The notes beneath the pieces were generated by a model. It had not been told where the DNA came from. It saw only the letters and a list, made by a program, of their open reading frames with translations, and searched no databases. Made by a program: the position numbers and the translations under genes. Shown piece after piece: positions 1 through 64,000 of a stretch of 64,000 nucleotides of DNA; positions within the stretch are counted from its first letter, which is position 1, and every line of letters begins with the position of its first letter. Source of the DNA: a virus (lineage: Duplodnaviria > Caudoviricetes); the IMG/VR virus record IMGVR_UViG_3300034061_005646, positions 1,155 to 65,154 of that record. One strand, given 5' to 3'.

Positions 1-590
1 GTACCGGCAGAAGTGGTTAGCGTAATGGATGTATCAGAACCAATTGCCGAAATTTGATACCAAGTTGTAATTGCGTTGGGATTGGTTGAACCAAAGCCTA
101 TACGGCTACCAACTGAAAGACCGGTTGCCCAAGCGCTTCCTGTACCCGTAACACCTGTACCACTTACTCCTACTGTTCCTGTGGTATAATGTTCAATATC
201 TACTCTAAAACCCCTAACAGTATGATTTGTAGCAGTTGGAAAAGTTAAGGTAACAGCTCCTATAAGTGTATAAGTATTTGTTGACGGAACCCATGTCCAT
301 AATTGCACCCTTCGAGTTGCGGCAGTAGCAGCTCCGTCTGAGCCAAATATCCAAAAAAGATCATCAGAAACTTTATAAGGATGAACAAAGTTTGAGGGAA
401 TAGCAAGCGCACTTTCACCAAAATTTGCAACCCCTACCGGAGCTGGGCCAACAAACTTGTCAATATCTCCACTACCTAAGTTAAATTGGCCAGTATGTTT
501 CCCCCGATTTATTTTGGTGGAATCATAAGTACCACCAATAGCCACTTGGTCTAAAGAACCATTAAATATTTGTTCAATTGCTACTTTCAT
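1..590 (-). CDS. Tail fibre/spike-like protein, partial (runs off window edge)
   Basis: Not in the ORF track. Hand translation from ATG 590 is open to base 1: MKVAIEQIFNGSLDQ...YTTGTVGVSGTGVTGTGSAWATGLSVGSRIGFG...WYQISAIGSDTSITL, a Gly/Thr-rich motif typical of fibre proteins. Downstream of another fibre gene. Confidence 0.65.
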   Translation of the reverse strand, partial: MKVAIEQIFNGSLDQVAIGGTYDSTKINRGKHTGQFNLGSGDIDKFVGPAPVGVANFGESALAIPSNFVHPYKVSDDLFWIFGSDGAATAATRRVQLWTWVPSTNTYTLIGAVTLTFPTATNHTVRGFRVDIEHYTTGTVGVSGTGVTGTGSAWATGLSVGSRIGFGSTNPNAITTWYQISAIGSDTSITLTTSAG

Positions 591-759
591 TATTTAATTC
601 ATTTATATTTTTTATGACCATTATTGCTAAAAACATTACGTTACATTCTGATCCTTTACTGTAGCATAACACAAAATCGTAATCCTCAAAAATACCTCCA
701 GCACAAGTATAATAATTAGTGTTGGATAAAACAATTTGACCAGGCGTTATAGTGTTCAT
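574..759 (-). CDS. Small hypothetical protein in fibre cluster
   Basis: ORF 574..792; ATG 759 (MNTITPGQ) is the more likely start because it lies just after the upstream stop. Confidence 0.5.
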   Translation of the reverse strand: MNTITPGQIVLSNTNYYTCAGGIFEDYDFVLCYSKGSECNVMFLAIMVIKNINELNNESSN

Positions 760-763
760 ATTT

Positions 764-2689
764 TTAAGTATGTTGTAAATAAATATCACCATCTACACCT
801 CCCGATGGTGCTGTTGTTCCTGAAGTAATTTGCTTATTTATTTTTACCCAAGATGTTCCGTCATATCCCCACCAACCTTCGGAAGTAACTATAGATCCAT
901 TAGGATCATTAGCATATCCCATAAGACCTGCAGGTGGTGTAGCTATGCTTTCTAATTGAGCTCCTTCCATTCTAGGCAATAAAAACCCTTTTGTAGTCGA
1001 GTCAATTTGCAATTGCGCTGCATCGTTAGCTGAATTGCCATTAAATATAACTTGGCCTGTTGTTGGGTGGACTCTCATATAACTTGCAGAAGCTCCTGAA
1101 TTTGTAAGCTCAAGTATAGAACTTAACCACGGATCTGATTGTATGCCATTTGTAGAAGCTCTAACCCTTAAAGCTGCACCAAAATTAAATGTAGGTAAAG
1201 GTGCACCCGAATTAAAAATTTCAACGCAAGGTTGTGAGGTTCCTCCGGCATTGTTTAAATCTTTAAAACCTCCATTTTGTCTATTTACGTCTATATTAAT
1301 ACCCCAAAAACTTTGAAGTAACATTCGGCTTCCAAAATGAGAACCCAAAGAATTTAACCTATCCCCAAAGGCAAATACTGCTGCTGTATTAGTAGTTAAA
1401 TCTCCAACACCAAAAATTCTTGGTACAGTTGAAGTTCCACCGGCAGCACTTGAATAAACATCCCCATTGTCAATTACCCTAAATATATTATTAACACTGC
1501 TACTGTCTACTCTTAAAGCTAAAGTACCACTTGTGGCACCTGAACCTTTTACATGAAGTCTTGCAGATGGTGAAGCTAAACCTACAGCCATGCTTAAAGT
1601 TGTTCCTGCTCCCCGAGCTGTAACAGTTTGTAAAGTGTCTACTTCTGTACCTCCTGAAACAGTTTGCCAAGAACCGTCACCTCTTAAAAATGTAGTTGAT
1701 GAGGGTGTGCCTGTTATAGCTGAAGAAAACAAAGGTATTCTATTTGTTGCTATAGCTTGAACTGTTGCTGCACTTCCTGTTACATTTGCAAGAAACGAGT
1801 TGGCCGCTACATTTTGTATTTTAGCGTATGTTACTGCTGCATTAGCTATTGTAGTTGTTATTGCTACTGCTCCACTTCCTGTTACATCACCTGATAATGT
1901 TATAGTTTGATTACCTGTTATAAAAGCAGGAGCTCCTGATATTTTACTCCAATCTAATGAAGCTAGCCATGATGGATTAGAATAACTTCCGGTTGAAACT
2001 AAATAGCCTGCCAAAGCATGATTACCCCAACTAAAAGCCGAATCCCAATTAGAACTATTATTTGTGGTTGAATACCAACTTGAAGCTGTATATATGGGGT
2101 CTGATTCTGAAGTTAAATAACCCGCTACAGCATGATTTCCCCAACCATATGCGGTATTCCAATTAGAGATATTTGTATTGGTTATTCCATTTGCGGGGTG
2201 TGCTGTTGACATAGCATCAGTTATACCGTAACCAGATAAAGTTGTTGGTTTAGATGATATTTCAGACCATGAAGGAACATAACTAATAGGCCTGTATAAA
2301 CCTGCATGGTTTCCCCAACCAAAAGCAGTATTCCAGTTTGATATTTCGGTACTAGTTATGGCTTTTACATGAGAGGGTACTGTGGGGTCGGATTCTGATA
2401 TTGTAACTAATCCGTTTACCCATTTAGTTCCATCGTATTTTAAAATATCATTAAGTTGAGGATTAGTTACAGTAAAAGGGCCAGGGGCATATATGATGCT
2501 ATTATCCGTAAGAGTAATTTTAAATTCCCCAGTGCTTAACCATATAACAGATTCTATACCTACCCCGTTTTCTCCTTGTGGTCCTTCAGGAAATATTAAC
2601 TCAAAATCAATTTCATTTGGATTGGTGTCAACATCAAATGATACTGTTTGAGGATTAATTTCAACGTCAAATATGATAGGATCTCCCAT
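764..2689 (-). CDS. Tail fibre protein with internal repeats
   Basis: 641 aa, Ser/Thr/Gly rich. Three W(N/D)xA(F/Y)xWGNHA repeats, two SESDP motifs, ITLSGDVTGSG, and C-terminal SGTTAPSGGVDGDIYLQ, all typical of phage fibres. Confidence 0.75.
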   Translation of the reverse strand: MGDPIIFDVEINPQTVSFDVDTNPNEIDFELIFPEGPQGENGVGIESVIWLSTGEFKITLTDNSIIYAPGPFTVTNPQLNDILKYDGTKWVNGLVTISESDPTVPSHVKAITSTEISNWNTAFGWGNHAGLYRPISYVPSWSEISSKPTTLSGYGITDAMSTAHPANGITNTNISNWNTAYGWGNHAVAGYLTSESDPIYTASSWYSTTNNSSNWDSAFSWGNHALAGYLVSTGSYSNPSWLASLDWSKISGAPAFITGNQTITLSGDVTGSGAVAITTTIANAAVTYAKIQNVAANSFLANVTGSAATVQAIATNRIPLFSSAITGTPSSTTFLRGDGSWQTVSGGTEVDTLQTVTARGAGTTLSMAVGLASPSARLHVKGSGATSGTLALRVDSSSVNNIFRVIDNGDVYSSAAGGTSTVPRIFGVGDLTTNTAAVFAFGDRLNSLGSHFGSRMLLQSFWGINIDVNRQNGGFKDLNNAGGTSQPCVEIFNSGAPLPTFNFGAALRVRASTNGIQSDPWLSSILELTNSGASASYMRVHPTTGQVIFNGNSANDAAQLQIDSTTKGFLLPRMEGAQLESIATPPAGLMGYANDPNGSIVTSEGWWGYDGTSWVKINKQITSGTTAPSGGVDGDIYLQHT

Positions 2690-2696
2690 TGGTTAA

Positions 2697-3044
2697 TTAC
2701 TTTAGTTTTTTCTTAATAGTTAACTCGCCTTCTCCGGTAACAGTAAAACCACCTGCTTCTGTAACCGTAAGCTGTACAGTGTATTTACCTGGCTTAACCG
2801 ATTCATCGGTATTGTGTTGAGCAACTTTAAAAACACCGCCAGAAACATTTGTAATAGCTAATTTTGAATTAGCAGTGCTCATTTCAAGCTTTGGCTCAAC
2901 AGTATCAATATCTCTTGCAAATACCATTTTAATAGATGCGCCTGTTAACGAAGCAGCAACTCCATTTTTCTTATAATAGAAAATCTGATCATTGATAGTA
3001 TTACCGGCAACAACATCGCCCAAATTAAATGACTTAGTTTTCAT
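2697..3044 (-). CDS. BppU-N-like beta-sandwich tail adaptor protein
   Basis: 115 aa; SLTGASIKMVF...GKYTVQLTV...GELTI pattern resembles baseplate-upper-protein N-terminal domains; fibre-cluster context. Confidence 0.5.
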   Translation of the reverse strand: MKTKSFNLGDVVAGNTINDQIFYYKKNGVAASLTGASIKMVFARDIDTVEPKLEMSTANSKLAITNVSGGVFKVAQHNTDESVKPGKYTVQLTVTEAGGFTVTGEGELTIKKKLK

Positions 3045-3273
3045 TGCTTGCTAAATGAATGTAATATAATATAGTAACAGGGCACTTCAATTTTTTTTCA
3101 TAGTTCTCTTGTATTTTCTTTACAGCTAAACTATCCATAACCTTTGCCGGAGCATTTACACTATCAATAGATATTGTGTCGTTTATAAACTCTGTTTTAG
3201 TTATTCCTAAGAATACCTTCTTTTTAACAGCTATGCTGATGAAAAAGTAGTTTTTGTATTTTTTAGCTATCAT
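3034..3273 (-). CDS. Hypothetical protein
   Basis: 79-aa ORF overlapping both neighbours in the operon. Confidence 0.55.
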   Translation of the reverse strand: MIAKKYKNYFFISIAVKKKVFLGITKTEFINDTISIDSVNAPAKVMDSLAVKKIQENYEKKLKCPVTILYYIHLASNEN

Positions 3274-4394
3274 TTAAGTCTTATTAAAAATTTAACTGCT
3301 TGAACCGGGTGATACAAATTTACTTCTAATGGCTCTCCAATTGCAATACCTGTTACAACATGGTTATCAACAGAAACGGGTAAACCTCCTGAAAAACCTA
3401 CTGTATGACTATGGGAAAAATCTAATTGTTGAGGGCCAAGAGTAATATTTTGAATAAAATTTACCGCTATTTCGCCTGATGCTGTTCCTTCATGACTATG
3501 TGTTACATCAATCATAGTAGATCCGCTATATGCATGCATATGTTCTGGATCATTAACTGTATGTACTAATGATAATGTAATATTAACTTGGTATCCATCT
3601 GTATCAGGAATACTAAAATCAACAACTTGTTTTCCAACTCCTTCTGCATGTTCTGTTACCCATACGTCAGAATCTAATATATCATGAACGTGTGCTGTAG
3701 CTTCTTCAATTGTATCATTATGCGTATCTACTGTTATTCCTGTTGCAGCATCTTCTGTTGTTCCTGATATCTCAACTGTTGGTGTTCCATTATGAACATC
3801 GGTCCATGTTGTTGTAATGTCTGTCAAAGCCAAATCTACAATTTGACTGTCTGATAAATTTAATTCAATTTCAAATAAAACTGTATCTTGAAGAATGGCT
3901 TCAGAAACAATTGCCTCCATAGCAGAAAAATTTTCTGCAATAGCTACGTGAGGATCTATTTCTATATCAAGTACATGATTATGTGCAATATCTGCTGTTT
4001 CTGCACCTAGCTTTTGACCGACAACAATTCCCAAGCCATAACCTACAGGGCTTCTTCTTCGCAAATCAGGAACTAAAAAGTTACCATTGTCTTCACCGTA
4101 AGCATATCCGCAAGCTGCAAATGCTTCTGGATATTCCAAAGGATCGTAAGAATCACCATTGCACAATACATTATCAGTATCAGGTGCTTCATTTGGTGCA
4201 CCCATCCATATTTCTCCAATCTTGCGAAGATTGTTATTCGTAGTATATGATAAATCCCCAATGTTAAAATCGTACCGAACAAGAACGTCAAAGCTGTTTT
4301 TTATAATTTGCCTTGCACGAACTTCAGCAGGTTTTAATATTGAAGATGATAGCTGAAAAGCTGTACCAAAATCAGGTTTGACTACTTGTCCCAT
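3270..4394 (-). CDS. Tail collar domain fibre protein
   Basis: IGEIWM...LCNGDSY...YPEAFAACGYAYG...FLVPDLR...G.K.GAE collar motif, several HxH motifs, C-terminal PVQAVKFLIR. Confidence 0.75.
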   Translation of the reverse strand: MGQVVKPDFGTAFQLSSSILKPAEVRARQIIKNSFDVLVRYDFNIGDLSYTTNNNLRKIGEIWMGAPNEAPDTDNVLCNGDSYDPLEYPEAFAACGYAYGEDNGNFLVPDLRRRSPVGYGLGIVVGQKLGAETADIAHNHVLDIEIDPHVAIAENFSAMEAIVSEAILQDTVLFEIELNLSDSQIVDLALTDITTTWTDVHNGTPTVEISGTTEDAATGITVDTHNDTIEEATAHVHDILDSDVWVTEHAEGVGKQVVDFSIPDTDGYQVNITLSLVHTVNDPEHMHAYSGSTMIDVTHSHEGTASGEIAVNFIQNITLGPQQLDFSHSHTVGFSGGLPVSVDNHVVTGIAIGEPLEVNLYHPVQAVKFLIRLK

Positions 4395-4629
4395 AAACTA
4401 TAACTTGTGAATAATTGTCTAATAATTCATTCTCTAGCTCAGGTCCAAGATATGGCCTTGCTTCCTCATATATTTCATAAAGCAATCCACAAACATCAAT
4501 TAGGTCTTTATGGATGTGCTTAAATGATACTTCTTCATGGTCGTGGCTATCTCTGGCCATAGCTGCAAAGCCAAGGATAATAGATAGCCAAGTGTTTTCT
4601 AAATCGACAACGTTTCTTACATATCCCAT
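4372..4629 (-). CDS. Hypothetical protein
   Basis: 85-aa ORF tightly packed in the operon. Confidence 0.6.
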   Translation of the reverse strand: MGYVRNVVDLENTWLSIILGFAAMARDSHDHEEVSFKHIHKDLIDVCGLLYEIYEEARPYLGPELENELLDNYSQVIVYGTSSQT

Positions 4630-4630
4630 C

Positions 4631-5221
4631 TTAGTATTCTCCTTGCGCTTCTGCTACAAGTGCTTGTAGCTTTTTGAATGATTTAACAGCAGGTAAATAC
4701 ATATCTAAGCTAGTTTGTGCCTTACAGATAGATATGTAGGTTTTGATTTCAGCAAAAAGGTTCTTAAGCCTTTCTTTTTGGTCGGTGTATTCAAGGTTTT
4801 GATATTTATTCAAAAGCTTTGTTACATCAATCCAGATATGAGGAATAAGCAAAAAGATTAATTGGTTTGGCTCTGTAAGATAATCAGTGCCAAAAGTTTC
4901 TTGTGGATCATATTTCAAAATGTAAATACCGTCAGGATATTCTTCTCCTGGAGAGTCTGGCCAATCTTCAGCCAATATTTCTTTTGGATCTTTGTAAAGG
5001 TTGTCATATAACGACTCCTCAAATGACAGAGCACCAAAACTTCCTTGATCATGATGTTCAAGCTCAAGTTTATAGCCTTCCATTATTTCGATGTCTACAT
5101 CACCGGCAATGGTTAATGAGCTTATTTCCCATCCACCTGTTCCGGTAGGTGTAGTGTCTTTAAACTGAAGCGATGTCAACAACGGTTGAGCTACGCTGAT
5201 TTGTAATTTTTCAAGTGCCAT
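4631..5221 (-). CDS. Putative virion (tail hub-like) protein
   Basis: 196 aa, first gene of the fibre operon; YPDGIYILKY motif and helical C-terminus. Function inferred from position only. Confidence 0.4.
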   Translation of the reverse strand: MALEKLQISVAQPLLTSLQFKDTTPTGTGGWEISSLTIAGDVDIEIMEGYKLELEHHDQGSFGALSFEESLYDNLYKDPKEILAEDWPDSPGEEYPDGIYILKYDPQETFGTDYLTEPNQLIFLLIPHIWIDVTKLLNKYQNLEYTDQKERLKNLFAEIKTYISICKAQTSLDMYLPAVKSFKKLQALVAEAQGEY

Positions 5222-5225
5222 GTTT

Positions 5226-5233
5226 CAAATTTA
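5226..5233 (-). promoter_or_regulatory. Bacteroidota -7 promoter box
   Basis: TAAATTTG followed by AAAC-ATG (5221). Confidence 0.55.
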
Positions 5234-5248
5234 ATTTATTTTTTTTTG

Positions 5249-8200
5249 TTAATAACCTCCATAAACTCCAGATGAGCTTTTTGGCTTGTTTTTTTCCAAA
5301 TACTGTAAAGTCATTCTTGATGCCGGTAAAGCTCTTAATGCGTTTTCTGGTATTTTGCTTGATTTTTTTGGACCATATTTACTTTTTTTACTACGCTTCC
5401 AACCATCAGTGCCAAAGCTTTGCAATGTATAGCTTATTGAATTACTTGCTAACTCAACCAACGAAGCCATCCAAGATAAAGCAGGAAGTGTTTTAGATAA
5501 GTTATACACCAAGTTATCTTCTGCTAACACCATTACTTGCTGCATAGTGGATTTAAACAATTCTTTTCCAGACTTATTTCCAATTTTAACTCCTTTGAAT
5601 TGCTTACTCCAAAAGTCTTTTTCATCATCATCACCAATATCAATCATTGCCCACATAGCTAATCCGGTTATAATTCCTCCCCATGTAGCATTAGATATTG
5701 CTTGGTGTTTTTGTTCAGGATTAATTGTTTTTACTCCTGCCAAATGTTTTGCAACCATTCTGTATTTGCCACCTAAAGTAACACCATTCATATTGTACTC
5801 AGCACCAAAACGCGACCAGAAATAATCAGGAGCCCATGATTTAAACTGCATTGCTGCATTTAAATAACTATTTGATAAGTACATTCTTTCAGTAGAATTT
5901 CTAAATTTACCTAAATTGTGTTCTACATAATCAATAGCGCGTTTAACTTTTAGAACTTCTCCTTCTGGCATTCCTAAGATATCTGTTGGCGTTTTATCTC
6001 CAGACAATATTTCAAGCATTCCTTTTACACCACCGGTATAAACATTGTCTTTTTTGTATTGTCTAATTTGTTCTAAATCACCAATAGACAACTGATCTGC
6101 AAGCATCATTAGCCTTGGCATATTTCCAGATATCCAATAAGGCATCATCATAGCTGCTTTTGTTGTTCCGACAATACTAATATCTCCAGTGCTTAAATCT
6201 CTATGGTTAAACATACCAAAAGCCAATGCAACATCTCTAAGCTCTTGAAAATAATACACAGATTTAAGCAAAGCAGGAACCATATTTACAGGACCAGCAT
6301 AGGTGCCCAATAATTTTACCCATGGCTTATTGCTTTCTTTACCCATTCCGTTATAAGCGGACATTGATGTAATTGTTGTTGCTGTTAAATCTACCGCACC
6401 ACCAATCCAAGAAAATCCTAACATAGACAAGCGAGCTGCAGTAACAGAAAAGTCTATTGCTTTAGTAAGAAGTGTTTCATTTGATTGTTCAAACTTCTTA
6501 TTTAAAATACGAGTTTTCATGTCATTAATAAGAAATTTAGCCAATCCCGGATTTTTTTCATTTAGCAATAGCATTTCTCCGGCATAGTAAAGCCCTCTTG
6601 ACTCAGTAAAGGTTTTAGCTTTTTTAACTTCATCAGCATAATTCATGAAGGTTTTAAATAAATCAGGTTCACGTAAATCTTGGCTTGTTCTTATCATTCC
6701 AGGTAATGCAAGAGATTCGGTTCCTGCTCTGGTAGATTCGCCTTTTCTTCTTGTCCAAAACTCTCCACCAATCTTATGTGTCATGGTATAGATGTCTGAA
6801 ATGTTTTTCTCAGATAGTGGTGACTCTCCTATTTTTTCATCTGCAGCAGCTTCTCTCATTATTTCCCTTGCTGTTACATTTTTAAGAACGCGGCCGCTTG
6901 GCAATGTGTAAGATTCAATCTTTCTATCATCTTGGATATTAGTATTATGATATGCTTCATACCACCATGTCATAAACTTATTTAAGGTACCTTTTCCTGT
7001 TTTGTATCGGTTAAGTACACCAGATGGATAATAAGGAATGTAGTAAGAAGCTTGGCCATCAGGTTCACCTAATAACTGAGATCCTTCACCCATTCCACCA
7101 CCATGAAATATACCTGTATTGTTATAGATATAACGACCATACTTAGCATAAAATTCATTCATGTGTTGTAACACGTCAAATTCTGCTTGTGTCATAGTGC
7201 CATTTTGTAATTCAGATATTCCGGCATCCAAAGATTTGAGCTTCTGAACAAGTACGCTTCCGCTTCCCGGTTCAAGTAAGTTGTTTAACAATGAATTGCT
7301 AAAAGAGTTAAACAGTGGAAAACGACCTATAATTTTTCTTCCGCGATAAGCTCTGCCAAACTTTTCTTTAGCTACCTGATCTACAAGCTTTGAATACTTT
7401 AACTTCCATTTGAGCATTTCTCTGTCATTTTGCTCCATAGTGTTCATGATTTCATCTTGTATAAAATCAATTTTATAGTCTGGACTAATCTGATTTAATG
7501 ATGTTGTAATAGAGCTTATTATGCTATTTATCTTACCTTGTTTAGCATTAACTATTTGATTTCTTATAGTGTTTTGCTCTGTCTGCAAAGTAATTGCTTC
7601 AGTTAAAGCTTCAGCAACAACTCTCATGTTATTGGTAAAGCCATTCTGAGCATCGTTTGGCAACATTCTTAATCTTTGAACATGGCCAAGCAATTCAACT
7701 GTATCTGCCTTAGTCAAATCCATTATTTTGCCTGACTGAACAAAGTTTCTAATGTTGTTATAAGCATTTATATATCCGGTTACGGTTGCTTCAAGAGCAT
7801 CATTTTGTAAATCTTTGTCTAGTAAATCATCACGAAGTTGTTGTCTATCTTGCTCAGTAAGGTCTGGTAAGTTTTTTCCAAGCTTTTTCAAAAAGAATGA
7901 GGAGTAAACACCTTCGCCTGATATCGCAAATTCTTCTTGTACTCTTGAAAAGACTGCTTTGCTAAATCCATTTTCAATATGATTCTGAACAATCATTTCT
8001 TTAATCATTGGTCGAAGTGTTTCCATAGAGTATTCTTTGGTCGACATCGAACCTGATATAGCCAAATCATTTTGGAATAGCCTTACAGTTCCAATCTTTT
8101 CACCTTGTTGTTCAAGCAATACTGCTTGTATTCCGGCAGCATATAGTTGCTTTCTTTCGTTAAATGATAAACTATCAAATGCTGGTAAAGCAGCTCCAGA

Positions 8201-11200
8201 CTCATTCTCTCCAATATTAAAAGATGCTGTATTGATGTTCAGTTCTCCATTTGGTCCAACACTAACAATATTGCCATCTACTGCAAGTTCTAATCCAATT
8301 GAGTATGTTGGTCGGTTGGATAAATAAGCATCATACTGTTCATTTTTGATTCTAAGATAGTCAGTTACTTGCTTAGCAAAACCACCTCTGTCAAGTGCAT
8401 CGGCAGCATGATTGCTAATTGAACCATGACCTGCAGTATAAGAAGCCAATATGTTTGACAAATTTGTTACACTGTTACCAGATAGCATTTCTTTGATACC
8501 TCTATTTAACAGCTTATTTGCTTCAGGTATTATACCTTTTACAAAGTCTTGTATATCTTTTCGTGTTTGTCCGGGAATTCTGTTTGCAGCATTTTCATAC
8601 GTTTCAGCATTCATTCCATCAGCTTCCATATTGTCAATAATAGCATTTGCGTTATCAAACGTATACTGACCAACAGTTGTGTATTTGCCCGACTGAAGTG
8701 TTGGTGGTATCAAACTTTCTACAGTAAACAAATCTTCGTTGTATGAAAGAATGTTGGTTATTATCTCATAAAGATTTGCATCTTGTATTGGTTGAGCTGT
8801 GGTAGCAGCGCTTCTCATTTTGAATACTTTAAAGATAAAGTTTCTTATTCTTCCAAATAATGATTTGTCAGATCCAACATAATTTTGAAGCTGAGTGCCT
8901 GTTAAGTCAGGATTGATACGAGCAAAGTATTCTTGCATTTCTCCTGTAGTATCAGACATCATATAAGCAATCATTTCATCCACACGAGCAAAGTTGTTGC
9001 CCGCAAGCTGAGGATCTTCCCAAATGTTTTTTACTTTAGCTTGTACGCCACTTGCGTTTGCCGGTAATGCACTTACTACCTTACCAAGTACATTTGCAAG
9101 GTCAAGTACAGTTTCTTTCAAATCATAATAAGCATCACCCGGTTGAGCTTGCTCAGCTTCATAAATAGCATCTGTAATCCATGCATGGACTGCTTCGTGA
9201 ATAACTACCATTGGAGCATCTAAGCTTTTGGAGTCCCCATTTATGTATATTTCTCCATTATAAAAGAATGCTTTTGTATTTGGGTTAGGATTTTGGGTGC
9301 CGAATGCATTTGCTTCAGCATCTTCAAATTCCTTTTGCGTTAGTACATTGGTTTTAACTTCACCAATAACATCGGTAAATTTCTTAGCTATGTCAGCAAC
9401 AAATGGATTTGCGTTAAGCTGTTCTTGGTATGCTTTAATAACTTGGCTAAGTGTATTAGCTTCAATACCTCTTGATTTAAGGTTTTCGTTGATGCTTTTA
9501 CCTCTCAAGCTTATTGAAGATCCTGTAACATACTTAGAAATATTATTTACGATATCTAATGCAGACAATTTAGTTTCTGACCATGAAGTTCTGTTATTTT
9601 GGTTTGTGCCTGCAACATTACGCATAGTAAACCTTCTGGCTCTTTCTTTGGTTTTTTCTTGCTGACTTGGCTTACTTGTTATTTGGCTGTATTTATTAGT
9701 ATCAACAAACATTTGTTGACCAGGCTGATTCATTGCTGATATTTCCTGAATAGTTTTTAAAGCCTCAATAAGCTTGTTTACGTTTCTTGCAGTAATTGTA
9801 TTGCCGGTTTTGGTTTGTACGCTTGGGCTTCCAATAGATGCTTTCTGAAGCTCTTTAATTGCTAACGTAATAAAGTCTTTATTATTAATAGACTTAACGC
9901 CTTTGATTTCAATGTTTTTAAGGACATCACTCAAAAGATTCATTGTCTCAAGACTATTTCCTGTAATAGCGTGTATTGACTCAAATACAGCACGTTTAAA
10001 ATCAGCAACACTCATATTGTCAAATTGAGAGTTTGCCGGAATAGAAACAATGTCTTGGAATGAGCTCAATGGCATATCGTTGTTTCCTTTTAAAACAGTA
10101 ACATCGCCATTTTCTGAATAGGTTGCTATTGGAACAAACAAATAGTTAGGCGATTTTGCTGTGCCCTTTTTACCGTTTGTATTGATATAACCAGATTGTA
10201 TTCTTTTATAGAGAGTTATTTCACCATTGTTTTCATTTCTATGGTGCACATATTCATGAGCTGATGCCCATTTAATATCCTTTGCATTTCCGGTTTCCAT
10301 GTTAGTAATCTGACTGCCGGTTATTTGATAAGCCATTGTAGGCTCTTTTAGCAATGCATCATTAGCATATTCAAAAAAATTATCTTCATGAGAGTTATTC
10401 CATGCTTTGTTCAAATCTTTAACAACATCTACCTGATAAATTCCAGCATCTTGTCTAATAATACCCAACAAGTTGCGAGATTGTTTATAGCTCATTTGCT
10501 CATTGAAATATTGAATCCACATATACGGATCAGAAATAATTCTTTCGTCAGCAAATGATGTTGGTAATGCTTCATTTTCTAAAGCAGTTATTACCTTATC
10601 CATTACGGTTCCTACTTCGTTTCCATCAGAATCAAGTATTGGATTTCCTAACGCTGCAAAAAGGTTATTTATTCCTTCAGCAATTTCAGCAAGCTGATCA
10701 CTTGTAAAGTCTGTCATTCCACCTTGGCTTAACAAAATGCTTTGATTTGTTGGCTTTTGGTGTCTTGGGCTTGGCTTATTTGGATTGAACGTAGATAAAT
10801 ATGAGGACATTGCCACAAACCATTGTTCTGCAGTAGCTTCACCAAAAGGCTCATTTGTTGCAAGTGCTGTTTCTGCAAATGTTTTAATAGCTTGATCAAT
10901 AAAATTATTTGGTTGAGTGTTTGAAAGCACATCCAAATCATTTGCTTGATTTTCTACAATTGCTTCGTCTTGAATAATATATTCTTGCCCTGTTACAGAA
11001 TTAAACAATGTTCCAGAAGAAGGATCTGCATAAACATCAAATTGATATTCATTTTGGCTTATAACAATTGCCATCATTATTTTAGCTGCTTCAATTGGAT
11101 TGTTTCTTAAAGCAATTTCAAAATCAGCAAATGTTGCATTTTCAGGCAGTTCAATTTTTTGTCCATCAACTTCTTTAAATATACCTGAGTCTTGCTTATA

Positions 11201-14200
11201 AAGCTTTTCATCATATACAGGTAAGCCATTTTCGTTGCGTATTGGCTCTTGATAAACGCTTTGGTATTCTCTAGACTCTAAAAACTTAATAAAGCCATTA
11301 GATGCAATTGCAGATCTATTATCATACAAAGCTGTCAATACCTTATTCATGGCATAGCTGAAGTTTTGTTTTTCTTCTGGTTTCAGAATATTATCAATCT
11401 TCTTTTTAATTTCTTCTCCCATAGCTACACGGCTAAATGCATCTTGAAAACGAGAAACTGCTTTTTGGAATACTTGGCCGGAAGTAGACTTAATAATGTT
11501 TGATACAAACTTATGTATCATTCTGTTAATCTTAGGAGAGTGTGCAGTAATGGATGAACCGATTACAGACATAGCAGTAAAAAACCCTTCAGCTTTAGCA
11601 AACATGATAGGATCTTCTAATATGTGTCTATTTCCGCTTATAACTTCATTAGCATATACCTTGGCAATATATTTTAAGTATGCTGTTGCTCCGTCATAGT
11701 TTAACCCTTTATTAAGCAAAGACTCCATTAAAGGCCCTTTCTTTGTGCTAAGGGCTTGATTAATTTCGTTTAGTTTGGCTATTGCTTCATTATGGTTTGT
11801 GTCAAATTTAATTTGATCTTGTCCGGTAAGAGAAGAGCCCAAAAACCTTGTACCAAAGGACATTGGTGTTCTTAACCACCCTCTTGTATTTTCTGTGGCT
11901 ATTTCTTCGGCAGACTTGCCTTTTTGAATACCATGCAAAACATTATCAACTTCATCATCAGTGGCTAATACACCAATCTTTTCCATTTCAGAAATGAATG
12001 TTCTGCTTTCCTCAATGCTTACAGGAATATCATCAAACTTTTTAGTGTTTAATGACAAAGGATCTATTGCTTTTTGCATATCAAGCAAAACACCAAGAGT
12101 TTTAACAGCTTCTATTTGGGCGATAGTGTAATCATTGTTTGCTCCAACCATTCCCAAATCTGAAGTATAGTCAATATCTTGAACGTGTTTAAGACCATAT
12201 TCTGAATCAATTGCTGAAAGGTTGACAGTATTATTGTCAAGCATTTCTTCATAAGGTGTTCCTGCTATTCTTGAACGAAGGTCAGCTTTAATGTTGTCAA
12301 ATAGCTGATAAGATTGTTGTTCGTATTCATCGGCAATAAGCGAGTTTCTTTCAGCCATTTCGTAGTACTTCTTAATAATTGGCTGATTAATAAAGTTAAC
12401 TGCTACAGACATACCTGTTTCGATACTGTTGTTGGTTAACCCTTTCATCATACCTATACGTGTACCAAGCAAAATAAACGCACTCATATTCATGTCGTTT
12501 ACTCCTGGCTTATTTAAATATCCTTTCTTAACAGCATCCACAAATATCTGAAGAACCTGAGAAGTTGAGTTTTGCAACCTCTTTTGGTTTTCTTTATACA
12601 TTGCGGATATAAAAGTTTCGGCAATTAAGTCTTGCTGTTTTTTGTATTCGTAAGGAAACTGATCATCTTGCTTTTTCTTATCGTTTTGATATTTATCGTT
12701 CAATATCTGACGAGCTCTTTCTTCAGCTATTTGATTCATTTCCTCAATGTTTACAGCATTGCTTTTTAAACCAAATTGCTGTTTCATTTCGTTGGTGACA
12801 AATGGAATACCTTCAAAGGTTGCCATATCAAAATTAATGTTATTAATGCTAAAGTTTACCTGTGTGGCACCTTTTGGTCTAAATTGAACCCTTGCCTTGC
12901 TTGCCATAGATACAGCAAGATTAATAACCCTAATTGATGCAGCAGCCTTTCCAATACCATTTTTACTGTTTTGGATTTCAGCATTACGTTGTATCATGCC
13001 AGAGTTTGACATGGTTGTTTTGGCTTTGCCTGTATATCCCTCTCTCTCAATAACCCTCAAAAAGTCGTTTACATCATTTACCTGCTCTTGCATTTCATTT
13101 CCAAACTTGCCTTCAAACAATTCCATATTTGCTTCGTTCTCAACTGCATCTTGATATGTTTTAAAAACTGCAAGTGCTGTGCTTAGCTTAATTTCTTTGT
13201 TTTTACCTCTGGTATCATTATAGTCATTAACCATATTGATTAACTGATCCGTAGTGGTATTTTCATCAATTGAAAAACCTCTGTCTGTTAAATACCTTAG
13301 TAATTTTTTTGGCTCTTTATGGATTGGGTATATAAAGATACGGTCTCCGTCATTATCCGAATTAGATAGTGAATAAAACTCCAATGGTGGAATAACCATT
13401 GAACCGTTACCGTTTAACGCTTCAGAAAATACAAGTTTTGCTCTTATTTGTGTAGCAGCATTATTGTAAGGAACCTTGATCCCTGTAACATAGATATCTC
13501 CATTTTCATCAGCAAATTCAGCAAAAACATCTTTAAACCTTTCAGGAACTACCATTTCTGATATTCCATTTTCGGTATTGTTAGGATCTATTCTGTACTT
13601 TGGAGTATTATTGGTTTGTCCGTCTATTGTAAGCAATGGAGAAGTAACGGCCATATACATAGACTTCATCTTTGATTTCATAGCTTGCTTAAACTTAGCA
13701 GCCTGTATCTGATAAAGAAGGCCTTCATCATACTCAAAGTTGTATCCAGACTTTATCTTTTGGATAATATTCTCATACATTGATCGCACAGCCTCAGACT
13801 CATTTTTGCTTTGCTTGCGTAAGAAGTCTATAATCTTGTCAGCTTGTAGCTTTTTAGCTAATGGGCTTGCTATTTTTCGGTATTCATTTACCATTTCGGT
13901 AAAGTTTTTAGACTCAAGCGTTGCATTTGCTACTGATGCATTAATCTTGTTAGATACAGCATTTTGTAACTTTTTTAAAGCAGCTACGCTTTTTGGATTT
14001 GAAGAGTCTACATACAATGGAGATTGCTTATTCTTTTGGTCTGGATCTGAAGAAAACCTATTGCTTTGGCTTTCATTGGTTGGAAGCTGAATATAGATAT
14101 CTCCGTAATTTGCTGTATGAACATTTACTTCAGTTGGCAAATCAGCATTACTATCCCATTCTATTGCTGTTCTTTTTTCGGCACCAATTTTTTCCGTAGA

Positions 14201-17200
14201 ATCGTCAAGCAAAGCATCAAGCTTATTTGCTTGCATAAAATCGTACATCTTTTGAAGTATTGGATTAGACGCTGCTAATTCTTTAGTAAGCACTATTTGC
14301 ATCCCTTTGTGTGCAGTAGGAATACCATTTGCGTTTACTGTCGACATAGCATACTTATACTGACCTTCAAAACCCATTTGACCACCGACTGAAGTAGGTA
14401 TAACTTCATTTGCAAGCTCAGATAAGAACATTACCCCATCACCTACCTTAACTTCACCAAATGGTGTAGATATGCTTTCTTTACCACCAAACATATTCTT
14501 ATCCATAATAACATAGTTAAATGGAGCGTCTGCTGCTACTTGTGTACCTGGTGCATTAAACATTTTAGTCCTAACAAATGAATTTTCTTCATCCATGGCC
14601 ATAAAATGCTCTTGGTCTCCACGTAAGTATTGCATATGGTAATAGCGATTAAATTCACTATTAACCACAAACTCTTGCATTAGCGTAGGAATAGAATGGT
14701 TTGTAGCAAGCGCTTGACTTGGAGTATTGGCATTTTTTTTGTACCTGTCTATATCCAACAATGTTCCTATTGTGTTTTCGTTTATAAAATCCAATAAGCC
14801 TTTTGTAACTCCCGGAAGGTCAGCAATGGCTTTTACATCGTTTCCAAAAGATTGGCTATCTCCGGTTTTATAGTAATTCATATATGCTGCCATAACCATG
14901 TTTTTAGCAAGGTCTGCTTCAATAGGATTTTGAGCATTTGCAGGATTATAAAACCTTGAAAGTTGAGCATTTAAGTACTGCTCATACATTTTTTGTGCTT
15001 CTTGGTTAAGTCTGTTTTGGTCAAAGACAACTGTTCTTTTACCTGTTGCATCAGTTTTAATACTGAACATACTTGGTATGTGCTTTGTCATTTGAGCAAC
15101 ACTTAATGGATTACCATTTCTATCTGTTGCATTATCCACAGCAGTTTGAACTTCTGCTTTAAATAAATCAAGTGCGTTATGAGCGCTTGGTTTACCTGTC
15201 ATTATATCCATTCCGGCAAAAGCAACATCATTTGAGAACTGATATTCAATTCCTGACTTACCCATAACAGCATATAACCTTGCACCTGATACTGTATATA
15301 CCCTTGGTGAATCATTTATTTGCTCAATAAAATTAAAGGCATTTGTTCCATAATTTACTGAATTAAGATAATCTCCCATTAAAGTAAGAATAACCATTTC
15401 AGAAGTCAGCTTATCGCTTTCTACTGCATAATTCTTTCCTTTCTTAATGTTAAACTCTGAAATAGCAGATATGCTGTATTTTTTAGCAATGCTGGCTATG
15501 GCAACAAGTGGGTTATTGGCAAGTCGCTTCATTCTTGCTGTTGGACGGCCATTGCTTGTTTTACCACCAAAATGACGAACATCTTGATTATTAAGAACTA
15601 CGTTGTTTTCTTGAGATAGTGCTGAAAGAAACTTATCTTGATTTACTCGTTGTGCTGCTTTTTCAGCAACCCTGACAATGTTTAAGTTTCGGTTTGGCTT
15701 TTCAATAGCTGTTAGGTTTTTACCTAAACGAGAACTCCAATAACGGCTTTCTGATATAACCCCAAATATCTTTTTGTTTTTAGATATGTGTTCGGCAGCA
15801 AAGAAAGAGTAGATAGGATCCATTGAAGCATCACTCTTATTTTCTGTAAGGTTATAATACCTTGTAGCAATTTGTTTCAACGGTTTGATGTTTGGGCTAT
15901 TGTATTGCTCAACAACCTTTATAGCATCATCAATAGACTGTTCCAAAATACCACTACCGGCAACAATAAATCTTAAGCTTTGCAATCCTGCAATAATTTC
16001 TTTCTTATCCCCGGACTTTCTTCCGGCTTTTAATGCTGTTCTTGCATCCTGAAACATAAAGTTAAGACCATAGAGTCCTTTCTTAATCATTTCATTTACT
16101 TGCCGTTTAACATCATTTTTAACATCAGTTTCAATCTTACTTCTATTAGCGACATAAACAGATACCTTTCCACTTTTATCAAATGCAACAGCTCTTTTTT
16201 GAACTACGTTTTGAGCCATTGTAGTACTTAATGATCTCATAGTGTTTGCTGCCAAAAAAGGATTAACAACCCCATTAACTACGGAAGATTCATTTATTTT
16301 ATTAGATAGCTTATAAAGTACTTCGCCAATAGATTCCAATAACATTCTTGTGTTACTGTCTGTTATCGGATTAGTTTTGTTCGAAAGCCTTGCATTAATG
16401 TAATTAACAACTTCAAGGACATTTCTTGGTTGTCCGTTAATTTTGGTAGAAAACAAAGAAGCTATACCTGAAAATATGTATGTTACGTTTGGCGTTTGAG
16501 ACAACCCGGCTTTTTTCATCTTTTGCAGATAAACATAATGTGCAAGTTTACCTACTGCTTCAGCAGCTCTTGTATTTAAGTCTGGACCACCTTTATTAAT
16601 TAAATCAGAAAGGATTTGATCTCCATCAGATATAATCTCAGCAGCATCGGTAATCGCTTCGTCTATGTCTTGTATGGCTTCAATAGCTGAATAGTTTTCA
16701 ATGCCATAGCTTTTTCCAACTTCTTCAATAGCGGTTTTAACAGTGCTTGCAAAAGATTTGCCGTTAATAGCGTGATCTCTTGCAATTTGTTGTGAAGTTT
16801 GAAACAATCCATAAGAACCTTCAGTAGAAGATGCGCCTAATTCAATAAACGAAAGTATGTTGTTTAGTGCTTTGTAAAAAGGCTCCATTTCTCCTTGACC
16901 TTCAGTTGGAAACTCTCCGTTTCTTCTTCTTTCAAGGCTAATTTGCTTACCGTACAGAGAATTGATTTTTTCAATTGCTTTTTCAGCAAGCATTCTATGA
17001 AGCTTTTGAACATCTTTATCAGTAAGATTGCCACCATTTTTGTCATACATTTCCTTATACATCTTTGCATATTCGTTGTATGCACCCTGAATGGCGTTGA
17101 TAGCATTAAATTCTATCATTTCTTCGGTAGTGACTATACCTAATCCACCTTCTACTTGCGGATCAAACTCTTCATCAAATATTGGAGCTTCGTTACCTTC

Positions 17201-20200
17201 TTCCTCATTATACACAGATTCCGCTATTTGAAGCTCAGATAGCGAATTTTCAGAAGGAATTGGATTTGGTTCTGGTTCTGGTTCTTCCTCAAATACATCA
17301 TCTTCAACTGCTATGGCTCTTGGTTGAGCAGTTGGTTGCTTTCCGGCATTTCTTTCGTATTCTCTTAACACCTTTTGAGTGACAGCATTGATTTCTCGTA
17401 CTGTCATGTCAGTATTTTTAGATTCACTTAAAAGATAGCTTGCGATATCAGCTTTTGTAGGGTTTGTATTTCCCTGGGCATCAAAATATTCTTTTGTTTT
17501 CTTTTTTATTTCACTGTCGTTTGGACGTGGTTTTTTACTTGTCTTAGCAACCTTTTCTTTTGACTTAGGAAAAGCTGGGCGCTTGTCTGTATCTTTTACA
17601 TCGGCAACTGTTTTTGGTTGCGCTTTGCCTTGCTTAATAACTTTAGTGTCATTCTTGGCAATACCATTAGTGGCTGATTTAAGGAATTCTTTTACAACCT
17701 TTCTTTCAGAGCTTGTAACATCAAACACACCTTCAGACTCCATTCGGTCCATAATCTCCAAATCGGTTAATCCTTCAGCTTTGTATGACTGAGCAAGTTT
17801 AGCAACATCATCATTTGCCTTAATATTCTCAACACCTTTAATTGGTGCACCTGAATTTTGGGATTTAAGCCTTTTCATTACTTTTTGTGCAGGCTCAATT
17901 TCAACTTCTTCGTTAGCTGCTATTTCTGTATCAGCATCAATTCTTCTTGCAGGTGCTGAAGCATTAGCATTTGTTGTTTTTGAAGTAGTGCTTTTTCCTT
18001 CAGACGGTTTTGCTGTAGCCTGTTCTGCCGCTTTAGCTTTTTGATCTTGTTGATACTTTAGCTCATTTAAACCTATAAGTTGATTATTTACAGTTTGAAG
18101 CTGTTGGTTAGTATATAGCTTTTCATTTTTAAGAACCTGAAGTTCAGACTTTTTTTGTTCTTCAGTTAAAGATGTATCTGCTGATACCGTAGCTATTTGA
18201 GCGTCAAGCTGTGCAGATTTTTCAGACAAGGCTGTTTTTTCAGCATTTACTCTAGTTATAGTTGATGGTATAAGACCATCTTTAACCGATTCCTCTGTTG
18301 GAGTGTTTGCAGTTACTTCAAGCTCTTGTAAAGCAGAAGCGACCTCTTGTGTGAGGCCAATTTTTTTTTGCTCTTTTTGTATTGTCTGAAGCTCTGATAC
18401 CTGTCTTTTAGCAGCATTTTGAACAACCTTATTTTTCTGTTCTTCTTGAGCATTTGTAAATTGAGTATTTACAGATTCTTTTACTGCTGCTTGTGCTATG
18501 TCTGCTTTTTGTTTTTCAAGGGCTGATATTTGATTTTGTACAGCACCAATAATAACCGGGTTGTTTTCTGCTTTTGCTTGTTCTAAAAGAACTTGTTGGT
18601 TTTTAATTTGATCTTGCACTTGAGCATATTGCATAATCTGCTCTTTACTTGCATTAAGCCCAGATGTTTTTAACATTCTGTTTAATTCGTTATATTGATA
18701 AAGCTTATCAATATATGGCTTAACCTGTTCTTCTGTTTTTATTCCGCTTTGCACAAGCTGTCTAAATCCTGCTTCTGCTGAATTTAAATCGCTTGCAAGA
18801 TCATACATATAAGAATCTACTGCTTGCCCTCTTGAACCCAAAGACATTGCAGTAGTTGATAATAATGTAGAAGCCAACATTACACCAAGGTCTCTAATTG
18901 TTGGCAAAACATCTTTGTAAACTTCTTGTCCGGCTGCAAGGTTTGTCATGTATTTGTTGGCTGTTTCTCCAATCATTGCTCCCGTTTCTTCAATTGCTTC
19001 GGCACCAAAACTTGACATTAATATTTTACCGCTTTCGGTAAGCTGTCTCATTTTTCCACCTTTAAGAGCATCAAACCATTTTTTGCCATTAGCTGTATAT
19101 ATCCAACCTTCGTCAAAAATACCTTCACTCATTACGTTAACAAATGCGTCTGCTGTTGCTTTTTTACCTGCAATAGATACAGCTTCTTCAACATTAATTC
19201 CTTTTGTCGTTAAGTTATCTAATTCATCTTCAAATGCTGATTGATATGTAGATGCATAGGTTAAATATGTTGATGGAGACATTACAGTGTTTACCAAATA
19301 GTTTAATGCAAAATTTCCAATTTTTGCTGCTCTTGTACCTGATTGCAAGCCTGAGTATAGTCTTGCTATATCTGCTACTGCTTTAACCCTTGAACCCGCT
19401 CCAATCGTTCCACCTAGCATAATTGGTGCAGACTGTACTGTAGTGCTCCAAACATCTAAGATAAAGTTTTCTGTTGGAGAGTATTTTTCTTGTCTTGCTT
19501 CGGTCCTTCTTTCAATGTTTGTTTTTTCTTCGCCAAGGTATTTATTTAACGGTGGCGCAATAAAAGTGGCCAAGTCTAATCCAAAACTCGTTAAAGCATC
19601 TTCTGCTTCTGTTTTAAAAACTCCACCCGTTGCATCTCTTAATGCTCTGTTTTGCGTTTGAATTTCTTTTTTAAGCCTTTCTTCAGCAACGCGAGGATCG
19701 TTGTTAATTGCTTCATAAATTTTATTGAATTCATTATGAGCAATTGATGCTTGTTCAAGCTTTTTTATTTCTTCAAGTTCTTTACCATAAGGCAAAAGCT
19801 TTTCATTTATTTGCTTTTCAAGCAACGGAAGCTGTTCATTATAATATTTTTCATAAACAGCTTTTTGTTCTGGGCTAATAGGCCCATTGATTAAAGATTC
19901 ATATCGCGCTTTTTCTTTTTCAAGTTCCTGTTTTTGGGTATATAAACTTAAAACTTCACCAAATTTCTTTTCTCCAATTTTGGCAACTGATTGCTGAAAT
20001 ACTTGTTTTTGATATTCAAGTTCTTTTATTCCAATTTCAGTGGCAAGTGCTTGAAACTCTAATCCGGTTTGCCCTGGTCTTCTTTCAAGCTGCTTTTTTC
20101 TTTGATCAATGACATTAAGTTTTTTTTGGTATTCTTCTCCTTCTGTACTTAAATTAACTCCATCATCAAGCGCATTCATTGGCTTTTTAACCATGTTTTT

Positions 20201-20656
20201 GCTTTGAGTGGTAGTTCTATATTCTTCAGCTTCTTGTTCAAGATCTGTAAGATTTTTATAGTTGAGGATTCTATTAGACAATTCCGGATATCTTGCTGCT
20301 CTTTTAGCCAAGGCATAGATTTGCTCACCAGACATAGCTTTTGTATCCCATGACCAAGCAAGTTTATGAATAAGCTCTTTTATTTTTTTTTCTTCTTCCT
20401 CTTGACTTGATGGATCTACAGGCTCAGGTATGCGAGAATTTTTGTTATTAATCAATGCTCCTTGTGGTGTTTGACCAACAGGATTACCCCATTTGCTATT
20501 TACAAGCTCAGGGAAAGAAGATGGCTGATTTAAAGCAGGCTTTTTCTGATTTGGATCACCACTTGATTCAACCGTTTCTAATGCATTTTGAAGAGCACTA
20601 GACTCTTCTTTTGTCTCATTTATAATACCGCCAATAGTTTTTTTTTCGTTTTCCAT
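5249..20656 (-). CDS. Giant virion RNA polymerase polyprotein (crAss-like two-barrel RNAP plus zincin domain)
   Basis: 5135 aa. Beta-like barrel motifs GDG...YK...HK...M...D...S.EKIG (about 14190-14445), beta-prime-like KVP and DNDGD (13343-13357), HEAVH zincin motif (9185-9199) with downstream DEMIAY. Follows the muzzle and ejection genes as in crAss-like phages. Confidence 0.85.
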   Translation of the reverse strand: MENEKKTIGGIINETKEESSALQNALETVESSGDPNQKKPALNQPSSFPELVNSKWGNPVGQTPQGALINNKNSRIPEPVDPSSQEEEEKKIKELIHKLAWSWDTKAMSGEQIYALAKRAARYPELSNRILNYKNLTDLEQEAEEYRTTTQSKNMVKKPMNALDDGVNLSTEGEEYQKKLNVIDQRKKQLERRPGQTGLEFQALATEIGIKELEYQKQVFQQSVAKIGEKKFGEVLSLYTQKQELEKEKARYESLINGPISPEQKAVYEKYYNEQLPLLEKQINEKLLPYGKELEEIKKLEQASIAHNEFNKIYEAINNDPRVAEERLKKEIQTQNRALRDATGGVFKTEAEDALTSFGLDLATFIAPPLNKYLGEEKTNIERRTEARQEKYSPTENFILDVWSTTVQSAPIMLGGTIGAGSRVKAVADIARLYSGLQSGTRAAKIGNFALNYLVNTVMSPSTYLTYASTYQSAFEDELDNLTTKGINVEEAVSIAGKKATADAFVNVMSEGIFDEGWIYTANGKKWFDALKGGKMRQLTESGKILMSSFGAEAIEETGAMIGETANKYMTNLAAGQEVYKDVLPTIRDLGVMLASTLLSTTAMSLGSRGQAVDSYMYDLASDLNSAEAGFRQLVQSGIKTEEQVKPYIDKLYQYNELNRMLKTSGLNASKEQIMQYAQVQDQIKNQQVLLEQAKAENNPVIIGAVQNQISALEKQKADIAQAAVKESVNTQFTNAQEEQKNKVVQNAAKRQVSELQTIQKEQKKIGLTQEVASALQELEVTANTPTEESVKDGLIPSTITRVNAEKTALSEKSAQLDAQIATVSADTSLTEEQKKSELQVLKNEKLYTNQQLQTVNNQLIGLNELKYQQDQKAKAAEQATAKPSEGKSTTSKTTNANASAPARRIDADTEIAANEEVEIEPAQKVMKRLKSQNSGAPIKGVENIKANDDVAKLAQSYKAEGLTDLEIMDRMESEGVFDVTSSERKVVKEFLKSATNGIAKNDTKVIKQGKAQPKTVADVKDTDKRPAFPKSKEKVAKTSKKPRPNDSEIKKKTKEYFDAQGNTNPTKADIASYLLSESKNTDMTVREINAVTQKVLREYERNAGKQPTAQPRAIAVEDDVFEEEPEPEPNPIPSENSLSELQIAESVYNEEEGNEAPIFDEEFDPQVEGGLGIVTTEEMIEFNAINAIQGAYNEYAKMYKEMYDKNGGNLTDKDVQKLHRMLAEKAIEKINSLYGKQISLERRRNGEFPTEGQGEMEPFYKALNNILSFIELGASSTEGSYGLFQTSQQIARDHAINGKSFASTVKTAIEEVGKSYGIENYSAIEAIQDIDEAITDAAEIISDGDQILSDLINKGGPDLNTRAAEAVGKLAHYVYLQKMKKAGLSQTPNVTYIFSGIASLFSTKINGQPRNVLEVVNYINARLSNKTNPITDSNTRMLLESIGEVLYKLSNKINESSVVNGVVNPFLAANTMRSLSTTMAQNVVQKRAVAFDKSGKVSVYVANRSKIETDVKNDVKRQVNEMIKKGLYGLNFMFQDARTALKAGRKSGDKKEIIAGLQSLRFIVAGSGILEQSIDDAIKVVEQYNSPNIKPLKQIATRYYNLTENKSDASMDPIYSFFAAEHISKNKKIFGVISESRYWSSRLGKNLTAIEKPNRNLNIVRVAEKAAQRVNQDKFLSALSQENNVVLNNQDVRHFGGKTSNGRPTARMKRLANNPLVAIASIAKKYSISAISEFNIKKGKNYAVESDKLTSEMVILTLMGDYLNSVNYGTNAFNFIEQINDSPRVYTVSGARLYAVMGKSGIEYQFSNDVAFAGMDIMTGKPSAHNALDLFKAEVQTAVDNATDRNGNPLSVAQMTKHIPSMFSIKTDATGKRTVVFDQNRLNQEAQKMYEQYLNAQLSRFYNPANAQNPIEADLAKNMVMAAYMNYYKTGDSQSFGNDVKAIADLPGVTKGLLDFINENTIGTLLDIDRYKKNANTPSQALATNHSIPTLMQEFVVNSEFNRYYHMQYLRGDQEHFMAMDEENSFVRTKMFNAPGTQVAADAPFNYVIMDKNMFGGKESISTPFGEVKVGDGVMFLSELANEVIPTSVGGQMGFEGQYKYAMSTVNANGIPTAHKGMQIVLTKELAASNPILQKMYDFMQANKLDALLDDSTEKIGAEKRTAIEWDSNADLPTEVNVHTANYGDIYIQLPTNESQSNRFSSDPDQKNKQSPLYVDSSNPKSVAALKKLQNAVSNKINASVANATLESKNFTEMVNEYRKIASPLAKKLQADKIIDFLRKQSKNESEAVRSMYENIIQKIKSGYNFEYDEGLLYQIQAAKFKQAMKSKMKSMYMAVTSPLLTIDGQTNNTPKYRIDPNNTENGISEMVVPERFKDVFAEFADENGDIYVTGIKVPYNNAATQIRAKLVFSEALNGNGSMVIPPLEFYSLSNSDNDGDRIFIYPIHKEPKKLLRYLTDRGFSIDENTTTDQLINMVNDYNDTRGKNKEIKLSTALAVFKTYQDAVENEANMELFEGKFGNEMQEQVNDVNDFLRVIEREGYTGKAKTTMSNSGMIQRNAEIQNSKNGIGKAAASIRVINLAVSMASKARVQFRPKGATQVNFSINNINFDMATFEGIPFVTNEMKQQFGLKSNAVNIEEMNQIAEERARQILNDKYQNDKKKQDDQFPYEYKKQQDLIAETFISAMYKENQKRLQNSTSQVLQIFVDAVKKGYLNKPGVNDMNMSAFILLGTRIGMMKGLTNNSIETGMSVAVNFINQPIIKKYYEMAERNSLIADEYEQQSYQLFDNIKADLRSRIAGTPYEEMLDNNTVNLSAIDSEYGLKHVQDIDYTSDLGMVGANNDYTIAQIEAVKTLGVLLDMQKAIDPLSLNTKKFDDIPVSIEESRTFISEMEKIGVLATDDEVDNVLHGIQKGKSAEEIATENTRGWLRTPMSFGTRFLGSSLTGQDQIKFDTNHNEAIAKLNEINQALSTKKGPLMESLLNKGLNYDGATAYLKYIAKVYANEVISGNRHILEDPIMFAKAEGFFTAMSVIGSSITAHSPKINRMIHKFVSNIIKSTSGQVFQKAVSRFQDAFSRVAMGEEIKKKIDNILKPEEKQNFSYAMNKVLTALYDNRSAIASNGFIKFLESREYQSVYQEPIRNENGLPVYDEKLYKQDSGIFKEVDGQKIELPENATFADFEIALRNNPIEAAKIMMAIVISQNEYQFDVYADPSSGTLFNSVTGQEYIIQDEAIVENQANDLDVLSNTQPNNFIDQAIKTFAETALATNEPFGEATAEQWFVAMSSYLSTFNPNKPSPRHQKPTNQSILLSQGGMTDFTSDQLAEIAEGINNLFAALGNPILDSDGNEVGTVMDKVITALENEALPTSFADERIISDPYMWIQYFNEQMSYKQSRNLLGIIRQDAGIYQVDVVKDLNKAWNNSHEDNFFEYANDALLKEPTMAYQITGSQITNMETGNAKDIKWASAHEYVHHRNENNGEITLYKRIQSGYINTNGKKGTAKSPNYLFVPIATYSENGDVTVLKGNNDMPLSSFQDIVSIPANSQFDNMSVADFKRAVFESIHAITGNSLETMNLLSDVLKNIEIKGVKSINNKDFITLAIKELQKASIGSPSVQTKTGNTITARNVNKLIEALKTIQEISAMNQPGQQMFVDTNKYSQITSKPSQQEKTKERARRFTMRNVAGTNQNNRTSWSETKLSALDIVNNISKYVTGSSISLRGKSINENLKSRGIEANTLSQVIKAYQEQLNANPFVADIAKKFTDVIGEVKTNVLTQKEFEDAEANAFGTQNPNPNTKAFFYNGEIYINGDSKSLDAPMVVIHEAVHAWITDAIYEAEQAQPGDAYYDLKETVLDLANVLGKVVSALPANASGVQAKVKNIWEDPQLAGNNFARVDEMIAYMMSDTTGEMQEYFARINPDLTGTQLQNYVGSDKSLFGRIRNFIFKVFKMRSAATTAQPIQDANLYEIITNILSYNEDLFTVESLIPPTLQSGKYTTVGQYTFDNANAIIDNMEADGMNAETYENAANRIPGQTRKDIQDFVKGIIPEANKLLNRGIKEMLSGNSVTNLSNILASYTAGHGSISNHAADALDRGGFAKQVTDYLRIKNEQYDAYLSNRPTYSIGLELAVDGNIVSVGPNGELNINTASFNIGENESGAALPAFDSLSFNERKQLYAAGIQAVLLEQQGEKIGTVRLFQNDLAISGSMSTKEYSMETLRPMIKEMIVQNHIENGFSKAVFSRVQEEFAISGEGVYSSFFLKKLGKNLPDLTEQDRQQLRDDLLDKDLQNDALEATVTGYINAYNNIRNFVQSGKIMDLTKADTVELLGHVQRLRMLPNDAQNGFTNNMRVVAEALTEAITLQTEQNTIRNQIVNAKQGKINSIISSITTSLNQISPDYKIDFIQDEIMNTMEQNDREMLKWKLKYSKLVDQVAKEKFGRAYRGRKIIGRFPLFNSFSNSLLNNLLEPGSGSVLVQKLKSLDAGISELQNGTMTQAEFDVLQHMNEFYAKYGRYIYNNTGIFHGGGMGEGSQLLGEPDGQASYYIPYYPSGVLNRYKTGKGTLNKFMTWWYEAYHNTNIQDDRKIESYTLPSGRVLKNVTAREIMREAAADEKIGESPLSEKNISDIYTMTHKIGGEFWTRRKGESTRAGTESLALPGMIRTSQDLREPDLFKTFMNYADEVKKAKTFTESRGLYYAGEMLLLNEKNPGLAKFLINDMKTRILNKKFEQSNETLLTKAIDFSVTAARLSMLGFSWIGGAVDLTATTITSMSAYNGMGKESNKPWVKLLGTYAGPVNMVPALLKSVYYFQELRDVALAFGMFNHRDLSTGDISIVGTTKAAMMMPYWISGNMPRLMMLADQLSIGDLEQIRQYKKDNVYTGGVKGMLEILSGDKTPTDILGMPEGEVLKVKRAIDYVEHNLGKFRNSTERMYLSNSYLNAAMQFKSWAPDYFWSRFGAEYNMNGVTLGGKYRMVAKHLAGVKTINPEQKHQAISNATWGGIITGLAMWAMIDIGDDDEKDFWSKQFKGVKIGNKSGKELFKSTMQQVMVLAEDNLVYNLSKTLPALSWMASLVELASNSISYTLQSFGTDGWKRSKKSKYGPKKSSKIPENALRALPASRMTLQYLEKNKPKSSSGVYGGY

Positions 20657-20666
20657 TTTATAATGA

Positions 20667-22166
20667 TTATCTAGCTGATGCTAATTTTTTAGAAGAGTTT
20701 TTGTCAGTAGTAATTTCAGAAATTTGATATGATCTTATAAATTGATTTACTTCTGGTTCATAAGACTTAAGCATTTTTACAACTTCTGCTGTTGTAATGG
20801 TTACTCCTACTTTTGCGGCATATATCATTACACCATCAATCAATTTGGTAATTGTTGTTGAAGCAATAATTTTTCTATCTGTTTCTGCATTTGCAGCAGC
20901 ATTCGATTCAGAAACGCCATCTATGTGTGTAATTTCAGTGTATTCAAGAGCGTTTTGTATAACATCAAATATTGTATTTCCTAAATATTTTGAGTCGTCA
21001 GAAGTTGAGAAAGTGCTTGTTTTTGCATTTTTTAAAACTGTTTCATATGATATTCCTGCTGTGGCACCGTTTTTATCTGGTTCATCAAGGTCTGTTTCTT
21101 TAAGTAAAACATATGGTTTAACAGATCCATTTGGCAAAAGAACCTCTCTTTCTACAGCATTTCCACCTTCGTCTTTTGTAGTAACCTTTACTTTTTTAAT
21201 ACCCATTGCTTGATATTCTTCTGTAGCACTTGTCATGTCTACCCAATTAACAGGTTGTGCTTTTCCATTTTTGAATGTAGCGCCTTTGTTTGCTTTTGCA
21301 TCATTCCAATACAAATCTGGTTGTTTTGTAGCTGAACCGCCTCCACCACCGCTTGCAGCAGCTTGTTTTATTTTAGCTCCCATTAATCTATTTTGTTCTT
21401 GACCAAGCACAAAATTTTGATCGGTGACCATTTTATAATAACCTCTTCCTTCTGCTGGGTTATATACCTGAGCATAGTTATCGGCTTGTCTTTTTGCAAC
21501 ACTTTCTGTTTTACCTGATTTAAGTGCATGTGCATAGATTTCTTCTGGAGTCCAAAATTCGTCTCTCATTCCACGAATCGGATCTGGAACTTCAAATGTT
21601 GTATCTTCAACTCCACCATAAAATGCTGTTTTGTAATCTCCAGAATGAATTCCAACAATGGCATCATTTGGATTTACATAAGAAATAGATCCATCTTTAC
21701 CTACAACTTTGACGTTCATAAAGTGTTCTTTTCCGTTTAGCAAGCCTTTTCTATAATCTTCAACCATACGAGAAGATTGCATACCAAAAGCAAATTCTTC
21801 TGAGCCTAATACGTTGCTTGCGAATTCGCTCATTTTTGCAGAACCGCCATTTGCAATAAACCCTTGTACTGAGGAATAATGCTTCATTTCTTCAAGCAGT
21901 TTATTCTTTTCTTCAACGTATTTTTTTTCAAAAGCCTGTTTATTACCCAATGGCATATTAACACCTCGCTCAAGCATTTGAGCAAAGCTGTCTTCCATTT
22001 CTTTTAGCTTGGCTTGTTCTCTACCCTGAAACCGTTCTTCAGCACCCATATAGGTATTAAACTGCTGAAGCTCGGCCATCTTATTTTGCATAAGCTGTTG
22101 CCAAGGAAATTCATTTTTTTCAGCGCCTTTATCAAGTTCGCCAACGTATAAGTTAAATCCTGCCAT
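20667..22166 (-). CDS. Putative internal virion/ejection (cargo) protein
   Basis: 499 aa, helical N-terminus, Gly linker; lies between muzzle and vRNAP genes. Confidence 0.5.
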   Translation of the reverse strand: MAGFNLYVGELDKGAEKNEFPWQQLMQNKMAELQQFNTYMGAEERFQGREQAKLKEMEDSFAQMLERGVNMPLGNKQAFEKKYVEEKNKLLEEMKHYSSVQGFIANGGSAKMSEFASNVLGSEEFAFGMQSSRMVEDYRKGLLNGKEHFMNVKVVGKDGSISYVNPNDAIVGIHSGDYKTAFYGGVEDTTFEVPDPIRGMRDEFWTPEEIYAHALKSGKTESVAKRQADNYAQVYNPAEGRGYYKMVTDQNFVLGQEQNRLMGAKIKQAAASGGGGGSATKQPDLYWNDAKANKGATFKNGKAQPVNWVDMTSATEEYQAMGIKKVKVTTKDEGGNAVEREVLLPNGSVKPYVLLKETDLDEPDKNGATAGISYETVLKNAKTSTFSTSDDSKYLGNTIFDVIQNALEYTEITHIDGVSESNAAANAETDRKIIASTTITKLIDGVMIYAAKVGVTITTAEVVKMLKSYEPEVNQFIRSYQISEITTDKNSSKKLASAR

Positions 22167-22168
22167 AA

Positions 22169-23071
22169 TTATTTTTTGCCTACTGTTATTGGTTTGCGAT
22201 TTAAATAGAAATCTTTTACTGCATCTTCATCATCAATGAATCCTAATATTTCTTTATAATCGTTTGTTGGTCTTCGGTCACCACCATTGTCTTCTTTAAT
22301 ATCGTAATTTCTGATATAGTCTGGTATTCTATCTTTATTTGTCGGGTCTGGTAAAGTTTTATCAAGACCTGCAGCAGACAAAGCCAATAAAATATTAGCA
22401 GCCATCATATTTCGCTGTGTGCCATTTTTACCCCATTGTTCTTCATACGAACCCGCTTGTGCAAGACTTCCCATCCCTGAGTTAATTCTGCTCATTGCAC
22501 CGGCTGTATTTTCCATATCAAGCTTAATCTCTTGCATATGGTTACGGTACTTGCTTTCGTATGAATATTGTTGATCTTTGAGCTTATTTAACTTATCTTG
22601 AACAACAAGGTTTTCAAGGTTTCCTGCAACCGACATAGATTGAACGCGTCTTGCTTCCATTTCTTTATCAATAGAAAGATTAGCAAGGTTTAACACATCA
22701 TCTGCAGCAGCTACGTTTGATTGAACAAATGCCCTACTTCCACCAGAACGAGCAATGGCTGAGTTAACAGCATCATTTTTATTGTTACGTGCGCGTATAC
22801 GTGCAGCATAATCATCCATTCCAACAAATGCATCACGTACAGCCTTATCCCTTAACCCGGGTAAAACAGCACTTGTTTGGTAAGTAGATTCATATACAGG
22901 CGCGTTGATATCATCATCTTTAATCATTCCCCATATTCCAAGTCCCAAATCCATGGCACCTTGAGCCCCGCCAATAAATGTTTGTGGCTGAAACCCAGCA
23001 ATGGTTGTTGGATTTTCGATGTCATACAAAAGATTGGGCAATCTTTCTCTTGCGTTAATTGGTGTATTCAT
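22169..23071 (-). CDS. Putative ejection/cargo protein
   Basis: 300 aa; Gly-rich hydrophobic segment GGAQGAMDLGLGIWG and Ala/Asn/Gln-rich helices. Confidence 0.5.
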   Translation of the reverse strand: MNTPINARERLPNLLYDIENPTTIAGFQPQTFIGGAQGAMDLGLGIWGMIKDDDINAPVYESTYQTSAVLPGLRDKAVRDAFVGMDDYAARIRARNNKNDAVNSAIARSGGSRAFVQSNVAAADDVLNLANLSIDKEMEARRVQSMSVAGNLENLVVQDKLNKLKDQQYSYESKYRNHMQEIKLDMENTAGAMSRINSGMGSLAQAGSYEEQWGKNGTQRNMMAANILLALSAAGLDKTLPDPTNKDRIPDYIRNYDIKEDNGGDRRPTNDYKEILGFIDDEDAVKDFYLNRKPITVGKK

Positions 23072-23073
23072 TG

Positions 23074-23532
23074 TTAAATGTATTGGTATTCGCTACCAAT
23101 AGCGTTATAATAAGATGATAAATTATCTTCTCTTGTTTTTCCTTCAAAAGACTTTATTAATAGCTCATTTGATCGCTGCTTAATGAAATTGTTTTGAATT
23201 CTTAATGATTCCTGATTAGCGTTGTATTCTGATGCTGCTGCTTGTGCTTCTTCATCAGCATTTTGTGATTTTACAGCACTCCATATTCCGCTTCCTAAAC
23301 CAATAAGTCCACCAACAACGGCTCCAACTGGAGCACCTACACCGCCTAATAAAGCGCCTGTTGCTGCTCCTGATCCTGCACCTGATAAGGTGGACATTCC
23401 TATGTCTTTAAATCCATCCCAAAAACCATAATTGTCGCTTTCGTCCATTTTTTGTCCTGGTACTTCAAGCTTTTGTAAACCGGAAAAATTTTGACCGGCA
23501 CCTCCTTGTAAAAATTGATTTCTTGCATCCAT
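23074..23532 (-). CDS. Glycine-zipper ejection/pilot protein
   Basis: GAGSGAATGALLGGVGAPVGAVVGGLIGLGSGIW membrane-type segment followed by coiled coil. Confidence 0.6.
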   Translation of the reverse strand: MDARNQFLQGGAGQNFSGLQKLEVPGQKMDESDNYGFWDGFKDIGMSTLSGAGSGAATGALLGGVGAPVGAVVGGLIGLGSGIWSAVKSQNADEEAQAAASEYNANQESLRIQNNFIKQRSNELLIKSFEGKTREDNLSSYYNAIGSEYQYI

Positions 23533-23534
23533 TG

Positions 23535-26500
23535 TTATGATGATTTTCTATAAATATGCTTAACGCTGTGTACAGCAAATTTCTTAAAATAATTGGTGAA
23601 TTTATACTTTACAATAATAAATACTCCCCTTACCCTTTCTTTGCCGCGTGAAGATTGAAAATATGGCACAGCAAACCTATACTCATTTAACCTTTTCTTT
23701 ACAAGCTCTTGAGTTACAATGGTATCTTCGTTTTGCTGTGCACCCATTACATTAACTGTTAAATCAGGTTCTACAGTATCGGCAGCAATTACACCATTAT
23801 CATATACAAATTGGTCAGAGTTTACGTTTACTACACCTGATTCTAATGCTCCTTTAGTTGAATTTAAAACCACATGAAGCTCACATTGTGGTTCACATAT
23901 AGCAGACATTTCTTTTATGTTTAATACAATTGCTGTAAAACCTGAGCCAGATCCAACCTTTTGATATAAACACAGTGGACTTTCAAAGTTTTCTAAAGCT
24001 TCAAATTCAAAGGTTATTTCTTTTAAACCGCTTGCTACATCATAATTTTCTTCAGAAATAACAGTCATGTATGGTTCAAATATCTTATGAGGCTGTAAAG
24101 CTATCTCTCCTGATGCTGAACTGCTAATAGTTAAGTCTGCTACAATTTTGTATTTATAGTACTTTTTAAATAAAAAGTCTTTTTTGGTTACCATTATTAG
24201 AAAGCCGTTTGGTACTGAGCTTGCTATTCCAGATACATTAGCTTTGGTTATTGGACCATCAGATAATGTAAATGATATTGGATTAAAAGTAGCTATTGCA
24301 ACAGCTCCAGAAGTAGAAAATATAAAAGCTTGATATGGATCTGAGTAACCAAACGAAGGCAAAGGTTCTGTATTTTTGTATAATGTAGTTTCTTCGCTTG
24401 TTTCATACACAATTTCTGCTTTGTTATGAAGCGGAACATGAGCTTGGTTTTCTTGTAAAAATTGACTCCCTATTGAAGCCTTATCGCTAACATTTTCAAA
24501 AAGCTTAAGCGTTTCATCATAATGAAATGTTAATATATCAAAAGTTGCTTTTGATATAATGCACGGAGCAAATGAAATAATTGAACTTCCAAAAATAAAA
24601 CTTGCTCTAAATGTTATAGGATCTGTTTCAATTTTATAACATAGAAAGCCAGAAACGGTTCCTAATTCTTTTATTGTTCCAATAAGTTTAAATCCGCTAC
24701 CATTAACAATTACAACATCTCCAATAATAAGGTTTTTATTTAATGCCTTTACCCAAAAAAAACCACCACTAAGTATTACTTCAGATTCGTCTTCTGTTTT
24801 GTTTGAAACAGTAATATAAACCTCGTTATTTTGGTTATTGTAGTTCATCCAATAACCAATGTGCTTATTTTTATTAACTTCATTTGAAATGCCAATAGAA
24901 AATATTGTTTTGAACGAAGCCATTAAGCTTAAATCTATTGGCGGCTTTTGTCCATCTGTAATACAAAAGCTATCTGTATATGGATCTATAAAATAAACGC
25001 CATAATCAGTTCTAAGCACCCTGTCAGTTGTTCCTTTTGTTTCTGATGTACTTTCTTCTCTTGAAGTAAGATATGATCCATCACCAACTGCTACTTTAGT
25101 TCCTGCTGTCGTTTGTAGCAACTCTTTATCATTTGGAAACAAAACCATAACACCCCGTTCAAAAAACACGTATAACAAACCAAAAGTATCTTCTACGGCT
25201 GTTATTGCTCCAAGATTGCCTTGCATGTCAACAATATTGTTGGATAGCAATTTACCAAATGGATTAAACTTTGAGTTGATTTCTTTTGGTAAGGTGTAAA
25301 TAAGCGTATTATTAAATACAGTTGTAAGCTTTAAAAAGTTGTCTTTAATCAAAACAAATTTAAGCCAGCTATTTGAAATGGAATAGTCGCGGTTAATTGT
25401 AAGCTTGTTATAGTCTGGATCAAACTCTCCGTTAGTTATAAACCAACCTTCGTTACCCATAGCATAATTCATACGGCTTAATACCGGCATTTGCCAAAAC
25501 CAAACGCTTGCATCTGTTGCTGATGTGTTTTGGTCATATGTTATTGGATAAGCAATTGGCTTCATTACAGTACCTGCATAACAATCGCCTCCAAAAAACC
25601 CTTGATATTTGCTATCGTATTTGTAAGTCAAATCTATTTCATGTCCTGTGTCTTCATAGTTTATAAGTCCTATTTCGGTTGATGGCTGCTCTTTTTTTAT
25701 AATCTGAGCCATATATGTTCTTGAAAATAAAGATAAATCTTCTTTTGTTTTAAAAAAAATAATTGTTCTTTCAGCGCCATTTACATCTTTTGTATATAGA
25801 GAAGCAATTTCTTCAGTAGAAGCATCAAACCAGACTATTTTAGGAGTAATGTCTTCCGCTTCCATTGCATATGGTGTTCTTACTAACGCATATTTTGCTC
25901 CATTGTAATCAATATATCGAAGCATGTCTCTTTGTGAACTATAAGATACATAATAGTTAATTCTGTCGCCATTTGCGGGATAATCTTTTTTAAACGAATT
26001 AAAGCCTAACATGTCAGGCGCAAAAACAAGTTTTCTTTCTGATTCGCTTGCAAGTGTATCTATAAGGCACCAATATCTTTCATCTCTTAAATTGCTTTTT
26101 TGTTTTCTTACAAGCTTTGCTTTTTTAGCCCAAGAAGGAAAACTTCCACTCATTCTTACAGCAGATCCAAACATCCAAAAAGCAAAAGCTGATTGATCTT
26201 GTCTAATGTTAGGTGTTTGTCCTGTTGTGTAATGATCATGGTCGTTACCTATTTGCGATATAAAGTCAAACCAATTTTGACTATCTGAATTTTGTTTAAA
26301 TTCATGATTAGTAAAAAAAGCAGGTAATGGATCAGAATAATTTCCATATTCATCAATGAATACCCATGCGTATTCATAACTTTCTCCTATTTGTTGAGAC
26401 TTATACCATTGTTGGTTAAACCAACTTTTGTGTCCTTTAGGTATAGTTCCTGTAGTTCCTATTTGGTCAGATCCAATAAACTGAGCAGCTTTTACATTAA

Positions 26501-28568
26501 CTATATTTCCACCAATTACGTTTAGTTTTTCGGTATCTGACAAAACCGGATATTGTTCTTCATATCCTGCAATAACAAGTCTATTACTGTTAAAGCAAAA
26601 AGATTTAATATTTATTGGAACAATAAAAGGTTTTGTAATTTCGGATATATTAAGACCTCCTCTAACAACATCTATAACTCCTGTATATGTTTTAATAAAC
26701 TCGTAGTAGTCTTTGTTTTTAAGCTCTCCTTCATGAATTACGTTTACTACCGCGCTTCCGTATTGGCCGCTACCAGAAATTGCTTCAATTGAGTAAATTC
26801 TTACAAAATTATACCTTCTATCAATATCAGTTATTTTAACTTCAATGCTTTGCGTTGTTTTTGTACCTGCAGGAAAACCTTTATATCCGCGATTTTTTTC
26901 ACTAACCGGTGTTGGATAAGTAGTTGTTTCGCTTTCTTCATTAATAGTTTCTATGTTTTCTCTTGCAGATCCAATGTGTATAGCATTTGTATGAGTACTT
27001 GTTTTTGACCAATTAACTCCGTCAATAGATAATTCATAAGCAAATTGATAAGCGCCAACAAGTAAAGATCCTCCGGACCTATGCACATTAGAAACAAACA
27101 CTTTTCCAAAGTTTATAGGCTTATAAACTCTTGTATTAAAGTCAATGTCTGTTGTTGGTGGCTCTGAAATATTAAAGCTTCTTAAATGACCACTTTTTGC
27201 TGACCAATAAACAAATATGTTATTGTCAGATTCATAACGAATATGAATGTTTTTAATTTGATTGTTGATTGAAAAGTCAATGTTTTCAGTTGTATGAATA
27301 AGCTTTGTAAGAACTGGATTTGCATTGTTGTTAAAATCAATTTTGTAAATTAAAACCTCTTCATCATTACCGGCAATACAAAAAGCCAAAGCAATATTAA
27401 AAGACACTTTTATAAATTCGTGTATTTCAACAGGTATTGGCTTTTTTACATAAGATGCTGAATACGTTTGAATATGTTTTGTATAAGCATATGTTTGAGG
27501 AGAGCATTCGATTAGTTCTGAATTTTCTACATACGGAGAATACGTAAAGCTTGATCCGGACGGAATAACTAAAATACTTCCTGGAGCTTTTATTCCATCA
27601 GGTGTAGAAATATTAAATTCTGCCCCATCCCATGTATTTGTTAAATAACGAGTAGATTCATCAGACTTAATGTAAGACCCAGATTTTACATAATAGTATG
27701 TATCATGCTTTAAATAAACGGCACTTCCTTGTGGTTTTGTTTCTGAATATGTTTTCCATATTTCGTCTTTACCGGGAGTATAAAACGGAGCTGATACAGG
27801 AAATTTTGATGATGAACCATGTTCGCTTCCTTGACCCCATCCATAAATGTTAATAGTGCCTTTATCTGTTGTTCCAATTGGAAAACAGTCAATGTTAAAA
27901 TTTGTATTTTCTGCAAGTTTTGCTTCAAGATACCATGTATAATCTGTAAAAGCAGGATCATTATGAAGTAATTCTGGTATAATATTAGATTGCCCTTCCA
28001 TTGTTCCATGCTTTTTAGCAGTTAAAACAATTCCTTGTTTGTCTATTGTTGACACTAATGCGTTATACCGAGCAACAACATGCTCACATATTCTTCGTTC
28101 AACGCTTAATCCACCAGCTAATGATAAAGCAAAAGAAGCACCTGTATTACTATATCCACCAAAGTTTACAAAATCAACTCTAACACGACATTGGTTAGAT
28201 GCGTCTTGTCTGCAATAAACATGTATAGTGCCAACAAGTGTGGTGTTTTTATAAAAACCAATTCCAAATCTTCTTCCGTCTGCTGAAGTAACATCAGGTC
28301 CTATTATGCTTTCTACATATCCTGTTTTAATTCCTATAATGGGGTATATATGGGCAATGTTTGGTTTTTCAGCTATTTCTTCAGCAGGTACAAATGGTAT
28401 TGTAAATACGTGCTTTGTTCCATCATCTGAAACAAACTTAAAGTTACCAGATCCATTGTTAAATATTTTACCATTTCGAATTAAACGACAATCTCCACCA
28501 AGCGATTTAATATTTGATGGGTGAGTATCCGAATCTATTTTGCTGAAAGCGTCTTGACTTTTTTGCAT
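23535..28568 (-). CDS. Tail stabilisation / muzzle protein (P22 gp10-like, crAss muzzle)
   Basis: 1677 aa, beta-rich. GSLLVGAYQFAYEL, NRLVIAG, GESYEYAWVFIDEYG.YS, FGGDCY, GVYFID and RVRG motifs; follows the tubular/ring protein gene. Confidence 0.75.
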   Translation of the reverse strand: MQKSQDAFSKIDSDTHPSNIKSLGGDCRLIRNGKIFNNGSGNFKFVSDDGTKHVFTIPFVPAEEIAEKPNIAHIYPIIGIKTGYVESIIGPDVTSADGRRFGIGFYKNTTLVGTIHVYCRQDASNQCRVRVDFVNFGGYSNTGASFALSLAGGLSVERRICEHVVARYNALVSTIDKQGIVLTAKKHGTMEGQSNIIPELLHNDPAFTDYTWYLEAKLAENTNFNIDCFPIGTTDKGTINIYGWGQGSEHGSSSKFPVSAPFYTPGKDEIWKTYSETKPQGSAVYLKHDTYYYVKSGSYIKSDESTRYLTNTWDGAEFNISTPDGIKAPGSILVIPSGSSFTYSPYVENSELIECSPQTYAYTKHIQTYSASYVKKPIPVEIHEFIKVSFNIALAFCIAGNDEEVLIYKIDFNNNANPVLTKLIHTTENIDFSINNQIKNIHIRYESDNNIFVYWSAKSGHLRSFNISEPPTTDIDFNTRVYKPINFGKVFVSNVHRSGGSLLVGAYQFAYELSIDGVNWSKTSTHTNAIHIGSARENIETINEESETTTYPTPVSEKNRGYKGFPAGTKTTQSIEVKITDIDRRYNFVRIYSIEAISGSGQYGSAVVNVIHEGELKNKDYYEFIKTYTGVIDVVRGGLNISEITKPFIVPINIKSFCFNSNRLVIAGYEEQYPVLSDTEKLNVIGGNIVNVKAAQFIGSDQIGTTGTIPKGHKSWFNQQWYKSQQIGESYEYAWVFIDEYGNYSDPLPAFFTNHEFKQNSDSQNWFDFISQIGNDHDHYTTGQTPNIRQDQSAFAFWMFGSAVRMSGSFPSWAKKAKLVRKQKSNLRDERYWCLIDTLASESERKLVFAPDMLGFNSFKKDYPANGDRINYYVSYSSQRDMLRYIDYNGAKYALVRTPYAMEAEDITPKIVWFDASTEEIASLYTKDVNGAERTIIFFKTKEDLSLFSRTYMAQIIKKEQPSTEIGLINYEDTGHEIDLTYKYDSKYQGFFGGDCYAGTVMKPIAYPITYDQNTSATDASVWFWQMPVLSRMNYAMGNEGWFITNGEFDPDYNKLTINRDYSISNSWLKFVLIKDNFLKLTTVFNNTLIYTLPKEINSKFNPFGKLLSNNIVDMQGNLGAITAVEDTFGLLYVFFERGVMVLFPNDKELLQTTAGTKVAVGDGSYLTSREESTSETKGTTDRVLRTDYGVYFIDPYTDSFCITDGQKPPIDLSLMASFKTIFSIGISNEVNKNKHIGYWMNYNNQNNEVYITVSNKTEDESEVILSGGFFWVKALNKNLIIGDVVIVNGSGFKLIGTIKELGTVSGFLCYKIETDPITFRASFIFGSSIISFAPCIISKATFDILTFHYDETLKLFENVSDKASIGSQFLQENQAHVPLHNKAEIVYETSEETTLYKNTEPLPSFGYSDPYQAFIFSTSGAVAIATFNPISFTLSDGPITKANVSGIASSVPNGFLIMVTKKDFLFKKYYKYKIVADLTISSSASGEIALQPHKIFEPYMTVISEENYDVASGLKEITFEFEALENFESPLCLYQKVGSGSGFTAIVLNIKEMSAICEPQCELHVVLNSTKGALESGVVNVNSDQFVYDNGVIAADTVEPDLTVNVMGAQQNEDTIVTQELVKKRLNEYRFAVPYFQSSRGKERVRGVFIIVKYKFTNYFKKFAVHSVKHIYRKSS

Positions 28569-29254
28569 TATCCAAGTGAATTAAAGTTTTTATATCCTCT
28601 TGCACTGTTAAGAGGTGATTTAGTATGCCAGATAGTGTGAATTAATTGTCTTTCATCATCTGATGGAGTATCAATGTCTTGCATTGCAATTGCAGATTCA
28701 TTTTTCCATGATACCTCAGCATCTTTAAAAAGTCCTCTTCCAAACCTTCCTTTTGCTGTTTGGTAAATTCTATAAGCCTCTTCTTTACGAATGTACCAAA
28801 TTATAGCTTCTTGCATTACTGAAGGAACCATTGGCTCTCCTTCTTCGTTCAAATCAAAAGCTCTTAAATCAATTACGGCTTGCTTTCCTTCCATTGACGC
28901 CCTCATAACCTTATTAAGTATTATTGTATTGCCGGATACGGTATATGTAGGTCCGTAAGTTTGGTCTTCAATTGCGCTACCGGCAATTGACTCAACATCC
29001 ATAGCATAAATAAGTCTTTGCCCGTTAATGCTAATTGATCGAACATAAAAAAATTCTGCTGGATGATCTATAACTATACGACCATTTGATACTGTTTTTT
29101 TGTACTCAAACTTAGAAAGCGCACCAATAGTACCCATTAATTCAATTGCGCGATAAGCATACCTAAGATAAGTATTAAATTTTCTTGCGCTTATGTCTTC
29201 TTCTGCCGCAAGATAAACAATTTGAGAAAGACTGACTTTTTTAATAACTTCCAT
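28568..29254 (-). CDS. Tail tubular / ring protein
   Basis: 228 aa; GEPMVP...EAIIWYI motif, immediately upstream of the muzzle gene. Confidence 0.65.
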   Translation of the reverse strand: MEVIKKVSLSQIVYLAAEEDISARKFNTYLRYAYRAIELMGTIGALSKFEYKKTVSNGRIVIDHPAEFFYVRSISINGQRLIYAMDVESIAGSAIEDQTYGPTYTVSGNTIILNKVMRASMEGKQAVIDLRAFDLNEEGEPMVPSVMQEAIIWYIRKEEAYRIYQTAKGRFGRGLFKDAEVSWKNESAIAMQDIDTPSDDERQLIHTIWHTKSPLNSARGYKNFNSLG

Positions 29255-29852
29255 TTTTTATAGTTTTTGCAAGTCTATACATGAATTTGCTTGTTAACGA
29301 ATAAGTTCTTTTTTCATTCAAATATCGATTAATAATCTCTTTTTTAGAATTATTTGTAAATTCAATGCTTAATCTACTTAGTTGAGAAAGTGGATTATAT
29401 TTCAATGGATTGATAGATGTTGTCTGCATAATTCTATAATCAGGCAGTTCTACAAACTGCTTTTCTTTCCATGGTTTATTTCTAGACTTAGGCAATTGAG
29501 CCTTTTTCTGATAAATCTCAATTCCAATAGCTCCAACATAAGCCAATTTTATTGGCATTCCATTGATAAGGTTTTCTTTTACAGCTAACGTGTAACTGTT
29601 AATAAATTCTTTGAATTCGGTTTTTGTGATAATCCTTTTACCGTCAAACAATACCGTTGGTCGGTATTCGAGTAAAAGGTCATAAAGCATACCCTCATTT
29701 ACATAAGTACAATATTCTCTGGAATTTTGATGCACGCTTCTTGATTGATGCATCTCAACAACTTTTTTAAAGCTGTTACTCCTCTTCTCCTTGCTGCTGT
29801 CGCTGAGTTTGTTGAGGGAACGGCCTAATCGTTTCTGAAGAGTTATTTTCAT
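29241..29852 (-). CDS. HU/IHF-like DNA-binding protein (crAss structural-module type)
   Basis: Basic protein with ENLINGMPIKLAYVGAIGIE resembling the HU/IHF core; conserved crAss-like position. True start may be downstream of 29852. Confidence 0.5.
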   Translation of the reverse strand: MKITLQKRLGRSLNKLSDSSKEKRSNSFKKVVEMHQSRSVHQNSREYCTYVNEGMLYDLLLEYRPTVLFDGKRIITKTEFKEFINSYTLAVKENLINGMPIKLAYVGAIGIEIYQKKAQLPKSRNKPWKEKQFVELPDYRIMQTTSINPLKYNPLSQLSRLSIEFTNNSKKEIINRYLNEKRTYSLTSKFMYRLAKTIKNGSY

Positions 29853-30444
29853 TTTCTTTCGGTCCTGACATTTTTATGAGATATGTGTTAAACATTACTT
29901 CAATTAAGTTGGTCAAATAGCCAGGGCTAAATGGAAATGGTGATACATCATTAAATGTTATATCATCAAAAGGATCATAAAGCACAGCAATTAAAGAAAC
30001 TTGGCTTGGTAATGATATGTTTGGCGCTGTTTTGATATATATCGTATTGCCTGACATGGCAACCTTGGCTTTTTTATTTGTGTAGCGATCATACTTGCTA
30101 TGCATAAACTTGACAAGAGAAACAGGTTCTACCGGAATTTCAGTATTTATGTTATTAAGCATACACTTAATCATGTACACCCCAGCACCTTCTCTTGTTT
30201 CATTTATTGTTGGTACAGATGCAGTGTAATAAAAACCGCCTTGTTCAACTACTTTGGTTAAACTTACAGTTATTTTTTGCAACCATTGATGGTCAAATAT
30301 AGGAGTAGCAAGAACAATGCTTGCACGAGCTTGAAAAGCAAGTTCATTTATGAAGGCATTTTGCAAAGACCTGTCTTCAGTATCAAAACCTTCTTGATAG
30401 GTATTAATAAAAGTCTGACGTATTTTTTGAAGTGTTAAACTCAT
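29776..30444 (-). CDS. Head-tail ring/adaptor protein
   Basis: 222 aa; IAVLYDP...PFPF motif; in the ring-protein cluster. Confidence 0.55.
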   Translation of the reverse strand: MSLTLQKIRQTFINTYQEGFDTEDRSLQNAFINELAFQARASIVLATPIFDHQWLQKITVSLTKVVEQGGFYYTASVPTINETREGAGVYMIKCMLNNINTEIPVEPVSLVKFMHSKYDRYTNKKAKVAMSGNTIYIKTAPNISLPSQVSLIAVLYDPFDDITFNDVSPFPFSPGYLTNLIEVMFNTYLIKMSGPKENENNSSETIRPFPQQTQRQQQGEEE

Positions 30445-31076
30445 GGTACAATTGGAAGCAATTTAGCACGTTCGGTTTCTTCAGCAACATTAAGCGCTAT
30501 TCTGAATGCTGTTGTAACTACATTTCTATGTTCAAGCTCTGGAAGTTCGCAAGAATCTACCTCAGTTATCAATTCTGGATTTTTGCAATAAATAAGTCTT
30601 GCGTTTGTTGGTTGCGTTAAAGAACAAAGAAGTATTTTGTTATTGTGCCAAATAATGTAAACATTATCAGTGTTGTTTGGCGTAGCAAAAGGATCTGAAA
30701 ACACTTGATTAATTTCATCATAGCTTTTTACAGTAACTTTTTGAGCTATTGTTGTTCCCCAACGTAATTGAATTGTTTCAAAGTGTCGGTAATCTTCAGG
30801 TAAATCAAAAAAGCAGGTTGCTCCAAACAACGAATTGTCTGGAGCATTGGGAGTAACATCAGCACTTTTGATTAAAGTATGTATCCCATCCAAGCTTCTT
30901 TGACTTTGACCTACAGATCCCGATTCGCTTTTTTGGTTTTTCTTTGGATAGTATGAGTCAACTATGGCAATGGTAGCTTTGTTTAAAAACCCAATAATAT
31001 CAACATCATCAAAAAATGGTGCCTGATACAAGTCTTTAAGGAGATTAAACTCCGTTATCATTTCCTCTGTTGTCAT
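30441..31076 (-). CDS. Head-tail ring/adaptor protein
   Basis: MTTEEM..EF..L...I..FLNKA, LPEDY, Y.KNP and CELPE..H motifs typical of crAss-like adaptor rings. Confidence 0.65.
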   Translation of the reverse strand: MTTEEMITEFNLLKDLYQAPFFDDVDIIGFLNKATIAIVDSYYPKKNQKSESGSVGQSQRSLDGIHTLIKSADVTPNAPDNSLFGATCFFDLPEDYRHFETIQLRWGTTIAQKVTVKSYDEINQVFSDPFATPNNTDNVYIIWHNNKILLCSLTQPTNARLIYCKNPELITEVDSCELPELEHRNVVTTAFRIALNVAEETERAKLLPIVP

Positions 31077-31081
31077 TTTTA

Positions 31082-31927
31082 TTATCCCTCAACTTCTTGT
31101 TTAATCATTGCATAGATTGAAGCGTTTTGTTTAAGATACCTTCTAATAGACTCAACGCTTGAACCAAGCTCATAACGATTGTATAAATACATGCCAGACT
31201 GCTCTTTAAGCACTCCATTTGTAATTGCAGCATGTATCATCAAAATGGTTTCGTTATCATCATTCATAGAAACATTTACAATAACTTCTGGATTTTCTTT
31301 AGCAAGATTCATTAAGCTAATGTACAAATCATCCGGCTCTGTTTCTAATGTTGGAACTCCAACAAGAATGCACAAATTCTTTCTTTGCTCTTCAGTAGCT
31401 TCATTTACAATGCGAACAGCTTGTGCAAACGCTGTTGTAGTTTTAAGTTTTGTTTCTTTTTCTTTGGCCAATGAAACAATTTTGAAGAAAATATCATCGC
31501 GTTGGTTAAGCGATCCATACACAAACGGCTCAGTCATTAAAGCCAAAAACATATTGTAGTCATAGTCCTTTTTTAAGTCAAGAGGAGTCTCTGGCTTAGT
31601 AATATTGTAACGACCAAGTTTTGTTTTGTCGTCTTTGTCTTTGTACTGATATCCAAAAATTTCACCTGTACGCGGGTTTCTGTAAGAAGAAACACCAATC
31701 ATTTGAAGACGTTTTTTGTCTTCTTTTACATAAGTAACTTTTATCTTACCTAATGCTTGAATTTTCTTTTTTTGGATTTTACCATCTTCATCAAGATAGT
31801 CTCTGATTTTTAAAATAGGACCCGTTTCTCCAAGATTAACTTGTGCTTTTGGAGGCATTACTTTACTTGGAATTGCATTTGATACATCAATGTCTAATTC
31901 ACCTAGATCTTTTTTCTTATTGTTCAT
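31082..31927 (-). CDS. Conserved crAss-like protein downstream of the major capsid gene
   Basis: 281 aa; C-terminal AI..GVL....G.Y.Y....LG...E....YL motif; position after MCP. Confidence 0.55.
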   Translation of the reverse strand: MNNKKKDLGELDIDVSNAIPSKVMPPKAQVNLGETGPILKIRDYLDEDGKIQKKKIQALGKIKVTYVKEDKKRLQMIGVSSYRNPRTGEIFGYQYKDKDDKTKLGRYNITKPETPLDLKKDYDYNMFLALMTEPFVYGSLNQRDDIFFKIVSLAKEKETKLKTTTAFAQAVRIVNEATEEQRKNLCILVGVPTLETEPDDLYISLMNLAKENPEVIVNVSMNDDNETILMIHAAITNGVLKEQSGMYLYNRYELGSSVESIRRYLKQNASIYAMIKQEVEG

Positions 31928-31948
31928 TTTGTTGATTTATTTGATACA

Positions 31949-31956
31949 CAAATATA
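31949..31956 (-). promoter_or_regulatory. Bacteroidota -7 promoter box
   Basis: TATATTTG between the MCP terminator and ATG 31927; upstream TTTG spacing is only 16 nt. Confidence 0.45.
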
Positions 31957-31972
31957 AGAGAATATATAAAAA

Positions 31973-32000
31973 CAAAAAAGGGAGACAAAATTGCCTCCCT
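31973..32000 (-). terminator. Intrinsic terminator after major capsid gene
   Basis: Minus strand AGGGAGGCAA-TT-TTGTCTCCCT followed by a T run. Confidence 0.75.
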
Positions 32001-32022
32001 TAGTTTTGCACATTTTATGTGA

Positions 32023-33435
32023 TTAGGATTTACGGATCCACTGACCACACGCGTATGGGTTTTTAATAACCACACCCGATTCTGATAGCCATTCAACGTC
32101 AAATCCGTCATTTGAATTTGTAGCCAAAGAGCCCATTTTCAAATTAAAAGGATCTGCCATTCCAGGAATGTATTTCTTAATCAAACCACGGTTTCCTTGA
32201 GCACCTTTACGAACACCAATCATGATATTCGATTCTTTGTCAATTTTACCATAGTTCATAAATACCATGCGGCTTGACTCCAACAAATAACCATTTGAGT
32301 CGCGTTTTGAGTGGATGTTTTCATCATCAAAAATCGCAGCACGAACAATTGATATTGTGTTTGTTCCCACACGATAGCTGGTAAAGTTACCACCCATTTC
32401 GATTGGTTTTCCGTGTACATAAGAGTAACACATGTTTCCGTTATCAACCATAGATGCTTCGAAATACTTATGCCACAAGTTAGCACCACGAGCACCGGTC
32501 ATTACAACCCAATGGTTGTTGTCAAAGTCTGTTGACTTTGTTGCAAGATGCGAAATGTAATCCGCAAGGTTATCGCGGTTGATTTCATCATCATTGTTTA
32601 CTGACCAGTCGTTGATACCTTCGATTTGAGCAAATACTCCGTCACCTGCCCATACAGGTTTGCCTGCATAGTTCACAAATGGTTTTCCGTCAGCAGAAAT
32701 AGTCTTACGACCATACAACCTCCAACGGTCCATATGCTGAAGCATTTGTTTTTCAACTTCGTCCTCAGCTTCGAAATACCACATTGATTGACGGTTTTTC
32801 GTGTTGGTTACCCAAGCTACGTTTTGCAATCCAGAACCAGATACAGTCAAAGAACGTCTGTGGATAGACAAGAAGCTTTTGTATTTATCAGGAAAGCTGA
32901 TAGTACCGAAACCTTCTTTAGATCTTTCCTCGTTCAAGTTTGAGTATACGCTGATTTGCGTTCCAACCGGAATATCCGCATTGGTTACAGTTAGCTGTAA
33001 ACCTGTTGACTCGTCAATGGTAATAATCTCGAATGGGTAAAAATAAGGACCAGAGCCTTGAGCTTCTCCGGTAATGAATGCCATGTAGCCATTTTCAAAC
33101 TTCACAACTTCTTTCTTGTTGAGATAGTTTTCAGCTACCGGCAGTACAAACTTCGAAGTACCAGAACCGCTTTGAATTGCGCCAGCAACAGTCGATGGGC
33201 GTTCGCCACGACCTTTGATGTACCATTCAAGGGTGTTGTTACCCCATTCAGTTTGTTCAGTTTCAAACATTTTAACACGGCCAGTACCTTCTGTGAGGTA
33301 TGTGAAACCGTATTGATCGCGCAAACGAATCATAGCCGCGTAAATTTCGGGCTTTTGTAGCGCATTTTCGGTAAGCGAATTGTCTTTTAGGTTCGCTTTA
33401 CCGTACTTTCCTTTGGATACGTTAAATAGTGCCAT
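32023..33435 (-). CDS. Major capsid protein
   Basis: 470 aa after portal and scaffold; GDGVFAQI, VMTGARG, MGGNFTSY and ES.RMVF motifs of crAss-like MCPs; followed by a terminator. Confidence 0.85.
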   Translation of the reverse strand: MALFNVSKGKYGKANLKDNSLTENALQKPEIYAAMIRLRDQYGFTYLTEGTGRVKMFETEQTEWGNNTLEWYIKGRGERPSTVAGAIQSGSGTSKFVLPVAENYLNKKEVVKFENGYMAFITGEAQGSGPYFYPFEIITIDESTGLQLTVTNADIPVGTQISVYSNLNEERSKEGFGTISFPDKYKSFLSIHRRSLTVSGSGLQNVAWVTNTKNRQSMWYFEAEDEVEKQMLQHMDRWRLYGRKTISADGKPFVNYAGKPVWAGDGVFAQIEGINDWSVNNDDEINRDNLADYISHLATKSTDFDNNHWVVMTGARGANLWHKYFEASMVDNGNMCYSYVHGKPIEMGGNFTSYRVGTNTISIVRAAIFDDENIHSKRDSNGYLLESSRMVFMNYGKIDKESNIMIGVRKGAQGNRGLIKKYIPGMADPFNLKMGSLATNSNDGFDVEWLSESGVVIKNPYACGQWIRKS

Positions 33436-33464
33436 TTTGATTTTTTAGATTAAGAATTGATTTT

Positions 33465-34604
33465 TTACCAATCTTTCGAGCTGATTTGCCCTACTTTTGG
33501 TGCTGGATTTGTTCTTGTTGGTTTCTTAATCTGCTGATTGGCTAACACTGATAAAACTAATCCTTTTCCATCTTCAAAGCCATTGTCTTTTATGATGTTT
33601 AGAATTTTGTCTCTGTTTTTGTAGAAGTACACAAGTTCCGCATGAGTCTTGGGATCTTTGATCGCCTTTTGTAACCCACCCGCTTTTACGTCTTCTAGTA
33701 TGTCCTTTATGTCAGTATTTTGCAATTTGAAATAACCATTAAACACTTTAGGATTTTCCTTTAAGTGAGAAAGCATTGTAGTTAAATTCTGCTTTGCTAT
33801 CTGGTTATGCTTTTCTTTATTTTTAACAAGCTCATTGCGTTTATTTTCAACGTATGTGTTGCTTGCTTGTTCTACGGCTGCTCTTACAGCTTTTGCTTTT
33901 GTTTCGAATTCATCAGCCTCTTTCATTTGCTTGATTTCAAAAGCAGCATCTTCTGGTGTTTTTTTGAATTTCTGAATCAAATACTCTTGATATAAGTCTT
34001 CATCATTCATTCTTAACACAGGCTCAAATGGTGAAGCAAAAGTCTGAAGATAATCGTAAACATTCTTTTCCGGATTTAATGCCTTAAAAATTTTCATCTG
34101 TCTTACATCTTCATCTTCTTCAGAATCAAATGTGCGAAGCCTTTTAATTTCAGATAATACAGTATCTAATTCCGGCTCTTTGCCATCTTCAACCTGAATA
34201 CCTAACTCTTTGGCAAGCAAAGCAGTTGTTACTTTTGGTAATTCTGGTTCTGCATTACCGTCTGAATTAATCAGTTTTTCAAGATCTTCATCAGAAATAT
34301 CTCCTTCGTTTCCTGCAGGTGGTGGATCTCCCGCATTATTTTTTATGATAGGATTTCCTTCAGCGTCAAGCTCTACATCATCATCTCCTTTATTATCTTC
34401 AAATTCAACATCATCATCATCGCCAAATCCGCTTTTACCGGCTGGCGCTTCTAATGGGTTGCCATTCGCGTCTGCACCAAATGGAAATACTCCGGCAAGA
34501 TTGTCTTCTGCAGGGGTATTATCAAAATCAATTGGTTCGTTGTCGGTTTCTGGATTAAAGCCTGAATCTTCAAACTCATCTCCGGGTTGATTTTTTTTTG
34601 TCAT
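33465..34604 (-). CDS. Scaffold-like protein
   Basis: Very acidic disordered N-terminus and helical C-terminus; lies between portal and MCP. Confidence 0.6.
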   Translation of the reverse strand: MTKKNQPGDEFEDSGFNPETDNEPIDFDNTPAEDNLAGVFPFGADANGNPLEAPAGKSGFGDDDDVEFEDNKGDDDVELDAEGNPIIKNNAGDPPPAGNEGDISDEDLEKLINSDGNAEPELPKVTTALLAKELGIQVEDGKEPELDTVLSEIKRLRTFDSEEDEDVRQMKIFKALNPEKNVYDYLQTFASPFEPVLRMNDEDLYQEYLIQKFKKTPEDAAFEIKQMKEADEFETKAKAVRAAVEQASNTYVENKRNELVKNKEKHNQIAKQNLTTMLSHLKENPKVFNGYFKLQNTDIKDILEDVKAGGLQKAIKDPKTHAELVYFYKNRDKILNIIKDNGFEDGKGLVLSVLANQQIKKPTRTNPAPKVGQISSKDW

Positions 34605-34632
34605 TTTGTTTTTTTTGATTGATATTATATTA

Positions 34633-34665
34633 CAAATTTATAATTAAAAATTTGATTACAGCAAA
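34633..34665 (-). promoter_or_regulatory. Bacteroidota housekeeping-sigma promoter for scaffold/MCP operon
   Basis: TTTG-N21-TAAATTTG, a full consensus match. Confidence 0.7.
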
Positions 34666-36875
34666 TTCTCGGTTGATCCTGGCTTTTCTAATTCATTTTC
34701 AACAATAGTACTTTCAAGCCCTTTTCGTGCATAAATATTAGCAATTTCTTTTTGATCTGCACCTTGTTGTTGTTTAATAAGCAAATCAATTTGACCTTTA
34801 AGAGCAAGCAATTCTTTTGGTGCCATGGTCTTCATTTGCTCCATTTGCTGCTGTATTTGCGCTGCTTGCGCTTGCTTCTGCTCAAACTCAACAAAAGCTT
34901 TGTCTATTTTTGCAGAACTCTCATTTAGGTTTGTGGTTAGAATTAAGTCTTTTACCGTTTTAAAAGTAACAACTCCTGATTGAATACCTAATTGAGCAAG
35001 CTGTAAAAGCATTCCTCTTTTCTTTTCTTCTTCAAATCCATCTCTAAAGAAAAAGTCATATTCGCCATAAGGATAATTGCCATCTATTTGAAACACTTTT
35101 ATTCCGATTTCTGGCATCAAAAGCGATAGTTTTCGGTCTTTTCCTTTGTTAATCTCTTTAAGTATGCATGAAGCTGATTTATACACTTTTCTTACTCCTT
35201 CACGATAAAACGTATAAATTGGTTTAGTAATAAAGTTTGCTTGATCAATTGCTTTATCAAGTGTGCCTACATAAGTATCTGAAGGAATGTTTCCTTGTGC
35301 CATAGCATTAATACCTGTAAGTCGGTCAATAAACTGTTCAACATACATTGCTACGTTTAAATAGATTGTTGCAGCATTAGGTCCAAGATTTACCTGATTA
35401 AACATATGTCCTTGACCATTAGAACGTGTTTTGTCTACTTGTATAAGCTTATTGGCTTTCATGTGATAAAACACATCTGTTAAAGGCACATTCTTTGGTT
35501 TATACCTTACATCATATTCAACTACGTTTCCTGGAGATGTTGCCAATTCAAGTTCTAACATTGCCATGCATGCATTAAACAATTCTTGTCCGCTTTCAAT
35601 TAGCTCGCCAAGGCCATTTGGCTTATAGCCATTAATACGATTGAATAAAAACGCTGTAAACGGATTTACTGTGTCTACTAATTCATCATATTTGCGTGGA
35701 GCAAATATTGGCTCACATTTAAGAACAACTCTGTCTCCTACCAATACACCGCGATACCAATCGTACTTTTCTATTTCAATAATTTCTGCACCTTCTTTTT
35801 TTAGTTTCTTAGGGTTTGGCTCTTCGTCATTATTGAGAATTTTATAGATAAATTTACCTTCAAGATACTTATTAGGCACTTTTTTAACGCGTTTGGTAGT
35901 TGATGCTTTCCATATCATGTCAACAACCTCAACTGTATTTGTATAGCCCATAGCAAGCGTGTATGGATCAGAAGATGTTCCGTTCAAAGAGAACAGTTCA
36001 TCTTTGATGTACTGCATGTATTCTTTTTCCGGCTGAAACTCTGTTGTTATTTGAGAAAGCGTCATGTATCGTTTTTCTCCAAAATACATTGCATCATCAC
36101 CATAATCATTTTCACAACCCCAATCAAAAATTACGTTTCTTAAGTTTGGTTTTTTAACTCTGACATCTGTTTCGTTATGCGGATCAATGCGTAAAAATGT
36201 AAAACCGTAAAGAGCTGTGTCGCGCATACCTTTTGACAACTCATTCCCCCATTGCATTTTATTGAAATTGTAAACAATGAGATTGCTCATATTTATTTCA
36301 TGTATTTGCTTAAAAGTCATTGAAGCATACATTTCAATATCTTCAGGAATGGTTTTGTCTGGCTCAAGATCAGCGCCACTCATTTTTTCAAGTTCTTTGA
36401 TAAATGGCATTAACAATTTAAGAAAAAGCTTTTGTGTTTGAGCGTTGATTCTTTCTTCGATTGATTTTTCGTCAATTGCTGACATATGTAAGTCGGCCGG
36501 TGCCGATTCGTATCTACCCAAAATCCATTCGATTTTATTTCTCATGATTGGATAATTTACAAACCTTGTTGGCAATACCTGATCTCCACCATAAAGTTTA
36601 TTCATGTACTCAAGACTTCCTCCGGCCCATGTATTATCGTAATAACTTGTCATTCTATCGACAAATGCTTCATATGGATTTCCTACGTTTGGATTATCTG
36701 TGCCGTCTTTACCAAATGATGCTACATATGAAGAATTGGTTTGTGTTATTGACGTAAGGCAAAAATATGCCCATCGGCCCATTTCCAACGGTGTTTGTAC
36801 TTTTGGAGCTTCATGAATTTTATAATCCCCATACATAGGGATTTCATCGTCTTGGTCTTCTTTGCGTATGTACAT
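34656..36875 (-). CDS. Portal protein
   Basis: 739 aa directly after TerL; NYPIMRNKIE.ILG, Q.LFN and LTGIN...QG motifs; Gln-rich C-terminal coiled coil. Confidence 0.85.
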   Translation of the reverse strand: MYIRKEDQDDEIPMYGDYKIHEAPKVQTPLEMGRWAYFCLTSITQTNSSYVASFGKDGTDNPNVGNPYEAFVDRMTSYYDNTWAGGSLEYMNKLYGGDQVLPTRFVNYPIMRNKIEWILGRYESAPADLHMSAIDEKSIEERINAQTQKLFLKLLMPFIKELEKMSGADLEPDKTIPEDIEMYASMTFKQIHEINMSNLIVYNFNKMQWGNELSKGMRDTALYGFTFLRIDPHNETDVRVKKPNLRNVIFDWGCENDYGDDAMYFGEKRYMTLSQITTEFQPEKEYMQYIKDELFSLNGTSSDPYTLAMGYTNTVEVVDMIWKASTTKRVKKVPNKYLEGKFIYKILNNDEEPNPKKLKKEGAEIIEIEKYDWYRGVLVGDRVVLKCEPIFAPRKYDELVDTVNPFTAFLFNRINGYKPNGLGELIESGQELFNACMAMLELELATSPGNVVEYDVRYKPKNVPLTDVFYHMKANKLIQVDKTRSNGQGHMFNQVNLGPNAATIYLNVAMYVEQFIDRLTGINAMAQGNIPSDTYVGTLDKAIDQANFITKPIYTFYREGVRKVYKSASCILKEINKGKDRKLSLLMPEIGIKVFQIDGNYPYGEYDFFFRDGFEEEKKRGMLLQLAQLGIQSGVVTFKTVKDLILTTNLNESSAKIDKAFVEFEQKQAQAAQIQQQMEQMKTMAPKELLALKGQIDLLIKQQQGADQKEIANIYARKGLESTIVENELEKPGSTENLL

Positions 36876-36880
36876 GTTTT

Positions 36881-36888
36881 CAAATATA
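36881..36888 (-). promoter_or_regulatory. Bacteroidota -7 promoter box
   Basis: TATATTTG followed by AAAAC-ATG of the portal gene. Confidence 0.55.
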
Positions 36889-36896
36889 AATAATTA

Positions 36897-38801
36897 CTAT
36901 CCGACAATTGCAACTATTTGTCCATTAACCTTTTTGTATTTAATCAGACTTGTTCCTGTTGCTTGCTGTTCTTCTTGTTCTTGCATGTGTACTCCATCAA
37001 TAGCGTAATATTCTGCTGCACTCATTAAACACATACCAAAAGCGTATGCGTGGTCAGTATTTTTAGATCCAAAAAATTTCCAATCATTCAATAGTACAGG
37101 ATCTTGTACATCGTCAATTTGTTCGTTGATATATTCTGCCGTATGGCCAACCATAATCTTTTTTACAGGTGGCGACATTCTCCGTCCGTACTTATTTTTT
37201 GCTTTGGTTTCAAATTCATCATATTCTTTTGGTGCTGCTTTTAAATACTTCTCTGCTTTGTGTTGCTCCATAAACGAAAAGAACTCTGCTGCCATGTTTG
37301 CTTCAGCATCGACTTGTGCATCATAAGCCATCAAACTAAAAAATATTTGATAATGCAAGTCTTTTATGTTTATCGGCCTGCCTGATAGTTTAAATATCAT
37401 TTTGTTGTCGCTTGGCGTTTTTGCTGTTTTTAACCTAAAGCCGTATAACACTCCTTCAGAGTCAGAAGTGATTGTATCTTCTTGCCCATACGGATCGAGT
37501 CCAAATATATCCGTACCTAATCTGTTTGGCCGTTTCCACATAACACATGAGCCTTCTTCATCTTCTACAAATTCTACGCATTCCGAGCACCATTCGTATC
37601 CGTTTTGCGCGTACACTTCTTTCCAATTGTGTACTAGTTTAAAGTTTCCTTTTATTGCTCCTTCATAAAGGGGTAAATCGTTTAGCTTGTTGATTTGGTT
37701 GTCTATAAGAACCTGATTAAAGACTCCGGACCCTTTCGTAAGAAAGATATGTTCTTCCTTTGTTGGATTGTTTTGGTAGAACAAATAGAGCTCGCTCTTG
37801 TCCGGTGCTTTTTTCAGTTTTGCTTCTTCTCGTTTCCACCATTCTTTTGCGCCAATCATAACCTCTTCGACAGAAACACCATACATTTCTGCTACTTCTC
37901 TGGCTGCTGCTTTTTCTATTGGATCTTCAATAGATTTGCCATTCTTATCAATATATGGTGGCAATCCTTTAGTAGATGGCACAAACATCCATCGCATATT
38001 AAAGCTTTCGGGATTCATGCTCATATACATAAAGTCTTTAGATCCTTTCTCCACATCTCCACCAGTTCCACCAAATATTCCTGTGCCGATTGTCTTTGCT
38101 CCAAACTTAAAGCAGTCTTTTGTACCTCCATAAGTTGCACGTAGCTTTTCAAACTTACCAACTTCTTCAAAAAGCACATGCTTCATGATAAGTCCTTTAA
38201 AGAGTTCTACGTTTTTACTGAACAGCTCCATACGTAGCACGTTGCCGGTTCCAAACTTTCTAGTTCTTCCCTTTTCGTCTTTTTCTTCCCAACCAAAAGT
38301 CATGGTGCTTTTGTTCATCACTAGTGTTTGCAAAAAGAAAAAGCTATCTGTGTGCTCAATATGACTCCACAACATGCTTCTCATTGAAGATAGTGTTTCA
38401 TCATCACCTACTGCAATGCCATCAATAATAGCATCGTAGAATATCATGTCATAGTAAATAATACCCATCAGCGATAAGAATGAGAATCCTTTACGCCTGG
38501 CTTTTTTCATTCCGGTATTTACCCCTTCATCATCATTGTCTTCGAAAAATCCAAAATATTCATTCTGATAATCGCGAAATTCTGGGTGCACCCAACCCAT
38601 ATCTGTCTGTGCTTTTGTAAAATTTAGCACAAAGTAATACCGACCTTCTATATAAACGCTTGGATTTAGTGGAGAGATATAACCAATTAAACACCTTTCA
38701 ATTTCTTCCTGCCAATATTCAATCCATTCATCGCTCCCTTCTTCTAAGTTTGCAATAAATCCAGATTGTATATTTTCAACGTGCGGGTTATACCATGCCA
38801 T
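36897..38801 (-). CDS. terL: Terminase large subunit
   Basis: Walker A KARRKGFS, Walker B VLFEEVG, GGTGG coupling motif, RNase H-like GLDPY...EAN...NTD. Confidence 0.92.
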   Translation of the reverse strand: MAWYNPHVENIQSGFIANLEEGSDEWIEYWQEEIERCLIGYISPLNPSVYIEGRYYFVLNFTKAQTDMGWVHPEFRDYQNEYFGFFEDNDDEGVNTGMKKARRKGFSFLSLMGIIYYDMIFYDAIIDGIAVGDDETLSSMRSMLWSHIEHTDSFFFLQTLVMNKSTMTFGWEEKDEKGRTRKFGTGNVLRMELFSKNVELFKGLIMKHVLFEEVGKFEKLRATYGGTKDCFKFGAKTIGTGIFGGTGGDVEKGSKDFMYMSMNPESFNMRWMFVPSTKGLPPYIDKNGKSIEDPIEKAAAREVAEMYGVSVEEVMIGAKEWWKREEAKLKKAPDKSELYLFYQNNPTKEEHIFLTKGSGVFNQVLIDNQINKLNDLPLYEGAIKGNFKLVHNWKEVYAQNGYEWCSECVEFVEDEEGSCVMWKRPNRLGTDIFGLDPYGQEDTITSDSEGVLYGFRLKTAKTPSDNKMIFKLSGRPINIKDLHYQIFFSLMAYDAQVDAEANMAAEFFSFMEQHKAEKYLKAAPKEYDEFETKAKNKYGRRMSPPVKKIMVGHTAEYINEQIDDVQDPVLLNDWKFFGSKNTDHAYAFGMCLMSAAEYYAIDGVHMQEQEEQQATGTSLIKYKKVNGQIVAIVG

Positions 38802-38804
38802 AGC

Positions 38805-39446
38805 TTACTTTTTTGTTGATTTTGATATTTTCTCCAACTCTGCAGCTACTTTTTCTTTTGCCATCTTTTTAGCTTCCGCTCGTTTAATCCTCGTCTTATT
38901 CCTAAAGACCTCATCTTCTTTCTGCTTTTCCCTAGCCATTTTGTAAAATTGCTCAATACCTGATAACATCGACTCAGCAATATTTCTTTTTATTGCCCCC
39001 CGATTGCTTATCATTTGTATTACCTCATCAAACTGTGCCTGTATCGTTTTTGATGTCTTAATATAAGAATCAATCTTCCCCGCATTCGTTTCATTAAACG
39101 GCAATTTCTGTATCTGCTCATTTACCTCTCCCAACTTCTTCTCCAACGTCCTCCGCATCTCTATCAACGGATCAGGTGCCAACACCATATACAAATACCG
39201 ACTCTCTATATAATCCTTGCTCTTCAAAAAATCCCCAGCCCTTGCCTTCAAATAAGTCTTTGCCGCTTTCTGCTCCCTATCTACTTCATTCATCCTACTG
39301 ATTGCCGAATACGGGTCCCATGCCAATATAACCGCCTTCATCCCCTCTTCCCCAAACCGCTCCACCAAATTCCTAAATACTTCTATCTCCCTCCATCCAT
39401 TCTCCTCCAAATTCCCTTCCTTATCTATCCCTATCAACAAACTCAT
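38805..39446 (-). CDS. Possible terminase small subunit
   Basis: 213 aa, helical with basic C-terminus, immediately upstream of terL. Function inferred from position. Confidence 0.4.
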   Translation of the reverse strand: MSLLIGIDKEGNLEENGWREIEVFRNLVERFGEEGMKAVILAWDPYSAISRMNEVDREQKAAKTYLKARAGDFLKSKDYIESRYLYMVLAPDPLIEMRRTLEKKLGEVNEQIQKLPFNETNAGKIDSYIKTSKTIQAQFDEVIQMISNRGAIKRNIAESMLSGIEQFYKMAREKQKEDEVFRNKTRIKRAEAKKMAKEKVAAELEKISKSTKK

Positions 39447-39907
39447 TTTACACCTCCTACCTTTACCACAAACAGCGTTTGTATCAATTCCAAAAACCTT
39501 TCCGTAAATACCCCATTCACCTTATATTCCATCAACCCCTTTATCAATATCGAAAAATCAGCTTCCTTACCAGAATCAATATAAACCGGAACTATTGTAT
39601 TGCTTATTCCTATCACCATCAACAAATGCTCCTCCCCCATATTATCCCCATTCATATCAAAATTCCTTAACCCCAAACTCTCTAAACTGCTTATCTGAAA
39701 CAATATCCGTACATATGTCCTATGTGTACTTTCACCAACAATTTCATCTATATCCGCATAGTACTCTACCAACCCATTCGTAAATACCGTTAACCGTTTT
39801 ATACTTGTTTCTTCTTCCCCATAACTTTCCCCCATTTTTACTGCCGGTAATGTAACACTCAACAATACCTTAGTCTGATTTTGATTTGCCCCTTCTGTTG
39901 TTTTCAT
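39443..39907 (-). CDS. Hypothetical protein
   Basis: 154 aa; first gene of the minus-strand module; ATGA overlap with the next gene. Confidence 0.65.
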   Translation of the reverse strand: MKTTEGANQNQTKVLLSVTLPAVKMGESYGEEETSIKRLTVFTNGLVEYYADIDEIVGESTHRTYVRILFQISSLESLGLRNFDMNGDNMGEEHLLMVIGISNTIVPVYIDSGKEADFSILIKGLMEYKVNGVFTERFLELIQTLFVVKVGGVK

Positions 39908-39939
39908 ACCACAAATATGTGACTTTTTTATAAAATACC

Positions 39940-40100
39940 TTCAATGGTGTATGTAAAGGTAGGACACCATTCGATTTGGGCTTCGCTTCACTTCGGGTTC
40001 ACACCCCCCGGGGTTCGGCATCTTTCGAGGCCCCCCCCCTTTCACTTCATCGGGCATCGCGATCATCGGTCGACTCGCGTTCGCTCGCTCATCGTTCGAC
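39940..40100. other. Divergent junction; candidate genome terminus/packaging region
   Basis: Non-coding and GC-rich, about 14 TCG trinucleotides, CCCCCCGGGG and C9 runs, AATGGTGT/ACACCATT inverted repeat; coding strand switches here. Confidence 0.45.
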
Positions 40101-40150
40101 CACATTAATAAACAAACTGTAAGGCTTGCAGACTCAAACCATGTTTAGTT

Positions 40151-40336
40151 ATGAGAACTATTGTATTAGTTGTATGTGCATTGGCATCTATGTTCATGTT
40201 TGTATTGATTCCATTTATGTTTCATGATTGGGATATGACAGGAGAAGATGCTGCATTGTTTTGGTTTATCTCAGCAGCTTGCTTAACAGCATCTACGATA
40301 CTGTTTGCAGTAGATCAAAACAGAAAGCTTAAGTAG
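40151..40336 (+). CDS. Small membrane protein (two hydrophobic segments)
   Basis: 61 aa; first plus-strand gene. Confidence 0.65.
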   Translation: MRTIVLVVCALASMFMFVLIPFMFHDWDMTGEDAALFWFISAACLTASTILFAVDQNRKLK

Positions 40337-40343
40337 CTTGGTA

Positions 40344-40444
40344 TTCCTTTGGGCCAAATGGCTGTAACACTCTTTGCGGAGTGCAGGGGAACGATATGGC
40401 TGTGATTCAGCCCGAGGGAAGGGAGTATCTCAGAAATTAACTCC
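40344..40444 (+). ncRNA. Candidate structured RNA element
   Basis: TTCCTTTGGGC pairs with GCCCGAGGGAA, enclosing a CACTC/GAGTG hairpin; followed by a GGAGT/ACTCC hairpin. Confidence 0.4.
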
Positions 40445-40465
40445 TACAACTTTAGCATTATTCTT

Positions 40466-40576
40466 ATGACAGAAGAACAGTACTACGCAATGGTCTGGGA
40501 AGAACGTTGCGCTTACGAAGCTCAACTCGAAGCTGAAAAACAGCAAAAACTTGAGCTCTTTGGTGAATACGATTAG
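40466..40576 (+). CDS. Small acidic protein (36 aa)
   Basis: Hand translation MTEEQYYAMVWEERCAYEAQLEAEKQQKLELFGEYD; below the ORF-track size cutoff. Confidence 0.55.
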   Translation: MTEEQYYAMVWEERCAYEAQLEAEKQQKLELFGEYD

Positions 40577-40592
40577 TATTTGCCAATGGCAT

Positions 40593-40642
40593 TTCCTGCG
40601 TTGGGTGTGTGTGTTGGCTCGGTTCGACTCCGAGGCAGGGAA
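40593..40642 (+). ncRNA. tRNA-like minihelix (acceptor stem plus T arm only)
   Basis: TTCCTGC ... CTCGG-TTCGACT-CCGAG-GCAGGGA-A with only 18 nt in place of the D and anticodon arms. Confidence 0.55.
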
Positions 40643-40683
40643 CAATGATAGCAATGTCGCTATCAGTTAATAAACAATATATT

Positions 40684-41208
40684 ATGCATCCATTAGAAAA
40701 TTTAAGAGGATTTACAAACAGCCTTGAACAAAGGCTAAAAGAAAAGACAGCCATGCAAGAAAAGATTATGGCTGATGAAACGCCAAAGATTAAAGTCATT
40801 GGCAAAATTGAAATACCACAGTTAAAGCACGACTTGTTTCAACATCGTGAGTTGTGGCCAGCAGAATTGATGGAAGTAATCCAGAAGTATGAGCAACGTG
40901 ATGATATGGATAATTACAGAGTATTACAGCAAATGCTTGAAGATTGTAATGCAGTTGGTTATACGTTCGATTACTATCTTGATGCAGCTCCTTATGGATT
41001 AAGACAGATTAACGTGCCATTGCATGAGATTCATGGATATGAAGCTGTATGTGATGAATGCAAGGCTAACATAAGAACTCCTCATGGAGATACAAGAAAA
41101 GCTCTAACAAGAGAAGTAGATGGTGTAAAGTCTTATAGGCTTGTATGTCCATCATGCATTGATGAACTGTTTAATTTTAATTCTCAACCAAAATCAATTT
41201 TCGAATAA
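40684..41208 (+). CDS. Hypothetical protein with C-terminal CxxC...CxxC zinc ribbon
   Basis: CDEC...CPSC. ATG 40684 is preferred over 40609, which overlaps the tRNA-like element. Confidence 0.65.
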   Translation: MHPLENLRGFTNSLEQRLKEKTAMQEKIMADETPKIKVIGKIEIPQLKHDLFQHRELWPAELMEVIQKYEQRDDMDNYRVLQQMLEDCNAVGYTFDYYLDAAPYGLRQINVPLHEIHGYEAVCDECKANIRTPHGDTRKALTREVDGVKSYRLVCPSCIDELFNFNSQPKSIFE

Positions 41209-41246
41209 AAAACAATGGCAAGACTTGCCAAATTAAACAAAATAAA

Positions 41247-41660
41247 ATGACAACCAAGATCAAAGAAACCAAAGCACAATTAGCAACCATGTTGGATATT
41301 GCTAATTACCAGAATGAGCAATTAAAAGCTCAGTTAGATGCGCTTAAAAGTGCATCAGTAAAACCTCAGCAGGTAAAATCACCTGTTACCACAGTTAAGC
41401 AGAATGAATACTGCCTACTGTTTATTCGTAATGGTAAAGAATACCGCTTTACATTCAAAAGCAAAGAAGATGCTTGGGCGAAGTATCTTGAAGTTGATAA
41501 TGTATCTCTATGCATTATATTCACTCGTGCTCAATTCTATGCCAAAGATGTATGGCAAAAGCTAATGACCTCTATCATAGGCAAGTCAGGCAAAATATCG
41601 TTTATCCTACCACCTCCCGGAGCACCTGCTTATGGCGTACAATTCGAAGTATTCAAATAA
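41247..41660 (+). CDS. Hypothetical protein
   Basis: 137 aa, N-terminal coiled coil, A-rich start context. Confidence 0.7.
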   Translation: MTTKIKETKAQLATMLDIANYQNEQLKAQLDALKSASVKPQQVKSPVTTVKQNEYCLLFIRNGKEYRFTFKSKEDAWAKYLEVDNVSLCIIFTRAQFYAKDVWQKLMTSIIGKSGKISFILPPPGAPAYGVQFEVFK

Positions 41661-41718
41661 CAGTTTTGATACTTTAATACAAATGGTCCTCGAGTCGGAG
41701 ACATACAATAGTATAAAA

Positions 41719-42042
41719 ATGGCAATAATAACAATAGACTTTTTTGTCTTTGGCAAGGCCGGAGATAGAAAAGCTACAGAGTCAACATCGCTTGACCTGT
41801 ACGAAATGGCAATGATACGAACCAATGTGTTCAATATCAGGGCGACAAATGCAATCAAACACCTATGTATAACAAAATACGGTGAATGGTACAAAGGCAT
41901 GGTAAAGGGGTATTCGGTTAACTTAGGCAGGTTAGGTGGCTTCAGGCTACATCCAAGCCTAATTCCTTCGGACGGCTCTGTATTGCACCAAAAGGGCATT
42001 GTGGTGCCTAACTCTCAGGGAGGAGAGGTACCCGTTCAGTAG
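41719..42042 (+). CDS. Hypothetical protein (uncertain)
   Basis: Part of ORF 41632..42042; best start context is TATAAAA-ATG at 41719. A competing minus-strand ORF exists at 41607..41999. Confidence 0.35.
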   Translation: MAIITIDFFVFGKAGDRKATESTSLDLYEMAMIRTNVFNIRATNAIKHLCITKYGEWYKGMVKGYSVNLGRLGGFRLHPSLIPSDGSVLHQKGIVVPNSQGGEVPVQ

Positions 42043-42295
42043 TTATTTGGATGCTACCATCACCGAGTGCAATGGTATAGGCATTGGTTGCTTTGGGAAC
42101 TGCCACAAGGTTGTACCCAAGGCATTCAATCACCGCCAAGTAGTTATCAATAGTCATGGACGTCTTTCCCTTCTCTGCATTATACAGCGCTGGGACCGAT
42201 ATACCTGTCTCCTTTGATATCCGCTCTATACTCTTGCCACTTATCTTGCGCAACTGTCGTAGGCCACTAATTGCCTTATCTTTATTCTCTTCCAT
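42008..42295 (-). CDS. XRE-family helix-turn-helix regulator
   Basis: LRQLRKISGKSIERISKETGISVPALYNAEKGKTSMTIDNYLAVIECLG; ATG 42295 follows a promoter-like box. Confidence 0.8.
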   Translation of the reverse strand: MEENKDKAISGLRQLRKISGKSIERISKETGISVPALYNAEKGKTSMTIDNYLAVIECLGYNLVAVPKATNAYTIALGDGSIQITTERVPLLPES

Positions 42296-42299
42296 TAGG

Positions 42300-42330
42300 C
42301 AAATATTAGCCTTTTTGTACTTTGTTGCAA
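42300..42330 (-). promoter_or_regulatory. Promoter of XRE gene
   Basis: TTG-N20-AATATTTG-CCTA-ATG, one mismatch to TAnnTTTG. Confidence 0.5.
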
Positions 42331-42436
42331 GTTTTACTCGGCAACTTTTTTTATTTAGTATAAAAACGCGTGAGATGGTAGTACCCAAAAAGGGGTAAAA
42401 GTTTAGTTAAAAGGTATAATAATTAATAAAATTCAC

Positions 42437-42760
42437 ATGAATAAGATAGAAGAAACTGTTATGGGTAATCAGGGATTATCTAATGATGGGGTTATGTCTA
42501 AACCAAAAAGGCAGCGTATTAAGGTTAATGAGGTATTGTATAGTAGTGAGGTAGGACAGACATTGGCTGGTTTCTATATGATGAGGGAGAAGGGGAGAGA
42601 GAAGAAGGAGGAGAGGGAGAGTTATGAGAGGTATAGGGAAAGGGCTATAGCGAATGGGTTTAATGTTGGGATGTGGGGAGAGGGTATGCTTAGGAAGAAG
42701 TGGTTGCTTGAGGAGAAGGGGGGCAATATGCCAATTAAGGAGAAGGGAGAAGTTCTATGA
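42437..42760 (+). CDS. Hypothetical charged protein encoded by G-rich DNA
   Basis: 107 aa, Glu/Arg/Lys/Gly rich; ATGA overlap with the next gene. Confidence 0.6.
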   Translation: MNKIEETVMGNQGLSNDGVMSKPKRQRIKVNEVLYSSEVGQTLAGFYMMREKGREKKEERESYERYRERAIANGFNVGMWGEGMLRKKWLLEEKGGNMPIKEKGEVL

Positions 42761-43116
42761 ATTTGTTTGATGAAAGGCCAGATGTGTGGGAAAAGATTGC
42801 TGAAGTCCTTGAACAATGGTGTATAACCTTTAAACTAATAGGCTCACATAACGAAACACCAAGATATTCTCAAATAATACCATTTGCAGATTCAATACGA
42901 AGGGAATTGACCTTTGAAGAACGAATGGCAGATAAAAGAATATGTCTTAATGGTACGGTTTCGAATGTATGTTATATCATAACAGATTTTACTGAAGAAC
43001 AAACTGAATGGATGATACAACAATTGAGGTTTAACTCTAATGAGGCTTATTCAAGCTATAAAGAAAAGCGGACTGAATATCTAAAAACTAATCATCCTAC
43101 GATTAATCCTTATTAA
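42757..43116 (+). CDS. Hypothetical protein
   Basis: 119-aa ORF in the early operon. Confidence 0.65.
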   Translation: MNLFDERPDVWEKIAEVLEQWCITFKLIGSHNETPRYSQIIPFADSIRRELTFEERMADKRICLNGTVSNVCYIITDFTEEQTEWMIQQLRFNSNEAYSSYKEKRTEYLKTNHPTINPY

Positions 43117-43155
43117 ATAATGCTATCGGTGACCAATTAATCCGAGGCAATTTAT

Positions 43156-43263
43156 ATGACAACAGCTACAAAGAAAAAAACAGAAACAATCATTGCCATC
43201 ACAGGTACAATCCTATTGGTGGCATTAATGACAATGGCCTTAATTATGGAGGGGATCAAGTAA
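43156..43263 (+). CDS. Single-pass membrane peptide (35 aa)
   Basis: Hand translation MTTATKKKTETIIAITGTILLVALMTMALIMEGIK; TAATG overlap with the next gene. Confidence 0.55.
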   Translation: MTTATKKKTETIIAITGTILLVALMTMALIMEGIK

Positions 43264-43481
43264 TGAAAATTAAACACTTGTCTACTGCCCTAAGCATTAT
43301 TATGTTTTTAGGGATTATCGTATTCTTATCTGCTATTGGTTTAGTGCCTGTGGGTGGGCTTGCAAAATCCAATCCAAACCATGAGCTACATGATAAGATA
43401 CTTACAATCGGTTTTATCTCCGGATGTATTGCTTTCGCTTGTCTTGCAATTTTAATATCAATTAACAACTACAAAAAGTAA
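43263..43481 (+). CDS. Small membrane protein (two hydrophobic segments)
   Basis: 72 aa with two hydrophobic stretches. Confidence 0.65.
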   Translation: MKIKHLSTALSIIMFLGIIVFLSAIGLVPVGGLAKSNPNHELHDKILTIGFISGCIAFACLAILISINNYKK

Positions 43482-43507
43482 GGCTTTCTTTCTAAAACTT
43501 CAACAAC

Positions 43508-44002
43508 ATGACAACAACAACCAAAAAAACCAAAATCCAAGGTAACAGAGTTGCCTCTTTCAGAACTACTGAAAAAGTATTCATTAACAATGCTCAACTT
43601 GCTGCTTGCCTTAAACAAGCTCAGGTAGAAGAAATGCACATCAAACGTGCTAAAGAAGAACAAAAGAAAAAGTACGAAATGGATAAGCTTTACTTTAAAG
43701 CTACCATTGAGGCTGAATCTAAAAATTACTTCAGTAACCATCCTTATGAAGTGGTTAGAGCTTGTAAGAATATTATCAACCGTGGATATAAGATCTACAT
43801 TGTCAATAATGACAATAAAATATCAGATATGGGTGGTAAACTTACCTTCCCAGTTAGATATAAAGCTACCGGATCTTATGAGAAAGCATTCATCGCTAAA
43901 ATTGGCGTAGATAACTCCATAATGAAGTTGGTGATGAAAGACCTTGCCGAGTATGTCGAAAAGGGCATATTGGTAATGAAAAACAAAAGAAACAGAGGGT
44001 AG
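43508..44002 (+). CDS. Hypothetical protein
   Basis: 164-aa basic ORF. Confidence 0.7.
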   Translation: MTTTTKKTKIQGNRVASFRTTEKVFINNAQLAACLKQAQVEEMHIKRAKEEQKKKYEMDKLYFKATIEAESKNYFSNHPYEVVRACKNIINRGYKIYIVNNDNKISDMGGKLTFPVRYKATGSYEKAFIAKIGVDNSIMKLVMKDLAEYVEKGILVMKNKRNRG

Positions 44003-44147
44003 ATTGTTATCTCCCTATGTTAATTTAATAAAAAAGTGTGATTAAGCCTTGATATTAATAGACTCCTGGCATTCGTGTCCATGTAAAGTGTCTTGCATAA
44101 TAAAAGGAAATCGCATGAATTATATAAAACCGCTTAATAACAGCAAA

Positions 44148-44522
44148 ATGTCAATTAAAGTAAAAATCGCTACCATAGTTATTGGTAGAACCATTTCTAT
44201 GGAAAAATTCTCAAATGAGAAACAAGAAGTAGTTGTTAATGTGGAGTATGAGGAAGGAGAGAAAATCTCCAATGTAGCTAAAGCTGCATATGCTGAAGCT
44301 GACAAGGCTTTTGTAACCATGTATCCAAAGTACGGTGTTGTAAACACTGAGTATACCGGATACATAAAAAGTATAATAACCAAATTAGCTGAAGTAGGAG
44401 TGAAAGAGCCAGCTCCACAGGTTTCGAAAGAAACATTGCCAAACATTCCTGATAATGTTATTGGTGAGAATCCTTTCAAAAAAAATGATGATGGTGCAAT
44501 AGGTAAAGGTCCTGAATTTTAG
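44148..44522 (+). CDS. Hypothetical protein
   Basis: Part of ORF 44049..44522; likely start MSIKVK at 44148. Confidence 0.65.
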   Translation: MSIKVKIATIVIGRTISMEKFSNEKQEVVVNVEYEEGEKISNVAKAAYAEADKAFVTMYPKYGVVNTEYTGYIKSIITKLAEVGVKEPAPQVSKETLPNIPDNVIGENPFKKNDDGAIGKGPEF

Positions 44523-44547
44523 CACACCATTTCTCTTAAAAAACAAA

Positions 44548-44578
44548 AAGGGCTGGCTGGTTAAAGCAGCCGCCCTTA
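44548..44578 (+). terminator. Intergenic hairpin (possible terminator or processing site)
   Basis: AAGGGC-T-GGCTG ... CAGCC-GCCCTT; weak U tract. Confidence 0.4.
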
Positions 44579-44646
44579 TTTGTGAATCAATCAACAGATT
44601 AGATAGAAGAAAAACAAAATCCATTACAAATTTAATTTTAAATCTT

Positions 44647-45396
44647 ATGACAACCACAAATCAATCAAAACCAGCAAGCAAAAGAATCAAAATCACAAAA
44701 AAGGCAAATGTTGAAAATGCTATTCCGGCCACGTCTAATGTGCCTGTAGCTGTTGAAACACCTGTGCAAACAAAACAGAAAGCATTTGCTGTTTATGCAC
44801 ACATTTCCAATGGTAAAATCAACAACATCGTTGTTATTGACGCCTCTTTTCAACTGAACCAATCTGATATGCGTATCGTTGGAGAAACGCATGATCGCAT
44901 CGGAACTATCCATGCGAATGATCTATTTGTGAAAATTCACAAAGGGTTTGCCGGTAAAGATGAACCTAATGGTAAGCAATATGCTTGCCATGAAAAAGGA
45001 AAGTACATCCCTTATGAAGACGGAAACCTTCGCAAGATGTATTTCATGTGCCGTTTAAAGAAAGACTTGGCCATTGCACGAGATATCATGCAAAGACCGA
45101 TTATTGATCCTAACACAAAACAACCAATGACTTGTGAAGTACACAAGGTTGCAATCGCTTCGCTTATCAATACTGGTAAGAAAGAAGTAATAGATGAAAT
45201 GCTTAAAGCGCGTTGGACTATGCCATTTGCCATCTATACCACAGATGAAAAGGCAGTGTTCACGTTCTACACCATTGCGGGTAACAAATACTTTGTTCGC
45301 CCAAGCGATGAAGCTCCCAAAAAAGCTATCAAAAATGATGCAGTTGTTGAAAAATCTATGGAAGTTGCTACAGCAACTGATGATATGCCTTTTTAA
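44647..45396 (+). CDS. Hypothetical protein with SSB-like C-terminal tail
   Basis: 249 aa ending in TDDMPF. Confidence 0.6.
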   Translation: MTTTNQSKPASKRIKITKKANVENAIPATSNVPVAVETPVQTKQKAFAVYAHISNGKINNIVVIDASFQLNQSDMRIVGETHDRIGTIHANDLFVKIHKGFAGKDEPNGKQYACHEKGKYIPYEDGNLRKMYFMCRLKKDLAIARDIMQRPIIDPNTKQPMTCEVHKVAIASLINTGKKEVIDEMLKARWTMPFAIYTTDEKAVFTFYTIAGNKYFVRPSDEAPKKAIKNDAVVEKSMEVATATDDMPF

Positions 45397-45434
45397 GATA
45401 GCCTTTTATTATCCAAAACATAAAAAATAGAACC

Positions 45435-45470
45435 AATGGTGAGGGGAGTAATCCCCTTGCCATTTAATTT
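45435..45470 (+). terminator. Intergenic hairpin/terminator
   Basis: AATGGTGAGGGGA-GTAA-TCCCCTTGCCATT followed by TAATTT. Confidence 0.55.
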
Positions 45471-45477
45471 CAAATCA

Positions 45478-45750
45478 ATGTCAAATAAAAATAAGTTAGA
45501 GCAGTATCAAAAAATGTCAGTCAATTGTGAAAATATGAAAATGCATATTTCACAATTAAAGACTCTTTATGAAATCGAAAATCGGAATGATTTTAAAGTT
45601 CTTTTATCTGGAGATGACAGAGTATCTGTGCCTGTAGATTTAGGAATCAAATTAGTTAAAGAAATGATCAAAGAGTCCGAAAACTGGATAAATAAAGAAG
45701 CAAAAGACTTAGAATTTAATAGATCTTTATTAGATAAATTTAAACAATGA
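45478..45750 (+). CDS. Hypothetical protein
   Basis: Part of ORF 45436..45750; start moved past the hairpin to MSNKNK. Confidence 0.6.
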   Translation: MSNKNKLEQYQKMSVNCENMKMHISQLKTLYEIENRNDFKVLLSGDDRVSVPVDLGIKLVKEMIKESENWINKEAKDLEFNRSLLDKFKQ

Positions 45751-46058
45751 AAAAGCTAATCACAAAGTTTGCAGGCATATTGCTTGCTTTTGCAGTATGG
45801 GTAATCAACAATTCCAGAGAAGAAAAGTTAAAACAAACAATCTTATTGGATGATGGAATCTATGAGATTAAGCAAGTTGTAGTTACAAACACCAACCCAT
45901 CAATAGACTCAGGACGGCAAAAGAATAGGATAGCTGATGAAATAAACGAAAGCGTAAGAGGTTATATCAAATATTCAGAAGCTTCTTTTAAGAGTCCTTA
46001 TTCCGGTCCGACTATAACAGGACATACCGGTGAGATACTAGTATTAAAAAAAGTATAA
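45747..46058 (+). CDS. Hypothetical protein with N-terminal hydrophobic segment
   Basis: MKKLITKFAGILLAFAVWVI; ATGA overlap. Confidence 0.65.
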   Translation: MKKLITKFAGILLAFAVWVINNSREEKLKQTILLDDGIYEIKQVVVTNTNPSIDSGRQKNRIADEINESVRGYIKYSEASFKSPYSGPTITGHTGEILVLKKV

Positions 46059-46177
46059 TACTAGGTAATATAAAAATAGAAATATTTTAATTTTCTAGAT
46101 GATTTATCAATCATCTTTTCTCTAAAGACAATGCTCTAAAGAGCATGTAAAACCTTTACCTAGAGTATAGATTGAGA

Positions 46178-46447
46178 GAAAAACTGAAGAGTGAGTGAAT
46201 ACCTTCCCCTTACCCGTAAGGGGTTGGTCACTTGCTTCAGTTACCATTCACCTGTCATATGAGTTGGTCGAATGTACTGCTATGTATGAGGCATATAGGT
46301 CTACATAGTTGAGAGGCTACTTTCAAGGGCTATACCCCCTGTTGATATCCTACGGCTCCCTCTCTTTGTGCCACCGTTGCGCTTGCATCATTCCCTCAGT
46401 AACGCTTTATTTCATCGATCGCTGACGTCTTTAACCCGACCAATCGA
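46178..46447 (-). ncRNA. Candidate structured non-coding RNA (about 270 nt)
   Basis: No ORF of 60 aa or more; consensus promoter upstream; several nested inverted repeats; long 3' hairpin followed by a U tract. Confidence 0.6.
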
Positions 46448-46451
46448 ACAC

Positions 46452-46482
46452 CAAAGGTAAAAATCGATTTGCATTTACCAAA
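46452..46482 (-). promoter_or_regulatory. Bacteroidota consensus promoter firing into the non-coding region
   Basis: TTTG-N19-TACCTTTG. Confidence 0.75.
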
Positions 46483-46499
46483 TCAATAGAATAATTTTA
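46468..46499 (+). promoter_or_regulatory. Overlapping divergent promoter for secreted-protein gene
   Basis: TTTG-N20-TAATTTTA, one mismatch to consensus. Confidence 0.5.
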
Positions 46500-46521
46500 C
46501 ACTATCAATTTGAAAATCAAA

Positions 46522-46878
46522 ATGAAAAAGTTCATCATGTTTTTGTTTGCATTATGCCTGGGTGCATTTGTAAACGAGGTTGCCGCTCAATCCCTAAACT
46601 ACGAGCAAGTCACGACAAATCAAACGGTTAAACCACAGACGATCAATGTTTATCAGAACATTTACGGGGTCCAGAGTCCTTTGCCCTCACAGGTAATCAA
46701 AGAAACTCCCGGATCTAGTCAACTAAACAAATCCTACGGTGTGTATAATACTTATCTTGGATCTCCTGAGCCGTTGCCATCAAAAGTCATACAAAAAAAT
46801 GGTAATAGTTGGGAAGTATACAATACATATTTAGGAGTGCCGGTTGGATTACCAATACAGAGTATATTGCTCGAATAA
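46522..46878 (+). CDS. Secreted protein with three internal repeats
   Basis: Signal peptide MKKFIMFLFALCLGAFVNEVAA-Q; three VY....G....LP...I repeats. Confidence 0.75.
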   Translation: MKKFIMFLFALCLGAFVNEVAAQSLNYEQVTTNQTVKPQTINVYQNIYGVQSPLPSQVIKETPGSSQLNKSYGVYNTYLGSPEPLPSKVIQKNGNSWEVYNTYLGVPVGLPIQSILLE

Positions 46879-46901
46879 TTAAAACAATTTTACGAAAAAG
46901 G

Positions 46902-46930
46902 AAAAGCCATGCGAAAGCATGGCTTTTTTT
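46902..46930 (+). terminator. Intrinsic terminator (bidirectional form)
   Basis: AAAAGCCATGC-GAAA-GCATGGCTTTTTTT. Confidence 0.85.
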
Positions 46931-46956
46931 ATTATTAAAATAGAAAAAATTATATA

Positions 46957-46964
46957 TAAATTTG
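46957..46964 (+). promoter_or_regulatory. Bacteroidota -7 promoter box
   Basis: TAAATTTG-TATC-ATG (46969), directly after a terminator. Confidence 0.6.
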
Positions 46965-46968
46965 TATC

Positions 46969-47193
46969 ATGATAACAAATATTGGCCAATTAAAAGAAAT
47001 GCTTAAAGGTATACCAGATGATACCAAGATAGCATCATTGTGTAAATCGACTGAGTACTTCCCAATTAAAGAAGTGCAATTAGTTAAAGAGCGCGGTACA
47101 GGAAAATCAATTTTGATGATTATTCCAACAAACGTATCTTTATCGGACGAATTACTATACGAACAATGCAAAGAGCTACAAACAGCCTATTAA
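46969..47193 (+). CDS. Hypothetical protein
   Basis: 74 aa; IGQLKEMLKGIPDD N-terminus common in small phage proteins. Confidence 0.65.
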   Translation: MITNIGQLKEMLKGIPDDTKIASLCKSTEYFPIKEVQLVKERGTGKSILMIIPTNVSLSDELLYEQCKELQTAY

Positions 47194-47525
47194 CGCAAAA
47201 ACCTTCGATTGCAGAGCCAAATAATTATTTTGGAATATCTGAGTCTAGGCCATGCATTTTCTGCCATAAGGAGATTTATACGCATGAATTAGAAAAGAAT
47301 AAATCTGAATACAGAATAACACAATATGGAGCATACCACACCAACTGCTTTTTATCAAGTACCGATGTTTCACGAATACATCACAGGGAAAGTTTGCCAA
47401 TACTGCGACCAGAAAACAGAATTACTGCTTTCTTCAAAAGAAATTTATATGGTAGATTATGGGCCGGTTTATATTTGTCGAAGATGCAAAGCATACGTTG
47501 GTTGTCACAAATCTGGAGAAAATAA
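47166..47525 (+). CDS. Possible zinc-binding protein (CxxC...HxxC)
   Basis: CIFC...HTNC; the C-terminal half overlaps the next gene out of frame. Confidence 0.4.
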   Translation: MQRATNSLLTQKPSIAEPNNYFGISESRPCIFCHKEIYTHELEKNKSEYRITQYGAYHTNCFLSSTDVSRIHHRESLPILRPENRITAFFKRNLYGRLWAGLYLSKMQSIRWLSQIWRK

Positions 47526-47781
47526 AGGACAAAGCCTTGGAGTTGTTGCTAACAAAGAGTTAAGACAATGGAAAATGCAAGCTCACAAATTCTTTGATGC
47601 ATTGTGGCAACATAAAATGAAATCCGGGATTAAAAAACACGAAGCCAGAAAAATGGCTTATCAATGGGTATCAGAAAAACTAGACATTCCTCCATCTTAC
47701 ACCCATATTGGAATGTTTGATATAAAAACATGCAAAGCATTGATAGCATTATGCGGACCATATTATAACAAAATTACTTGA
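47326..47781 (+). CDS. DUF3268-like zinc-finger protein
   Basis: CQYC...YICRRCKAYVGCH...LG..AN.ELR..K..AH..FD.LW...AY.W....L.I....THIGMFD...C. Start may be 47365. Confidence 0.75.
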   Translation: MEHTTPTAFYQVPMFHEYITGKVCQYCDQKTELLLSSKEIYMVDYGPVYICRRCKAYVGCHKSGENKGQSLGVVANKELRQWKMQAHKFFDALWQHKMKSGIKKHEARKMAYQWVSEKLDIPPSYTHIGMFDIKTCKALIALCGPYYNKIT

Positions 47782-47782
47782 T

Positions 47783-47983
47783 ATGAAAGTAAAAGTTGAA
47801 GTTACCGATGAAGCTGGCAATGTTCAGCAATACGATGTTAGCAGCAGTGCTTTATATGATGCACTTGCAAGGCTACTCGGATTAATTGAAGTAAGACCTA
47901 ACCAATGGGTAAATGAACACGGAGAATACTATGCGCTTACGAAATATGGATTTAAACGATATGGTGTTGGGTTGCGGTCGTAG
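47783..47983 (+). CDS. Cassette 1 hypothetical protein
   Basis: 66 aa; reads through the GTT box as YDVSSS; stop overlaps the inverse box. Confidence 0.6.
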   Translation: MKVKVEVTDEAGNVQQYDVSSSALYDALARLLGLIEVRPNQWVNEHGEYYALTKYGFKRYGVGLRS

Positions 47984-48062
47984 CATTGCTGCTAACGGTT
48001 TCGGGCTTTGTGTCCGTTGGCGACTTTAACCACAAATGTTAAATTGAAAAACAAATATTGAT

Positions 48063-48311
48063 ATGAGTACAAATGATGAATTGAAAAACGAAACCGCCAA
48101 TGGCACAAAACCCGTGTTATATGCCGTTGCGGATGTAATCGGTTTTCGTTACAAAGGTGGTAGATATGTAAAAGGTGAAATATTGAGAATAGACCCTAAA
48201 GGAATATTGATAAGGTTAAAAACCGATTACATTGGTAAAAATGAAGAATGGTATACTGGTGAAGATAAATATTTCAATAAAGCTGAAATGAAGCGTGTCA
48301 GCAAGCAATAG
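48063..48311 (+). CDS. Cassette 2 hypothetical protein (small beta-rich domain)
   Basis: 82 aa; starts inside the attC-like loop and reads through the GTT box as KPVLYAV. Confidence 0.65.
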   Translation: MSTNDELKNETANGTKPVLYAVADVIGFRYKGGRYVKGEILRIDPKGILIRLKTDYIGKNEEWYTGEDKYFNKAEMKRVSKQ

Positions 48312-48426
48312 CATATAACGCAAAGCTGGGCGAAGGCCGTAGGCTTATCGCTCAGCGACCGTTATACGAAGTTCCGTAGCCATTGCATTGGCCCAGAGCA
48401 GGAATTTCGTAATAGAAATAATAAAA

Positions 48427-48777
48427 ATGCAAATGAGTAACGAAACACAAGAGTTGAAGCTCGAATCTGAAGAAAAAAAATTTCAAGCCAAAATCTACAT
48501 TTTTAAAGGAAGAGGATTTCTATGTCCTCATTCACAACTTCAACCCGGTCAGGTAGTAATTGGAACACCCGATGGTGAGAATGTAGATCCACTGAAGAAA
48601 TATCGATTTGTTATTACCCTTGATGGTGAAACAGAGTCCGTATCAAAGTCAAGACTGCTTTTTGTAGCAAGCGTAAAGGTAAAATGGATGCGAAAACCAT
48701 TAACAACAGCTATGCAGGAAATGCAAGCTAGAATGGATGCAGCAATAGAAGAATTTAATAAATTCATCAAATCATAG
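48427..48777 (+). CDS. Hypothetical protein
   Basis: Part of ORF 48388..48777; ATG 48427 or 48433 preferred. Confidence 0.6.
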   Translation: MQMSNETQELKLESEEKKFQAKIYIFKGRGFLCPHSQLQPGQVVIGTPDGENVDPLKKYRFVITLDGETESVSKSRLLFVASVKVKWMRKPLTTAMQEMQARMDAAIEEFNKFIKS

Positions 48778-49053
48778 ATGAAACAACTAAGGCTTGACAT
48801 ATTTCCAAAACCACAAACACAAAAACAAATTCATTACTCTGAATTACCAATTGATCAAAAGATAAACCTTAAAGCAAATAGTGCAGGGTTTGCTTTATTA
48901 TGGATTAAATCATGCCTTTTTTGGAAAATAAAGTATGAAGGTTTTATTTATCGTGGAGACAAACATGATCATCTTTCTGAAAAATGGTTTTGGCACCACA
49001 AAGTCAATAACAAGCACAGAATAATAAATAAAGGAAGAATAGACTTAATATAG
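48778..49053 (+). CDS. Hypothetical protein
   Basis: 91-aa ORF adjacent to the upstream stop. Confidence 0.55.
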   Translation: MKQLRLDIFPKPQTQKQIHYSELPIDQKINLKANSAGFALLWIKSCLFWKIKYEGFIYRGDKHDHLSEKWFWHHKVNNKHRIINKGRIDLI

Positions 49054-49060
49054 TAAATCA

Positions 49061-49771
49061 ATGAAATACATTCATAAAAAAACCAAAGCGATTGCATATC
49101 AATCTGACCTAAATCCAGATACCTATGTCTTTATTATGCCGGATAAAAACATGTACGCTATACCAAGAGAAATAATAGAAATATCAAACGATTGGGAAGA
49201 ATATAACCATACACCAGAAAACATAAAACAGCTTATGGACGTCCCTTGCTTATCAATTAATGAAATAGCAATGGTTTATAAAACTGCCAATAGAGAACAT
49301 CACAAATCAGAATGGGGGTTGGATGATAATGCTAGAAAGCTTGTAAAAATGGTTCTAGAAAAGGTAATGGGAGAAAATATTGAAATAGGACTTGCTGAAG
49401 GAAAAATAACAACAGAGTCTTCAAAAACCGAATTGCCTTTATATCCAAAAATTATAACATTAAGGGAAAGACAAGACCACAGCTTTAAATATAGAGTACA
49501 AACTTTTGTAAAGCCTGATAGCGCACCAGAGGGAGTTTATTTATTGGTTGAAAGAATCACTATTCATAAACCAGCAGTAACAGCTTTGTTTTCAGAGGTG
49601 GTAGAAAAAGATAAAACGTCTTTTATATCAGAAGGTTGTCAAATCATTAATACAATATATGATGAACGAAAACCCGGCCCTTGGCTTTGTACAGAAACAT
49701 ACATAAAGCAACATGTCCAAAGACTAATCAACTTATCACAAAATAATAACTTTCAATTTCAAATTATATGA
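49061..49771 (+). CDS. Hypothetical protein
   Basis: 236-aa ORF in operon. Confidence 0.7.
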   Translation: MKYIHKKTKAIAYQSDLNPDTYVFIMPDKNMYAIPREIIEISNDWEEYNHTPENIKQLMDVPCLSINEIAMVYKTANREHHKSEWGLDDNARKLVKMVLEKVMGENIEIGLAEGKITTESSKTELPLYPKIITLRERQDHSFKYRVQTFVKPDSAPEGVYLLVERITIHKPAVTALFSEVVEKDKTSFISEGCQIINTIYDERKPGPWLCTETYIKQHVQRLINLSQNNNFQFQII

Positions 49772-50028
49772 AAGGCTTAATTCACAGAGAAGAAGGAAAA
49801 AAGATATTTACCTTTGTTTCGATTGAGGATTCAAAAAAAATGATAGAAGATGGATTCAAAGGACCTTTCTATGGAAGATACGCGCTCAATTCAATATTCA
49901 AAGATCCTGTTCTATTTGGCAGTTTTCCACACCCACTTGAAACCTTAAGAACATGGAAAGAGTTTCCTGAAGATGGTTGCATACCGCTTGCAACATTAGA
50001 TCAATACAACGAATTTTATAAAAAATGA
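49768..50028 (+). CDS. Hypothetical protein
   Basis: 86 aa; ATGA overlaps at both ends. Confidence 0.65.
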   Translation: MKGLIHREEGKKIFTFVSIEDSKKMIEDGFKGPFYGRYALNSIFKDPVLFGSFPHPLETLRTWKEFPEDGCIPLATLDQYNEFYKK

Positions 50029-50318
50029 AAAACAGCATTCAAAACTTCACCGAATTCGAATACACGGCAAAAGACCAGGACTCACTTGAAGTCATTACTG
50101 ATGTAGTTCTTATAAATGACGAATCAACAATTCCAATAGAAGATGTTATCAAGTCTTACATAAAAAGACACCCTATTATTTCCCTTAATGGAAATACATG
50201 GAGTTTGGAAGGGTATCAGCCAACAGGAAAAAGAATAGAAAAACAAGTAACATACACTGTTACAAGCCAAAGATCAGACGAGTTTGATAAAGTATATCCA
50301 ATAGTAGATGGCCTTTGA
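50025..50318 (+). CDS. Hypothetical protein
   Basis: 97-aa ORF in operon. Confidence 0.65.
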   Translation: MKNSIQNFTEFEYTAKDQDSLEVITDVVLINDESTIPIEDVIKSYIKRHPIISLNGNTWSLEGYQPTGKRIEKQVTYTVTSQRSDEFDKVYPIVDGL

Positions 50319-50592
50319 AAACCTTTACAAAACCTCTGAGAAACTTAGAGATTTGTATCTTAAACAAAAAGCGATTGAAGACAAAGCTTATGAGTCCAAT
50401 GATCCTACCGCTCGTGATGTTGCGAGAGCAGCACAACACAAAATGAGCGCATATTTGGATAGTATTATCATATTCTACGAAACAACGCTACAGCATGGCA
50501 AATTCGTAAGCCAGCGACATCATTGTAAAAGAATGATATTAGAAATGAATCAAGCCTTTGGAGAAGGCTATTTCAAAAACAAAAAGTTGTGA
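50308..50592 (+). CDS. Hypothetical protein
   Basis: 94-aa ORF in operon. Confidence 0.65.
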   Translation: MAFENLYKTSEKLRDLYLKQKAIEDKAYESNDPTARDVARAAQHKMSAYLDSIIIFYETTLQHGKFVSQRHHCKRMILEMNQAFGEGYFKNKKL

Positions 50593-51122
50593 AAATAAAC
50601 GTCATATCAGCATTTAAAACCTACGAAGAAGGCAAAGAAATGGCAAAAGCCATTAAGTACCCAGAAAAAGCAATTTATGAACATTATGAAACAGTATTAT
50701 ACAAAATGCTTAAAAATGTTCGATTAGGTGATGTACTTATACCAATACCAACAAAAAGGACATTTGAGTACACTAAACTATTATGTTTATGGGCATATCG
50801 TCAATTCAGAATAGACTTTGCATTTGCCATAAAAAAGCCTGAGCCTTATCCAAATTTTTGCGACATTAAACAAAAAGCAGATTTTAATATCAGTATGCTT
50901 CCTGATATCAAATTTGAGCTTGAGCCAGACATAAGCAAAACATCATTTCAAAATAAATCAGGAATTGTATTAATTGACAATGTTTACGATACAGGAAAAA
51001 CAGCTCAAGCAGCAATAGAGACACTTAGAAAAGTAACAGATTTGCCAATATCAATTTCAGTTATTGCTCCTGGCAAATATTATGAAAAAGGTATTGGTTA
51101 TAATATGTCTAACTTGACTTAG
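50589..51122 (+). CDS. Type I phosphoribosyltransferase-like protein
   Basis: LIPIP and PRPP-loop-like IVLIDNVYDTGKTAQAA. Confidence 0.7.
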   Translation: MKINVISAFKTYEEGKEMAKAIKYPEKAIYEHYETVLYKMLKNVRLGDVLIPIPTKRTFEYTKLLCLWAYRQFRIDFAFAIKKPEPYPNFCDIKQKADFNISMLPDIKFELEPDISKTSFQNKSGIVLIDNVYDTGKTAQAAIETLRKVTDLPISISVIAPGKYYEKGIGYNMSNLT

Positions 51123-51146
51123 TACAAAAACAACAGAAGAAAAATT

Positions 51147-51563
51147 ATGACAGATTTTAAACACACAACGGAGCCGTGGGTACTTGAAGAACGAGAATTA
51201 CAAATGAACATGGTATTTGTAATGTCAGAAACTACAAAAGCACAAATCACAGCCTTGCTAAATAGCCGAATAGGTAGAAAAGATGCCAAACGAATCATTG
51301 AATGCGTAAATGCCATGGCCGGTATTGAAAGTCCGCAAAAGTTGCGCGAAGCTTGGGATGCCGTAAAGCACTTGAAACTTTATAAATATCACAGAATAGA
51401 AAAAGAACACAAAAGAACACTAAAAAAAATAGGAAAAGCAAAAGCCGTTATTAATGGCTCATTAGACGGACTTGAGCTAGATAACACATTAGATGTTATA
51501 GAAAAGTCAACAGTCATATCAATACTTAGAAACCTAATAACAATTTTAGAAAATGACAATTGA
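51147..51563 (+). CDS. Hypothetical protein
   Basis: HT.EPW...DAKRIIECVNAMAGI motif seen in small phage proteins. Confidence 0.65.
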   Translation: MTDFKHTTEPWVLEERELQMNMVFVMSETTKAQITALLNSRIGRKDAKRIIECVNAMAGIESPQKLREAWDAVKHLKLYKYHRIEKEHKRTLKKIGKAKAVINGSLDGLELDNTLDVIEKSTVISILRNLITILENDN

Positions 51564-52047
51564 AGATTTTTATAAAGCAAATCGTTTTGCTGAAGTATTT
51601 TTGGTTTATAGACACAGATATGATAAAGCAGAACCTCCTTTACGTTTTAAAGATTTAGTGACTGAACATGCATTAGCAATTGAAAGAAACTACAATATAG
51701 CCCAAGAAATTCAGCAAAAAATCTTTGAAAGAGAAACCATACAAGAAGGAGATGCCATAACAATAAATGGAGTTATAAGAGGATTTGTTACAAATAATTT
51801 GTATCAAAACGAAACAGAAAATGCATTACAAGCATTTGGAGGTGTTCTTTCTATGAACCACCACAGAAACCCTTACGGTCAAGGATCTTATTCTGGTTTG
51901 TGTGGAGATCTATATAAATACAGAAAAGCAATAGATACAGAAATGCATATCAGAAGTACTGGGTGGTTTTGGGCTGATAATTCATCAGGAGGTGCAAGAG
52001 GGCTTGATTATGCATTTCAAGTTAAAATTTGGAAACTATATGTTTAA
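51553..52047 (+). CDS. Hypothetical protein (possibly DUF4121-like)
   Basis: C-terminal GWFW...GGARG..Y.F.V.IW pattern; family call is tentative. Confidence 0.45.
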   Translation: MTIEDFYKANRFAEVFLVYRHRYDKAEPPLRFKDLVTEHALAIERNYNIAQEIQQKIFERETIQEGDAITINGVIRGFVTNNLYQNETENALQAFGGVLSMNHHRNPYGQGSYSGLCGDLYKYRKAIDTEMHIRSTGWFWADNSSGGARGLDYAFQVKIWKLYV

Positions 52048-53992
52048 CGAAGAATTTTACCCAACCCCGCCCGAAATAGCCAAACGGATGTGGCAAAAAG
52101 CAAACTGTCACGGAAAAAACGTACTAGATCCATCATGCGGAAAAGGAGACCTTTTAGCTGACCTTAATGGCAATTATTGGTATACTTGGAGAGATGATGA
52201 TAATGATGAAAGAGGATTTTGGACAAGGGCTGAAAACAGATTTGGTATTGAAATAGAACCAGAGCTTCAGGCTATTGCAAAAGATAAAGGAGTCTCAATC
52301 ATAGGAAACGACTTTCTTACCACAGATATTGAAGTCAAAATAGATGTTATCTACATGAACCCTCCATTTAGTAATGGTGATGAACACTTGCTTCGTGCAT
52401 GGGATGTAATCGCTCCTGGAGGTGTTGTTGTTTGCTTATTGAACGAAGAAACAATAAATAACCCATATACTAAGCGTAGGGAACTCCTTAAATCCATTAT
52501 TGAAAAAAATGGTGAAGTAGAAAGATGGGGGGCCTGTTTTGCTGAATCTGAAAGACCAACCAACGTAAACGTTGCTTGCGTTAAGCTTGTAAAACCAGAT
52601 GATGAAAGACGGTTTGAATACAAAGCAGACGGGTTTCAAACAGAACAAAGAGCAAAGTTTCAGTCTGAAGAACTTGTTGAAACTGGAGGACTTGTAAAAT
52701 CAGATATGCTACTTGCACTAGAAAGGGCATATCATGAAGCAAAAACAGCATTTGGTGAATTACTTATAGCATTAAGCAAGGCTGAGTCGATTTCAAGAAA
52801 CTTCAAAGAAGATAATACTTACTCTTTGTTGAATGTAATAGACATCATAAAAGAAGCTAATACAAACGAACATCGCTATGAGATATTTACCAATAGATTA
52901 CGAGCACAGGCATGGAAATTTATCATTGACAAAACCAACCTTCGGAACATTGCTACATCACGACTTCGGAACGACCTTGATTCTTTCTTAAAAGAGCAAT
53001 CAAACATTGCTTTTACAAAAGAAAATATCATTGCTGTCATCGAAATGTTATACTTTAACCAAGGAGCATATATCCAAAAAGCCGTTTCTGATGTATTTGA
53101 CCAGCTTGTTTCCTATGATAAAGAGAATAAGGTACATTGGGAAGGTTGGAAGACAAATGATGCTTATAAAGTAAATTATAAGGTTATTATGCCTTATATC
53201 GTTGAATACGAAAAAGTTTACACTCACAGACCTTGGAGTTTTGCTTATCATGGTGGTGGTCGTAATTTCTTAAATGACATTGACATTGCTCTTTGTTTTG
53301 TGTCAGGAAGAAAACTAGAAGAGGTAAATACCCTTGAAGCTTCTATCAATAGACAGTTTGATGTAGCAAACCGACATAAAGATTTGGAAAGCACAAAAGG
53401 ATCTTCAACATTCTTTGAATTCCAATTCTATAAAAAGGGTACACTACACCTTTGGTTTAGGGATGAAGAAACATGGATGCGATTTAACTTAATGGCTGCT
53501 GCCGGTAAAGCATGGCTTCCACCAAATGACATCAAAGCGCAAGAGGCTGAAGAAAAACTGAGAATGAAAAAACAAAAGTTTTCTGATGCTGCATGGGTAA
53601 GAGTAGAAAAAGAAAAAGCAAAACGCGAAAAATGGCTTCGTTCTGTTGAAATAAACTTTTTTCCGGGTAATGAACGAGGCAATGAGCTTTGCAAAATACT
53701 GTCGACTGCGGGATTTATCAATGAAGTAGATAAAGAAGCAGCAAATTGGCTTACAACAAGAAGAAAAGCACTGTATCGAATCATGGACAATGTAGGCGAT
53801 ATTAGAATCTACAACAATGAAGATGATTGTATTGGTCGTGTATCGCTAACAACACCAGAAGGAAAAATAAAACCTATCAAAGAGGTTGCTCAAGATGTTA
53901 TTGACAACATCCTTGATGAAGAGCCTGAAGAAATCATTCAGCAAACAATAGAATTTTTAGACTCAAGTAAACAACAAACAACCCTATTTTAA
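52040..53992 (+). CDS. Amino (N6-adenine type) DNA methyltransferase with DUF4942-like domain
   Basis: FYPTP, motif I VLDPSCGKG, GIEIE, motif IV MNPPF, then EGWKTN.AYKVN.K.I and FYKKGTLH. Start MFNEEF at 52040. Confidence 0.85.
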   Translation: MFNEEFYPTPPEIAKRMWQKANCHGKNVLDPSCGKGDLLADLNGNYWYTWRDDDNDERGFWTRAENRFGIEIEPELQAIAKDKGVSIIGNDFLTTDIEVKIDVIYMNPPFSNGDEHLLRAWDVIAPGGVVVCLLNEETINNPYTKRRELLKSIIEKNGEVERWGACFAESERPTNVNVACVKLVKPDDERRFEYKADGFQTEQRAKFQSEELVETGGLVKSDMLLALERAYHEAKTAFGELLIALSKAESISRNFKEDNTYSLLNVIDIIKEANTNEHRYEIFTNRLRAQAWKFIIDKTNLRNIATSRLRNDLDSFLKEQSNIAFTKENIIAVIEMLYFNQGAYIQKAVSDVFDQLVSYDKENKVHWEGWKTNDAYKVNYKVIMPYIVEYEKVYTHRPWSFAYHGGGRNFLNDIDIALCFVSGRKLEEVNTLEASINRQFDVANRHKDLESTKGSSTFFEFQFYKKGTLHLWFRDEETWMRFNLMAAAGKAWLPPNDIKAQEAEEKLRMKKQKFSDAAWVRVEKEKAKREKWLRSVEINFFPGNERGNELCKILSTAGFINEVDKEAANWLTTRRKALYRIMDNVGDIRIYNNEDDCIGRVSLTTPEGKIKPIKEVAQDVIDNILDEEPEEIIQQTIEFLDSSKQQTTLF

Positions 53993-54195
53993 TGGCAAAA
54001 TTCAGAGTAAAAGTAAAGTACGAATTTGTAGTGAATTACGCAATTAAAGCGAATTCACAAGAAGAAGCAAACAGGTTTGCTTTAGACCATTGTGGTTTGG
54101 TATTAGGTGGAGATATCCATTCATCATTACCAAGCGAAGATGTAGATTGGGTGGCAAACGTGCACCCGGACAAATCAATATTTATAGATGAATAG
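53992..54195 (+). CDS. Hypothetical protein
   Basis: 67 aa; F.V.V......Y.IKANSQEEA motif; TAATG overlap. Confidence 0.65.
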   Translation: MAKFRVKVKYEFVVNYAIKANSQEEANRFALDHCGLVLGGDIHSSLPSEDVDWVANVHPDKSIFIDE

Positions 54196-54325
54196 AAAAA
54201 ACATAAAAGATCTGAAGAAAAATCTTTCCGGATGGTATGTTCTGTGGTCATACGAACATGGCAAAAACCTATTCTCTCAAACAAAAAAGGGAATGATAGA
54301 ACTGTTAAAAAAAAATAACAATTAG
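54188..54325 (+). CDS. Small hypothetical protein (45 aa)
   Basis: Hand translation MNRKNIKDLKKNLSGWYVLWSYEHGKNLFSQTKKGMIELLKKNNN; fills the gap in the operon. Confidence 0.45.
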   Translation: MNRKNIKDLKKNLSGWYVLWSYEHGKNLFSQTKKGMIELLKKNNN

Positions 54326-54336
54326 GTATATAAATT

Positions 54337-54567
54337 ATGTCAAACGGAAAACTAACGCGGGCAAAAGCCCTAAACATGGCCACACCAGAACAAACTATTC
54401 AGGAGTTTGTAAATGCTATGAAAACAGCAGGTGCAGAAATCGTATCAGTCAATCAAAGACCTGAAGATAAAGTGTACATTACCTACACAATAGAATGCTC
54501 ACCAAACGAGTTTGAAATGGAGCTTAAACCCTTAATTACTGAAATGAAACAATGGTTGGAGAAATAA
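54337..54567 (+). CDS. Hypothetical protein (paralogue A)
   Basis: 76 aa; shares AGA.I.S...YTI..S.NEFE with 55504..55746. Confidence 0.65.
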   Translation: MSNGKLTRAKALNMATPEQTIQEFVNAMKTAGAEIVSVNQRPEDKVYITYTIECSPNEFEMELKPLITEMKQWLEK

Positions 54568-54731
54568 AAGAGTTTACTTTTTACCTAATACACGACTTAG
54601 GTAAAGTGAGAATCAAAACAACCGGCACCGATAAAATGGATGCTGCACGGAAAATAGCAAAAGCTGAGAAATGTCCACTTTCAGCAATAGTATTTTTAAA
54701 AAAAAGAAAAAATGGAAAATCGGTTAGTTAG
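54552..54731 (+). CDS. Small hypothetical protein (59 aa)
   Basis: Hand translation MVGEIKEFTFYLIHDLGKVRIKTTGTDKMDAARKIAKAEKCPLSAIVF...; fills the gap in the operon. Confidence 0.5.
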   Translation: MVGEIKEFTFYLIHDLGKVRIKTTGTDKMDAARKIAKAEKCPLSAIVFLKKRKNGKSVS

Positions 54732-55161
54732 GTACAATCTTGTAAAAGAAGAAATCCAAGTTTTAACCCAAACAATTAGAACATCAAAAGATGCAGCAAC
54801 CTTGTTAAAAGACCTATATACCAAAGAAGGCGTAGGTACAGACATAGTTGAATCTTTTTTCATAATGACTTTAAATAGAAAAAACAAAGTAACTGGGTAT
54901 AAAAAGATATCTGAAGGATCGAGAAGCGGAACAATCGTAGACATTCCAATAGTGCTTAAATTTGCCGTTGACAGTCTTGCTCATGGGATCATTTTGGCTC
55001 ATAACCACCCATCAGGAGAATTATCTCCAAGCAATCAAGATAAAGAGCTTACAACCAAAATTATCAATGCCGGGAAATTTATGGATTTGAATGTATTAGA
55101 CCATATTATCCTTACAGAAAATAGCTATTACTCATTTGCAGACGAAGGAATTTTATCATGA
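54712..55161 (+). CDS. radC: RadC-like JAB-domain protein
   Basis: E.F....LNRKNKV, IILAHNHPSG...PS..D..LT, VLDHII, YYSFADEG. Confidence 0.9.
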   Translation: MENRLVRYNLVKEEIQVLTQTIRTSKDAATLLKDLYTKEGVGTDIVESFFIMTLNRKNKVTGYKKISEGSRSGTIVDIPIVLKFAVDSLAHGIILAHNHPSGELSPSNQDKELTTKIINAGKFMDLNVLDHIILTENSYYSFADEGILS

Positions 55162-55514
55162 ACAAAATAATCGAGCAAATAGCTGATCTCATTGAATATG
55201 ATGATTTAGCTGAAGATCAAAAACTCGAAGCTATCAAAGACATCATCAAAGATGTAAAAGATGCTGAGAAAAAAGAAAACCATGACATCATTGTCATATT
55301 AGACCACAACTACCAACTTGGTTACGTTTTACCTTCAAGAAAACCAAAATCAGATGAAGAACCTGAAGAATTGTATGAAAACATTCTCAGAGAAAATGGA
55401 AGAAAACCGTCTGAATGTAGCTGGATGGTAGTAAAAGGAAGTGAATTCTGTATTCACAATAGATCAAACTACGAAATAGAAATTTACGAAGAGGAAACAG
55501 AAAATGAAGAATGA
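55158..55514 (+). CDS. Hypothetical acidic protein
   Basis: 118-aa ORF in operon. Confidence 0.65.
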   Translation: MNKIIEQIADLIEYDDLAEDQKLEAIKDIIKDVKDAEKKENHDIIVILDHNYQLGYVLPSRKPKSDEEPEELYENILRENGRKPSECSWMVVKGSEFCIHNRSNYEIEIYEEETENEE

Positions 55515-55746
55515 TCCAAACGACATCGCAAAACCAGACAGAGTAAGAATTAAAACTGTCTATGAAATTGAACATGCCGAAGATTTAAGAAATGCTGAAG
55601 CAATTATGAGAAATGCAGGTGCAAAAATAGCAAGCACAGAGCCTTATTATGAAGATGAGTGCGCTGAAATTGTCTATACTATAGACATTTCCTATAACGA
55701 ATTTGAAAAGCGTTATGCGGAAGAATACGAAAAGGTTTACGGATGA
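55504..55746 (+). CDS. Hypothetical protein (paralogue B)
   Basis: 80 aa; shares a motif with 54337..54567. Confidence 0.65.
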   Translation: MKNDPNDIAKPDRVRIKTVYEIEHAEDLRNAEAIMRNAGAKIASTEPYYEDECAEIVYTIDISYNEFEKRYAEEYEKVYG

Positions 55747-56051
55747 GAATACTCACGTTTGAGTACTCAGAAAATTCATCTGGTGTCATTTACTCATGGG
55801 GAGCAACTAACTTCAAGACCAAAGAAGAAGCTATCGAAGCCATTAACAAAAAAGCCTACCCTGAGCTTAAAGTCATTAAAGAAGGATTTTCATGGGAAAC
55901 AAAAGCTGAAAAAGGCTTTACCAAAAAGATTATTCTTGTATCTGAAGAAACAATAGAAATGTTTAAGGCTGCATTGCCAAGCCTTAACGACCAACAAAGG
56001 TCCTTATACAAAAGGATAATAGAAATAATAGAAAAACAACCAATCATTTAA
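55743..56051 (+). CDS. Hypothetical protein
   Basis: 102 aa; ATGA overlap. Confidence 0.65.
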   Translation: MRILTFEYSENSSGVIYSWGATNFKTKEEAIEAINKKAYPELKVIKEGFSWETKAEKGFTKKIILVSEETIEMFKAALPSLNDQQRSLYKRIIEIIEKQPII

Positions 56052-56053
56052 TT

Positions 56054-56968
56054 ATGTCAGAAGTAACAGAATCAACAGTAATTGAGTCAAACTCAAACCA
56101 TGTATCACCTTTAACAGTTGCGGATCTTGGATTTCGCAATTTCATTAAAGACAAGCAAGGCAACATCATCGGATCTAACGGTGAAAAGTGTCAGCCTGCT
56201 ATCAGTATTCCATTTGAGCAATTTAACCGCTCATTAGAACCAGGAAGAAAGTCAAGGACAGTTCCTTACTCTGGCCATCAGATCCTTCACGGCATTCACA
56301 AAAGAATTGCCGAAAAGACAGGACAGGAATATCAATTTGGTCAGGTGTTTGTTTACCGCGATAGCATGAGCCATCCCGGATTTGTAAACAAGGCTACACC
56401 AGAAGCAAACCAAATCTTATTGCCAACCACAACCATTGACAACCTTGTATTTGAGCGTTTTATTGGTACTGTAGATCTTATCGGTAATGCTGATATGAAC
56501 CTTCGCCTTGCTGTAAAGTATGAGGAAGATAAGTTTGAAATGGCTTTAGGTACCAATGTAAAAGTTTGTGAAAACTTTAACATCTTCGGTGGTAAGCGTG
56601 AAATGACTCAACGAGGCATCACTTACGAGAAATTGATGGAAAACCTTGAAGAGTGGTTATCAGACGTAGAAGGTCAATTTAATCAGGATTTAAAAACAAT
56701 CGCTGAGCTTGCATCAAGACCTATTGACCGTCAAGAAGGCCATCGCCTTATCGGTGAAATGATGGAACGCTATCACGAACCAAAAGAAACAGTTATGCAA
56801 GTAACTGACATTACCCGCTTTGCTGAGAAATTCCACACAAAGCCGGTAAACAGCTTATGGGATTTTACCCAATTAGGTACCGAAGTTATTCGTTTTGACG
56901 ATAATTCAGGTAATGCTGTATTGGAGAATATCCAAAAATGGAATGATTTTGTCATTTCTAAAATATAA
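56054..56968 (+). CDS. DUF932/DUF3871-like protein
   Basis: 304 aa; G.NVKVCENF and SLWDF....TE motifs resemble this family; tentative. Confidence 0.5.
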   Translation: MSEVTESTVIESNSNHVSPLTVADLGFRNFIKDKQGNIIGSNGEKCQPAISIPFEQFNRSLEPGRKSRTVPYSGHQILHGIHKRIAEKTGQEYQFGQVFVYRDSMSHPGFVNKATPEANQILLPTTTIDNLVFERFIGTVDLIGNADMNLRLAVKYEEDKFEMALGTNVKVCENFNIFGGKREMTQRGITYEKLMENLEEWLSDVEGQFNQDLKTIAELASRPIDRQEGHRLIGEMMERYHEPKETVMQVTDITRFAEKFHTKPVNSLWDFTQLGTEVIRFDDNSGNAVLENIQKWNDFVISKI

Positions 56969-56984
56969 CATTACCAAATAGAAC

Positions 56985-57015
56985 AGGTAGGGGATTTTCC
57001 CCTACCTTAATTTTT
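56985..57015 (+). terminator. Intrinsic terminator-like hairpin
   Basis: AGGTAGGGGA-TTT-TCCCCTACCT followed by TAATTTTT. Confidence 0.65.
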
Positions 57016-57021
57016 ACCAAT

Positions 57022-57429
57022 ATGAGCGAAATCAAACCATTGTATGTGTATTCTGCTGAACAAGCAACAGATATGTTTATTATAGCTACACAAAAAGCGT
57101 TAAAACATATAGAAAATCCAAACTCCGAAAAGATTGCTGGAGAAATCTTAGGTACCTTCAGTATTCACGTTGCAAGGTTTCATCGCGTAAAAAAGTATTT
57201 TGGCAAGGGATTAGAGAACCAAAAGGTTTTAGGACCTTTAGATATTATCTGGCTGCACACAACCATGTGTATTGATGCAAGAATAGCTTTATATGCCAAA
57301 GGTGTATCAATTGATGAAATTGATACTTTTTTATATGTACAGCAAGGCATATACTTGCATGATATTATCAAAATAGATCCTGTACTCGAACAAGTAGACA
57401 AAGAACAAAATGGAAGACTACAAAATTAA
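57022..57429 (+). CDS. Hypothetical protein
   Basis: 135-aa ORF. Confidence 0.65.
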   Translation: MSEIKPLYVYSAEQATDMFIIATQKALKHIENPNSEKIAGEILGTFSIHVARFHRVKKYFGKGLENQKVLGPLDIIWLHTTMCIDARIALYAKGVSIDEIDTFLYVQQGIYLHDIIKIDPVLEQVDKEQNGRLQN

Positions 57430-57913
57430 ATTCAAAAACTACGACATCTTGCCTAAAGATGCTAAACCTGAAGATGAGCCCATTTTTAGGCTCTGTAACA
57501 ACAAGAAAAAATCTTTGCTTATTCCCGAAGAGAGAGCATTAATATCATTGTTGAATGCTTTTAGCGAATGGGAGCTTAGGGTTAACACTGTCGATTGGAC
57601 TTATCGTGTATTTCCGCTTATAACAAAAGCTGAGAAAATCAGAACCATAAATGATAAAAAGCTAATTGATAAACCAACCGGATCGTGGATTACTTTTGAA
57701 ATTCTTAATTACTTGCAGATACTTCATGAAATGAAGTTCAACTACCTAACAAGCAAAAATCCAATTGCTCAGAATTTCAAAGAAATATATTTCCTTCAGC
57801 AAAATTTGAAAGGAGATTATGACATTATCATGTCTACAAAAGAACATAAGAGCTGGCCAAAAGATTTTGCTTTCGCATTGATCGAGCATTTGATACCAAA
57901 AGACAAAGCATAA
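57410..57913 (+). CDS. Hypothetical protein
   Basis: 167-aa ORF. Confidence 0.65.
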   Translation: MEDYKIKFKNYDILPKDAKPEDEPIFRLCNNKKKSLLIPEERALISLLNAFSEWELRVNTVDWTYRVFPLITKAEKIRTINDKKLIDKPTGSWITFEILNYLQILHEMKFNYLTSKNPIAQNFKEIYFLQQNLKGDYDIIMSTKEHKSWPKDFAFALIEHLIPKDKA

Positions 57914-57940
57914 AAAAAGGGGAGCAAACGCTCCCCTTTC
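57912..57940. terminator. Bidirectional terminator between convergent genes
   Basis: A-run, GGGGAGC-AAAC-GCTCCCC, then TTT. Confidence 0.8.
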
Positions 57941-57961
57941 TGTTTAAAAGGTTACTATCAA

Positions 57962-59125
57962 TTAAGCATTGATGTCAGATAACATGTTTGGTACTGCAAA
58001 CAAAGTGTCAAAAGCAACATCACTTCCCCAATCACCAAAGGTAGCAGTTCCATTTGTTGTTAATGGAATAGGATTACCACCAGCTGTTAAAGAAATTTGA
58101 AATGTAGTTGCTGTACGATTTACAACAAAATACGGAGTAAATGTCGAAAACCCTGTTGTAGTAGCAATTGCAGAAAAGACAACAACTTCACCATTTTTTG
58201 GTGTGTTTGCCGCAACAGACGGAGTAATAGTGTCACCAGTATCCTGAGTTGTTGCAGCAAATCCAGGAAAATGAACAAAAGCTGTTGCATCAACAGCAAA
58301 CAACGCATTAATTTTTGTATAAAATACAGACTTGTTTGTTGCATCAGTTTTTACCAAAATCATGTACTCGAAAGGCTCTTGTCCGGCAAAACCAAATGGA
58401 GATGTTACAGAACGCTTATTGAAAAGAATTTCAATTACATCATAATTAGCAGCAGAATCAATTGTTCCAGTGTTTATCAAAACAAAATCTTTCATTGCTT
58501 TCTCTTCTGCACTTGCACCATTTACATACTCCAATACTTCTTTTCCGGTATAACCAACTTGTGCTATAGGAGCAGTTTTTACAAAAGTCGTAGTACTGTT
58601 AACAACACCAGTTAAATGCAATGTTGTAAGTGAAGGCTGTTTCGCTAATGGAGTAATTTTGAAGTTTTCTGTAATTTTAACAGTCCATGTACCTGAAGCA
58701 CCTTCTTTAGTAGCTGTAAAATACTTATTACCAGCAAAAGCAGCAACAATACGATCACACAATGTTTCTGTGCTAATGAATTCGTTTTTTCCAACACTAA
58801 CAAAAATACCACTAAACTGACGTTCAGCTTGTGGAGCATCAGCAGGAAAACCTTGAATGTTAAAACGCAAGCTAATGTCAGTAATGTTTGTTAAATCAAC
58901 ACCAGTGTGTGGATCAAAGGTGTAAAAACCTGCAACAGCAGCAGAAAAAATCTGCGGCCCAGAATAACGATGAATGTTTTTAAAAGCAAATTCCGGCAAA
59001 CCGGCTACTTTTACCAAACCCTGATTTTTGGAACCTTTGGTTCCGATAAGAACGTCTGTGATCAGGTCACCTGTCGATGCAAATGCATTGGATAGGACAG
59101 AGACGCCTCTTGTTTGTAAATACAT
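57962..59125 (-). CDS. Putative virion structural protein (auxiliary capsid/decoration-like)
   Basis: 387 aa, Thr/Ala/Gly/Phe rich; C-terminal NGEVVVF...YFVV....TTFQIS.T.GG..I module found in phage structural proteins; stand-alone minus-strand unit. Confidence 0.5.
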   Translation of the reverse strand: MYLQTRGVSVLSNAFASTGDLITDVLIGTKGSKNQGLVKVAGLPEFAFKNIHRYSGPQIFSAAVAGFYTFDPHTGVDLTNITDISLRFNIQGFPADAPQAERQFSGIFVSVGKNEFISTETLCDRIVAAFAGNKYFTATKEGASGTWTVKITENFKITPLAKQPSLTTLHLTGVVNSTTTFVKTAPIAQVGYTGKEVLEYVNGASAEEKAMKDFVLINTGTIDSAANYDVIEILFNKRSVTSPFGFAGQEPFEYMILVKTDATNKSVFYTKINALFAVDATAFVHFPGFAATTQDTGDTITPSVAANTPKNGEVVVFSAIATTTGFSTFTPYFVVNRTATTFQISLTAGGNPIPLTTNGTATFGDWGSDVAFDTLFAVPNMLSDINA

Positions 59126-59151
59126 AGTTTTTATTTATTAAAATTGAAATT

Positions 59152-59159
59152 CAAAGATA
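59152..59159 (-). promoter_or_regulatory. Bacteroidota -7 promoter box
   Basis: TATCTTTG 26 nt upstream of ATG 59125. Confidence 0.5.
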
Positions 59160-59165
59160 GCAGAT

Positions 59166-59462
59166 ATGCAAAAGAAAAAATTCTTTAAAAGAACGCTAAT
59201 TAATAACATCTTTTTGGCAGCGTTTGATTTATGGATAAAAGGGTATCCGGTAAGGGTAGGTGAGCTCACTTTTAAAACACAGCGAAAGCAAGTGCTTTTC
59301 ATAAAAAAAAGCAAAAAAAAGTTTAAAAAGCCATACTATGTTATTAATTTTACCCCCCAAGATATTTTTCTGACAGAGAAAAAAGAAGTCAGAAGAATCT
59401 ATAAATTATACAACCTGAATAAGAGACAAATAGAAGCTTTAACTGCGGTTATCCACAAATAG
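59166..59462 (+). CDS. Lys-rich hypothetical protein
   Basis: 98-aa ORF. Confidence 0.5.
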   Translation: MQKKKFFKRTLINNIFLAAFDLWIKGYPVRVGELTFKTQRKQVLFIKKSKKKFKKPYYVINFTPQDIFLTEKKEVRRIYKLYNLNKRQIEALTAVIHK

Positions 59463-59480
59463 AAAACAACAATCAACTTT

Positions 59481-60740
59481 ATGAAAGTTAAACAAATCAA
59501 AATCCACAACTACAAAAACCTCAAATCGGTAGAAGCCGATGTCGAAGGTGCCTCGGTTTACATTACCGGAAAAAACGGACAAGGCAAGTCCTCATTTATT
59601 CAAGCTGTATTTGCGACTCTGGGCGCTGTAGATGCCCCTGTAAAAGCAATTATGGAAGGAGAGAACAAAGCAACAGTACAAATCATCATAGGTGATGAAA
59701 AACGTGATGTTATTGTTGAGCGCATTTACACAGAGCTTAATCCCAAAGGAAAGCTTATTGTACGCTCACCTGATGGTGCAAACTATGCAAGTCCGGCAAA
59801 GTTTCTTGAAGAACTGTTAGGTGCATCTGTATTTGATATGGAGAAGTTTCTCCTATTGAAGAACGAAAAGGAAATGATCGCTTTTCTAAAAGATTTTCTA
59901 AAACTCGATACAACAGAAATTGATGCTAAGTACAAAGAGGCTTATGATAACCGTACAAGCGTAAATCGTGTACTGAAAGAGAAAACAGAGCAGCTTAAAG
60001 GTTATGAAGGTGTAGAAGATGTTGAAGTACCATCAGCAGCAGAATTGCAGCAACAGGCAGACAAAATCAATGAAATGAAATTAAGCCTAACTACCATGCA
60101 AATGCGTATTCAAAAAGGTAATGATTTAATTGCAGCCTCAAACAATTCTATATTAGATATGGAAGCACAGCTTGAAGAACTGCAACGCAAGCTTGAAGCA
60201 GAAAGAATAAGAAACAAAGAATTGAAAGAGACAATGGAGCTTGTTGTTATATCTGAAATAGAATTGCTTAAAACAATAGACAAAACACCAGATCCAAGCA
60301 AACAGCTTGAAAACATAGCTTACCTTACCAAAGAAAAAGCTCGCTATGAAGAAAAGGTAAGGCTTGAAGAAGAACTAAGCCTTGTTGAAAGAACAGCTAT
60401 TGATGTTGATGCCAAAGTAAAACAAATCCAAACAGAACGTGAGGAAATGTTCCAAAACAAAGGCGTTGCCGGTATAAGTATTACTGAAGATGGAATAACC
60501 TACAAAGGTTTACCATTAAGACGTGAGCAAATCAATACTGCAGAACTTGCCAAACTTGCCGTTGAAATTATGTTGGCTGTTAAACCTAAACTTAAAGCAG
60601 TTAAGTTTGATGCTTCATCAATGGATAACGAAACCAAAGATGAAATCTTATCAAAAATAGAAGCAGAAGGCTACCAATGCTTTATTGAAGAAGTAGATAA
60701 AGAAGGTGGTGAACTTAAAATAGAAATAATCGAACAATAA
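59481..60740 (+). CDS. SMC/Rad50-like ATPase with coiled coil
   Basis: I.NYKNL, Walker A GKNGQGKSS, long coiled coil, degenerate signature and Walker B (INTAE...KFDASSMD). Confidence 0.8.
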   Translation: MKVKQIKIHNYKNLKSVEADVEGASVYITGKNGQGKSSFIQAVFATLGAVDAPVKAIMEGENKATVQIIIGDEKRDVIVERIYTELNPKGKLIVRSPDGANYASPAKFLEELLGASVFDMEKFLLLKNEKEMIAFLKDFLKLDTTEIDAKYKEAYDNRTSVNRVLKEKTEQLKGYEGVEDVEVPSAAELQQQADKINEMKLSLTTMQMRIQKGNDLIAASNNSILDMEAQLEELQRKLEAERIRNKELKETMELVVISEIELLKTIDKTPDPSKQLENIAYLTKEKARYEEKVRLEEELSLVERTAIDVDAKVKQIQTEREEMFQNKGVAGISITEDGITYKGLPLRREQINTAELAKLAVEIMLAVKPKLKAVKFDASSMDNETKDEILSKIEAEGYQCFIEEVDKEGGELKIEIIEQ

Positions 60741-61573
60741 TGATTGAACTTACAGTAACCAACAAAGACGGTTTAGTTATACCTAAACTAAGGTATTCTT
60801 ACGTGAAGAATTACAGCACTTGCCCAAAAATGTACTTGTTGTCAACAACCAAGCCTCAATTGGTTACTCCGCAAGCTCAAAACAACATGTCCCGGGGAAA
60901 CTTATTTGAGTTTTTTGTTACCGGAGCAACATCTGATCCTAGAGATATAAACAAGGTCATTAAAGACAACAAAGGTCGTTTTGACGGAATGCAGAAAAAA
61001 ACAGTTGAAAAAATAAAGGCAATGGCTATAGTCACTAAAAGACATATCCTTGAAACTTATGAAGCTCAACTTGTATTGCATTACGATAAAGATCCTCGAT
61101 ACATATTCGAATCAAATATTGACCTTGTTTCTCTTGTTCAGTTTGATCAACTTAACAACGGACAACCATTTGCTGCCATAGTTGATTTAAAATATACAGC
61201 ATCAATAGAAGAGGTTTGGAATAACAAATCAACCAAAGAAGATTTTCTTCAATCTATCATTTACGTTTGGCAGGTCTATGAGGCCACAGGCAAAATGCTA
61301 CCATTTGTATACATCGTATCACAGATAATGCATGATGAAGTCCTAATTAAGCCATTTCTGATAAATGTAACCAAAGAAGACTTTGCTTGGTTTAAAGAAA
61401 CCTACATAGAAAGAATATTAAGCGATAAGCTGTTTATTCCCAAAGCAACCCCAACAAATTGCCTTGGTTTTAGAAGCACAAAAGGTAAGTGCAGGTATCT
61501 GAATCATTGTGAGGATGGGAAAAGGTTAATTACATCAGCACAGAATTTTGATTTTAAAGACTTAGAAAAATAA
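60740..61573 (+). CDS. PD-(D/E)xK exonuclease, Cas4/AddB-like
   Basis: YS....Y..CPK, IDL, IVDLK, Q...Y, C-terminal C...CRY..HC cluster. Confidence 0.75.
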   Translation: MIELTVTNKDGLVIPKLRYSYVKNYSTCPKMYLLSTTKPQLVTPQAQNNMSRGNLFEFFVTGATSDPRDINKVIKDNKGRFDGMQKKTVEKIKAMAIVTKRHILETYEAQLVLHYDKDPRYIFESNIDLVSLVQFDQLNNGQPFAAIVDLKYTASIEEVWNNKSTKEDFLQSIIYVWQVYEATGKMLPFVYIVSQIMHDEVLIKPFLINVTKEDFAWFKETYIERILSDKLFIPKATPTNCLGFRSTKGKCRYLNHCEDGKRLITSAQNFDFKDLEK

Positions 61574-63093
61574 TGTCAGAAACAAACAAAGCCCTATTTG
61601 GGAGAAAGAAGATTGATTTAGATCAATTAGCACAAAACGAACTTGATAACGCCTTTATGGAATATCAAGTGTTTATTGCTGCAAAATCAAAAATAGAAGC
61701 CATAGTTATATCAACAATGCTCAACAATAGCAATACTGCTGAGTATGTAATGAGAAACATAAGAGAGGATGATTTTACAAACCCAGACAATGTCAAAGCA
61801 TACAATGTCATAAAAAGCATGTATAAAAAAGGATTGAACATTGATCCAGAATTCTTTGTTATAGAAGCAAATAACCATGGATTAGAACTTACCTGTCCTG
61901 TTGTAACATATATTTTAAACACACCGACTTCGGATAGAATGCTAAATGCTTCTAAACTAGGCAAGCTTTGTTTAATCTTAAAAGAGCACTCTATGGAGCA
62001 AAAGGCAAAAATGTTGTTTATGAAAACATTTGCCATGTCTTCTCAGAAAAGCGATAACCAAGACTTCTTTATATGGATGGATGGGTTAAGAAAGGACCTT
62101 GATGAAATAATGAACATCAAAGGATCTACTATCACTGACACAAGAGAAAGAGCTATGGAAGTCGTTGAGATAGAAAAAAACAACAAAGCATTAGGAAAGA
62201 TATCAAATGTTACCACCGGGTATAAAACATTGGATTATAATACCGGAGGGTTTCAAAATTCAGATTTGATACTAGTTGCTGGAAGACCTGGAATGGGCAA
62301 GACAGCTTTGTTAGTTTCCATAATCAACAAATACATGTTTACGTGTGATACGCCTTTTGGTTTGTTTTCATTAGAGATGTCTTTTGCTCAATTGATTAAG
62401 CGATTATTTGCCCAACGAAATAAAATCAATTTGAACAAGATTACAGCAGGAAAAATGAACAATGATAACATTGCTGAATTTGAAGACTTTGCTGCTAATT
62501 TACCGGCACATGGATATATTATAGACGACATCTACGATATAACAAATGTTGAAATTACTTCAGAGATACTTGTTCATAAGCATGGGGTAAAAGCAATTCT
62601 TATTGATTATTTACAGCTTATTATAGGTGGTCAAGGAGAAAACAAGACAAATCAGGTAGGAGATATTTCCAGAAGGCTTAAAATGTTAGCCAAAAAGCTT
62701 GATGTTCCGGTAATAGCGCTTTCTCAACTTTCGCGTGTAACGAAACAATCCGGTAATCAAAAGGGGAAACCAAAGTTAGAAGACTTTATACCTGATCTTG
62801 AAGATTTGAGAGACTCCGGATCATTAGAACAAGATGCTGATATGGTAATGTTTCTATTTAGGCCAGACTACTACAAAGAAAAAGTATCTGACTATTCAGA
62901 AGAAATGAGCAGAATCATTAGCGTTATTGTTAAAAAGTTTCGTAGCGGCTCTCCATTTAGGCAAAATCTTGGTTGGGATGAAACGTATGCTGAGTTTTTA
63001 GAAAACGAAAACAAACTAAAAGAAATAGAAACAAAAGAACAAGACAATGAATTTACAAGAACAACTGAACCACGTTCAGAGTCTCCTTTCTAA
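61573..63093 (+). CDS. dnaB: Replicative DNA helicase DnaB
   Basis: GRPGMGKT, FSLEMS, IDYLQL, LSQLSR, DLRDSGSLEQDADMVMFLFR, K.R.G. Confidence 0.95.
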   Translation: MSETNKALFGRKKIDLDQLAQNELDNAFMEYQVFIAAKSKIEAIVISTMLNNSNTAEYVMRNIREDDFTNPDNVKAYNVIKSMYKKGLNIDPEFFVIEANNHGLELTCPVVTYILNTPTSDRMLNASKLGKLCLILKEHSMEQKAKMLFMKTFAMSSQKSDNQDFFIWMDGLRKDLDEIMNIKGSTITDTRERAMEVVEIEKNNKALGKISNVTTGYKTLDYNTGGFQNSDLILVAGRPGMGKTALLVSIINKYMFTCDTPFGLFSLEMSFAQLIKRLFAQRNKINLNKITAGKMNNDNIAEFEDFAANLPAHGYIIDDIYDITNVEITSEILVHKHGVKAILIDYLQLIIGGQGENKTNQVGDISRRLKMLAKKLDVPVIALSQLSRVTKQSGNQKGKPKLEDFIPDLEDLRDSGSLEQDADMVMFLFRPDYYKEKVSDYSEEMSRIISVIVKKFRSGSPFRQNLGWDETYAEFLENENKLKEIETKEQDNEFTRTTEPRSESPF

Positions 63094-63304
63094 TGAGGAA
63101 TTTTATGCATTTCATGATGCAAAAATTATTAGGGTTGAACCAAAAAAAATATCAACCTTAACATTAAGCAATAATCAATTTGCTAATGCTGGTTTATATG
63201 TCTCGGGTGTAGGAGCGCAAGTATTACTATCACATACAGCACCAACAAAAGAAGCGTTAATTAAAAAAATCGTAGATTCTTTTGAAGAAGATAAACCGTT
63301 TTAA
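63047..63304 (+). CDS. Hypothetical protein
   Basis: 85 aa ending in EEDKPF. Confidence 0.55.
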   Translation: MNLQEQLNHVQSLLSNEEFYAFHDAKIIRVEPKKISTLTLSNNQFANAGLYVSGVGAQVLLSHTAPTKEALIKKIVDSFEEDKPF

Positions 63305-63342
63305 TATAATTGTAACAAAATAATAGATATAATTGATAATTT

Positions 63343-63927
63343 ATGAGTAACAAAGTAAGCGTATTCGTTCAAGAAGTTAAACATGGTGTCCGCACGTTTA
63401 ATAACAAAAACACCGGACAATTGAATTATGTACATGAAATAACAGTAAGGTTTCCAGAAGGAAACTATGAAACTGGTCAGTACATTTCAACACAGGCTCA
63501 ATCAACAAAAATTGTAGCTAATCCTAACGTAGCAGTAACGCTGCAAAGAGATGTAAAGGTTAACGGCCAATACACAAACATCACCTATAAACCGGATGAT
63601 GAAGGGCAAAGTGGGAAAAAGTGGGGAGGAAGTGGAGGAGGAAGCTATGCACCTAAAGTTGACAAGCCAACCATAATCCTTCAGTCAAGAGTTGCTTTAG
63701 CTGGTGCAGCTTTTGCAAATGGTGGCCAAGCATCCTTTGCCAACAACTATGCATTTCTGTGTGAGCAGACAGGGTTAAACAAGTATGTAGAAAACTACAA
63801 AAAAGAGCTTGCTACTCCTGCACCAGCACCAACGCCAGCACCGGCACCAATGCAAGTTGAAACACCACCAGCTCCAATCGCTACGCAAATAAATAACATT
63901 GCGGTAGATGATGATTTACCGTTTTAA
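63343..63927 (+). CDS. Probable single-stranded DNA-binding protein
   Basis: Beta-rich N-terminus, Gly-rich and Pro/Ala-rich linkers, DDDLPF terminus; next to dnaB. Confidence 0.6.
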   Translation: MSNKVSVFVQEVKHGVRTFNNKNTGQLNYVHEITVRFPEGNYETGQYISTQAQSTKIVANPNVAVTLQRDVKVNGQYTNITYKPDDEGQSGKKWGGSGGGSYAPKVDKPTIILQSRVALAGAAFANGGQASFANNYAFLCEQTGLNKYVENYKKELATPAPAPTPAPAPMQVETPPAPIATQINNIAVDDDLPF

Positions 63928-63937
63928 TAGAACAATA

Positions 63938-63963
63938 GGGGGCGCATAAGCGCTCCCTTTTTT
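63938..63963 (+). terminator. Intrinsic terminator
   Basis: GGGGGCGC-ATAA-GCGCTCCC followed by TTTTTT. Confidence 0.8.
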
Positions 63964-64000
63964 ATGGATAAAAAAAATAATATTTTAAAAATAGATACAG

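Follow-up and report, generated by a model that had tools for sequence, protein, structure and literature searches.

What kind of element occupies the 452-bp gap that separates two plus-strand genes (45747-46058 and 46510-46878) in the early region of an uncultivated phage, upstream of its DnaB-like helicase genes? The gap lies in a 65-kb IMG/VR virus contig, of which a stretch of 64,000 nucleotides was analysed (hereafter the window, to which all coordinates refer). Six listed sequencing runs contain the stretch; all are DNA, and they are labelled as lake water or unspecified metagenome. The window encodes a Crassvirus major capsid protein (Crass_capsid, 32023-33435, minus strand, E 7.8e-34), a crAss muzzle protein (crAss_MUZ), a P22-like portal and a DnaB-like helicase, and on the strength of these four matches the phage is assigned to the Crassvirales. 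Identity between its capsid protein and those of named crAss-like phages does not exceed 25%.

An initial annotation had proposed that the gap holds a promoter-driven, highly structured non-coding RNA, transcribed from the minus strand. Direct reading of the sequence located every promoter element, stem, hairpin and pairing where that annotation had placed it. Its description of the gap was also borne out: there is no open reading frame (ORF) of at least 60 aa within 46059-46509, where only ORFs of 30-41 aa overlap the RNA region, and the GC content of 46180-46459 is 46.4%, versus 26-40% in the flanks. Both flanking genes are opposite in strand to the predicted RNA, no co-oriented ORF follows it, and its strand is that of the late genes. 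The proposal that the RNA is neither a tRNA nor a tmRNA agrees with ARAGORN, which found 0 such genes in the window. When 15 related loci (described below) were examined in the same way, none was called at the RNA, and the sole gene found was an unrelated tRNA-Met in one of them (L005).

Searches with the gap and its neighbours gave little to compare. The RNA region had no blastn match among 50,697 phage records. For the two flanking window proteins, one distant locus and no locus, respectively, were found in viral contigs, and a 634-aa protein of the structural module gave none there. Because the window proteins yielded almost no relatives in viral contigs, synteny could not be used for comparison.

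The site described as a full-consensus promoter is present, with TTTG and TACCTTTG at a spacing of 19 nt, and it ends approximately 5 nt before the first conserved helix of the RNA. The primary-sigma promoter consensus of the Bacteroidetes comprises TTTG at -33 and TAnnTTTG at -7, spaced 19-21 nt apart. The motif is no more frequent in the window than chance would predict, however, with 4 matches against 3.3 expected, and 41 of 100 shuffled sequences reach 4. Likewise, the folding energy is unremarkable, with z-scores of -1.67 for the minus strand and -2.05 for the plus strand, a signal that is both weak and strand-unspecific. It is homology and covariation, rather than the promoter motif or the folding energy, that raise this feature above chance.

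The RNA had been presented as one without recognisable relatives, and here the evidence speaks against the initial annotation. At gathering level Rfam has no match in the whole window; below the cut-off, however, family RF02932 (Betaproteobacteria-1 RNA) aligns to 46357-46450 on the minus strand over the full model (positions 1-120), with 41.2 bits and E 3.2e-6, or E 6.3e-8 when RF02932 alone is run against the 65-kb record. The match concerns the 5' part of the RNA. The gathering score of 49.4 bits is not reached, and the last 25 model positions align poorly. The second-best Rfam family at the RNA region has an E value of 0.81. RF02932, which we take to derive from Weinberg et al. 2017, is classed by Rfam as an sRNA gene.

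In order to collect relatives, a search pattern made of the conserved unpaired bases of the window/RF02932 alignment was scanned over public collections. This returned 31 viral loci and 97 genome loci, among which inspection recognised 26 and 4, respectively, as typical members of the family; L006, L007, L008, L018 and L028 were set aside as chance matches to the pattern. Twelve loci were tested against Rfam. All ten typical members among them passed, with 82.7-109.8 bits, and L044 and L132 failed. Genome locus L044 resembles the window RNA and not the typical RNAs. A second pattern, specific for this subtype, found L132 in a Pedobacter bin, and in metagenomes it gave 7 loci, of which two (L134 and L135) are real and the remaining 5 are coding-like chance matches. 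In viral contigs neither the subtype pattern nor an exact 23-mer of the P1 loop had any match. The enlarged subtype therefore comprises five RNAs, namely those of the window, L044, L132, L134 and L135 (alignment A1), and the sources of its other members are Bacteroidetes and Pedobacter bins as well as metagenome contigs. Homologues do show covariation, with four subtype relatives and compensatory changes between them.

A covariance model, R1, was built from 21 distinct typical members (alignment A3, which omits exact duplicates and the near-duplicates L030 and L033), using nested helices only and excluding the window. R1 finds the window RNA at 46333-46453 with 44.4 bits and E 2e-9, and it scores L044, L135, L134 and L132 at 31.4-27.4 bits; at E<=1 there were no matches in 81 kb beyond the window and these four loci. 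In a control on 100 pattern-fetched loci (748 kb), R1 recovered four typical genome copies at 102-114 bits, together with L044, and gave weak matches to L078 (20.5 bits) and L057 (17.5 bits), whereas 93 of the 100 gave nothing at E<=0.1. Taken together, the window RNA is very probably a diverged, enlarged relative of the orphan family RF02932.

The alignments define a common core, in which hairpins P1, P2 and P3 are interlinked through three pseudoknots, named PKa, PK2 and PK3 (Table 1).

Table 1. Predicted RNA of the window, with its putative promoter and the helices assigned to it
Feature	Sequence elements	Coordinates	Strand	Basis
Putative promoter	TTTG (46482-46479), 19 nt, TACCTTTG (46459-46452)	46452..46482	minus	read from sequence
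Predicted RNA	about 270 nt	46177..46447	minus	ends placed from promoter-like site and U run
P1	UCGAUUG (46447-46441) with CGAUCGA (46421-46415)	46415..46447	minus	Rfam and R1 alignments
PKa, loop-loop (P1/P2 loops)	UCAG (46425-46422) with CUGA (46399-46396)	46396..46425	minus	typical-RNA alignment
P2	GCGUU (46405-46401) with AGCGC (46383-46379)	46379..46405	minus	R1 alignment and subtype covariation
PK2	P2-loop UGAUG (46390-46386) with UAUCA (46347-46343) 3' of P3	46343..46390	minus	subtype covariation
P3	ACGG (46377-46374) with CCGU (46355-46352)	46352..46377	minus	Rfam, R1 and subtype alignments
PK3	P3-loop GAGAGG (46364-46359) with CCUCUC (46316-46311)	46311..46364	minus	subtype and typical covariation
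P3a, subtype-specific hairpin	CAGGGG/CCCUUG	46324..46341	minus	folds in 5/5 subtype RNAs, with differing sequences
P4' hairpin	CUAUGUAGA with UCAUACAUAG	46280..46308	minus	minimum-energy folds
P5' hairpin	CAUUCGACC with GGUGAAUG	46245..46274	minus	minimum-energy folds
3' hairpin, then U run	60 nt, internal loop, GUGACCAA ... AAGGUAUUCAC	46179..46242	minus	folds and sequence

P1 closes a 19-nt loop, GUCGGGUUAAAGACGUCAG, which carries the family motifs GGNCGG and ACNNCAG, as in RF02932, and double changes occur in 7 of its 9 pairs within the subtype. The P2 hairpin likewise follows RF02932: its loop contains ACUGAGGGAA, the window version of the conserved CUGNGGG loop, and is followed by GGUGGC (46375-46370), which is invariant and forms part of P3; two of the five P2 pairs show double changes in the subtype. 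The loops of P1 and P2 are joined by PKa, whose N:N' pair is CG in 10, AU in 5, GU in 4 and UG in 1 of the 21 typical RNAs and U:A in the window. In PK2 all five pairs are double-changed among the 5 subtype RNAs and 100% of cells are paired, and an equivalent helix also holds in the typical RNAs. PK3 had been read as a nested stem, GAGAGG/CCTCTC. The two strands are indeed complementary, but the helix is a pseudoknot formed by the P3 loop with a downstream strand; at its position three other subtype members have GGAAU/AUUCC and L044 has GAAU/AUUU. The typical RNAs read GCUAGU/ACUGGC there, and their pairs vary from CG to UA and GC. All three pseudoknots, which were derived here from the 21 typical members, are kept in the window and the subtype, where they are made of different sequences. 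The unpaired bases that are invariant in the core are purine-rich and comprise GGNCGG, CAG, CUGNGGG and GGUGGC.

The six helices were scored in both groups. Among the 21 typical RNAs (A3), 91.7% of cells are paired, compared with 33-39% when partners are slid by 1-3 columns, and double changes occur in 24 of 35 pairs; none of 500 shuffles reached the observed values. Among the 5 subtype RNAs (A1), the corresponding values are 96.1% paired, against 31-42% after sliding, and double changes in 17 of 31 pairs, including all five PK2 pairs. The strand of the RNA is fixed because of G-U pairs. Homology and covariation therefore support the original proposal of a structured non-coding RNA on the minus strand of the phage.

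Beyond the core, the window RNA has elements of its own. A stretch of approximately 45 nt, made up of the PK2 strand, hairpin P3a and a spacer, separates P3 from the 3' strand of PK3. The stem reported as CTATGTA/TACATAG is present and complementary as CUAUGUAG/CAUACAUAG (46308-46300 with 46289-46280), and it belongs to P4'. A hairpin stands at this place in three of the five subtype RNAs (window, L044 and L134); in L135 it is found only within a larger stem, and in L132 it is absent. The CAUUC motif of P5' recurs in the subtype, and in the window P5' competes with two other pairings that had been reported, a UUGGUCG/CGACCAA helix and GUGAAU/AUUCAC. In the latter the strands are complementary as described. 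The former had been seen as the closing helix of a 165-nt domain: its strands, UUGGUCG (46443-46437) and CGACCAA (46270-46264), are complementary, but inspection by eye showed no clear counterpart of the helix in L044, L132, L134 or L135, and it overlaps both the conserved P1 and P5'. Possibly it is an alternative pairing peculiar to the window. The direct repeats of the window RNA (GACCAAC twice, CUCUCAA twice) were discarded as a feature, their number being approximately that expected by chance on a rough estimate.

The 60-nt hairpin at the 3' end was also found as described, with AACUGAAG (46242-46235) pairing with CUUCAGUU (46189-46182) and a run of five U at 46183-46179. It is terminator-like, with an interrupted, A-U-rich base. 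Two of the five U can pair, and if these A-U base pairs form only three U follow the stem; a simple consensus terminator scan did not call this hairpin. Comparable 3' hairpins with an internal loop occur in L135, L132 and L044.

The typical RNAs also extend beyond what has been catalogued. They are 210-250 nt long, about twice the 120-nt Rfam model, and in a full-length alignment (A2) conservation continues for approximately 100 nt past the model. This extra part begins with a hairpin, P5, which carries GGCUCCG in its loop and which 15 of 21 RNAs fold in isolation, with 12 different stems. P5 is followed by UAAGG, a variable hairpin and then GGAUGGCUGAG and YCACC. For the typical RNAs, RNAalifold predicts a helix between YCACC and the invariant GGUGG, and the bases of this putative helix never covary. 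The 3' domain of the window RNA has its elements in the same order as the typical RNAs, with little sequence likeness. Because that likeness is small, we infer the homology of the two 3' domains rather than read it from an alignment.

A further property of the typical RNAs is a segment, X, of 6-9 nt that follows CUCCG in the P5 loop and recurs near-exactly as X' after the 3' CACC, while differing between phages. A shared word of at least 6 nt is present in 16 of the 21 RNAs, and in each of these 16 no more than 5% of random 18-mers from the same locus share an equally long word. That X and X' co-vary as identical rather than complementary sequences is unusual. For a strand complementary to X/X' in the typical RNAs, no consistent partner was found. 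In the window RNA no such repeat could be demonstrated. The two copies could be strands that compete for one partner, or a guide-and-target pair.

A protein-coding explanation of the region was examined by comparing reading frames. In 4 of the 5 subtype RNAs every frame contains 2-10 stops; L134 has one open antisense frame of 73 codons, which is absent from the other members. No frame is open in all five, which agrees with the earlier reading of the RNA as non-coding. The subtype alignment showed no codon periodicity (27, 27 and 31 variable columns by codon position). Natural variation gives supporting evidence only, since the data are contigs at low depth (4-9). In a contig of a related strain from a second study, which spans 45900-46700, 13 differences are listed in 45941-46065 (the neighbouring gene and its 3' flank), none in 46066-46640, and one at 46641. 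A third run lists a single change within the RNA, T to C at plus-strand position 46361. It corresponds in the transcript to A to G in PK3, which turns an A-U pair into G-U and so keeps the pairing.

The genes that surround the relatives are of several kinds. Typical copies are found where modules meet, with capsid, terminase, HNH or replication genes as neighbours, and those collected are phage-borne or prophage-like; blastn of one typical member (L010) against the 50,697 phage records gave no match, so no cultured phage carrier was found. In L017 the RNA is followed by an HNH gene and then the capsid gene, and in L014 by the genes for both terminase subunits, small and large. The RNA of L013 and L019 has a DUF968 gene before it and ParB-like, helicase and Toprim genes after it. 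Among the subtype members, the L044 contig carries Crass_capsid, and its RNA stands directly upstream of a 349-aa gene, which is followed on the same strand by the crAss capsid gene; the RNA of L132 is upstream of an antirepressor gene. The gene downstream of L135 showed no homology to the lipoprotein-like neighbour in the window. In the HNH-linked clades the ORF starts within approximately 15 nt of the conserved 3' CACC, and since adjoining HNH genes are confined to two clades, they give the impression of secondary insertions. Most loci for which there is downstream sequence have a same-strand ORF that starts no more than approximately 180 nt from the RNA, the window being the exception. Among the typical copies examined (L012 and L013), no sigma-70-like promoter was seen, and terminator-like hairpins flank the RNA, upstream in L012 and downstream in L013.

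A full-text literature search on the motif name and on RF02932 found no functional study, and the main text of the 2017 discovery paper (PMC5737381) does not mention the motif, which its supplement may describe. Our overall explanation, which is tentative and somewhat more apt to be wrong than right, is that the gap contains a gene in its own right, whose product is a structured RNA of about 270 nt, of RF02932 lineage, free-standing and acting in trans. The trans-acting mechanism, taken by itself, is possible but doubtful. According to this scheme, host RNA polymerase would start at the TTTG/TACCTTTG site and stop at the 3' hairpin, and the product would be a stable free RNA whose rigid pseudoknotted core would present its invariant loop bases to a partner. 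The partner would be conserved across Betaproteobacteria and Bacteroidota, and would accordingly be either a small ligand or a part of the host's core machinery, whether protein or RNA. The window copy looks like a free-standing unit in that it has its own promoter-like site 5' and a hairpin with a U run 3', and no co-oriented ORF downstream. What counts against trans action across the family as a whole is that most other loci with downstream sequence have a same-strand ORF beginning within approximately 180 nt of the RNA, or within approximately 15 nt of the 3' CACC in the HNH-linked clades, and that typical copies have no sigma-70-like promoter and are terminator-flanked. The chief alternative is a cis-acting leader, a riboswitch- or attenuator-like conditional terminator in which the core would sense a signal, for instance a protein, a metabolite or a nucleotide messenger, and decide whether the 3' hairpin forms. 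We consider such a leader unlikely. Elsewhere, in other phages, the leader would control whichever operon comes immediately after it, consistent with the same-strand ORF within approximately 180 nt in most loci with downstream sequence and with the position of the RNA at operon heads (L017, L014, L044 and L013/L019 types). Phage genes are, however, arranged in long co-oriented blocks, so that shared orientation is weak evidence, and, in contrast to what is seen with known riboswitches, the genes downstream have no functional relation to one another. Read-through in the window would proceed antisense over the plus-strand early genes (approximately 46058 to 40609) toward the minus-strand structural genes from 39907, and the RNA does lie on the late-gene strand; yet no co-oriented gene follows this copy for approximately 6 kb. 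Alternative pairings of the kind that a switch would use can be drawn, since in the window GGUGAAUG pairs either with CAUUC (in P5') or with AUUCAC inside the 3' hairpin, and UUGGUCG either within P1 or with CGACCAA, but these are single-sequence observations. Similarly, 6-9 nt of the P5 loop recur in the 3' tail of the typical RNAs, which is what two strands that compete within an expression platform might look like, whereas no strand complementary to the repeated segment was found. Rfam's filing of RF02932 as an sRNA gene is a further point against a leader.

Three other explanations have less to recommend them. A self-processing RNA, either self-cleaving or another ribozyme, that cuts itself from polycistronic phage transcripts would explain copies that have no promoter of their own and abut terminators, and typical copies do have no recognisable promoter and are placed either after a terminator and ahead of the next gene, or after a gene and ahead of a terminator. 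The compact, multiply pseudoknotted core with its invariant unpaired purines would suit a ribozyme, as would the ability of the conserved YCACC at the 3' edge to pair with the invariant GGUGG, but this pairing does not covary, no cleavage site can be inferred, and no Rfam ribozyme family matches 45900-46700 even at E<=10. Moreover, the window has a promoter-like site right at the 5' end of the RNA, so processing would be unneeded there, and we regard self-processing as quite improbable. A role in replication, as a primer or an origin-activating transcript of the early/replication region, is more improbable again: several typical copies are directly upstream of ParB-like, helicase and Toprim genes, the window copy is similarly placed in the early region ahead of DnaB-like helicase genes, and X/X' would allow an RNA loop to match DNA just downstream, but other copies head capsid or terminase modules and the fold has no tie to DNA synthesis. 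That the region is no functional RNA at all, being a decayed remnant, a small protein gene or a site acting at the DNA level, might be argued from the weak folding-energy z-scores, the chance frequency of the promoter motif and the overlapping ORFs of 30-41 aa. We give this very little credence, in view of strand-specific covariation over 26 distinct sequences from unrelated phages, the lack of a conserved frame, and a related strain with no listed differences here, next to a variable gene. An ambitious reading of the whole family, which we think improbable, would make it a new class of phage-borne sensor or catalytic RNA, in which the triple-pseudoknot core binds a host-common signal and the variable 3' domain switches transcription or processing at operon heads; the window RNA would then be a conditional terminator whose opening lets transcription pass, antisense to the early genes, toward the late genes. 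If the RNA were such a sensor or enzyme, it would represent a new functional RNA class.

Compared with RF02932 itself, the window RNA shares the P1, P2 and P3 core motifs, the NCAG:CUGN' loop-loop pairing and two more pseudoknots in the same order. It differs in having two extra hairpins (P3a and P4'), PK3 strands that read GAGAGG/CCUCUC instead of GCUAGU/ACUGGC, a promoter-like site of its own, and a different 3' domain with a terminator-like hairpin at its end; the arrangement found at the 3' side of the RF02932 model (a short CGAAC spacer, then the PK3 strand and GGGU) is not matched. The two also differ in hosts, since RF02932 has been catalogued only from Betaproteobacteria whereas the subtype belongs to Bacteroidota and crAss-like phages, the window phage itself being one of the Crassvirales. 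What is new here is the enlarged form of an orphan RNA family that was already known, together with its occurrence in another group of hosts and phages. The motif is no longer confined to one bacterial class, and now looks like a phage-borne element of Betaproteobacteria and Bacteroidota phages, Crassvirales included. This wider range limits the possible partners to what the two kinds of host share, or to what belongs to a phage lifestyle as such. In addition, the catalogued Rfam model covers approximately half of the RNA, and the three-pseudoknot core provides a concrete fold.

Riboswitch and attenuator leaders resemble the window RNA in the order of their parts, with a conserved folded core first and then a hairpin and a U run, and in that alternative pairings overlap the hairpin. 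The common function of downstream genes that marks a riboswitch is not seen in this family, in which those genes are functionally heterogeneous and the window copy has none. GOLLD and ROOL are much larger than the window RNA. They have been described as elaborate non-coding RNAs associated with phages and prophages, of open function and not tied to one neighbour gene (PMC5737381; 10.1101/2024.12.08.627333), and as far as these descriptions go they are like the window RNA in being phage-associated, elaborately folded and non-coding, with no fixed neighbour gene. There is no sequence or model match between them, and the window has no tRNA genes nearby.

We know of no non-coding RNA of the Crassvirales that has been assigned a function, and the window RNA adds a candidate non-coding RNA gene to this group. 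A search of the crAss-like phage phi14:2 with R1 gave no matches, either in the whole genome or in its first 9 kb, and homology to the non-coding transcripts of that phage was therefore rejected. These transcripts are abundant and arise from long intergenic stretches of the early region (10.1101/2020.03.07.982082). They are a precedent, though by R1 not a homologue, for a non-coding RNA in the early region of a Crassvirales phage, and their direction is that of the early genes, opposite to the case of the window RNA.

The typical members of Rfam RF02932 (Betaproteobacteria-1 RNA) extend well beyond the published family model. In A2, a full-length alignment of 21 such RNAs drawn from loci L004-L034, L040, L052, L084 and L116, lengths of approximately 210–250 nt were observed, about twice the 120 nt of the Rfam model. 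Past the end of that model the RNAs carry a conserved hairpin, P5, with the loop GGCUCCG, together with UAAGG, a variable hairpin, GGAUGGCUGAG and YCACC. In addition, a segment of 6–9 nt that follows CUCCG in the P5 loop is repeated almost exactly after the 3′ CACC in 16 of the 21 RNAs. The sequence of this segment varies from phage to phage, and its two copies co-vary by identity, not by complementarity. A third strand complementary to the repeated segment was sought in the typical RNAs and was not found.

In two clades only, small HNH endonuclease genes begin no more than about 15 nt from the conserved 3′ edge of the RNA, and in both clades these look like homing-endonuclease insertions adjoining a conserved RNA gene. 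A covariance model (R1), built from the typical RNAs with the window left out, also gave a weak match in a Clostridiaceae bin (20.5 bits, E 0.013), which may have arisen by chance or may mark a very remote relative.

Coordinates of the features discussed
Feature	Location	Strand	Context
ORF, 5135 aa	window 5249-20656	-	structural half of genome
Second TTTG-N21-TAnnTTTG match	window 34633-34665	-	directly upstream of 379-aa gene preceding capsid gene
Further small hairpins	window 46131-46146	-	downstream of RNA 3′ hairpin
	window 46060-46110		downstream of RNA 3′ hairpin
Gene for 118-aa protein	window 46522-46878	+	divergent from window RNA
Small HNH endonuclease gene	L009:3109-3420	-	
Small HNH endonuclease gene	L017:8762-9235	-	
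Repeated segment, two copies	A2 columns about 158-176 and 246-264		typical RNAs
Weak R1 match	L078:2258-2376	-	Clostridiaceae bin

Within the window, the second promoter-like site may be a late promoter; the equivalent position in L044, a contig with a crAss capsid gene, is taken by the homologous RNA. From its position and size, the 5135-aa ORF is a candidate for the giant virion RNA polymerase-like protein that crAss-like phages encode. The 118-aa protein has a signal-peptide or lipoprotein-like N-terminus (MKKFIMFLFALC...) and no match in Pfam or PHROG.

One of the small hairpins past the 3′ hairpin of the window RNA, AUGCUCUUUAGAGCAU, was called terminator-like. Several runs contribute short contigs that stack up at 46087-46123 and carry many mismatches, a pattern suggestive of a short repeat also present in other genomes. 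Comparison with a contig of a related strain (run X2) showed 13 differences within the 125 nt of 45941-46065, which lie in the neighbouring gene and its flank, and none over the 575 nt of 46066-46640, a stretch that takes in the RNA, the promoter-like site and the beginning of the following gene. The pattern could be caused by a recombination boundary as well as by selection.

Follow-up and report, generated by a model that had tools for sequence, protein, structure and literature searches.

A phage array of small genes that probably belongs to an integron-like recombination system shared by Bacteroidota and phages

Integrons are the textbook device for gene capture and reshuffling, and the boxes of their attC sites follow the consensus RYYYAAC/GTTRRRY. 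Xer-type recombinases also move discrete gene modules, such as the pdif modules of Acinetobacter plasmids, and can act on a hairpin folded from single-stranded DNA, as at the attP site of the CTX phage. Their dif site has a 28-bp core, in which two 11-bp inverted arms surround a 6-bp centre. In the passages cited here, canonical integrons are described as nearly absent from the Bacteroidetes on the basis of IntegronFinder 2.0 (PMC9024848), short “simple” tyrosine recombinases without an arm-binding domain are assigned to dimer resolution, integron recombination and non-conjugative elements, and the insertion specific to IntI is called essential for integron function (PMC8138268). Attachment sites resembling attC, together with methyltransferase cassettes, have been reported in virulent phages including Polaribacter phage P12002L, and IntI1 recombined five of six such phage sites (Qi et al., 2023; PMC9892861). 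In T4-type phages, the stem-loop expression motifs called PeSLs act via homologous recombination between promoter-terminator motifs, according to the sections cited (PMC2839356, PMC4122927). Our literature search, with the supplementary tables of PMC9892861 and PMC8776804 outside its range, found no description of the architecture presented below; the nearest is that of integrase-free attC clusters, known as CALINs, in phages (PMC9892861).

The locus lies in a 64,000-nucleotide stretch of DNA (the window) from the IMG/VR phage record IMGVR_UViG_3300034061_005646, which has 65,154 bases and a CheckV completeness of 57%. The original prediction described an integron-like cassette array inside a crAss-like phage, with no integrase in the window. 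PF00589 is in fact absent from the whole 65,154-base record. The name “crAss-like” is loosely true, the major capsid protein being about 23% identical to its nearest known relatives, which are crAss-like phages; the phage also has a 5135-aa ORF. We think it probable that the locus is a short, recombinase-less mobile-cassette array and part of a site-specific recombination system that resembles the integron and is shared by Bacteroidota and their phages, in which a cassette is an upstream hairpin plus the following unit, running from the end of one AAC to the end of the next. The core idea of the prediction stands, while the limits of the cassette, the type of enzyme and the single role given to the hairpin have had to be revised.

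All features of the array are on the plus strand. It opens with the right-hand part of an upstream module, M0 (47778..47836), which ends at T-GTTA and includes the ORF1 start codon (47783) along with 18 leader codons. M0 is not a canonical hairpin here, because the end of a DUF3268 gene replaces its left part. Unit 1 (47837..47996) is the gene body of ORF1, with the arms GTTAGCAGCAGTG and CATTGCTGCTAAC and a G.T pair at position 11; its inverted repeat sets GTTAGCAGCAGTGC(T) at 47837-47851 against (A)GCATTGCTGCTAAC at 47982-47996 (15 nt, 93% complementary). ORF1 itself (47783..47983; 66 aa) has no family in Pfam or PHROG. Next comes module M1 (47997..48115), a 119-nt imperfect hairpin flanked by TAAC and GTTA, with stems at 48002-48022 and 48095-48114 and one bulged base. 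Its loop contains an AT-rich region, the ORF2 start codon and 17 leader codons. M1 is the sole window match of the covariance model R1 described below (53 bits, E 3.7e-8), and we read it as an attC-like site. Unit 2 (48116..48319), the gene body of ORF2, has the arms GTTATATGCCGTT and AATAGCATATAAC, with one mismatch and the G.T, and an inverted repeat of GTTATATGCCGTTGC (48116-48130) against GCAATAGCATATAAC (48305-48319; 15 nt, 87% complementary). The interior of unit 2 also holds a perfect 14-nt inverted repeat (48133-48146 and 48219-48232). ORF2 (48063..48311; 82 aa) is made of a module-encoded leader (residues 1-17) and a body (residues 18-82) that is a conserved small protein. Two contigs, L001 and L002, carry ordinary genes with neither leader nor arms to which residues 18-81 show 80% and 60% identity, respectively, and residues 1-22 alone recur ahead of unrelated gene bodies. 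The short module M2 (48320..48360; 41 nt) is a hairpin of GCTGGGCGA and TCGCTCAGC, closed by TAACG...CGTTA and lacking a start codon. It is followed by U3 (48361..48415), an empty, degenerate unit with the arms GTTATACGAAGTTCC and GGAATTTCGTAATAG, a 25-nt loop and no ORF, whose arm ends in TAAT instead of TAAC. Together, M2 and U3 fold with z = -3.1 as DNA and -5.4 as RNA. The prediction had claimed the unit boxes, a palindrome in M1 with one unpaired base, a second at 48325-48333 and 48348-48356, and stop codons touching the AAC-side boxes. All of the boxes are present, the minimum-energy folds contain both palindromes, and ORF1 and ORF2 each end inside their AAC-side box. We describe the locus as a recombinase-less, CALIN-like two-cassette array.

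Taken from the window alone, these repeats are at chance level. Inverted repeats of 14 nt with at most one mismatch number 7 against 8.5 expected, those of 15 nt with at most two mismatches number 41 against 41.4, the local cluster of four inverted repeats in 600 nt is equalled in 11 of 30 dinucleotide shuffles, and M1 folded alone as DNA gives a z of only -2.0. Significance comes wholly from the comparison with other genomes, and a chance origin of the array, which fits the window-only statistics, is ruled out by the comparative tests. A known RNA family or a tRNA was also rejected: Rfam gives no match at the gathering score (six weak E-value matches between 47000 and 49000, none overlapping the array), and ARAGORN finds no tRNA.

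Searched as nucleotides, 47300-48900 had no match among 50,697 phage records. Elsewhere in IMG/VR and among metagenome contigs, the locus divides into blocks of homology: 47993-48120 (L003-L006), 47778-47996 (L007-L009), 47778-47842 (L010) and 48144-48304 (L001). M1 is 92-95% identical in L003-L006, which are otherwise unrelated IMG/VR phage contigs, and its edges are sharp at TAAC and GTTA. M0 is likewise 92-95% identical in L007-L010, with homology beginning at 47778; it is joined to a different unit in L010, and to unit 1 in L007-L009, where ORF1 has 94% amino acid identity and the homology stops exactly at 47996. An exact 19-mer of M1 occurs in 24 IMG/VR stretches and three MAG contigs, and the 24 stretches have 22 distinct sequences downstream of M1. 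The genes flanking M1 elsewhere have no homology to those flanking it in the window, and the window's capsid protein was not found in any of the five other array contigs searched. In three lake runs, loose contig ends fall at 47995 and at 48119-48127, on either side of M1. Homology edges also occur at T-GTTA, and half-modules recombine inside loops (the hybrids of L032); such a pattern would be expected if conserved modules exchanged by ordinary homologous recombination, and it counts against the cassette-array reading.

The near identity of M1 in unrelated phages, its clear-cut edges and its roughly 25-nt terminal inverted repeats would suit a selfish non-autonomous element of the MITE, REPIN or PATE kind, mobilised by a transposase in trans, and the units too have terminal inverted repeats. 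We nevertheless hold such an origin of modules and units to be very improbable. Five aligned copies of M1 show no evident target-site duplication at their edges, the stems covary rather than remain identical, and modules and units alternate strictly, in one orientation, beside a tyrosine recombinase. The Y1 transposase PF01797 is absent from the record, and, the linked enzyme being a tyrosine recombinase, elements of the IS200/IS605 or REP/RAYT type were set aside as well.

The same layout recurs in many Bacteroidota phages and in some Bacteroidota genomes, usually beside an Xer-like recombinase. The arrays reach about nine units, with hairpins of 80 or 119 nt between units, and their gene bodies are bracketed by covarying arms of the form GTTA-X...X'-TAAC. 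A similar family of sites around other small genes, as the prediction had foreseen, does exist and flanks hundreds of them; the cargo includes N6_N4 DNA methyltransferases. A new site model and scan had also been proposed. The resulting covariance model, R1, was built from 16 modules and finds 134 matches in 312,540 bases. These have 92.5% of cells paired against 62.3% in shuffles and 30-48% in slid controls, with a covariation score of 0.651 against 0.148, reached by none of 500 shuffles. R1 misses the AT-rich modules of the phages Freya, Leef and Ingeline, in which the hairpins come from folding and the arms from our own script. A module is about 80 or 119 nt long, with an unpaired spacer of 5 nt on one side and 1 nt on the other, and is flanked by TAAC-G and T-GTTA. 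Its covarying stems are about 20 bp, its loops measure 30-75 nt, and TAAC and GTTA are invariant. The unit arms have 13 nt, GTTA-K-N-N-G-C-W-G-T ... A-T-W-G-C-N-N-M-TAAC, and pair together with the G.T kept at position 11. For boxes downstream of M1, a complementary partner ending in TAAC is found in 19 of 22 cases, against 41 of 458 swapped controls. Arm pairing is seen in 49 of 74 units, defined solely by their two flanking hairpins, against a mean of 3.8 and a maximum of 10 of 74 in 200 partner shuffles.

Among 2007 stem pairs, G.T and T.G number 219 and A.C and C.A only 56, so that the plus strand folds better; in the integron frame this is the “bottom” strand. The module loops share a CACAAATGTT motif and are predicted to carry expression signals, often including a start codon. 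Translation starts in the module loop in 36 of 82 units (about half), with some 18 codons inside the loop, which suggests that the hairpin is also an expression module. Among the remaining 46 units, 41 have an ORF wholly between the arms on the array strand, and the exceptions are in arrays of opposite orientation. This bias, together with the uniform direction of the modules given below, led us to reject a shufflon or inverton. Against the cassette-array reading, the strand that folds better has the sense of the mRNA, and start codons lie within the hairpin loops, so that a role at the RNA level fits the same pairing data. Hairpins and arms might then be mRNA structures that insulate cistrons, that is, standardised translation-initiation, processing or stability elements; the mosaicism would come from ordinary homologous recombination among conserved modules, as has been proposed for T4-type PeSL cassettes, and the recombinase would be unrelated cargo or a lysogeny integrase. 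The sense-strand folding bias, the starts within loops or inside same-strand arms, the shared loop motif, the half-modules recombined inside loops and the RecT, YqaJ and NinG genes found near arrays are all in keeping with this, and PeSLs are described in the passages cited as driving modular shuffling and mini-circles (PMC2839356, PMC4122927). We nonetheless consider it unlikely as a full account, given the position of the recombinase. The mRNA and recombination readings are not exclusive, and a module may serve both expression and recombination.

Of 55 distinct loci, 43 have an ORF for a XerA-like tyrosine recombinase that starts 36-57 nt past the last TAAC (46-52 nt in L013, L020, G018 and G001). 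A conserved site, TAAC followed by TATTATATAT, lies ahead of the recombinase and after the last cassette: 34 of the 43 have TA directly after the last TAAC, whereas G follows 85% of internal TAACs. In position and behaviour only, this site is an analogue of attI. For the best 80 of 264 IMG/VR relatives of the recombinase, all 203 R1 matches are on the recombinase strand. Our own structure finder places 255 modules upstream of the recombinase on the same strand and 6 on the opposite one, against 2 and 1 downstream, and of the 58 loci that extend more than 1500 nt upstream, 55 have a module. Neither the spacing, nor the separate terminal site, nor the imbalance of 255 upstream against 2 downstream is explained by mRNA structure. 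When array-bearing contigs are scanned whole, PF00589 is found in only 2 of 20, most contigs being fragments. In Bacteroidota genomes such as that of Pedobacter glucosidilyticus DSM 23534, the arrays adjoin recombinases that are 37-50% identical, in convergent orientation. The array-linked enzymes score below every NCBIfam cut-off, and against TIGR02249 they reach 94-153 bits in two stretches (cut-off 265). Against 4a8e, the recombinase gives 128 bits in one stretch and aligns end to end with XerA; against VchIntIA, it has 32 aa opposite 80 aa of IntI and no IntI-specific insertion. By its sequence, the linked recombinase is XerA-like and not IntI.

The enzymes of Freya, Leef and Ingeline are annotated “integrase” and taken as a sign of temperate potential in the passages cited (PMC8776804), and the variation among Freya isolates is confined to the region just upstream of that gene. 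This would accord with a normal lysogeny integrase whose attP lies just upstream, its neighbours being “morons” left by imprecise excision or illegitimate recombination. However, the enzymes are short (265-289 aa) and Xer-like, their “simple” class being judged by length, imprecise excision would not produce ordered covarying arms and hairpins or put one cassette at different array positions, and arrays exist without any recombinase in a crAss-like phage, that of the window. We find the lysogeny explanation quite improbable.

The original prediction had called for related phages to be aligned, and near-identical phages do vary by whole cassettes exactly after AAC. Among cultured isolates of Polaribacter phage Freya, Freya_5 equals Freya_10 minus 903-4100, with the junction ...CCAAC-ACCCC; Freya_6 carries other cassettes at this place, and additional blocks, each ending at AAC, are missing from Freya_1 and Freya_8. 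The Freya deletion endpoints have 7-13 nt of similar arm sequence, so that deletion through short homology may be possible. In seven freshwater pairs, the recombinase regions are 96-100% identical and divergence begins exactly after TAAC. Cassette order is permuted (L082/L084; L052/L059/L060), and one cassette that is internal in L082 and L052 is terminal in L084 and L059. These shifts between internal and terminal positions have their junctions exactly after TAAC, where the shared sequence is only 4-5 nt, which argues against the mRNA reading with its homologous recombination. At the window's own locus, a close lake relative (run X3) leaves 47788-48315 uncovered with both flanks covered: it departs from the window at 47788, has different content at the array position and picks up again at 48316, the TAAC at the end of unit 2. 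Parts of runs X2 and X4 without contig cover were not counted as evidence, and at the window's locus the assembled contigs showed neither a circle junction nor an excision joint. The DUF3268 flanking gene has one distant IMG/VR match (L039, where R1 finds no module) and no relative among metagenome contigs, and no close relative of the ORF3 flanking gene was found. With so few flanking-gene relatives, presence or absence in near relatives of the window's phage is judged from the one lake relative. The breakpoint foreseen between G and TT is compatible with these data only if read on the minus strand, which places it within TAA-C, and not for units running from one GTT to the next on the plus strand. 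The integron-type core of the prediction is supported by the site family, the covariation, the whole-cassette differences at the AAC box and a dedicated tyrosine recombinase at the array end.

The likeness to integrons is best seen on the minus strand, where an attI-like site ending in G-TTA is followed by cassettes that begin with TTA and end with an R''-like box (arm plus TAAC), a hairpin and G. As in integrons, a tyrosine recombinase of the Xer/IntI clade stands beside the array, pointing away from it in the phages, and a distinct primary site with the shared GTT/AAC core adjoins it. Each cassette opens with bases that can pair with its own AAC-side (R'') box, and the imperfect hairpins between cassettes have what look like an R-box and an unpaired spacer, together with a stem and a loop that varies; the better-folding strand is the bottom one. 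Variation is concentrated at the recombinase-proximal position, whole cassettes come, go and change order at the GTT/AAC core, and, as with CALINs, arrays also exist without an enzyme. The differences are that the enzyme is XerA-like without the IntI-specific insertion, the boxes do not fit RYYYAAC/GTTRRRY, the R-box measures 13 bp and keeps a fixed G.T, the cassette genes are directed towards the recombinase, each gene has its hairpin on the upstream side, often with the start codon inside it, and the recombinase is convergent with the array in bacterial genomes.

Phage P12002L also brings the system close to the phage CALINs: its early-gene strand has five units with the arm signature of G.T at position 11, a likeness within the same phage and not a site-by-site comparison. 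The earlier study differs in having relied on attC detectors and IntI1, and its cited passages report no Xer-like recombinase, cross-gene arm pairing, primary site or large family (PMC9892861). With PeSLs, the arrays share motifs that flank small non-essential genes in hyperplastic regions and mark points of gene gain, loss and replacement, mini-circles having been reported in the sections cited (PMC2839356, PMC4122927). In contrast to PeSLs, they have long-range arms that covary, TAAC/GTTA boxes that do not vary, and a tyrosine recombinase linked to them. Their modules carry start regions and conserved loops, half-modules recombine, and the hairpins are without a T run. Compared with Xer/dif systems, each site combines a long hairpin with an arm duplex, and the element encodes its own enzyme; no dif-like 28-bp core (11-6-11) was recognised by eye at unit/module junctions or in logos. 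The crAss-type virion RNA polymerase transcribes single-stranded DNA in the passages cited (10.1101/2020.03.07.982082), and a promoter for it was dropped as the main reading because arrays occur in bacterial genomes and in phages in which a search did not find the window's capsid protein.

For the cassette-array reading, a mechanism can be proposed. Acting on single-stranded DNA in its folded form, the recombinase would exchange strands within TAA-C (between G and TTA on the complementary strand). Its two binding arms would be formed by the arm duplex and the hairpin base, with the unpaired spacer as the central region. Cassettes would leave as circles and re-insert preferentially at the primary site. 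Full platforms have the gene of a XerA-like “simple” tyrosine recombinase after the last cassette, behind the primary site. For the window's phage, the enzyme might come from the missing 43% of the genome, from a co-infecting phage or from the host. Two observations speak against this: the window's record contains no recombinase, and the enzyme lacks the IntI insertion. The suggestion of a distinct Bacteroidota/phage system that may act in trans agrees with a recombinase family present elsewhere and absent from the window's record. On balance, we lean slightly towards the broader view that Bacteroidota and their phages share an integron analogue, with a XerA-like enzyme lacking the IntI insertion, dual-role hairpins and recombinase-less arrays serviced in trans.

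If this is true, such a parallel, phage-shared system would open a new path for genes to pass among unrelated phages and their hosts, and would fill the place left by the near-absence of canonical integrons in Bacteroidota. Unrelated phages of the same hosts could trade small accessory genes, such as the DNA methyltransferases of some cassettes, ready to express. The system would also explain mechanistically how the “ORFan” early regions arise in crAss-like and flavobacterial phages. Cultured material for testing exists in the cassette-variant isolates of Polaribacter phage Freya and in Pedobacter glucosidilyticus DSM 23534. Finally, the system would offer a natural case of a Xer-type enzyme that performs the work of an integron integrase although it lacks the IntI insertion, with a bearing on the origin of integron integrases.

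The array lies in a 65-kb fragment from lake water (57% complete according to CheckV). The phage was expected to be crAss-like and is a distant member, with a capsid protein ~23% identical to those of crAss-like phages and a giant single ORF of 5135 aa (5249-20656, minus strand), as large as the giant proteins that this group packages in its virions. Every box listed in the original prediction was found in place. The left neighbour of the array is a DUF3268 zinc-finger gene (47326-47781; Pfam 2.4e-30). Next come a leader piece, M0 (47778-47836), unit 1 with the body of ORF1 (47837-47996), the hairpin module M1 (47997-48115), unit 2 with the body of ORF2 (48116-48319), a short hairpin, M2 (48320-48360), and an empty hairpin, U3 (48361-48415), and ORF3 starts on the right at 48427. 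A perfect 14-nt inverted repeat (48133-48146 and 48219-48232) sits in the ORF2 coding sequence of unit 2, nested within the arm stem. Rfam and ARAGORN find no known RNA family or tRNA at the array. Further upstream, the region 46100-46460 has few ORFs, a G+C content of up to 0.51 (0.36 for the genome), and neither a tRNA nor an Rfam match; it could be an RNA gene of unknown kind. Taken alone, the array pattern in the window is not significant: inverted repeats of box quality number 7 for 8.5 expected from shuffles and 41 for 41.4, and a cluster of four in 600 nt is matched in 11 of 30 shuffles.

It is through comparison with other loci that the pattern becomes a family. The DNA common to the window and the IMG/VR loci found via the ORF1 and ORF2 proteins consists only of blocks ending at boxes: 47993-48120 (L003-L006, 92-95% identity), 47778-47996 (L007-L009), 47778-47842 (L010), and 48144-48304 (L001). 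An exact 19-mer of M1 is present in 24 IMG/VR stretches and three MAG contigs. The neighbouring genes of M1-sharing loci show no homology to those of the window, and its capsid protein was not found in any of the five other array contigs searched. In related loci the module-unit layout is repeated in tandem, up to about nine units per fetched stretch. Across 82 distinct array units, the left arm reads T-GTTA-K-N-N-G-C-W-G-T and the right arm A-T-T-G-C-N-N-M-TAAC-G, with G facing T at arm position 11 in 96%. All 56 distinct spacers are long imperfect palindromes, with bimodal lengths of 79-82 and 115-122 nt. Locus L032 has two hybrid modules (500-618 and 1234-1351), the M1 left arm being joined to another module's right arm ~700 nt off and the other way round; the apparent cause is a crossover in the conserved loop, nesting two units inside a split hairpin. 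Since there are edges at T|GTTA and crossovers within loops, ordinary homologous recombination is also at work on the arrays.

Judging from comparative tests, the arm and stem pairings are real. A partner ending in TAAC within 1300 nt is found for 19 of 22 distinct boxes after M1, versus 41 of 458 after boxes are swapped between loci. When units are defined by their two flanking hairpins only, without using the arms, the arms pair in 49/74; 200 partner shuffles average 3.8 and never exceed 10. A covariance model, R1, was made from an alignment of 16 short modules (A3); it has 134 matches across loci totalling 312,540 bases, and in the window it matches M1 alone (53 bits). In the R1-derived alignment, which leans towards structure because it was fitted to the model, 92.5% of cells are paired (62.3% in shuffles, 30-48% in slid controls), and the covariation score is 0.651 versus 0.148, reached by none of 500 shuffles. 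Compensatory changes are already present at 14 of 19 pairs in the MAFFT alignment. Among 2007 stem pairs, + strand wobble pairs outnumber A.C/C.A mismatches by 219 to 56, and thus the + strand is the one selected to fold. The modules may act in mRNA, in addition to or instead of recombination.

When the ORFs around the arrays were clustered, RecT, YqaJ, and NinG emerged together with a tyrosine recombinase of short length. In L013, L020, G018, and G001 its gene lies on the array strand and starts 46-52 nt past the final TAAC. PF00589 was found in 2 of 20 array contigs scanned whole, both times beside a second array. The strongest evidence is reciprocal. An alignment of the four enzymes (A5) retrieved 264 IMG/VR relatives, and the best 80 of these were fetched. 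In these 80, R1 matches are on the recombinase strand in 203/203 cases; upstream of the recombinase, an independent finder places 255 modules on its strand and 6 on the other, and downstream 2 and 1, respectively; and a module is present in 55 of the 58 loci having more than 1500 nt upstream. Of 55 distinct loci, 43 have the start codon 36-57 nt after the last TAAC. In 34 of those 43 the bases next to this TAAC are TA (consensus TATTATATAT), unlike internal TAACs, 85% of which are followed by G. The enzyme is XerA-like: the best PDB match is 4a8e (128 bits, a single stretch), and among NCBIfam models XerA scores highest (160-192 bits, below the cut-off of 220). Aligned to VchIntIA, it has 32 residues opposite 80 of IntI, and therefore lacks the IntI insertion, which is called essential for integron function (PMC8138268). 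The recombinase gene of L013 overlaps at its stop with an ORF of 113 aa. Inside the L029 array, 8765-9010 encodes the N-terminal domain alone (residues 2-83, 37% identity), as if it were a recombinase remnant.

Each cassette consists of a module together with the unit that follows, running from one AAC| to the next, which revises the limits first proposed (GTT to next GTT). Gain and loss among relatives had been predicted at the GTT triplets; whole-cassette differences occur at TAAC| or AAC. Seven pairs of loci whose recombinase regions are 96-100% identical share homology that begins exactly at TAAC|. The same cassette that is internal in L082 and L052, with G and a module after it, is terminal in L084 and L059, where the TA-site comes next; cassette order is also permuted between L052 and L059/L060. 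The cultured Polaribacter phage Freya isolates carry an "integrase" 38% identical to the array-linked recombinase and are otherwise ~100% identical, their differences sitting just upstream of it. Freya_5 equals Freya_10 minus 903-4100 (junction ...CCAAC|ACCCC), Freya_6 has different cassettes in that place, and Freya_1 and Freya_8 miss further blocks ending at AAC. Their arms are GTTGG...CCAAC or GTTA...TAAC, with G.T at position 11 kept, and their 118-nt spacers fold into long hairpins. The Freya paper gives a size range and takes the integrase as temperate potential; the terms "variable region" and "indel" do not appear in it (PMC8776804). An HNH endonuclease gene directly follows the recombinase in Freya_10 (L122, 4969-5592) and Freya_1 (L123, 872-1495). 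As for the window's own array, a lake relative matches the window over 45274-47787 and again over 48316-50585, skipping the cassettes in between, and several lake contigs end at M1 edges. In the same early region, a small gene (45436-45750) is absent (45448-45745) from a minor source-sample contig (depth 4 versus 17), with 30 other letters instead, and from the relative in lake run X3 (skip 45476-45746); the ends of this loss are not GTTA/TAAC boxes. The X3 relative also has 8 bases swapped for 72 other letters at 49051-49060 and a diverged 117-nt stretch of unchanged length at 50090-50208.

As for cargo, the ORF starts inside the module loop in 36/82 units, a distance of 53 nt to GTTA being the commonest. 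Among the remaining 46, 41 have the longer ORF, on the same strand, entirely within the arms. Stop codons fall 1 or 13 nt short of the unit end. The ORF2 body is a real protein as judged from its homologues, ordinary genes without leader or arms in L001 (80%) and L002 (60%). These adjoin sequence resembling a tRNA T-arm/3' end (GGTTCGAATCC-type; L001 ~2870-2900, L002 ~3290-3320). Some cassettes carry N6_N4 DNA methyltransferases.

Recombinase relatives at 37-50% identity number at least 515, overwhelmingly in Bacteroidota genomes. Among the best 80 of these, R1 modules occur in 14 host loci, with 21 of 23 matches downstream on the opposite strand, convergent with the recombinase. In Pedobacter glucosidilyticus DSM 23534 there is an array of three canonical units, with its last TAAC|TA 85 nt from the recombinase 3' end.

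Phage CALINs (clusters of attC sites without integrase) have been published, including that of Polaribacter phage P12002L, some of whose cassettes encode methyltransferases; of six phage sites, five were recombined by IntI1 (PMC9892861). Units of the present arm type were found in P12002L. Almost no integrons are reported in Bacteroidetes according to IntegronFinder 2.0 (PMC9024848), and full-text literature searches returned no description of a recombinase-linked cassette architecture of this kind. The closest phage analogue in function is the PeSL, a mobile regulatory cassette of T4-type phages (PMC2839356, PMC4122927).

Viewed on the minus strand, the geometry is that of an integron. The phage recombinase is directed outward from the array, G|TTA closes the primary site, and cassettes start with TTA and finish with arm-TAAC, hairpin, and G, their first bases being complementary to their own AAC-side box. 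The better-folding + strand is the "bottom" strand in this view. Chromosomal integrons have homogeneous attC sites, to which the near-identical M1 copies serving unrelated genes can be likened. Strand exchange would take place on folded single strands, through circular cassette intermediates. The window locus is accordingly interpreted as a CALIN-like array that belongs to a new analogue of the integron.

Follow-up and report, generated by a model that had tools for sequence, protein, structure and literature searches.

A probable integron-like cassette array in an uncultured phage, with hairpin sites that may supply gene starts

Two small neighbouring ORFs in the DNA of an uncultured phage, ORF1 and ORF2, both begin at an ATG located upstream of a GTT box, and the question is whether the start codon and N-terminus belong to the gene or to a recombination site in front of it. 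An earlier note on this DNA had proposed that cassette genes take both from the preceding site, and that reordering could switch genes on or off or exchange their N-termini. The DNA analysed, below called the window, is a stretch of 64,000 nt that makes up most of a 65-kb viral record (IMGVR_UViG_3300034061_005646), which is 57% complete.

The phage and its array

On the minus strand of the window is a block of head and packaging genes, with the major head protein, the portal and the large terminase (PHROGs) and a 5135-aa ORF close to it, and the region 40.6–64 kb is filled by many small ORFs on the plus strand. The terminase has matches only to crAss-like phages among 50,697 phage records, with 22–25% identity, and the sequencing runs that contain DNA of the window are mostly lake-water metagenomes; because of this the phage is read as a putative distant crAss-like phage. 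No Rfam family (Rfam has no attC model) and no tRNA was found in the window, and BLAST of 46900–49100 and of one short-class site gave zero matches in the 50,697 phage records. The first backbone ORF past the array is without a family match in Pfam and PHROGs, and the same holds for ORF1 and ORF2. The body of ORF2 shows weak structural matches to Sm/Hfq/SH3-like barrels (E about 0.01, TM about 0.5).

We consider it likely that positions 47778–48363 constitute a two-cassette remnant of an integron-like array, with sites supplying the gene starts, in this distant crAss-like phage (Table 1). The hairpin score of site B, 16, is at background level and the site is credited only through its context. 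No cassette end complementary to the GTT box after site B was found downstream of it, and nothing past 48363 was therefore counted as cassette. The boxes in the window are GTTAGCA and GTTATAT and those of related sites GTTATCG, GTTAGTG and GTTATGT, the conserved part being GTT(A/G) only.

Table 1. Features of the array and its flanks (positions in the window).
Feature	Positions	Strand	Description	Evidence
Upstream backbone gene	47326..47781	+	DUF3268 zinc-finger protein, 151 aa	Pfam PF11672, E=2.4e-30
Site C remnant	47778..47839	+	loop end with ATG 47783, right arm, GTT 47837–47839	92% match to L010 4996–5060
ORF1	47783..47983	+	66 aa; residues 1–18/19 from the site remnant, rest from cassette 1	ORF list, homologues, AlphaFold2
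Cassette 1	47837..47996	.	terminal inverted repeats 47837–47851 / 47982–47996, 14/15 complementary	inverted repeat
Site A	47994..48118	+	125-nt hairpin core from AAC to GTT	fold, gapped scorer, alignment; recurs in L003–L006
ORF2	48063..48311	+	82 aa (MSTNDELKNETANGTKPVLYAV...); leader and small beta-barrel body	ORF list, homologues, AlphaFold2
ORF2 leader, site-borne	48063..48116	+	ATG and 17 codons	sequence, homologues, AlphaFold2
Cassette 2	48116..48319	.	terminal inverted repeats 48116–48130 / 48305–48319, 13/15 complementary	inverted repeat; L041
Site B	48317..48363	+	47-nt mini-hairpin closing the array, part of the backbone	fold; X3 contig match from 48316
First backbone ORF past the array	48427..48777	+	116 aa from ATG 48427	ORF list; X3 and X4 contig coverage

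Contigs of public sequencing runs were compared with window positions 46900–49100. One contig of run X3 follows the window over 46900–47787 with 12 differences and departs after 47787, and a second tracks the backbone from 48316 onward with 34 differences. Since the two match up to 47787 and again from 48316, a related phage appears to have both flanks in common with the window and to differ across exactly the cassette region, 47788–48315. Several contigs in four runs contain only site A and continue with unlike sequence after 48119–48127. One X3 contig joins 47842 to 48058, with a 22-nt side only.

Two sites and two N-termini

The arms of site A, approximately 47994–48021 and 48096–48118, begin with AAC at 47994 and end with GTT at 48116–48118, and form an imperfect hairpin around a 74-nt loop (48022–48095) that holds ATG 48063 and a duplicated 24-nt motif (48032–48055 and 48069–48092). 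An ungapped palindrome scan misses both sites because of bulges, and a gapped scorer anchored on AAC and GTT was therefore used; site A scores 26.5 with it, and the best scores in three block-shuffled versions of the window were 19.5, 19.0 and 21.5. The single-sequence z-scores of ViennaRNA were unimpressive (-1.2 to -2.0, with -1.4 to -1.7 for site A) and covariation was relied on instead. The sequence, the ORF list and the fold confirm the earlier observation that ATG 48063 is located in the loop and that ORF2 reads through the right arm and the GTT box: the frame is AAA CCC GTG TTA TAT, and the leader ends in GTG whose G is the G of the box, which is thereby base 3 of its codon. The cassette would begin at the TTA of the box without a start of its own, and the first in-frame ATG of the body is that of M76.

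In 27 homologues of ORF2 the similarity begins only at V18/L19. About 20 of them have unrelated or loosely related leaders of 10–40 residues, and seven have short N-termini of 2–10 residues ahead of the conserved block, in agreement with the earlier expectation that leaders should vary and similarity start past the site. The homologues in L001, L002 and L042–44 are ordinary genes outside any hairpin; in L001 and L002 only the body matches, behind a short N-terminus of its own. AlphaFold2 gives a pLDDT of 43 for residues 1–10 of ORF2, 64 for residues 11–20 and 86–96 for the following beta-barrel, and the leader is predicted to be disordered. The modular leader and body reading of ORF2 is well supported.

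ORF1 reads GAT-GTT-AGC at 47834–47842 with the G of GTT as codon base 1, and the phase of the crossover thus differs between the two sites, as the earlier note had it. ATG 47783 lies upstream of GTT 47837, as noted earlier, at a distance of 54 nt, but the fold of 47780–47860 contains no complete palindrome or hairpin ahead of it, the left arm of site C having been lost. This arm is missing in the window and degenerate in L007. In L010, positions 4996–5060 correspond to window 47778–47842 at 92%, the only part of the window that matches there, and constitute the right half of a full 125-nt hairpin (L010 4933–5057) followed by an unrelated body. The whole ORF1 unit is present in L007–L009 with 95% identity. 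The ORF1 leader is found on intact hairpins ahead of unrelated bodies in L010 and L019, and also ahead of an unrelated body in a high-depth contig of run X3.

In eight of the nine homologues of ORF1 leader and body occur jointly, with substitutions that are conservative, and the ninth has a different N-terminus, so the idea that similarity should start only past the site is partly contradicted for ORF1, although its leader precedes other bodies elsewhere. AlphaFold2 predicts a confident beta-hairpin for residues 1–20 (strands 2–8 and 14–20, pLDDT 87–91). ORF1 is read as a fixed fusion whose site decayed; it would be an older fusion with the left arm lost and the leader now a fixed, structured part of the protein. 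The modular reading is historically true of ORF1, but a swappable tag is not its present state, because the leader is conserved with the body in eight of nine homologues and is predicted to be structured. Read in the phase of site A, cassette 1 has a stop after 15 codons (the earlier estimate by hand was about 15), and cassette 2, read in the phase of ORF1, likewise has its stop after 15.

Loci that share a part of the array were found by searching viral contigs with both proteins. Four viral contigs (L003–L006) have only 47993–48120/9 in common with the window, at 92–96% identity, and their flanks are unrelated: on the left the unlike sequence adjoins AAC, and on the right it adjoins GTTA. 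The metagenome contig L041 contains the ORF2 cassette (73% amino acid identity) with the same first and last bases and different hairpins on both sides, the upstream one having a loop ATG in the same phase as in ORF2. As far as sequence comparison goes, these boundaries support modularity of hairpin, leader and body.

Hairpin sites in phages and bacteria, and their open frames

Viral contigs and genomes of the Bacteroidota group contain arrays of sites of this family, and XerA-like tyrosine recombinases are often located next to them. A two-arm pattern search found 29 further viral contigs and 18 bacterial contigs, 15 of the latter labelled as Bacteroidota (including Pedobacter, Pelobium, Hufsiella, Wandonia and Crocinitomicaceae), two as Ignavibacteria or Kapaibacterium and one as "uncultured bacterium". 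The first 44 loci, together 353 kb, contain 154 hairpins scoring at least 20, in arrays of up to 12, compared to 0–2 per 64 kb in shuffles. With the gapped scorer at least 10 hairpins are found within 10 kb of L005, where the six bases that follow GTT at the start of each successive cassette return as their reverse complement ahead of AAC at its end. When L008 and L009, which are copies of L007, are dropped, the nine bases that follow GTT and the nine that precede AAC are complementary at 7–8 positions in 67 of 98 inter-site intervals; the two flanks of a single site reach this in 6 of 146 cases, and random pairs in about 5%. These inverted ends just outside GTT and AAC may be the trace of a single-strand, site-specific exchange in the folded hairpin, as with attC.

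The lengths of the sites cluster at 123–126 nt and 85–89 nt (classes of about 125 and about 87 nt). In 68 aligned long sites AAC is present in all and GTT in 67–68, and of the terminal NTG followed by TT the T is found in 66 and the G in 67. All 16 stem pairs predicted by RNAalifold in these sites have compensatory double changes, in 2–30 sequences, and for 14 of the pairs in 15–30 sequences. In a 21-pair structure 92.7% of the cells pair, against 65.9% in shuffles and 38–44% with slid partners, percentages which are partly given by construction as the site finder needs a stem and anchors AAC and GTT; the covariation score is 0.561 against 0.138 for shuffled alignments, and none of 500 shuffles reached this score or the pairing level. 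Two G.T pairs are near-invariant (66/68 and 61/68) and lie on the sense strand in phages, the first (columns 4–156) again partly by construction since sites were oriented by their AACG. A repeated motif is found in the loops at 0.86 per loop, compared to 0.06 in shuffles. The recombination sites would be imperfect DNA hairpins that start with AACG and end with TGTT, in two length classes.

Sites were oriented by a start AACG and not an end CGTT, which left 161 oriented and 21 ambiguous. In the 81 long sites, 80 frames have an ATG inside the site and no stop between it and the GTT, and 36 of these stay open for at least 40 codons past it, compared to 17 of 163 frames without an in-site ATG (odds ratio 7.0, p=3.7e-9, the frames not being phylogenetically independent). 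The short sites are without such a leader-frame effect (3/29 against 9/139). In 36 of the 81 long sites an ATG and a leader, mostly of 14–23 codons with a mode of 18, are fused to an ORF, with the G of GTT as codon base 1 in 18 of them, as base 3 in 14 and as base 2 in four. In about half of the long phage sites translation would be expected to start at the loop ATG and to reach the cassette after 14–23 codons, by way of the right arm and the GTT box. The phase classes with the G as codon base 1 or 3 would mean that a body works only behind a site of the same phase.

The site A leader, in a cluster of near-identical cores, is found ahead of five unrelated bodies and is in frame with all five. 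In other core clusters the fusion is in frame for the methyltransferase leader in 3/3 and for site C in 2/2, and in a bacterial cluster with an incidental ATG 0/4 are fused. DNA methyltransferase bodies are located behind at least six different leaders. In two viral core clusters one copy has a long fusion and the other a stub of 7–9 codons; these two families give the only direct hints of an on/off switching of cassettes, which would be a possible consequence of the arrangement.

TAnnTTTG is a promoter motif of the Bacteroidetes type. The loops and cassette heads were considered as carriers of such promoters and rejected, the motif being found in 6/93 before cassettes with their own start, against a background of 4%, and in 1/46 before leader starts.

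Gene polarity, recombinases and competing explanations

When 41 unclear or mixed intervals are set aside, 62 intervals of viral or metagenome loci and 11 of bacterial loci are clear; the longer ORF is located on the AACG..TGTT strand in all of the former and on the other strand in all of the latter. Leader-type sites constitute 36 of the 66 long sites in viral loci and none of the 15 in bacterial loci. The bacterial arrays, with cargo antisense to the AACG..TGTT strand, would have a site after each gene as in classical integrons, and the phage arrays, with the genes on that strand, a hairpin before each gene.

Sites that have a core in common form 96 pairs, which are not phylogenetically independent; 88 of these have different ORFs on both sides, three are duplicate contigs, five share only the downstream ORF and none shares only the upstream ORF. 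This weakly indicates that the core, if it travels with anything, travels with the sequence past GTT, and is then the 3' neighbour of the gene in bacteria, as in classical integrons, and the 5' neighbour in phages. In phages, the hairpin that carries the leader may belong to the gene itself, and leader and gene may stay joined in routine reordering. The idea that the leader is taken from the cassette ahead is weakened, because the core keeps its downstream ORF (5 against 0), but exchange at the GTT edge also happens, since 88 of the 96 pairs differ on both sides, and a single fixed crossover point alone fails to explain these. The central claim of the earlier note is retained in that residues 1–17 of ORF2 come from site A, but the core is not clearly that of the preceding cassette. 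In attC sites of phages the other strand is reported to recombine as well, at lower frequency (PMC9892861).

No tyrosine recombinase was found in the window's own record (no PF00589 match; 65 kb, 57% complete) or in two small viral records that carry site A and are rated 100% complete. The large viral record L011 encodes an Xer-like recombinase of 298 aa immediately past the end of a cassette, and homologues with 38–45% identity are neighbours of sites in one more viral contig and four bacterial contexts, which gives six contexts with a site-adjacent recombinase (L011, L016, L057, L064, L065 and L068). The 348-aa protein of L057 (Pelobium) scores 228.9 with NF040815, an XerA-type NCBIfam with a cut-off of 220, and the phage protein of L011 scores 206, just under it. 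No canonical IntI above the 265 bits of TIGR02249 was found in five site-bearing genomes; the adjacent recombinases have 155–206 bits with this profile, in two stretches that skip positions of about 180–237, the IntI-specific region. The enzyme is likely to be an XerA-like tyrosine recombinase without the IntI-specific insertion, from some phages and Bacteroidota-group hosts; its identity, the strand that would be cut and any regulatory effect are inferred.

A wider proposal, which we regard as possible rather than probable, is that phages of Bacteroidota-group bacteria run a mirror-image integron, with the hairpin sites and probably the same XerA-like recombinase as the host, flipped cargo, and the hairpin as a portable module of start codon and leader. 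If so, exchange at the GTT edge would resemble exon shuffling; N-termini would be swapped by it, bodies out of phase would fall silent, and the leader would become a short upstream ORF. In that case a conserved leader like the beta-hairpin of ORF1 might be a functional tag common to unrelated small proteins. The internal proteins of phage T4 have a conserved short capsid-targeting leader joined to highly variable small proteins. The likeness is a short N-terminal leader on variable small phage proteins, but leaders of the ORF2 type are variable and predicted to be disordered, and the targeting role is a feature of T4.

The first alternative keeps the recombination hairpins and moves the start: translation could begin, for cassettes in the phase of ORF2, at the NTG over the GTT box (GTG 48114 for ORF2), or by re-initiation, and the leader frame, comparable to ORF-11 of attI1, would serve only as a short upstream ORF by which the hairpin is opened. 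It would fit that every site ends with NTG followed by TT, that leaderless homologues of ORF2 begin three residues ahead of their VLY motif, and that the 7–9-codon stub is found in one of two copies in two core families. Coupling of ORF-11 and ORF-18 in the translation initiation region of attI1 has been documented, and short ORFs inside attC are also discussed in that source (PMC8876359). We hold this alternative to be unlikely, since leader frames are open into the cassette in 45% against 10% of other frames, all five bodies behind site A are in the frame of the leader, and the approximately 20 homologues of ORF2 with extensions of at least 10 residues all have open leader frames with many different leaders. 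GTG 48114 is moreover located in a G+C-rich arm, and ATG 48063 in an A-rich loop. As in our sites, the start region of attI1 lies inside a recombination site, spans the crossover and serves cassettes without start signals of their own. ORF-11 as described is however a separate small peptide closed by a stop in the cassette and, being borne by attI, serves the first cassette only, whereas the frame here is fused to the cassette protein, in an attC-like loop, throughout the array. A cassette stop of the ORF-11 type is not found in ORF2 or in the 36 of 81 long sites that are open for at least 40 codons, the stubs being confined to single members of two core families.

Alternatively the hairpins could be regulatory RNA or DNA elements, for example processing sites or terminator-plus-start modules resembling the PeSLs of T4-type phages, shuffled by homologous recombination without a dedicated recombinase. 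The near-invariant G.T (G.U) pairs on the sense strand in phages and the repeated loop motif would agree with this, as would the fact that most site-bearing phage records are without a recombinase. The PeSLs are a precedent: as they are described, conserved short stem-loops are located on either side of small, variable phage genes, at the borders of the modules that are swapped, with the shuffling attributed to homologous recombination between the motifs (PMC2839356, PMC4122927). The borders here are however fixed at AAC and GTT and not found anywhere in the conserved core, and 67 of 98 intervals have their own inverted ends abutting GTT and AAC, unlike the product of a homologous exchange. 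In bacteria the sites are antisense to the genes (11/11), so that a wobble-stabilised hairpin is not in the mRNA there, and the arrays abut tyrosine recombinase genes in six contexts. This alternative is therefore judged to be quite improbable.

The attC core consensus is GTTRRRY / RYYYAAC and is not followed by the present sites; the box after GTT is not RRRY and the complementarity reaches 6–12 nt beyond GTT. As in integron or CALIN arrays, small cassettes are split by imperfect hairpins bounded by AAC and GTT, the first bases of a cassette are complementary to the inverse core at its own end, the sites are of similar size (47–137 nt here), DNA methyltransferase cassettes are present, and in some cases a tyrosine recombinase of the Xer/IntI branch is located nearby. 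The phage loci differ in that the hairpin is ahead of the gene and not at its 3' end, with cores that have different partners on both sides and long sites that carry an ATG and leader; the recombinases beside the sites are without the IntI-specific insertion. That the array is an ordinary CALIN from a host with canonical IntI, the site-started ORFs being annotation accidents, is the least probable explanation of all: site size, AAC and GTT ends and cassette-end complementarity fit attC logic, and CALINs with working attC sites, including methyltransferase cassettes, are described in virulent phages (Qi et al. 2023, PMC9892861), but the recombinases next to the sites skip the IntI-specific region, the polarity of the phage genes is inverted (62/62), leader frames are strongly enriched, and site A and a short-class site have no sequence match in the 50,697 phage records.

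The preferred reading, an integron-like array with sites that supply gene starts, bears on how such cassettes are thought to be expressed. In the usual view integron cassettes are promoterless and transcribed in a position-dependent manner, with translation signals that are their own or come from attI. A start and an N-terminal peptide encoded by the hairpin in defined phases would mean that recombination can alter both the reading and the N-terminus of the cargo. Among the main texts of the top-ranked papers, no description was found of in-frame N-terminal leaders in attC-type loops, of phase classes, of the split in polarity between phages and bacteria or of integron sites in crAss-like phages.

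The sites would then represent a large integron-like system in uncultured phages and Bacteroidota-group genomes without a canonical IntI, with opposite gene polarity in the two. This may give a handle on the expression of cassettes deep in arrays, on which strand is recombined, and on the ways in which phages acquire and exchange small accessory genes, methyltransferases among them. A viral contig and a bacterial array have at least one cassette in common.

The ORF2 body and the long hairpin sites

The part of ORF2 (48063-48311) encoded by its cassette is a conserved body of 64 residues, predicted to fold as a small five-stranded beta-barrel. Hfq/Sm and SH3-like folds resemble it weakly in structural comparison (E about 0.01, TM about 0.5). 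The body is found in two settings, either within a cassette or as an ordinary gene adjoining tRNA-like sequences in the other phage contigs L001, L002 and L043.

The hairpin loops of the aligned long sites carry the motif AC[ATC]AA[AT]N[CT]T at 0.86 per loop, versus 0.06 in shuffles, and 15 of the 80 loops contain at least two copies, spaced by 18-19 or 37-38 nt. Possible roles for the motif are as a repeat bound by a protein or as the context of a start codon.

DNA methyltransferase genes

One site-borne leader, M[LI]DRITEQPFCQTRV, is common to several DNA methyltransferase cassettes, the sequences of which diverge past the GTT box. Some cassettes have an ATG immediately 3' of GTT, so that their translation could either include the leader or omit it. 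A 666-aa protein with a methyltransferase-like N-terminal region is located outside the cassette region, indicating that the phage has a predicted non-cassette methyltransferase as well.

Short-class sites and a cassette common to a Pelobium MAG and a viral contig

Sites of about 87 nt, e.g. L057:2909-3035 in the Pelobium MAG array, are followed by a conserved extension of about 55 nt that pairs with the far end of the cassette, giving inverted ends of about 30 nt, which are far longer than those of classical cassettes. Genes in these short-class cassettes begin at a start of their own, 15-18 codons past GTT.

The same hairpin core is present in the Pelobium array (L057:2909-3310) and in the viral contig L029 (site 2237-2322), and so is the 83-aa cassette downstream, with 100% identity across 86 translated codons. 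This cassette adjoins the recombinase gene in the MAG, and its gene has the phage-type orientation, i.e. on the AACG..TGTT strand with the hairpin before it. Together with the common core and cassette, this orientation suggests that phage and host arrays trade cassettes.

Features outside the array

Two giant ORFs are present in the window, and crAss-like phages typically encode giant proteins. A terminator-like stem and a TAnnTTTG match are found in the region before the small genes, and the small genes running from 46969 across the cassettes may constitute one transcription unit.

Coordinates of loop motifs, methyltransferase genes and features outside the array
Feature	Location	Strand	Remark
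Loop motif copies	window 48032-48055 and 48069-48092		
DNA methyltransferase cassettes with the common leader	L005:6364-7270, L005:8902-end, L011:283-1150		
666-aa protein, DNA methyltransferase-like N-terminal region	window 51992-53992	+	PHROGs
Single 5135-aa ORF	window 5249-20656	-	adjoins structural genes
1677-aa ORF	window 23535-28568		
Terminator-like G+C-rich stem, then T run	window about 46895-46930		
TAnnTTTG match	window 46956		just 5' of the ORF at 46969
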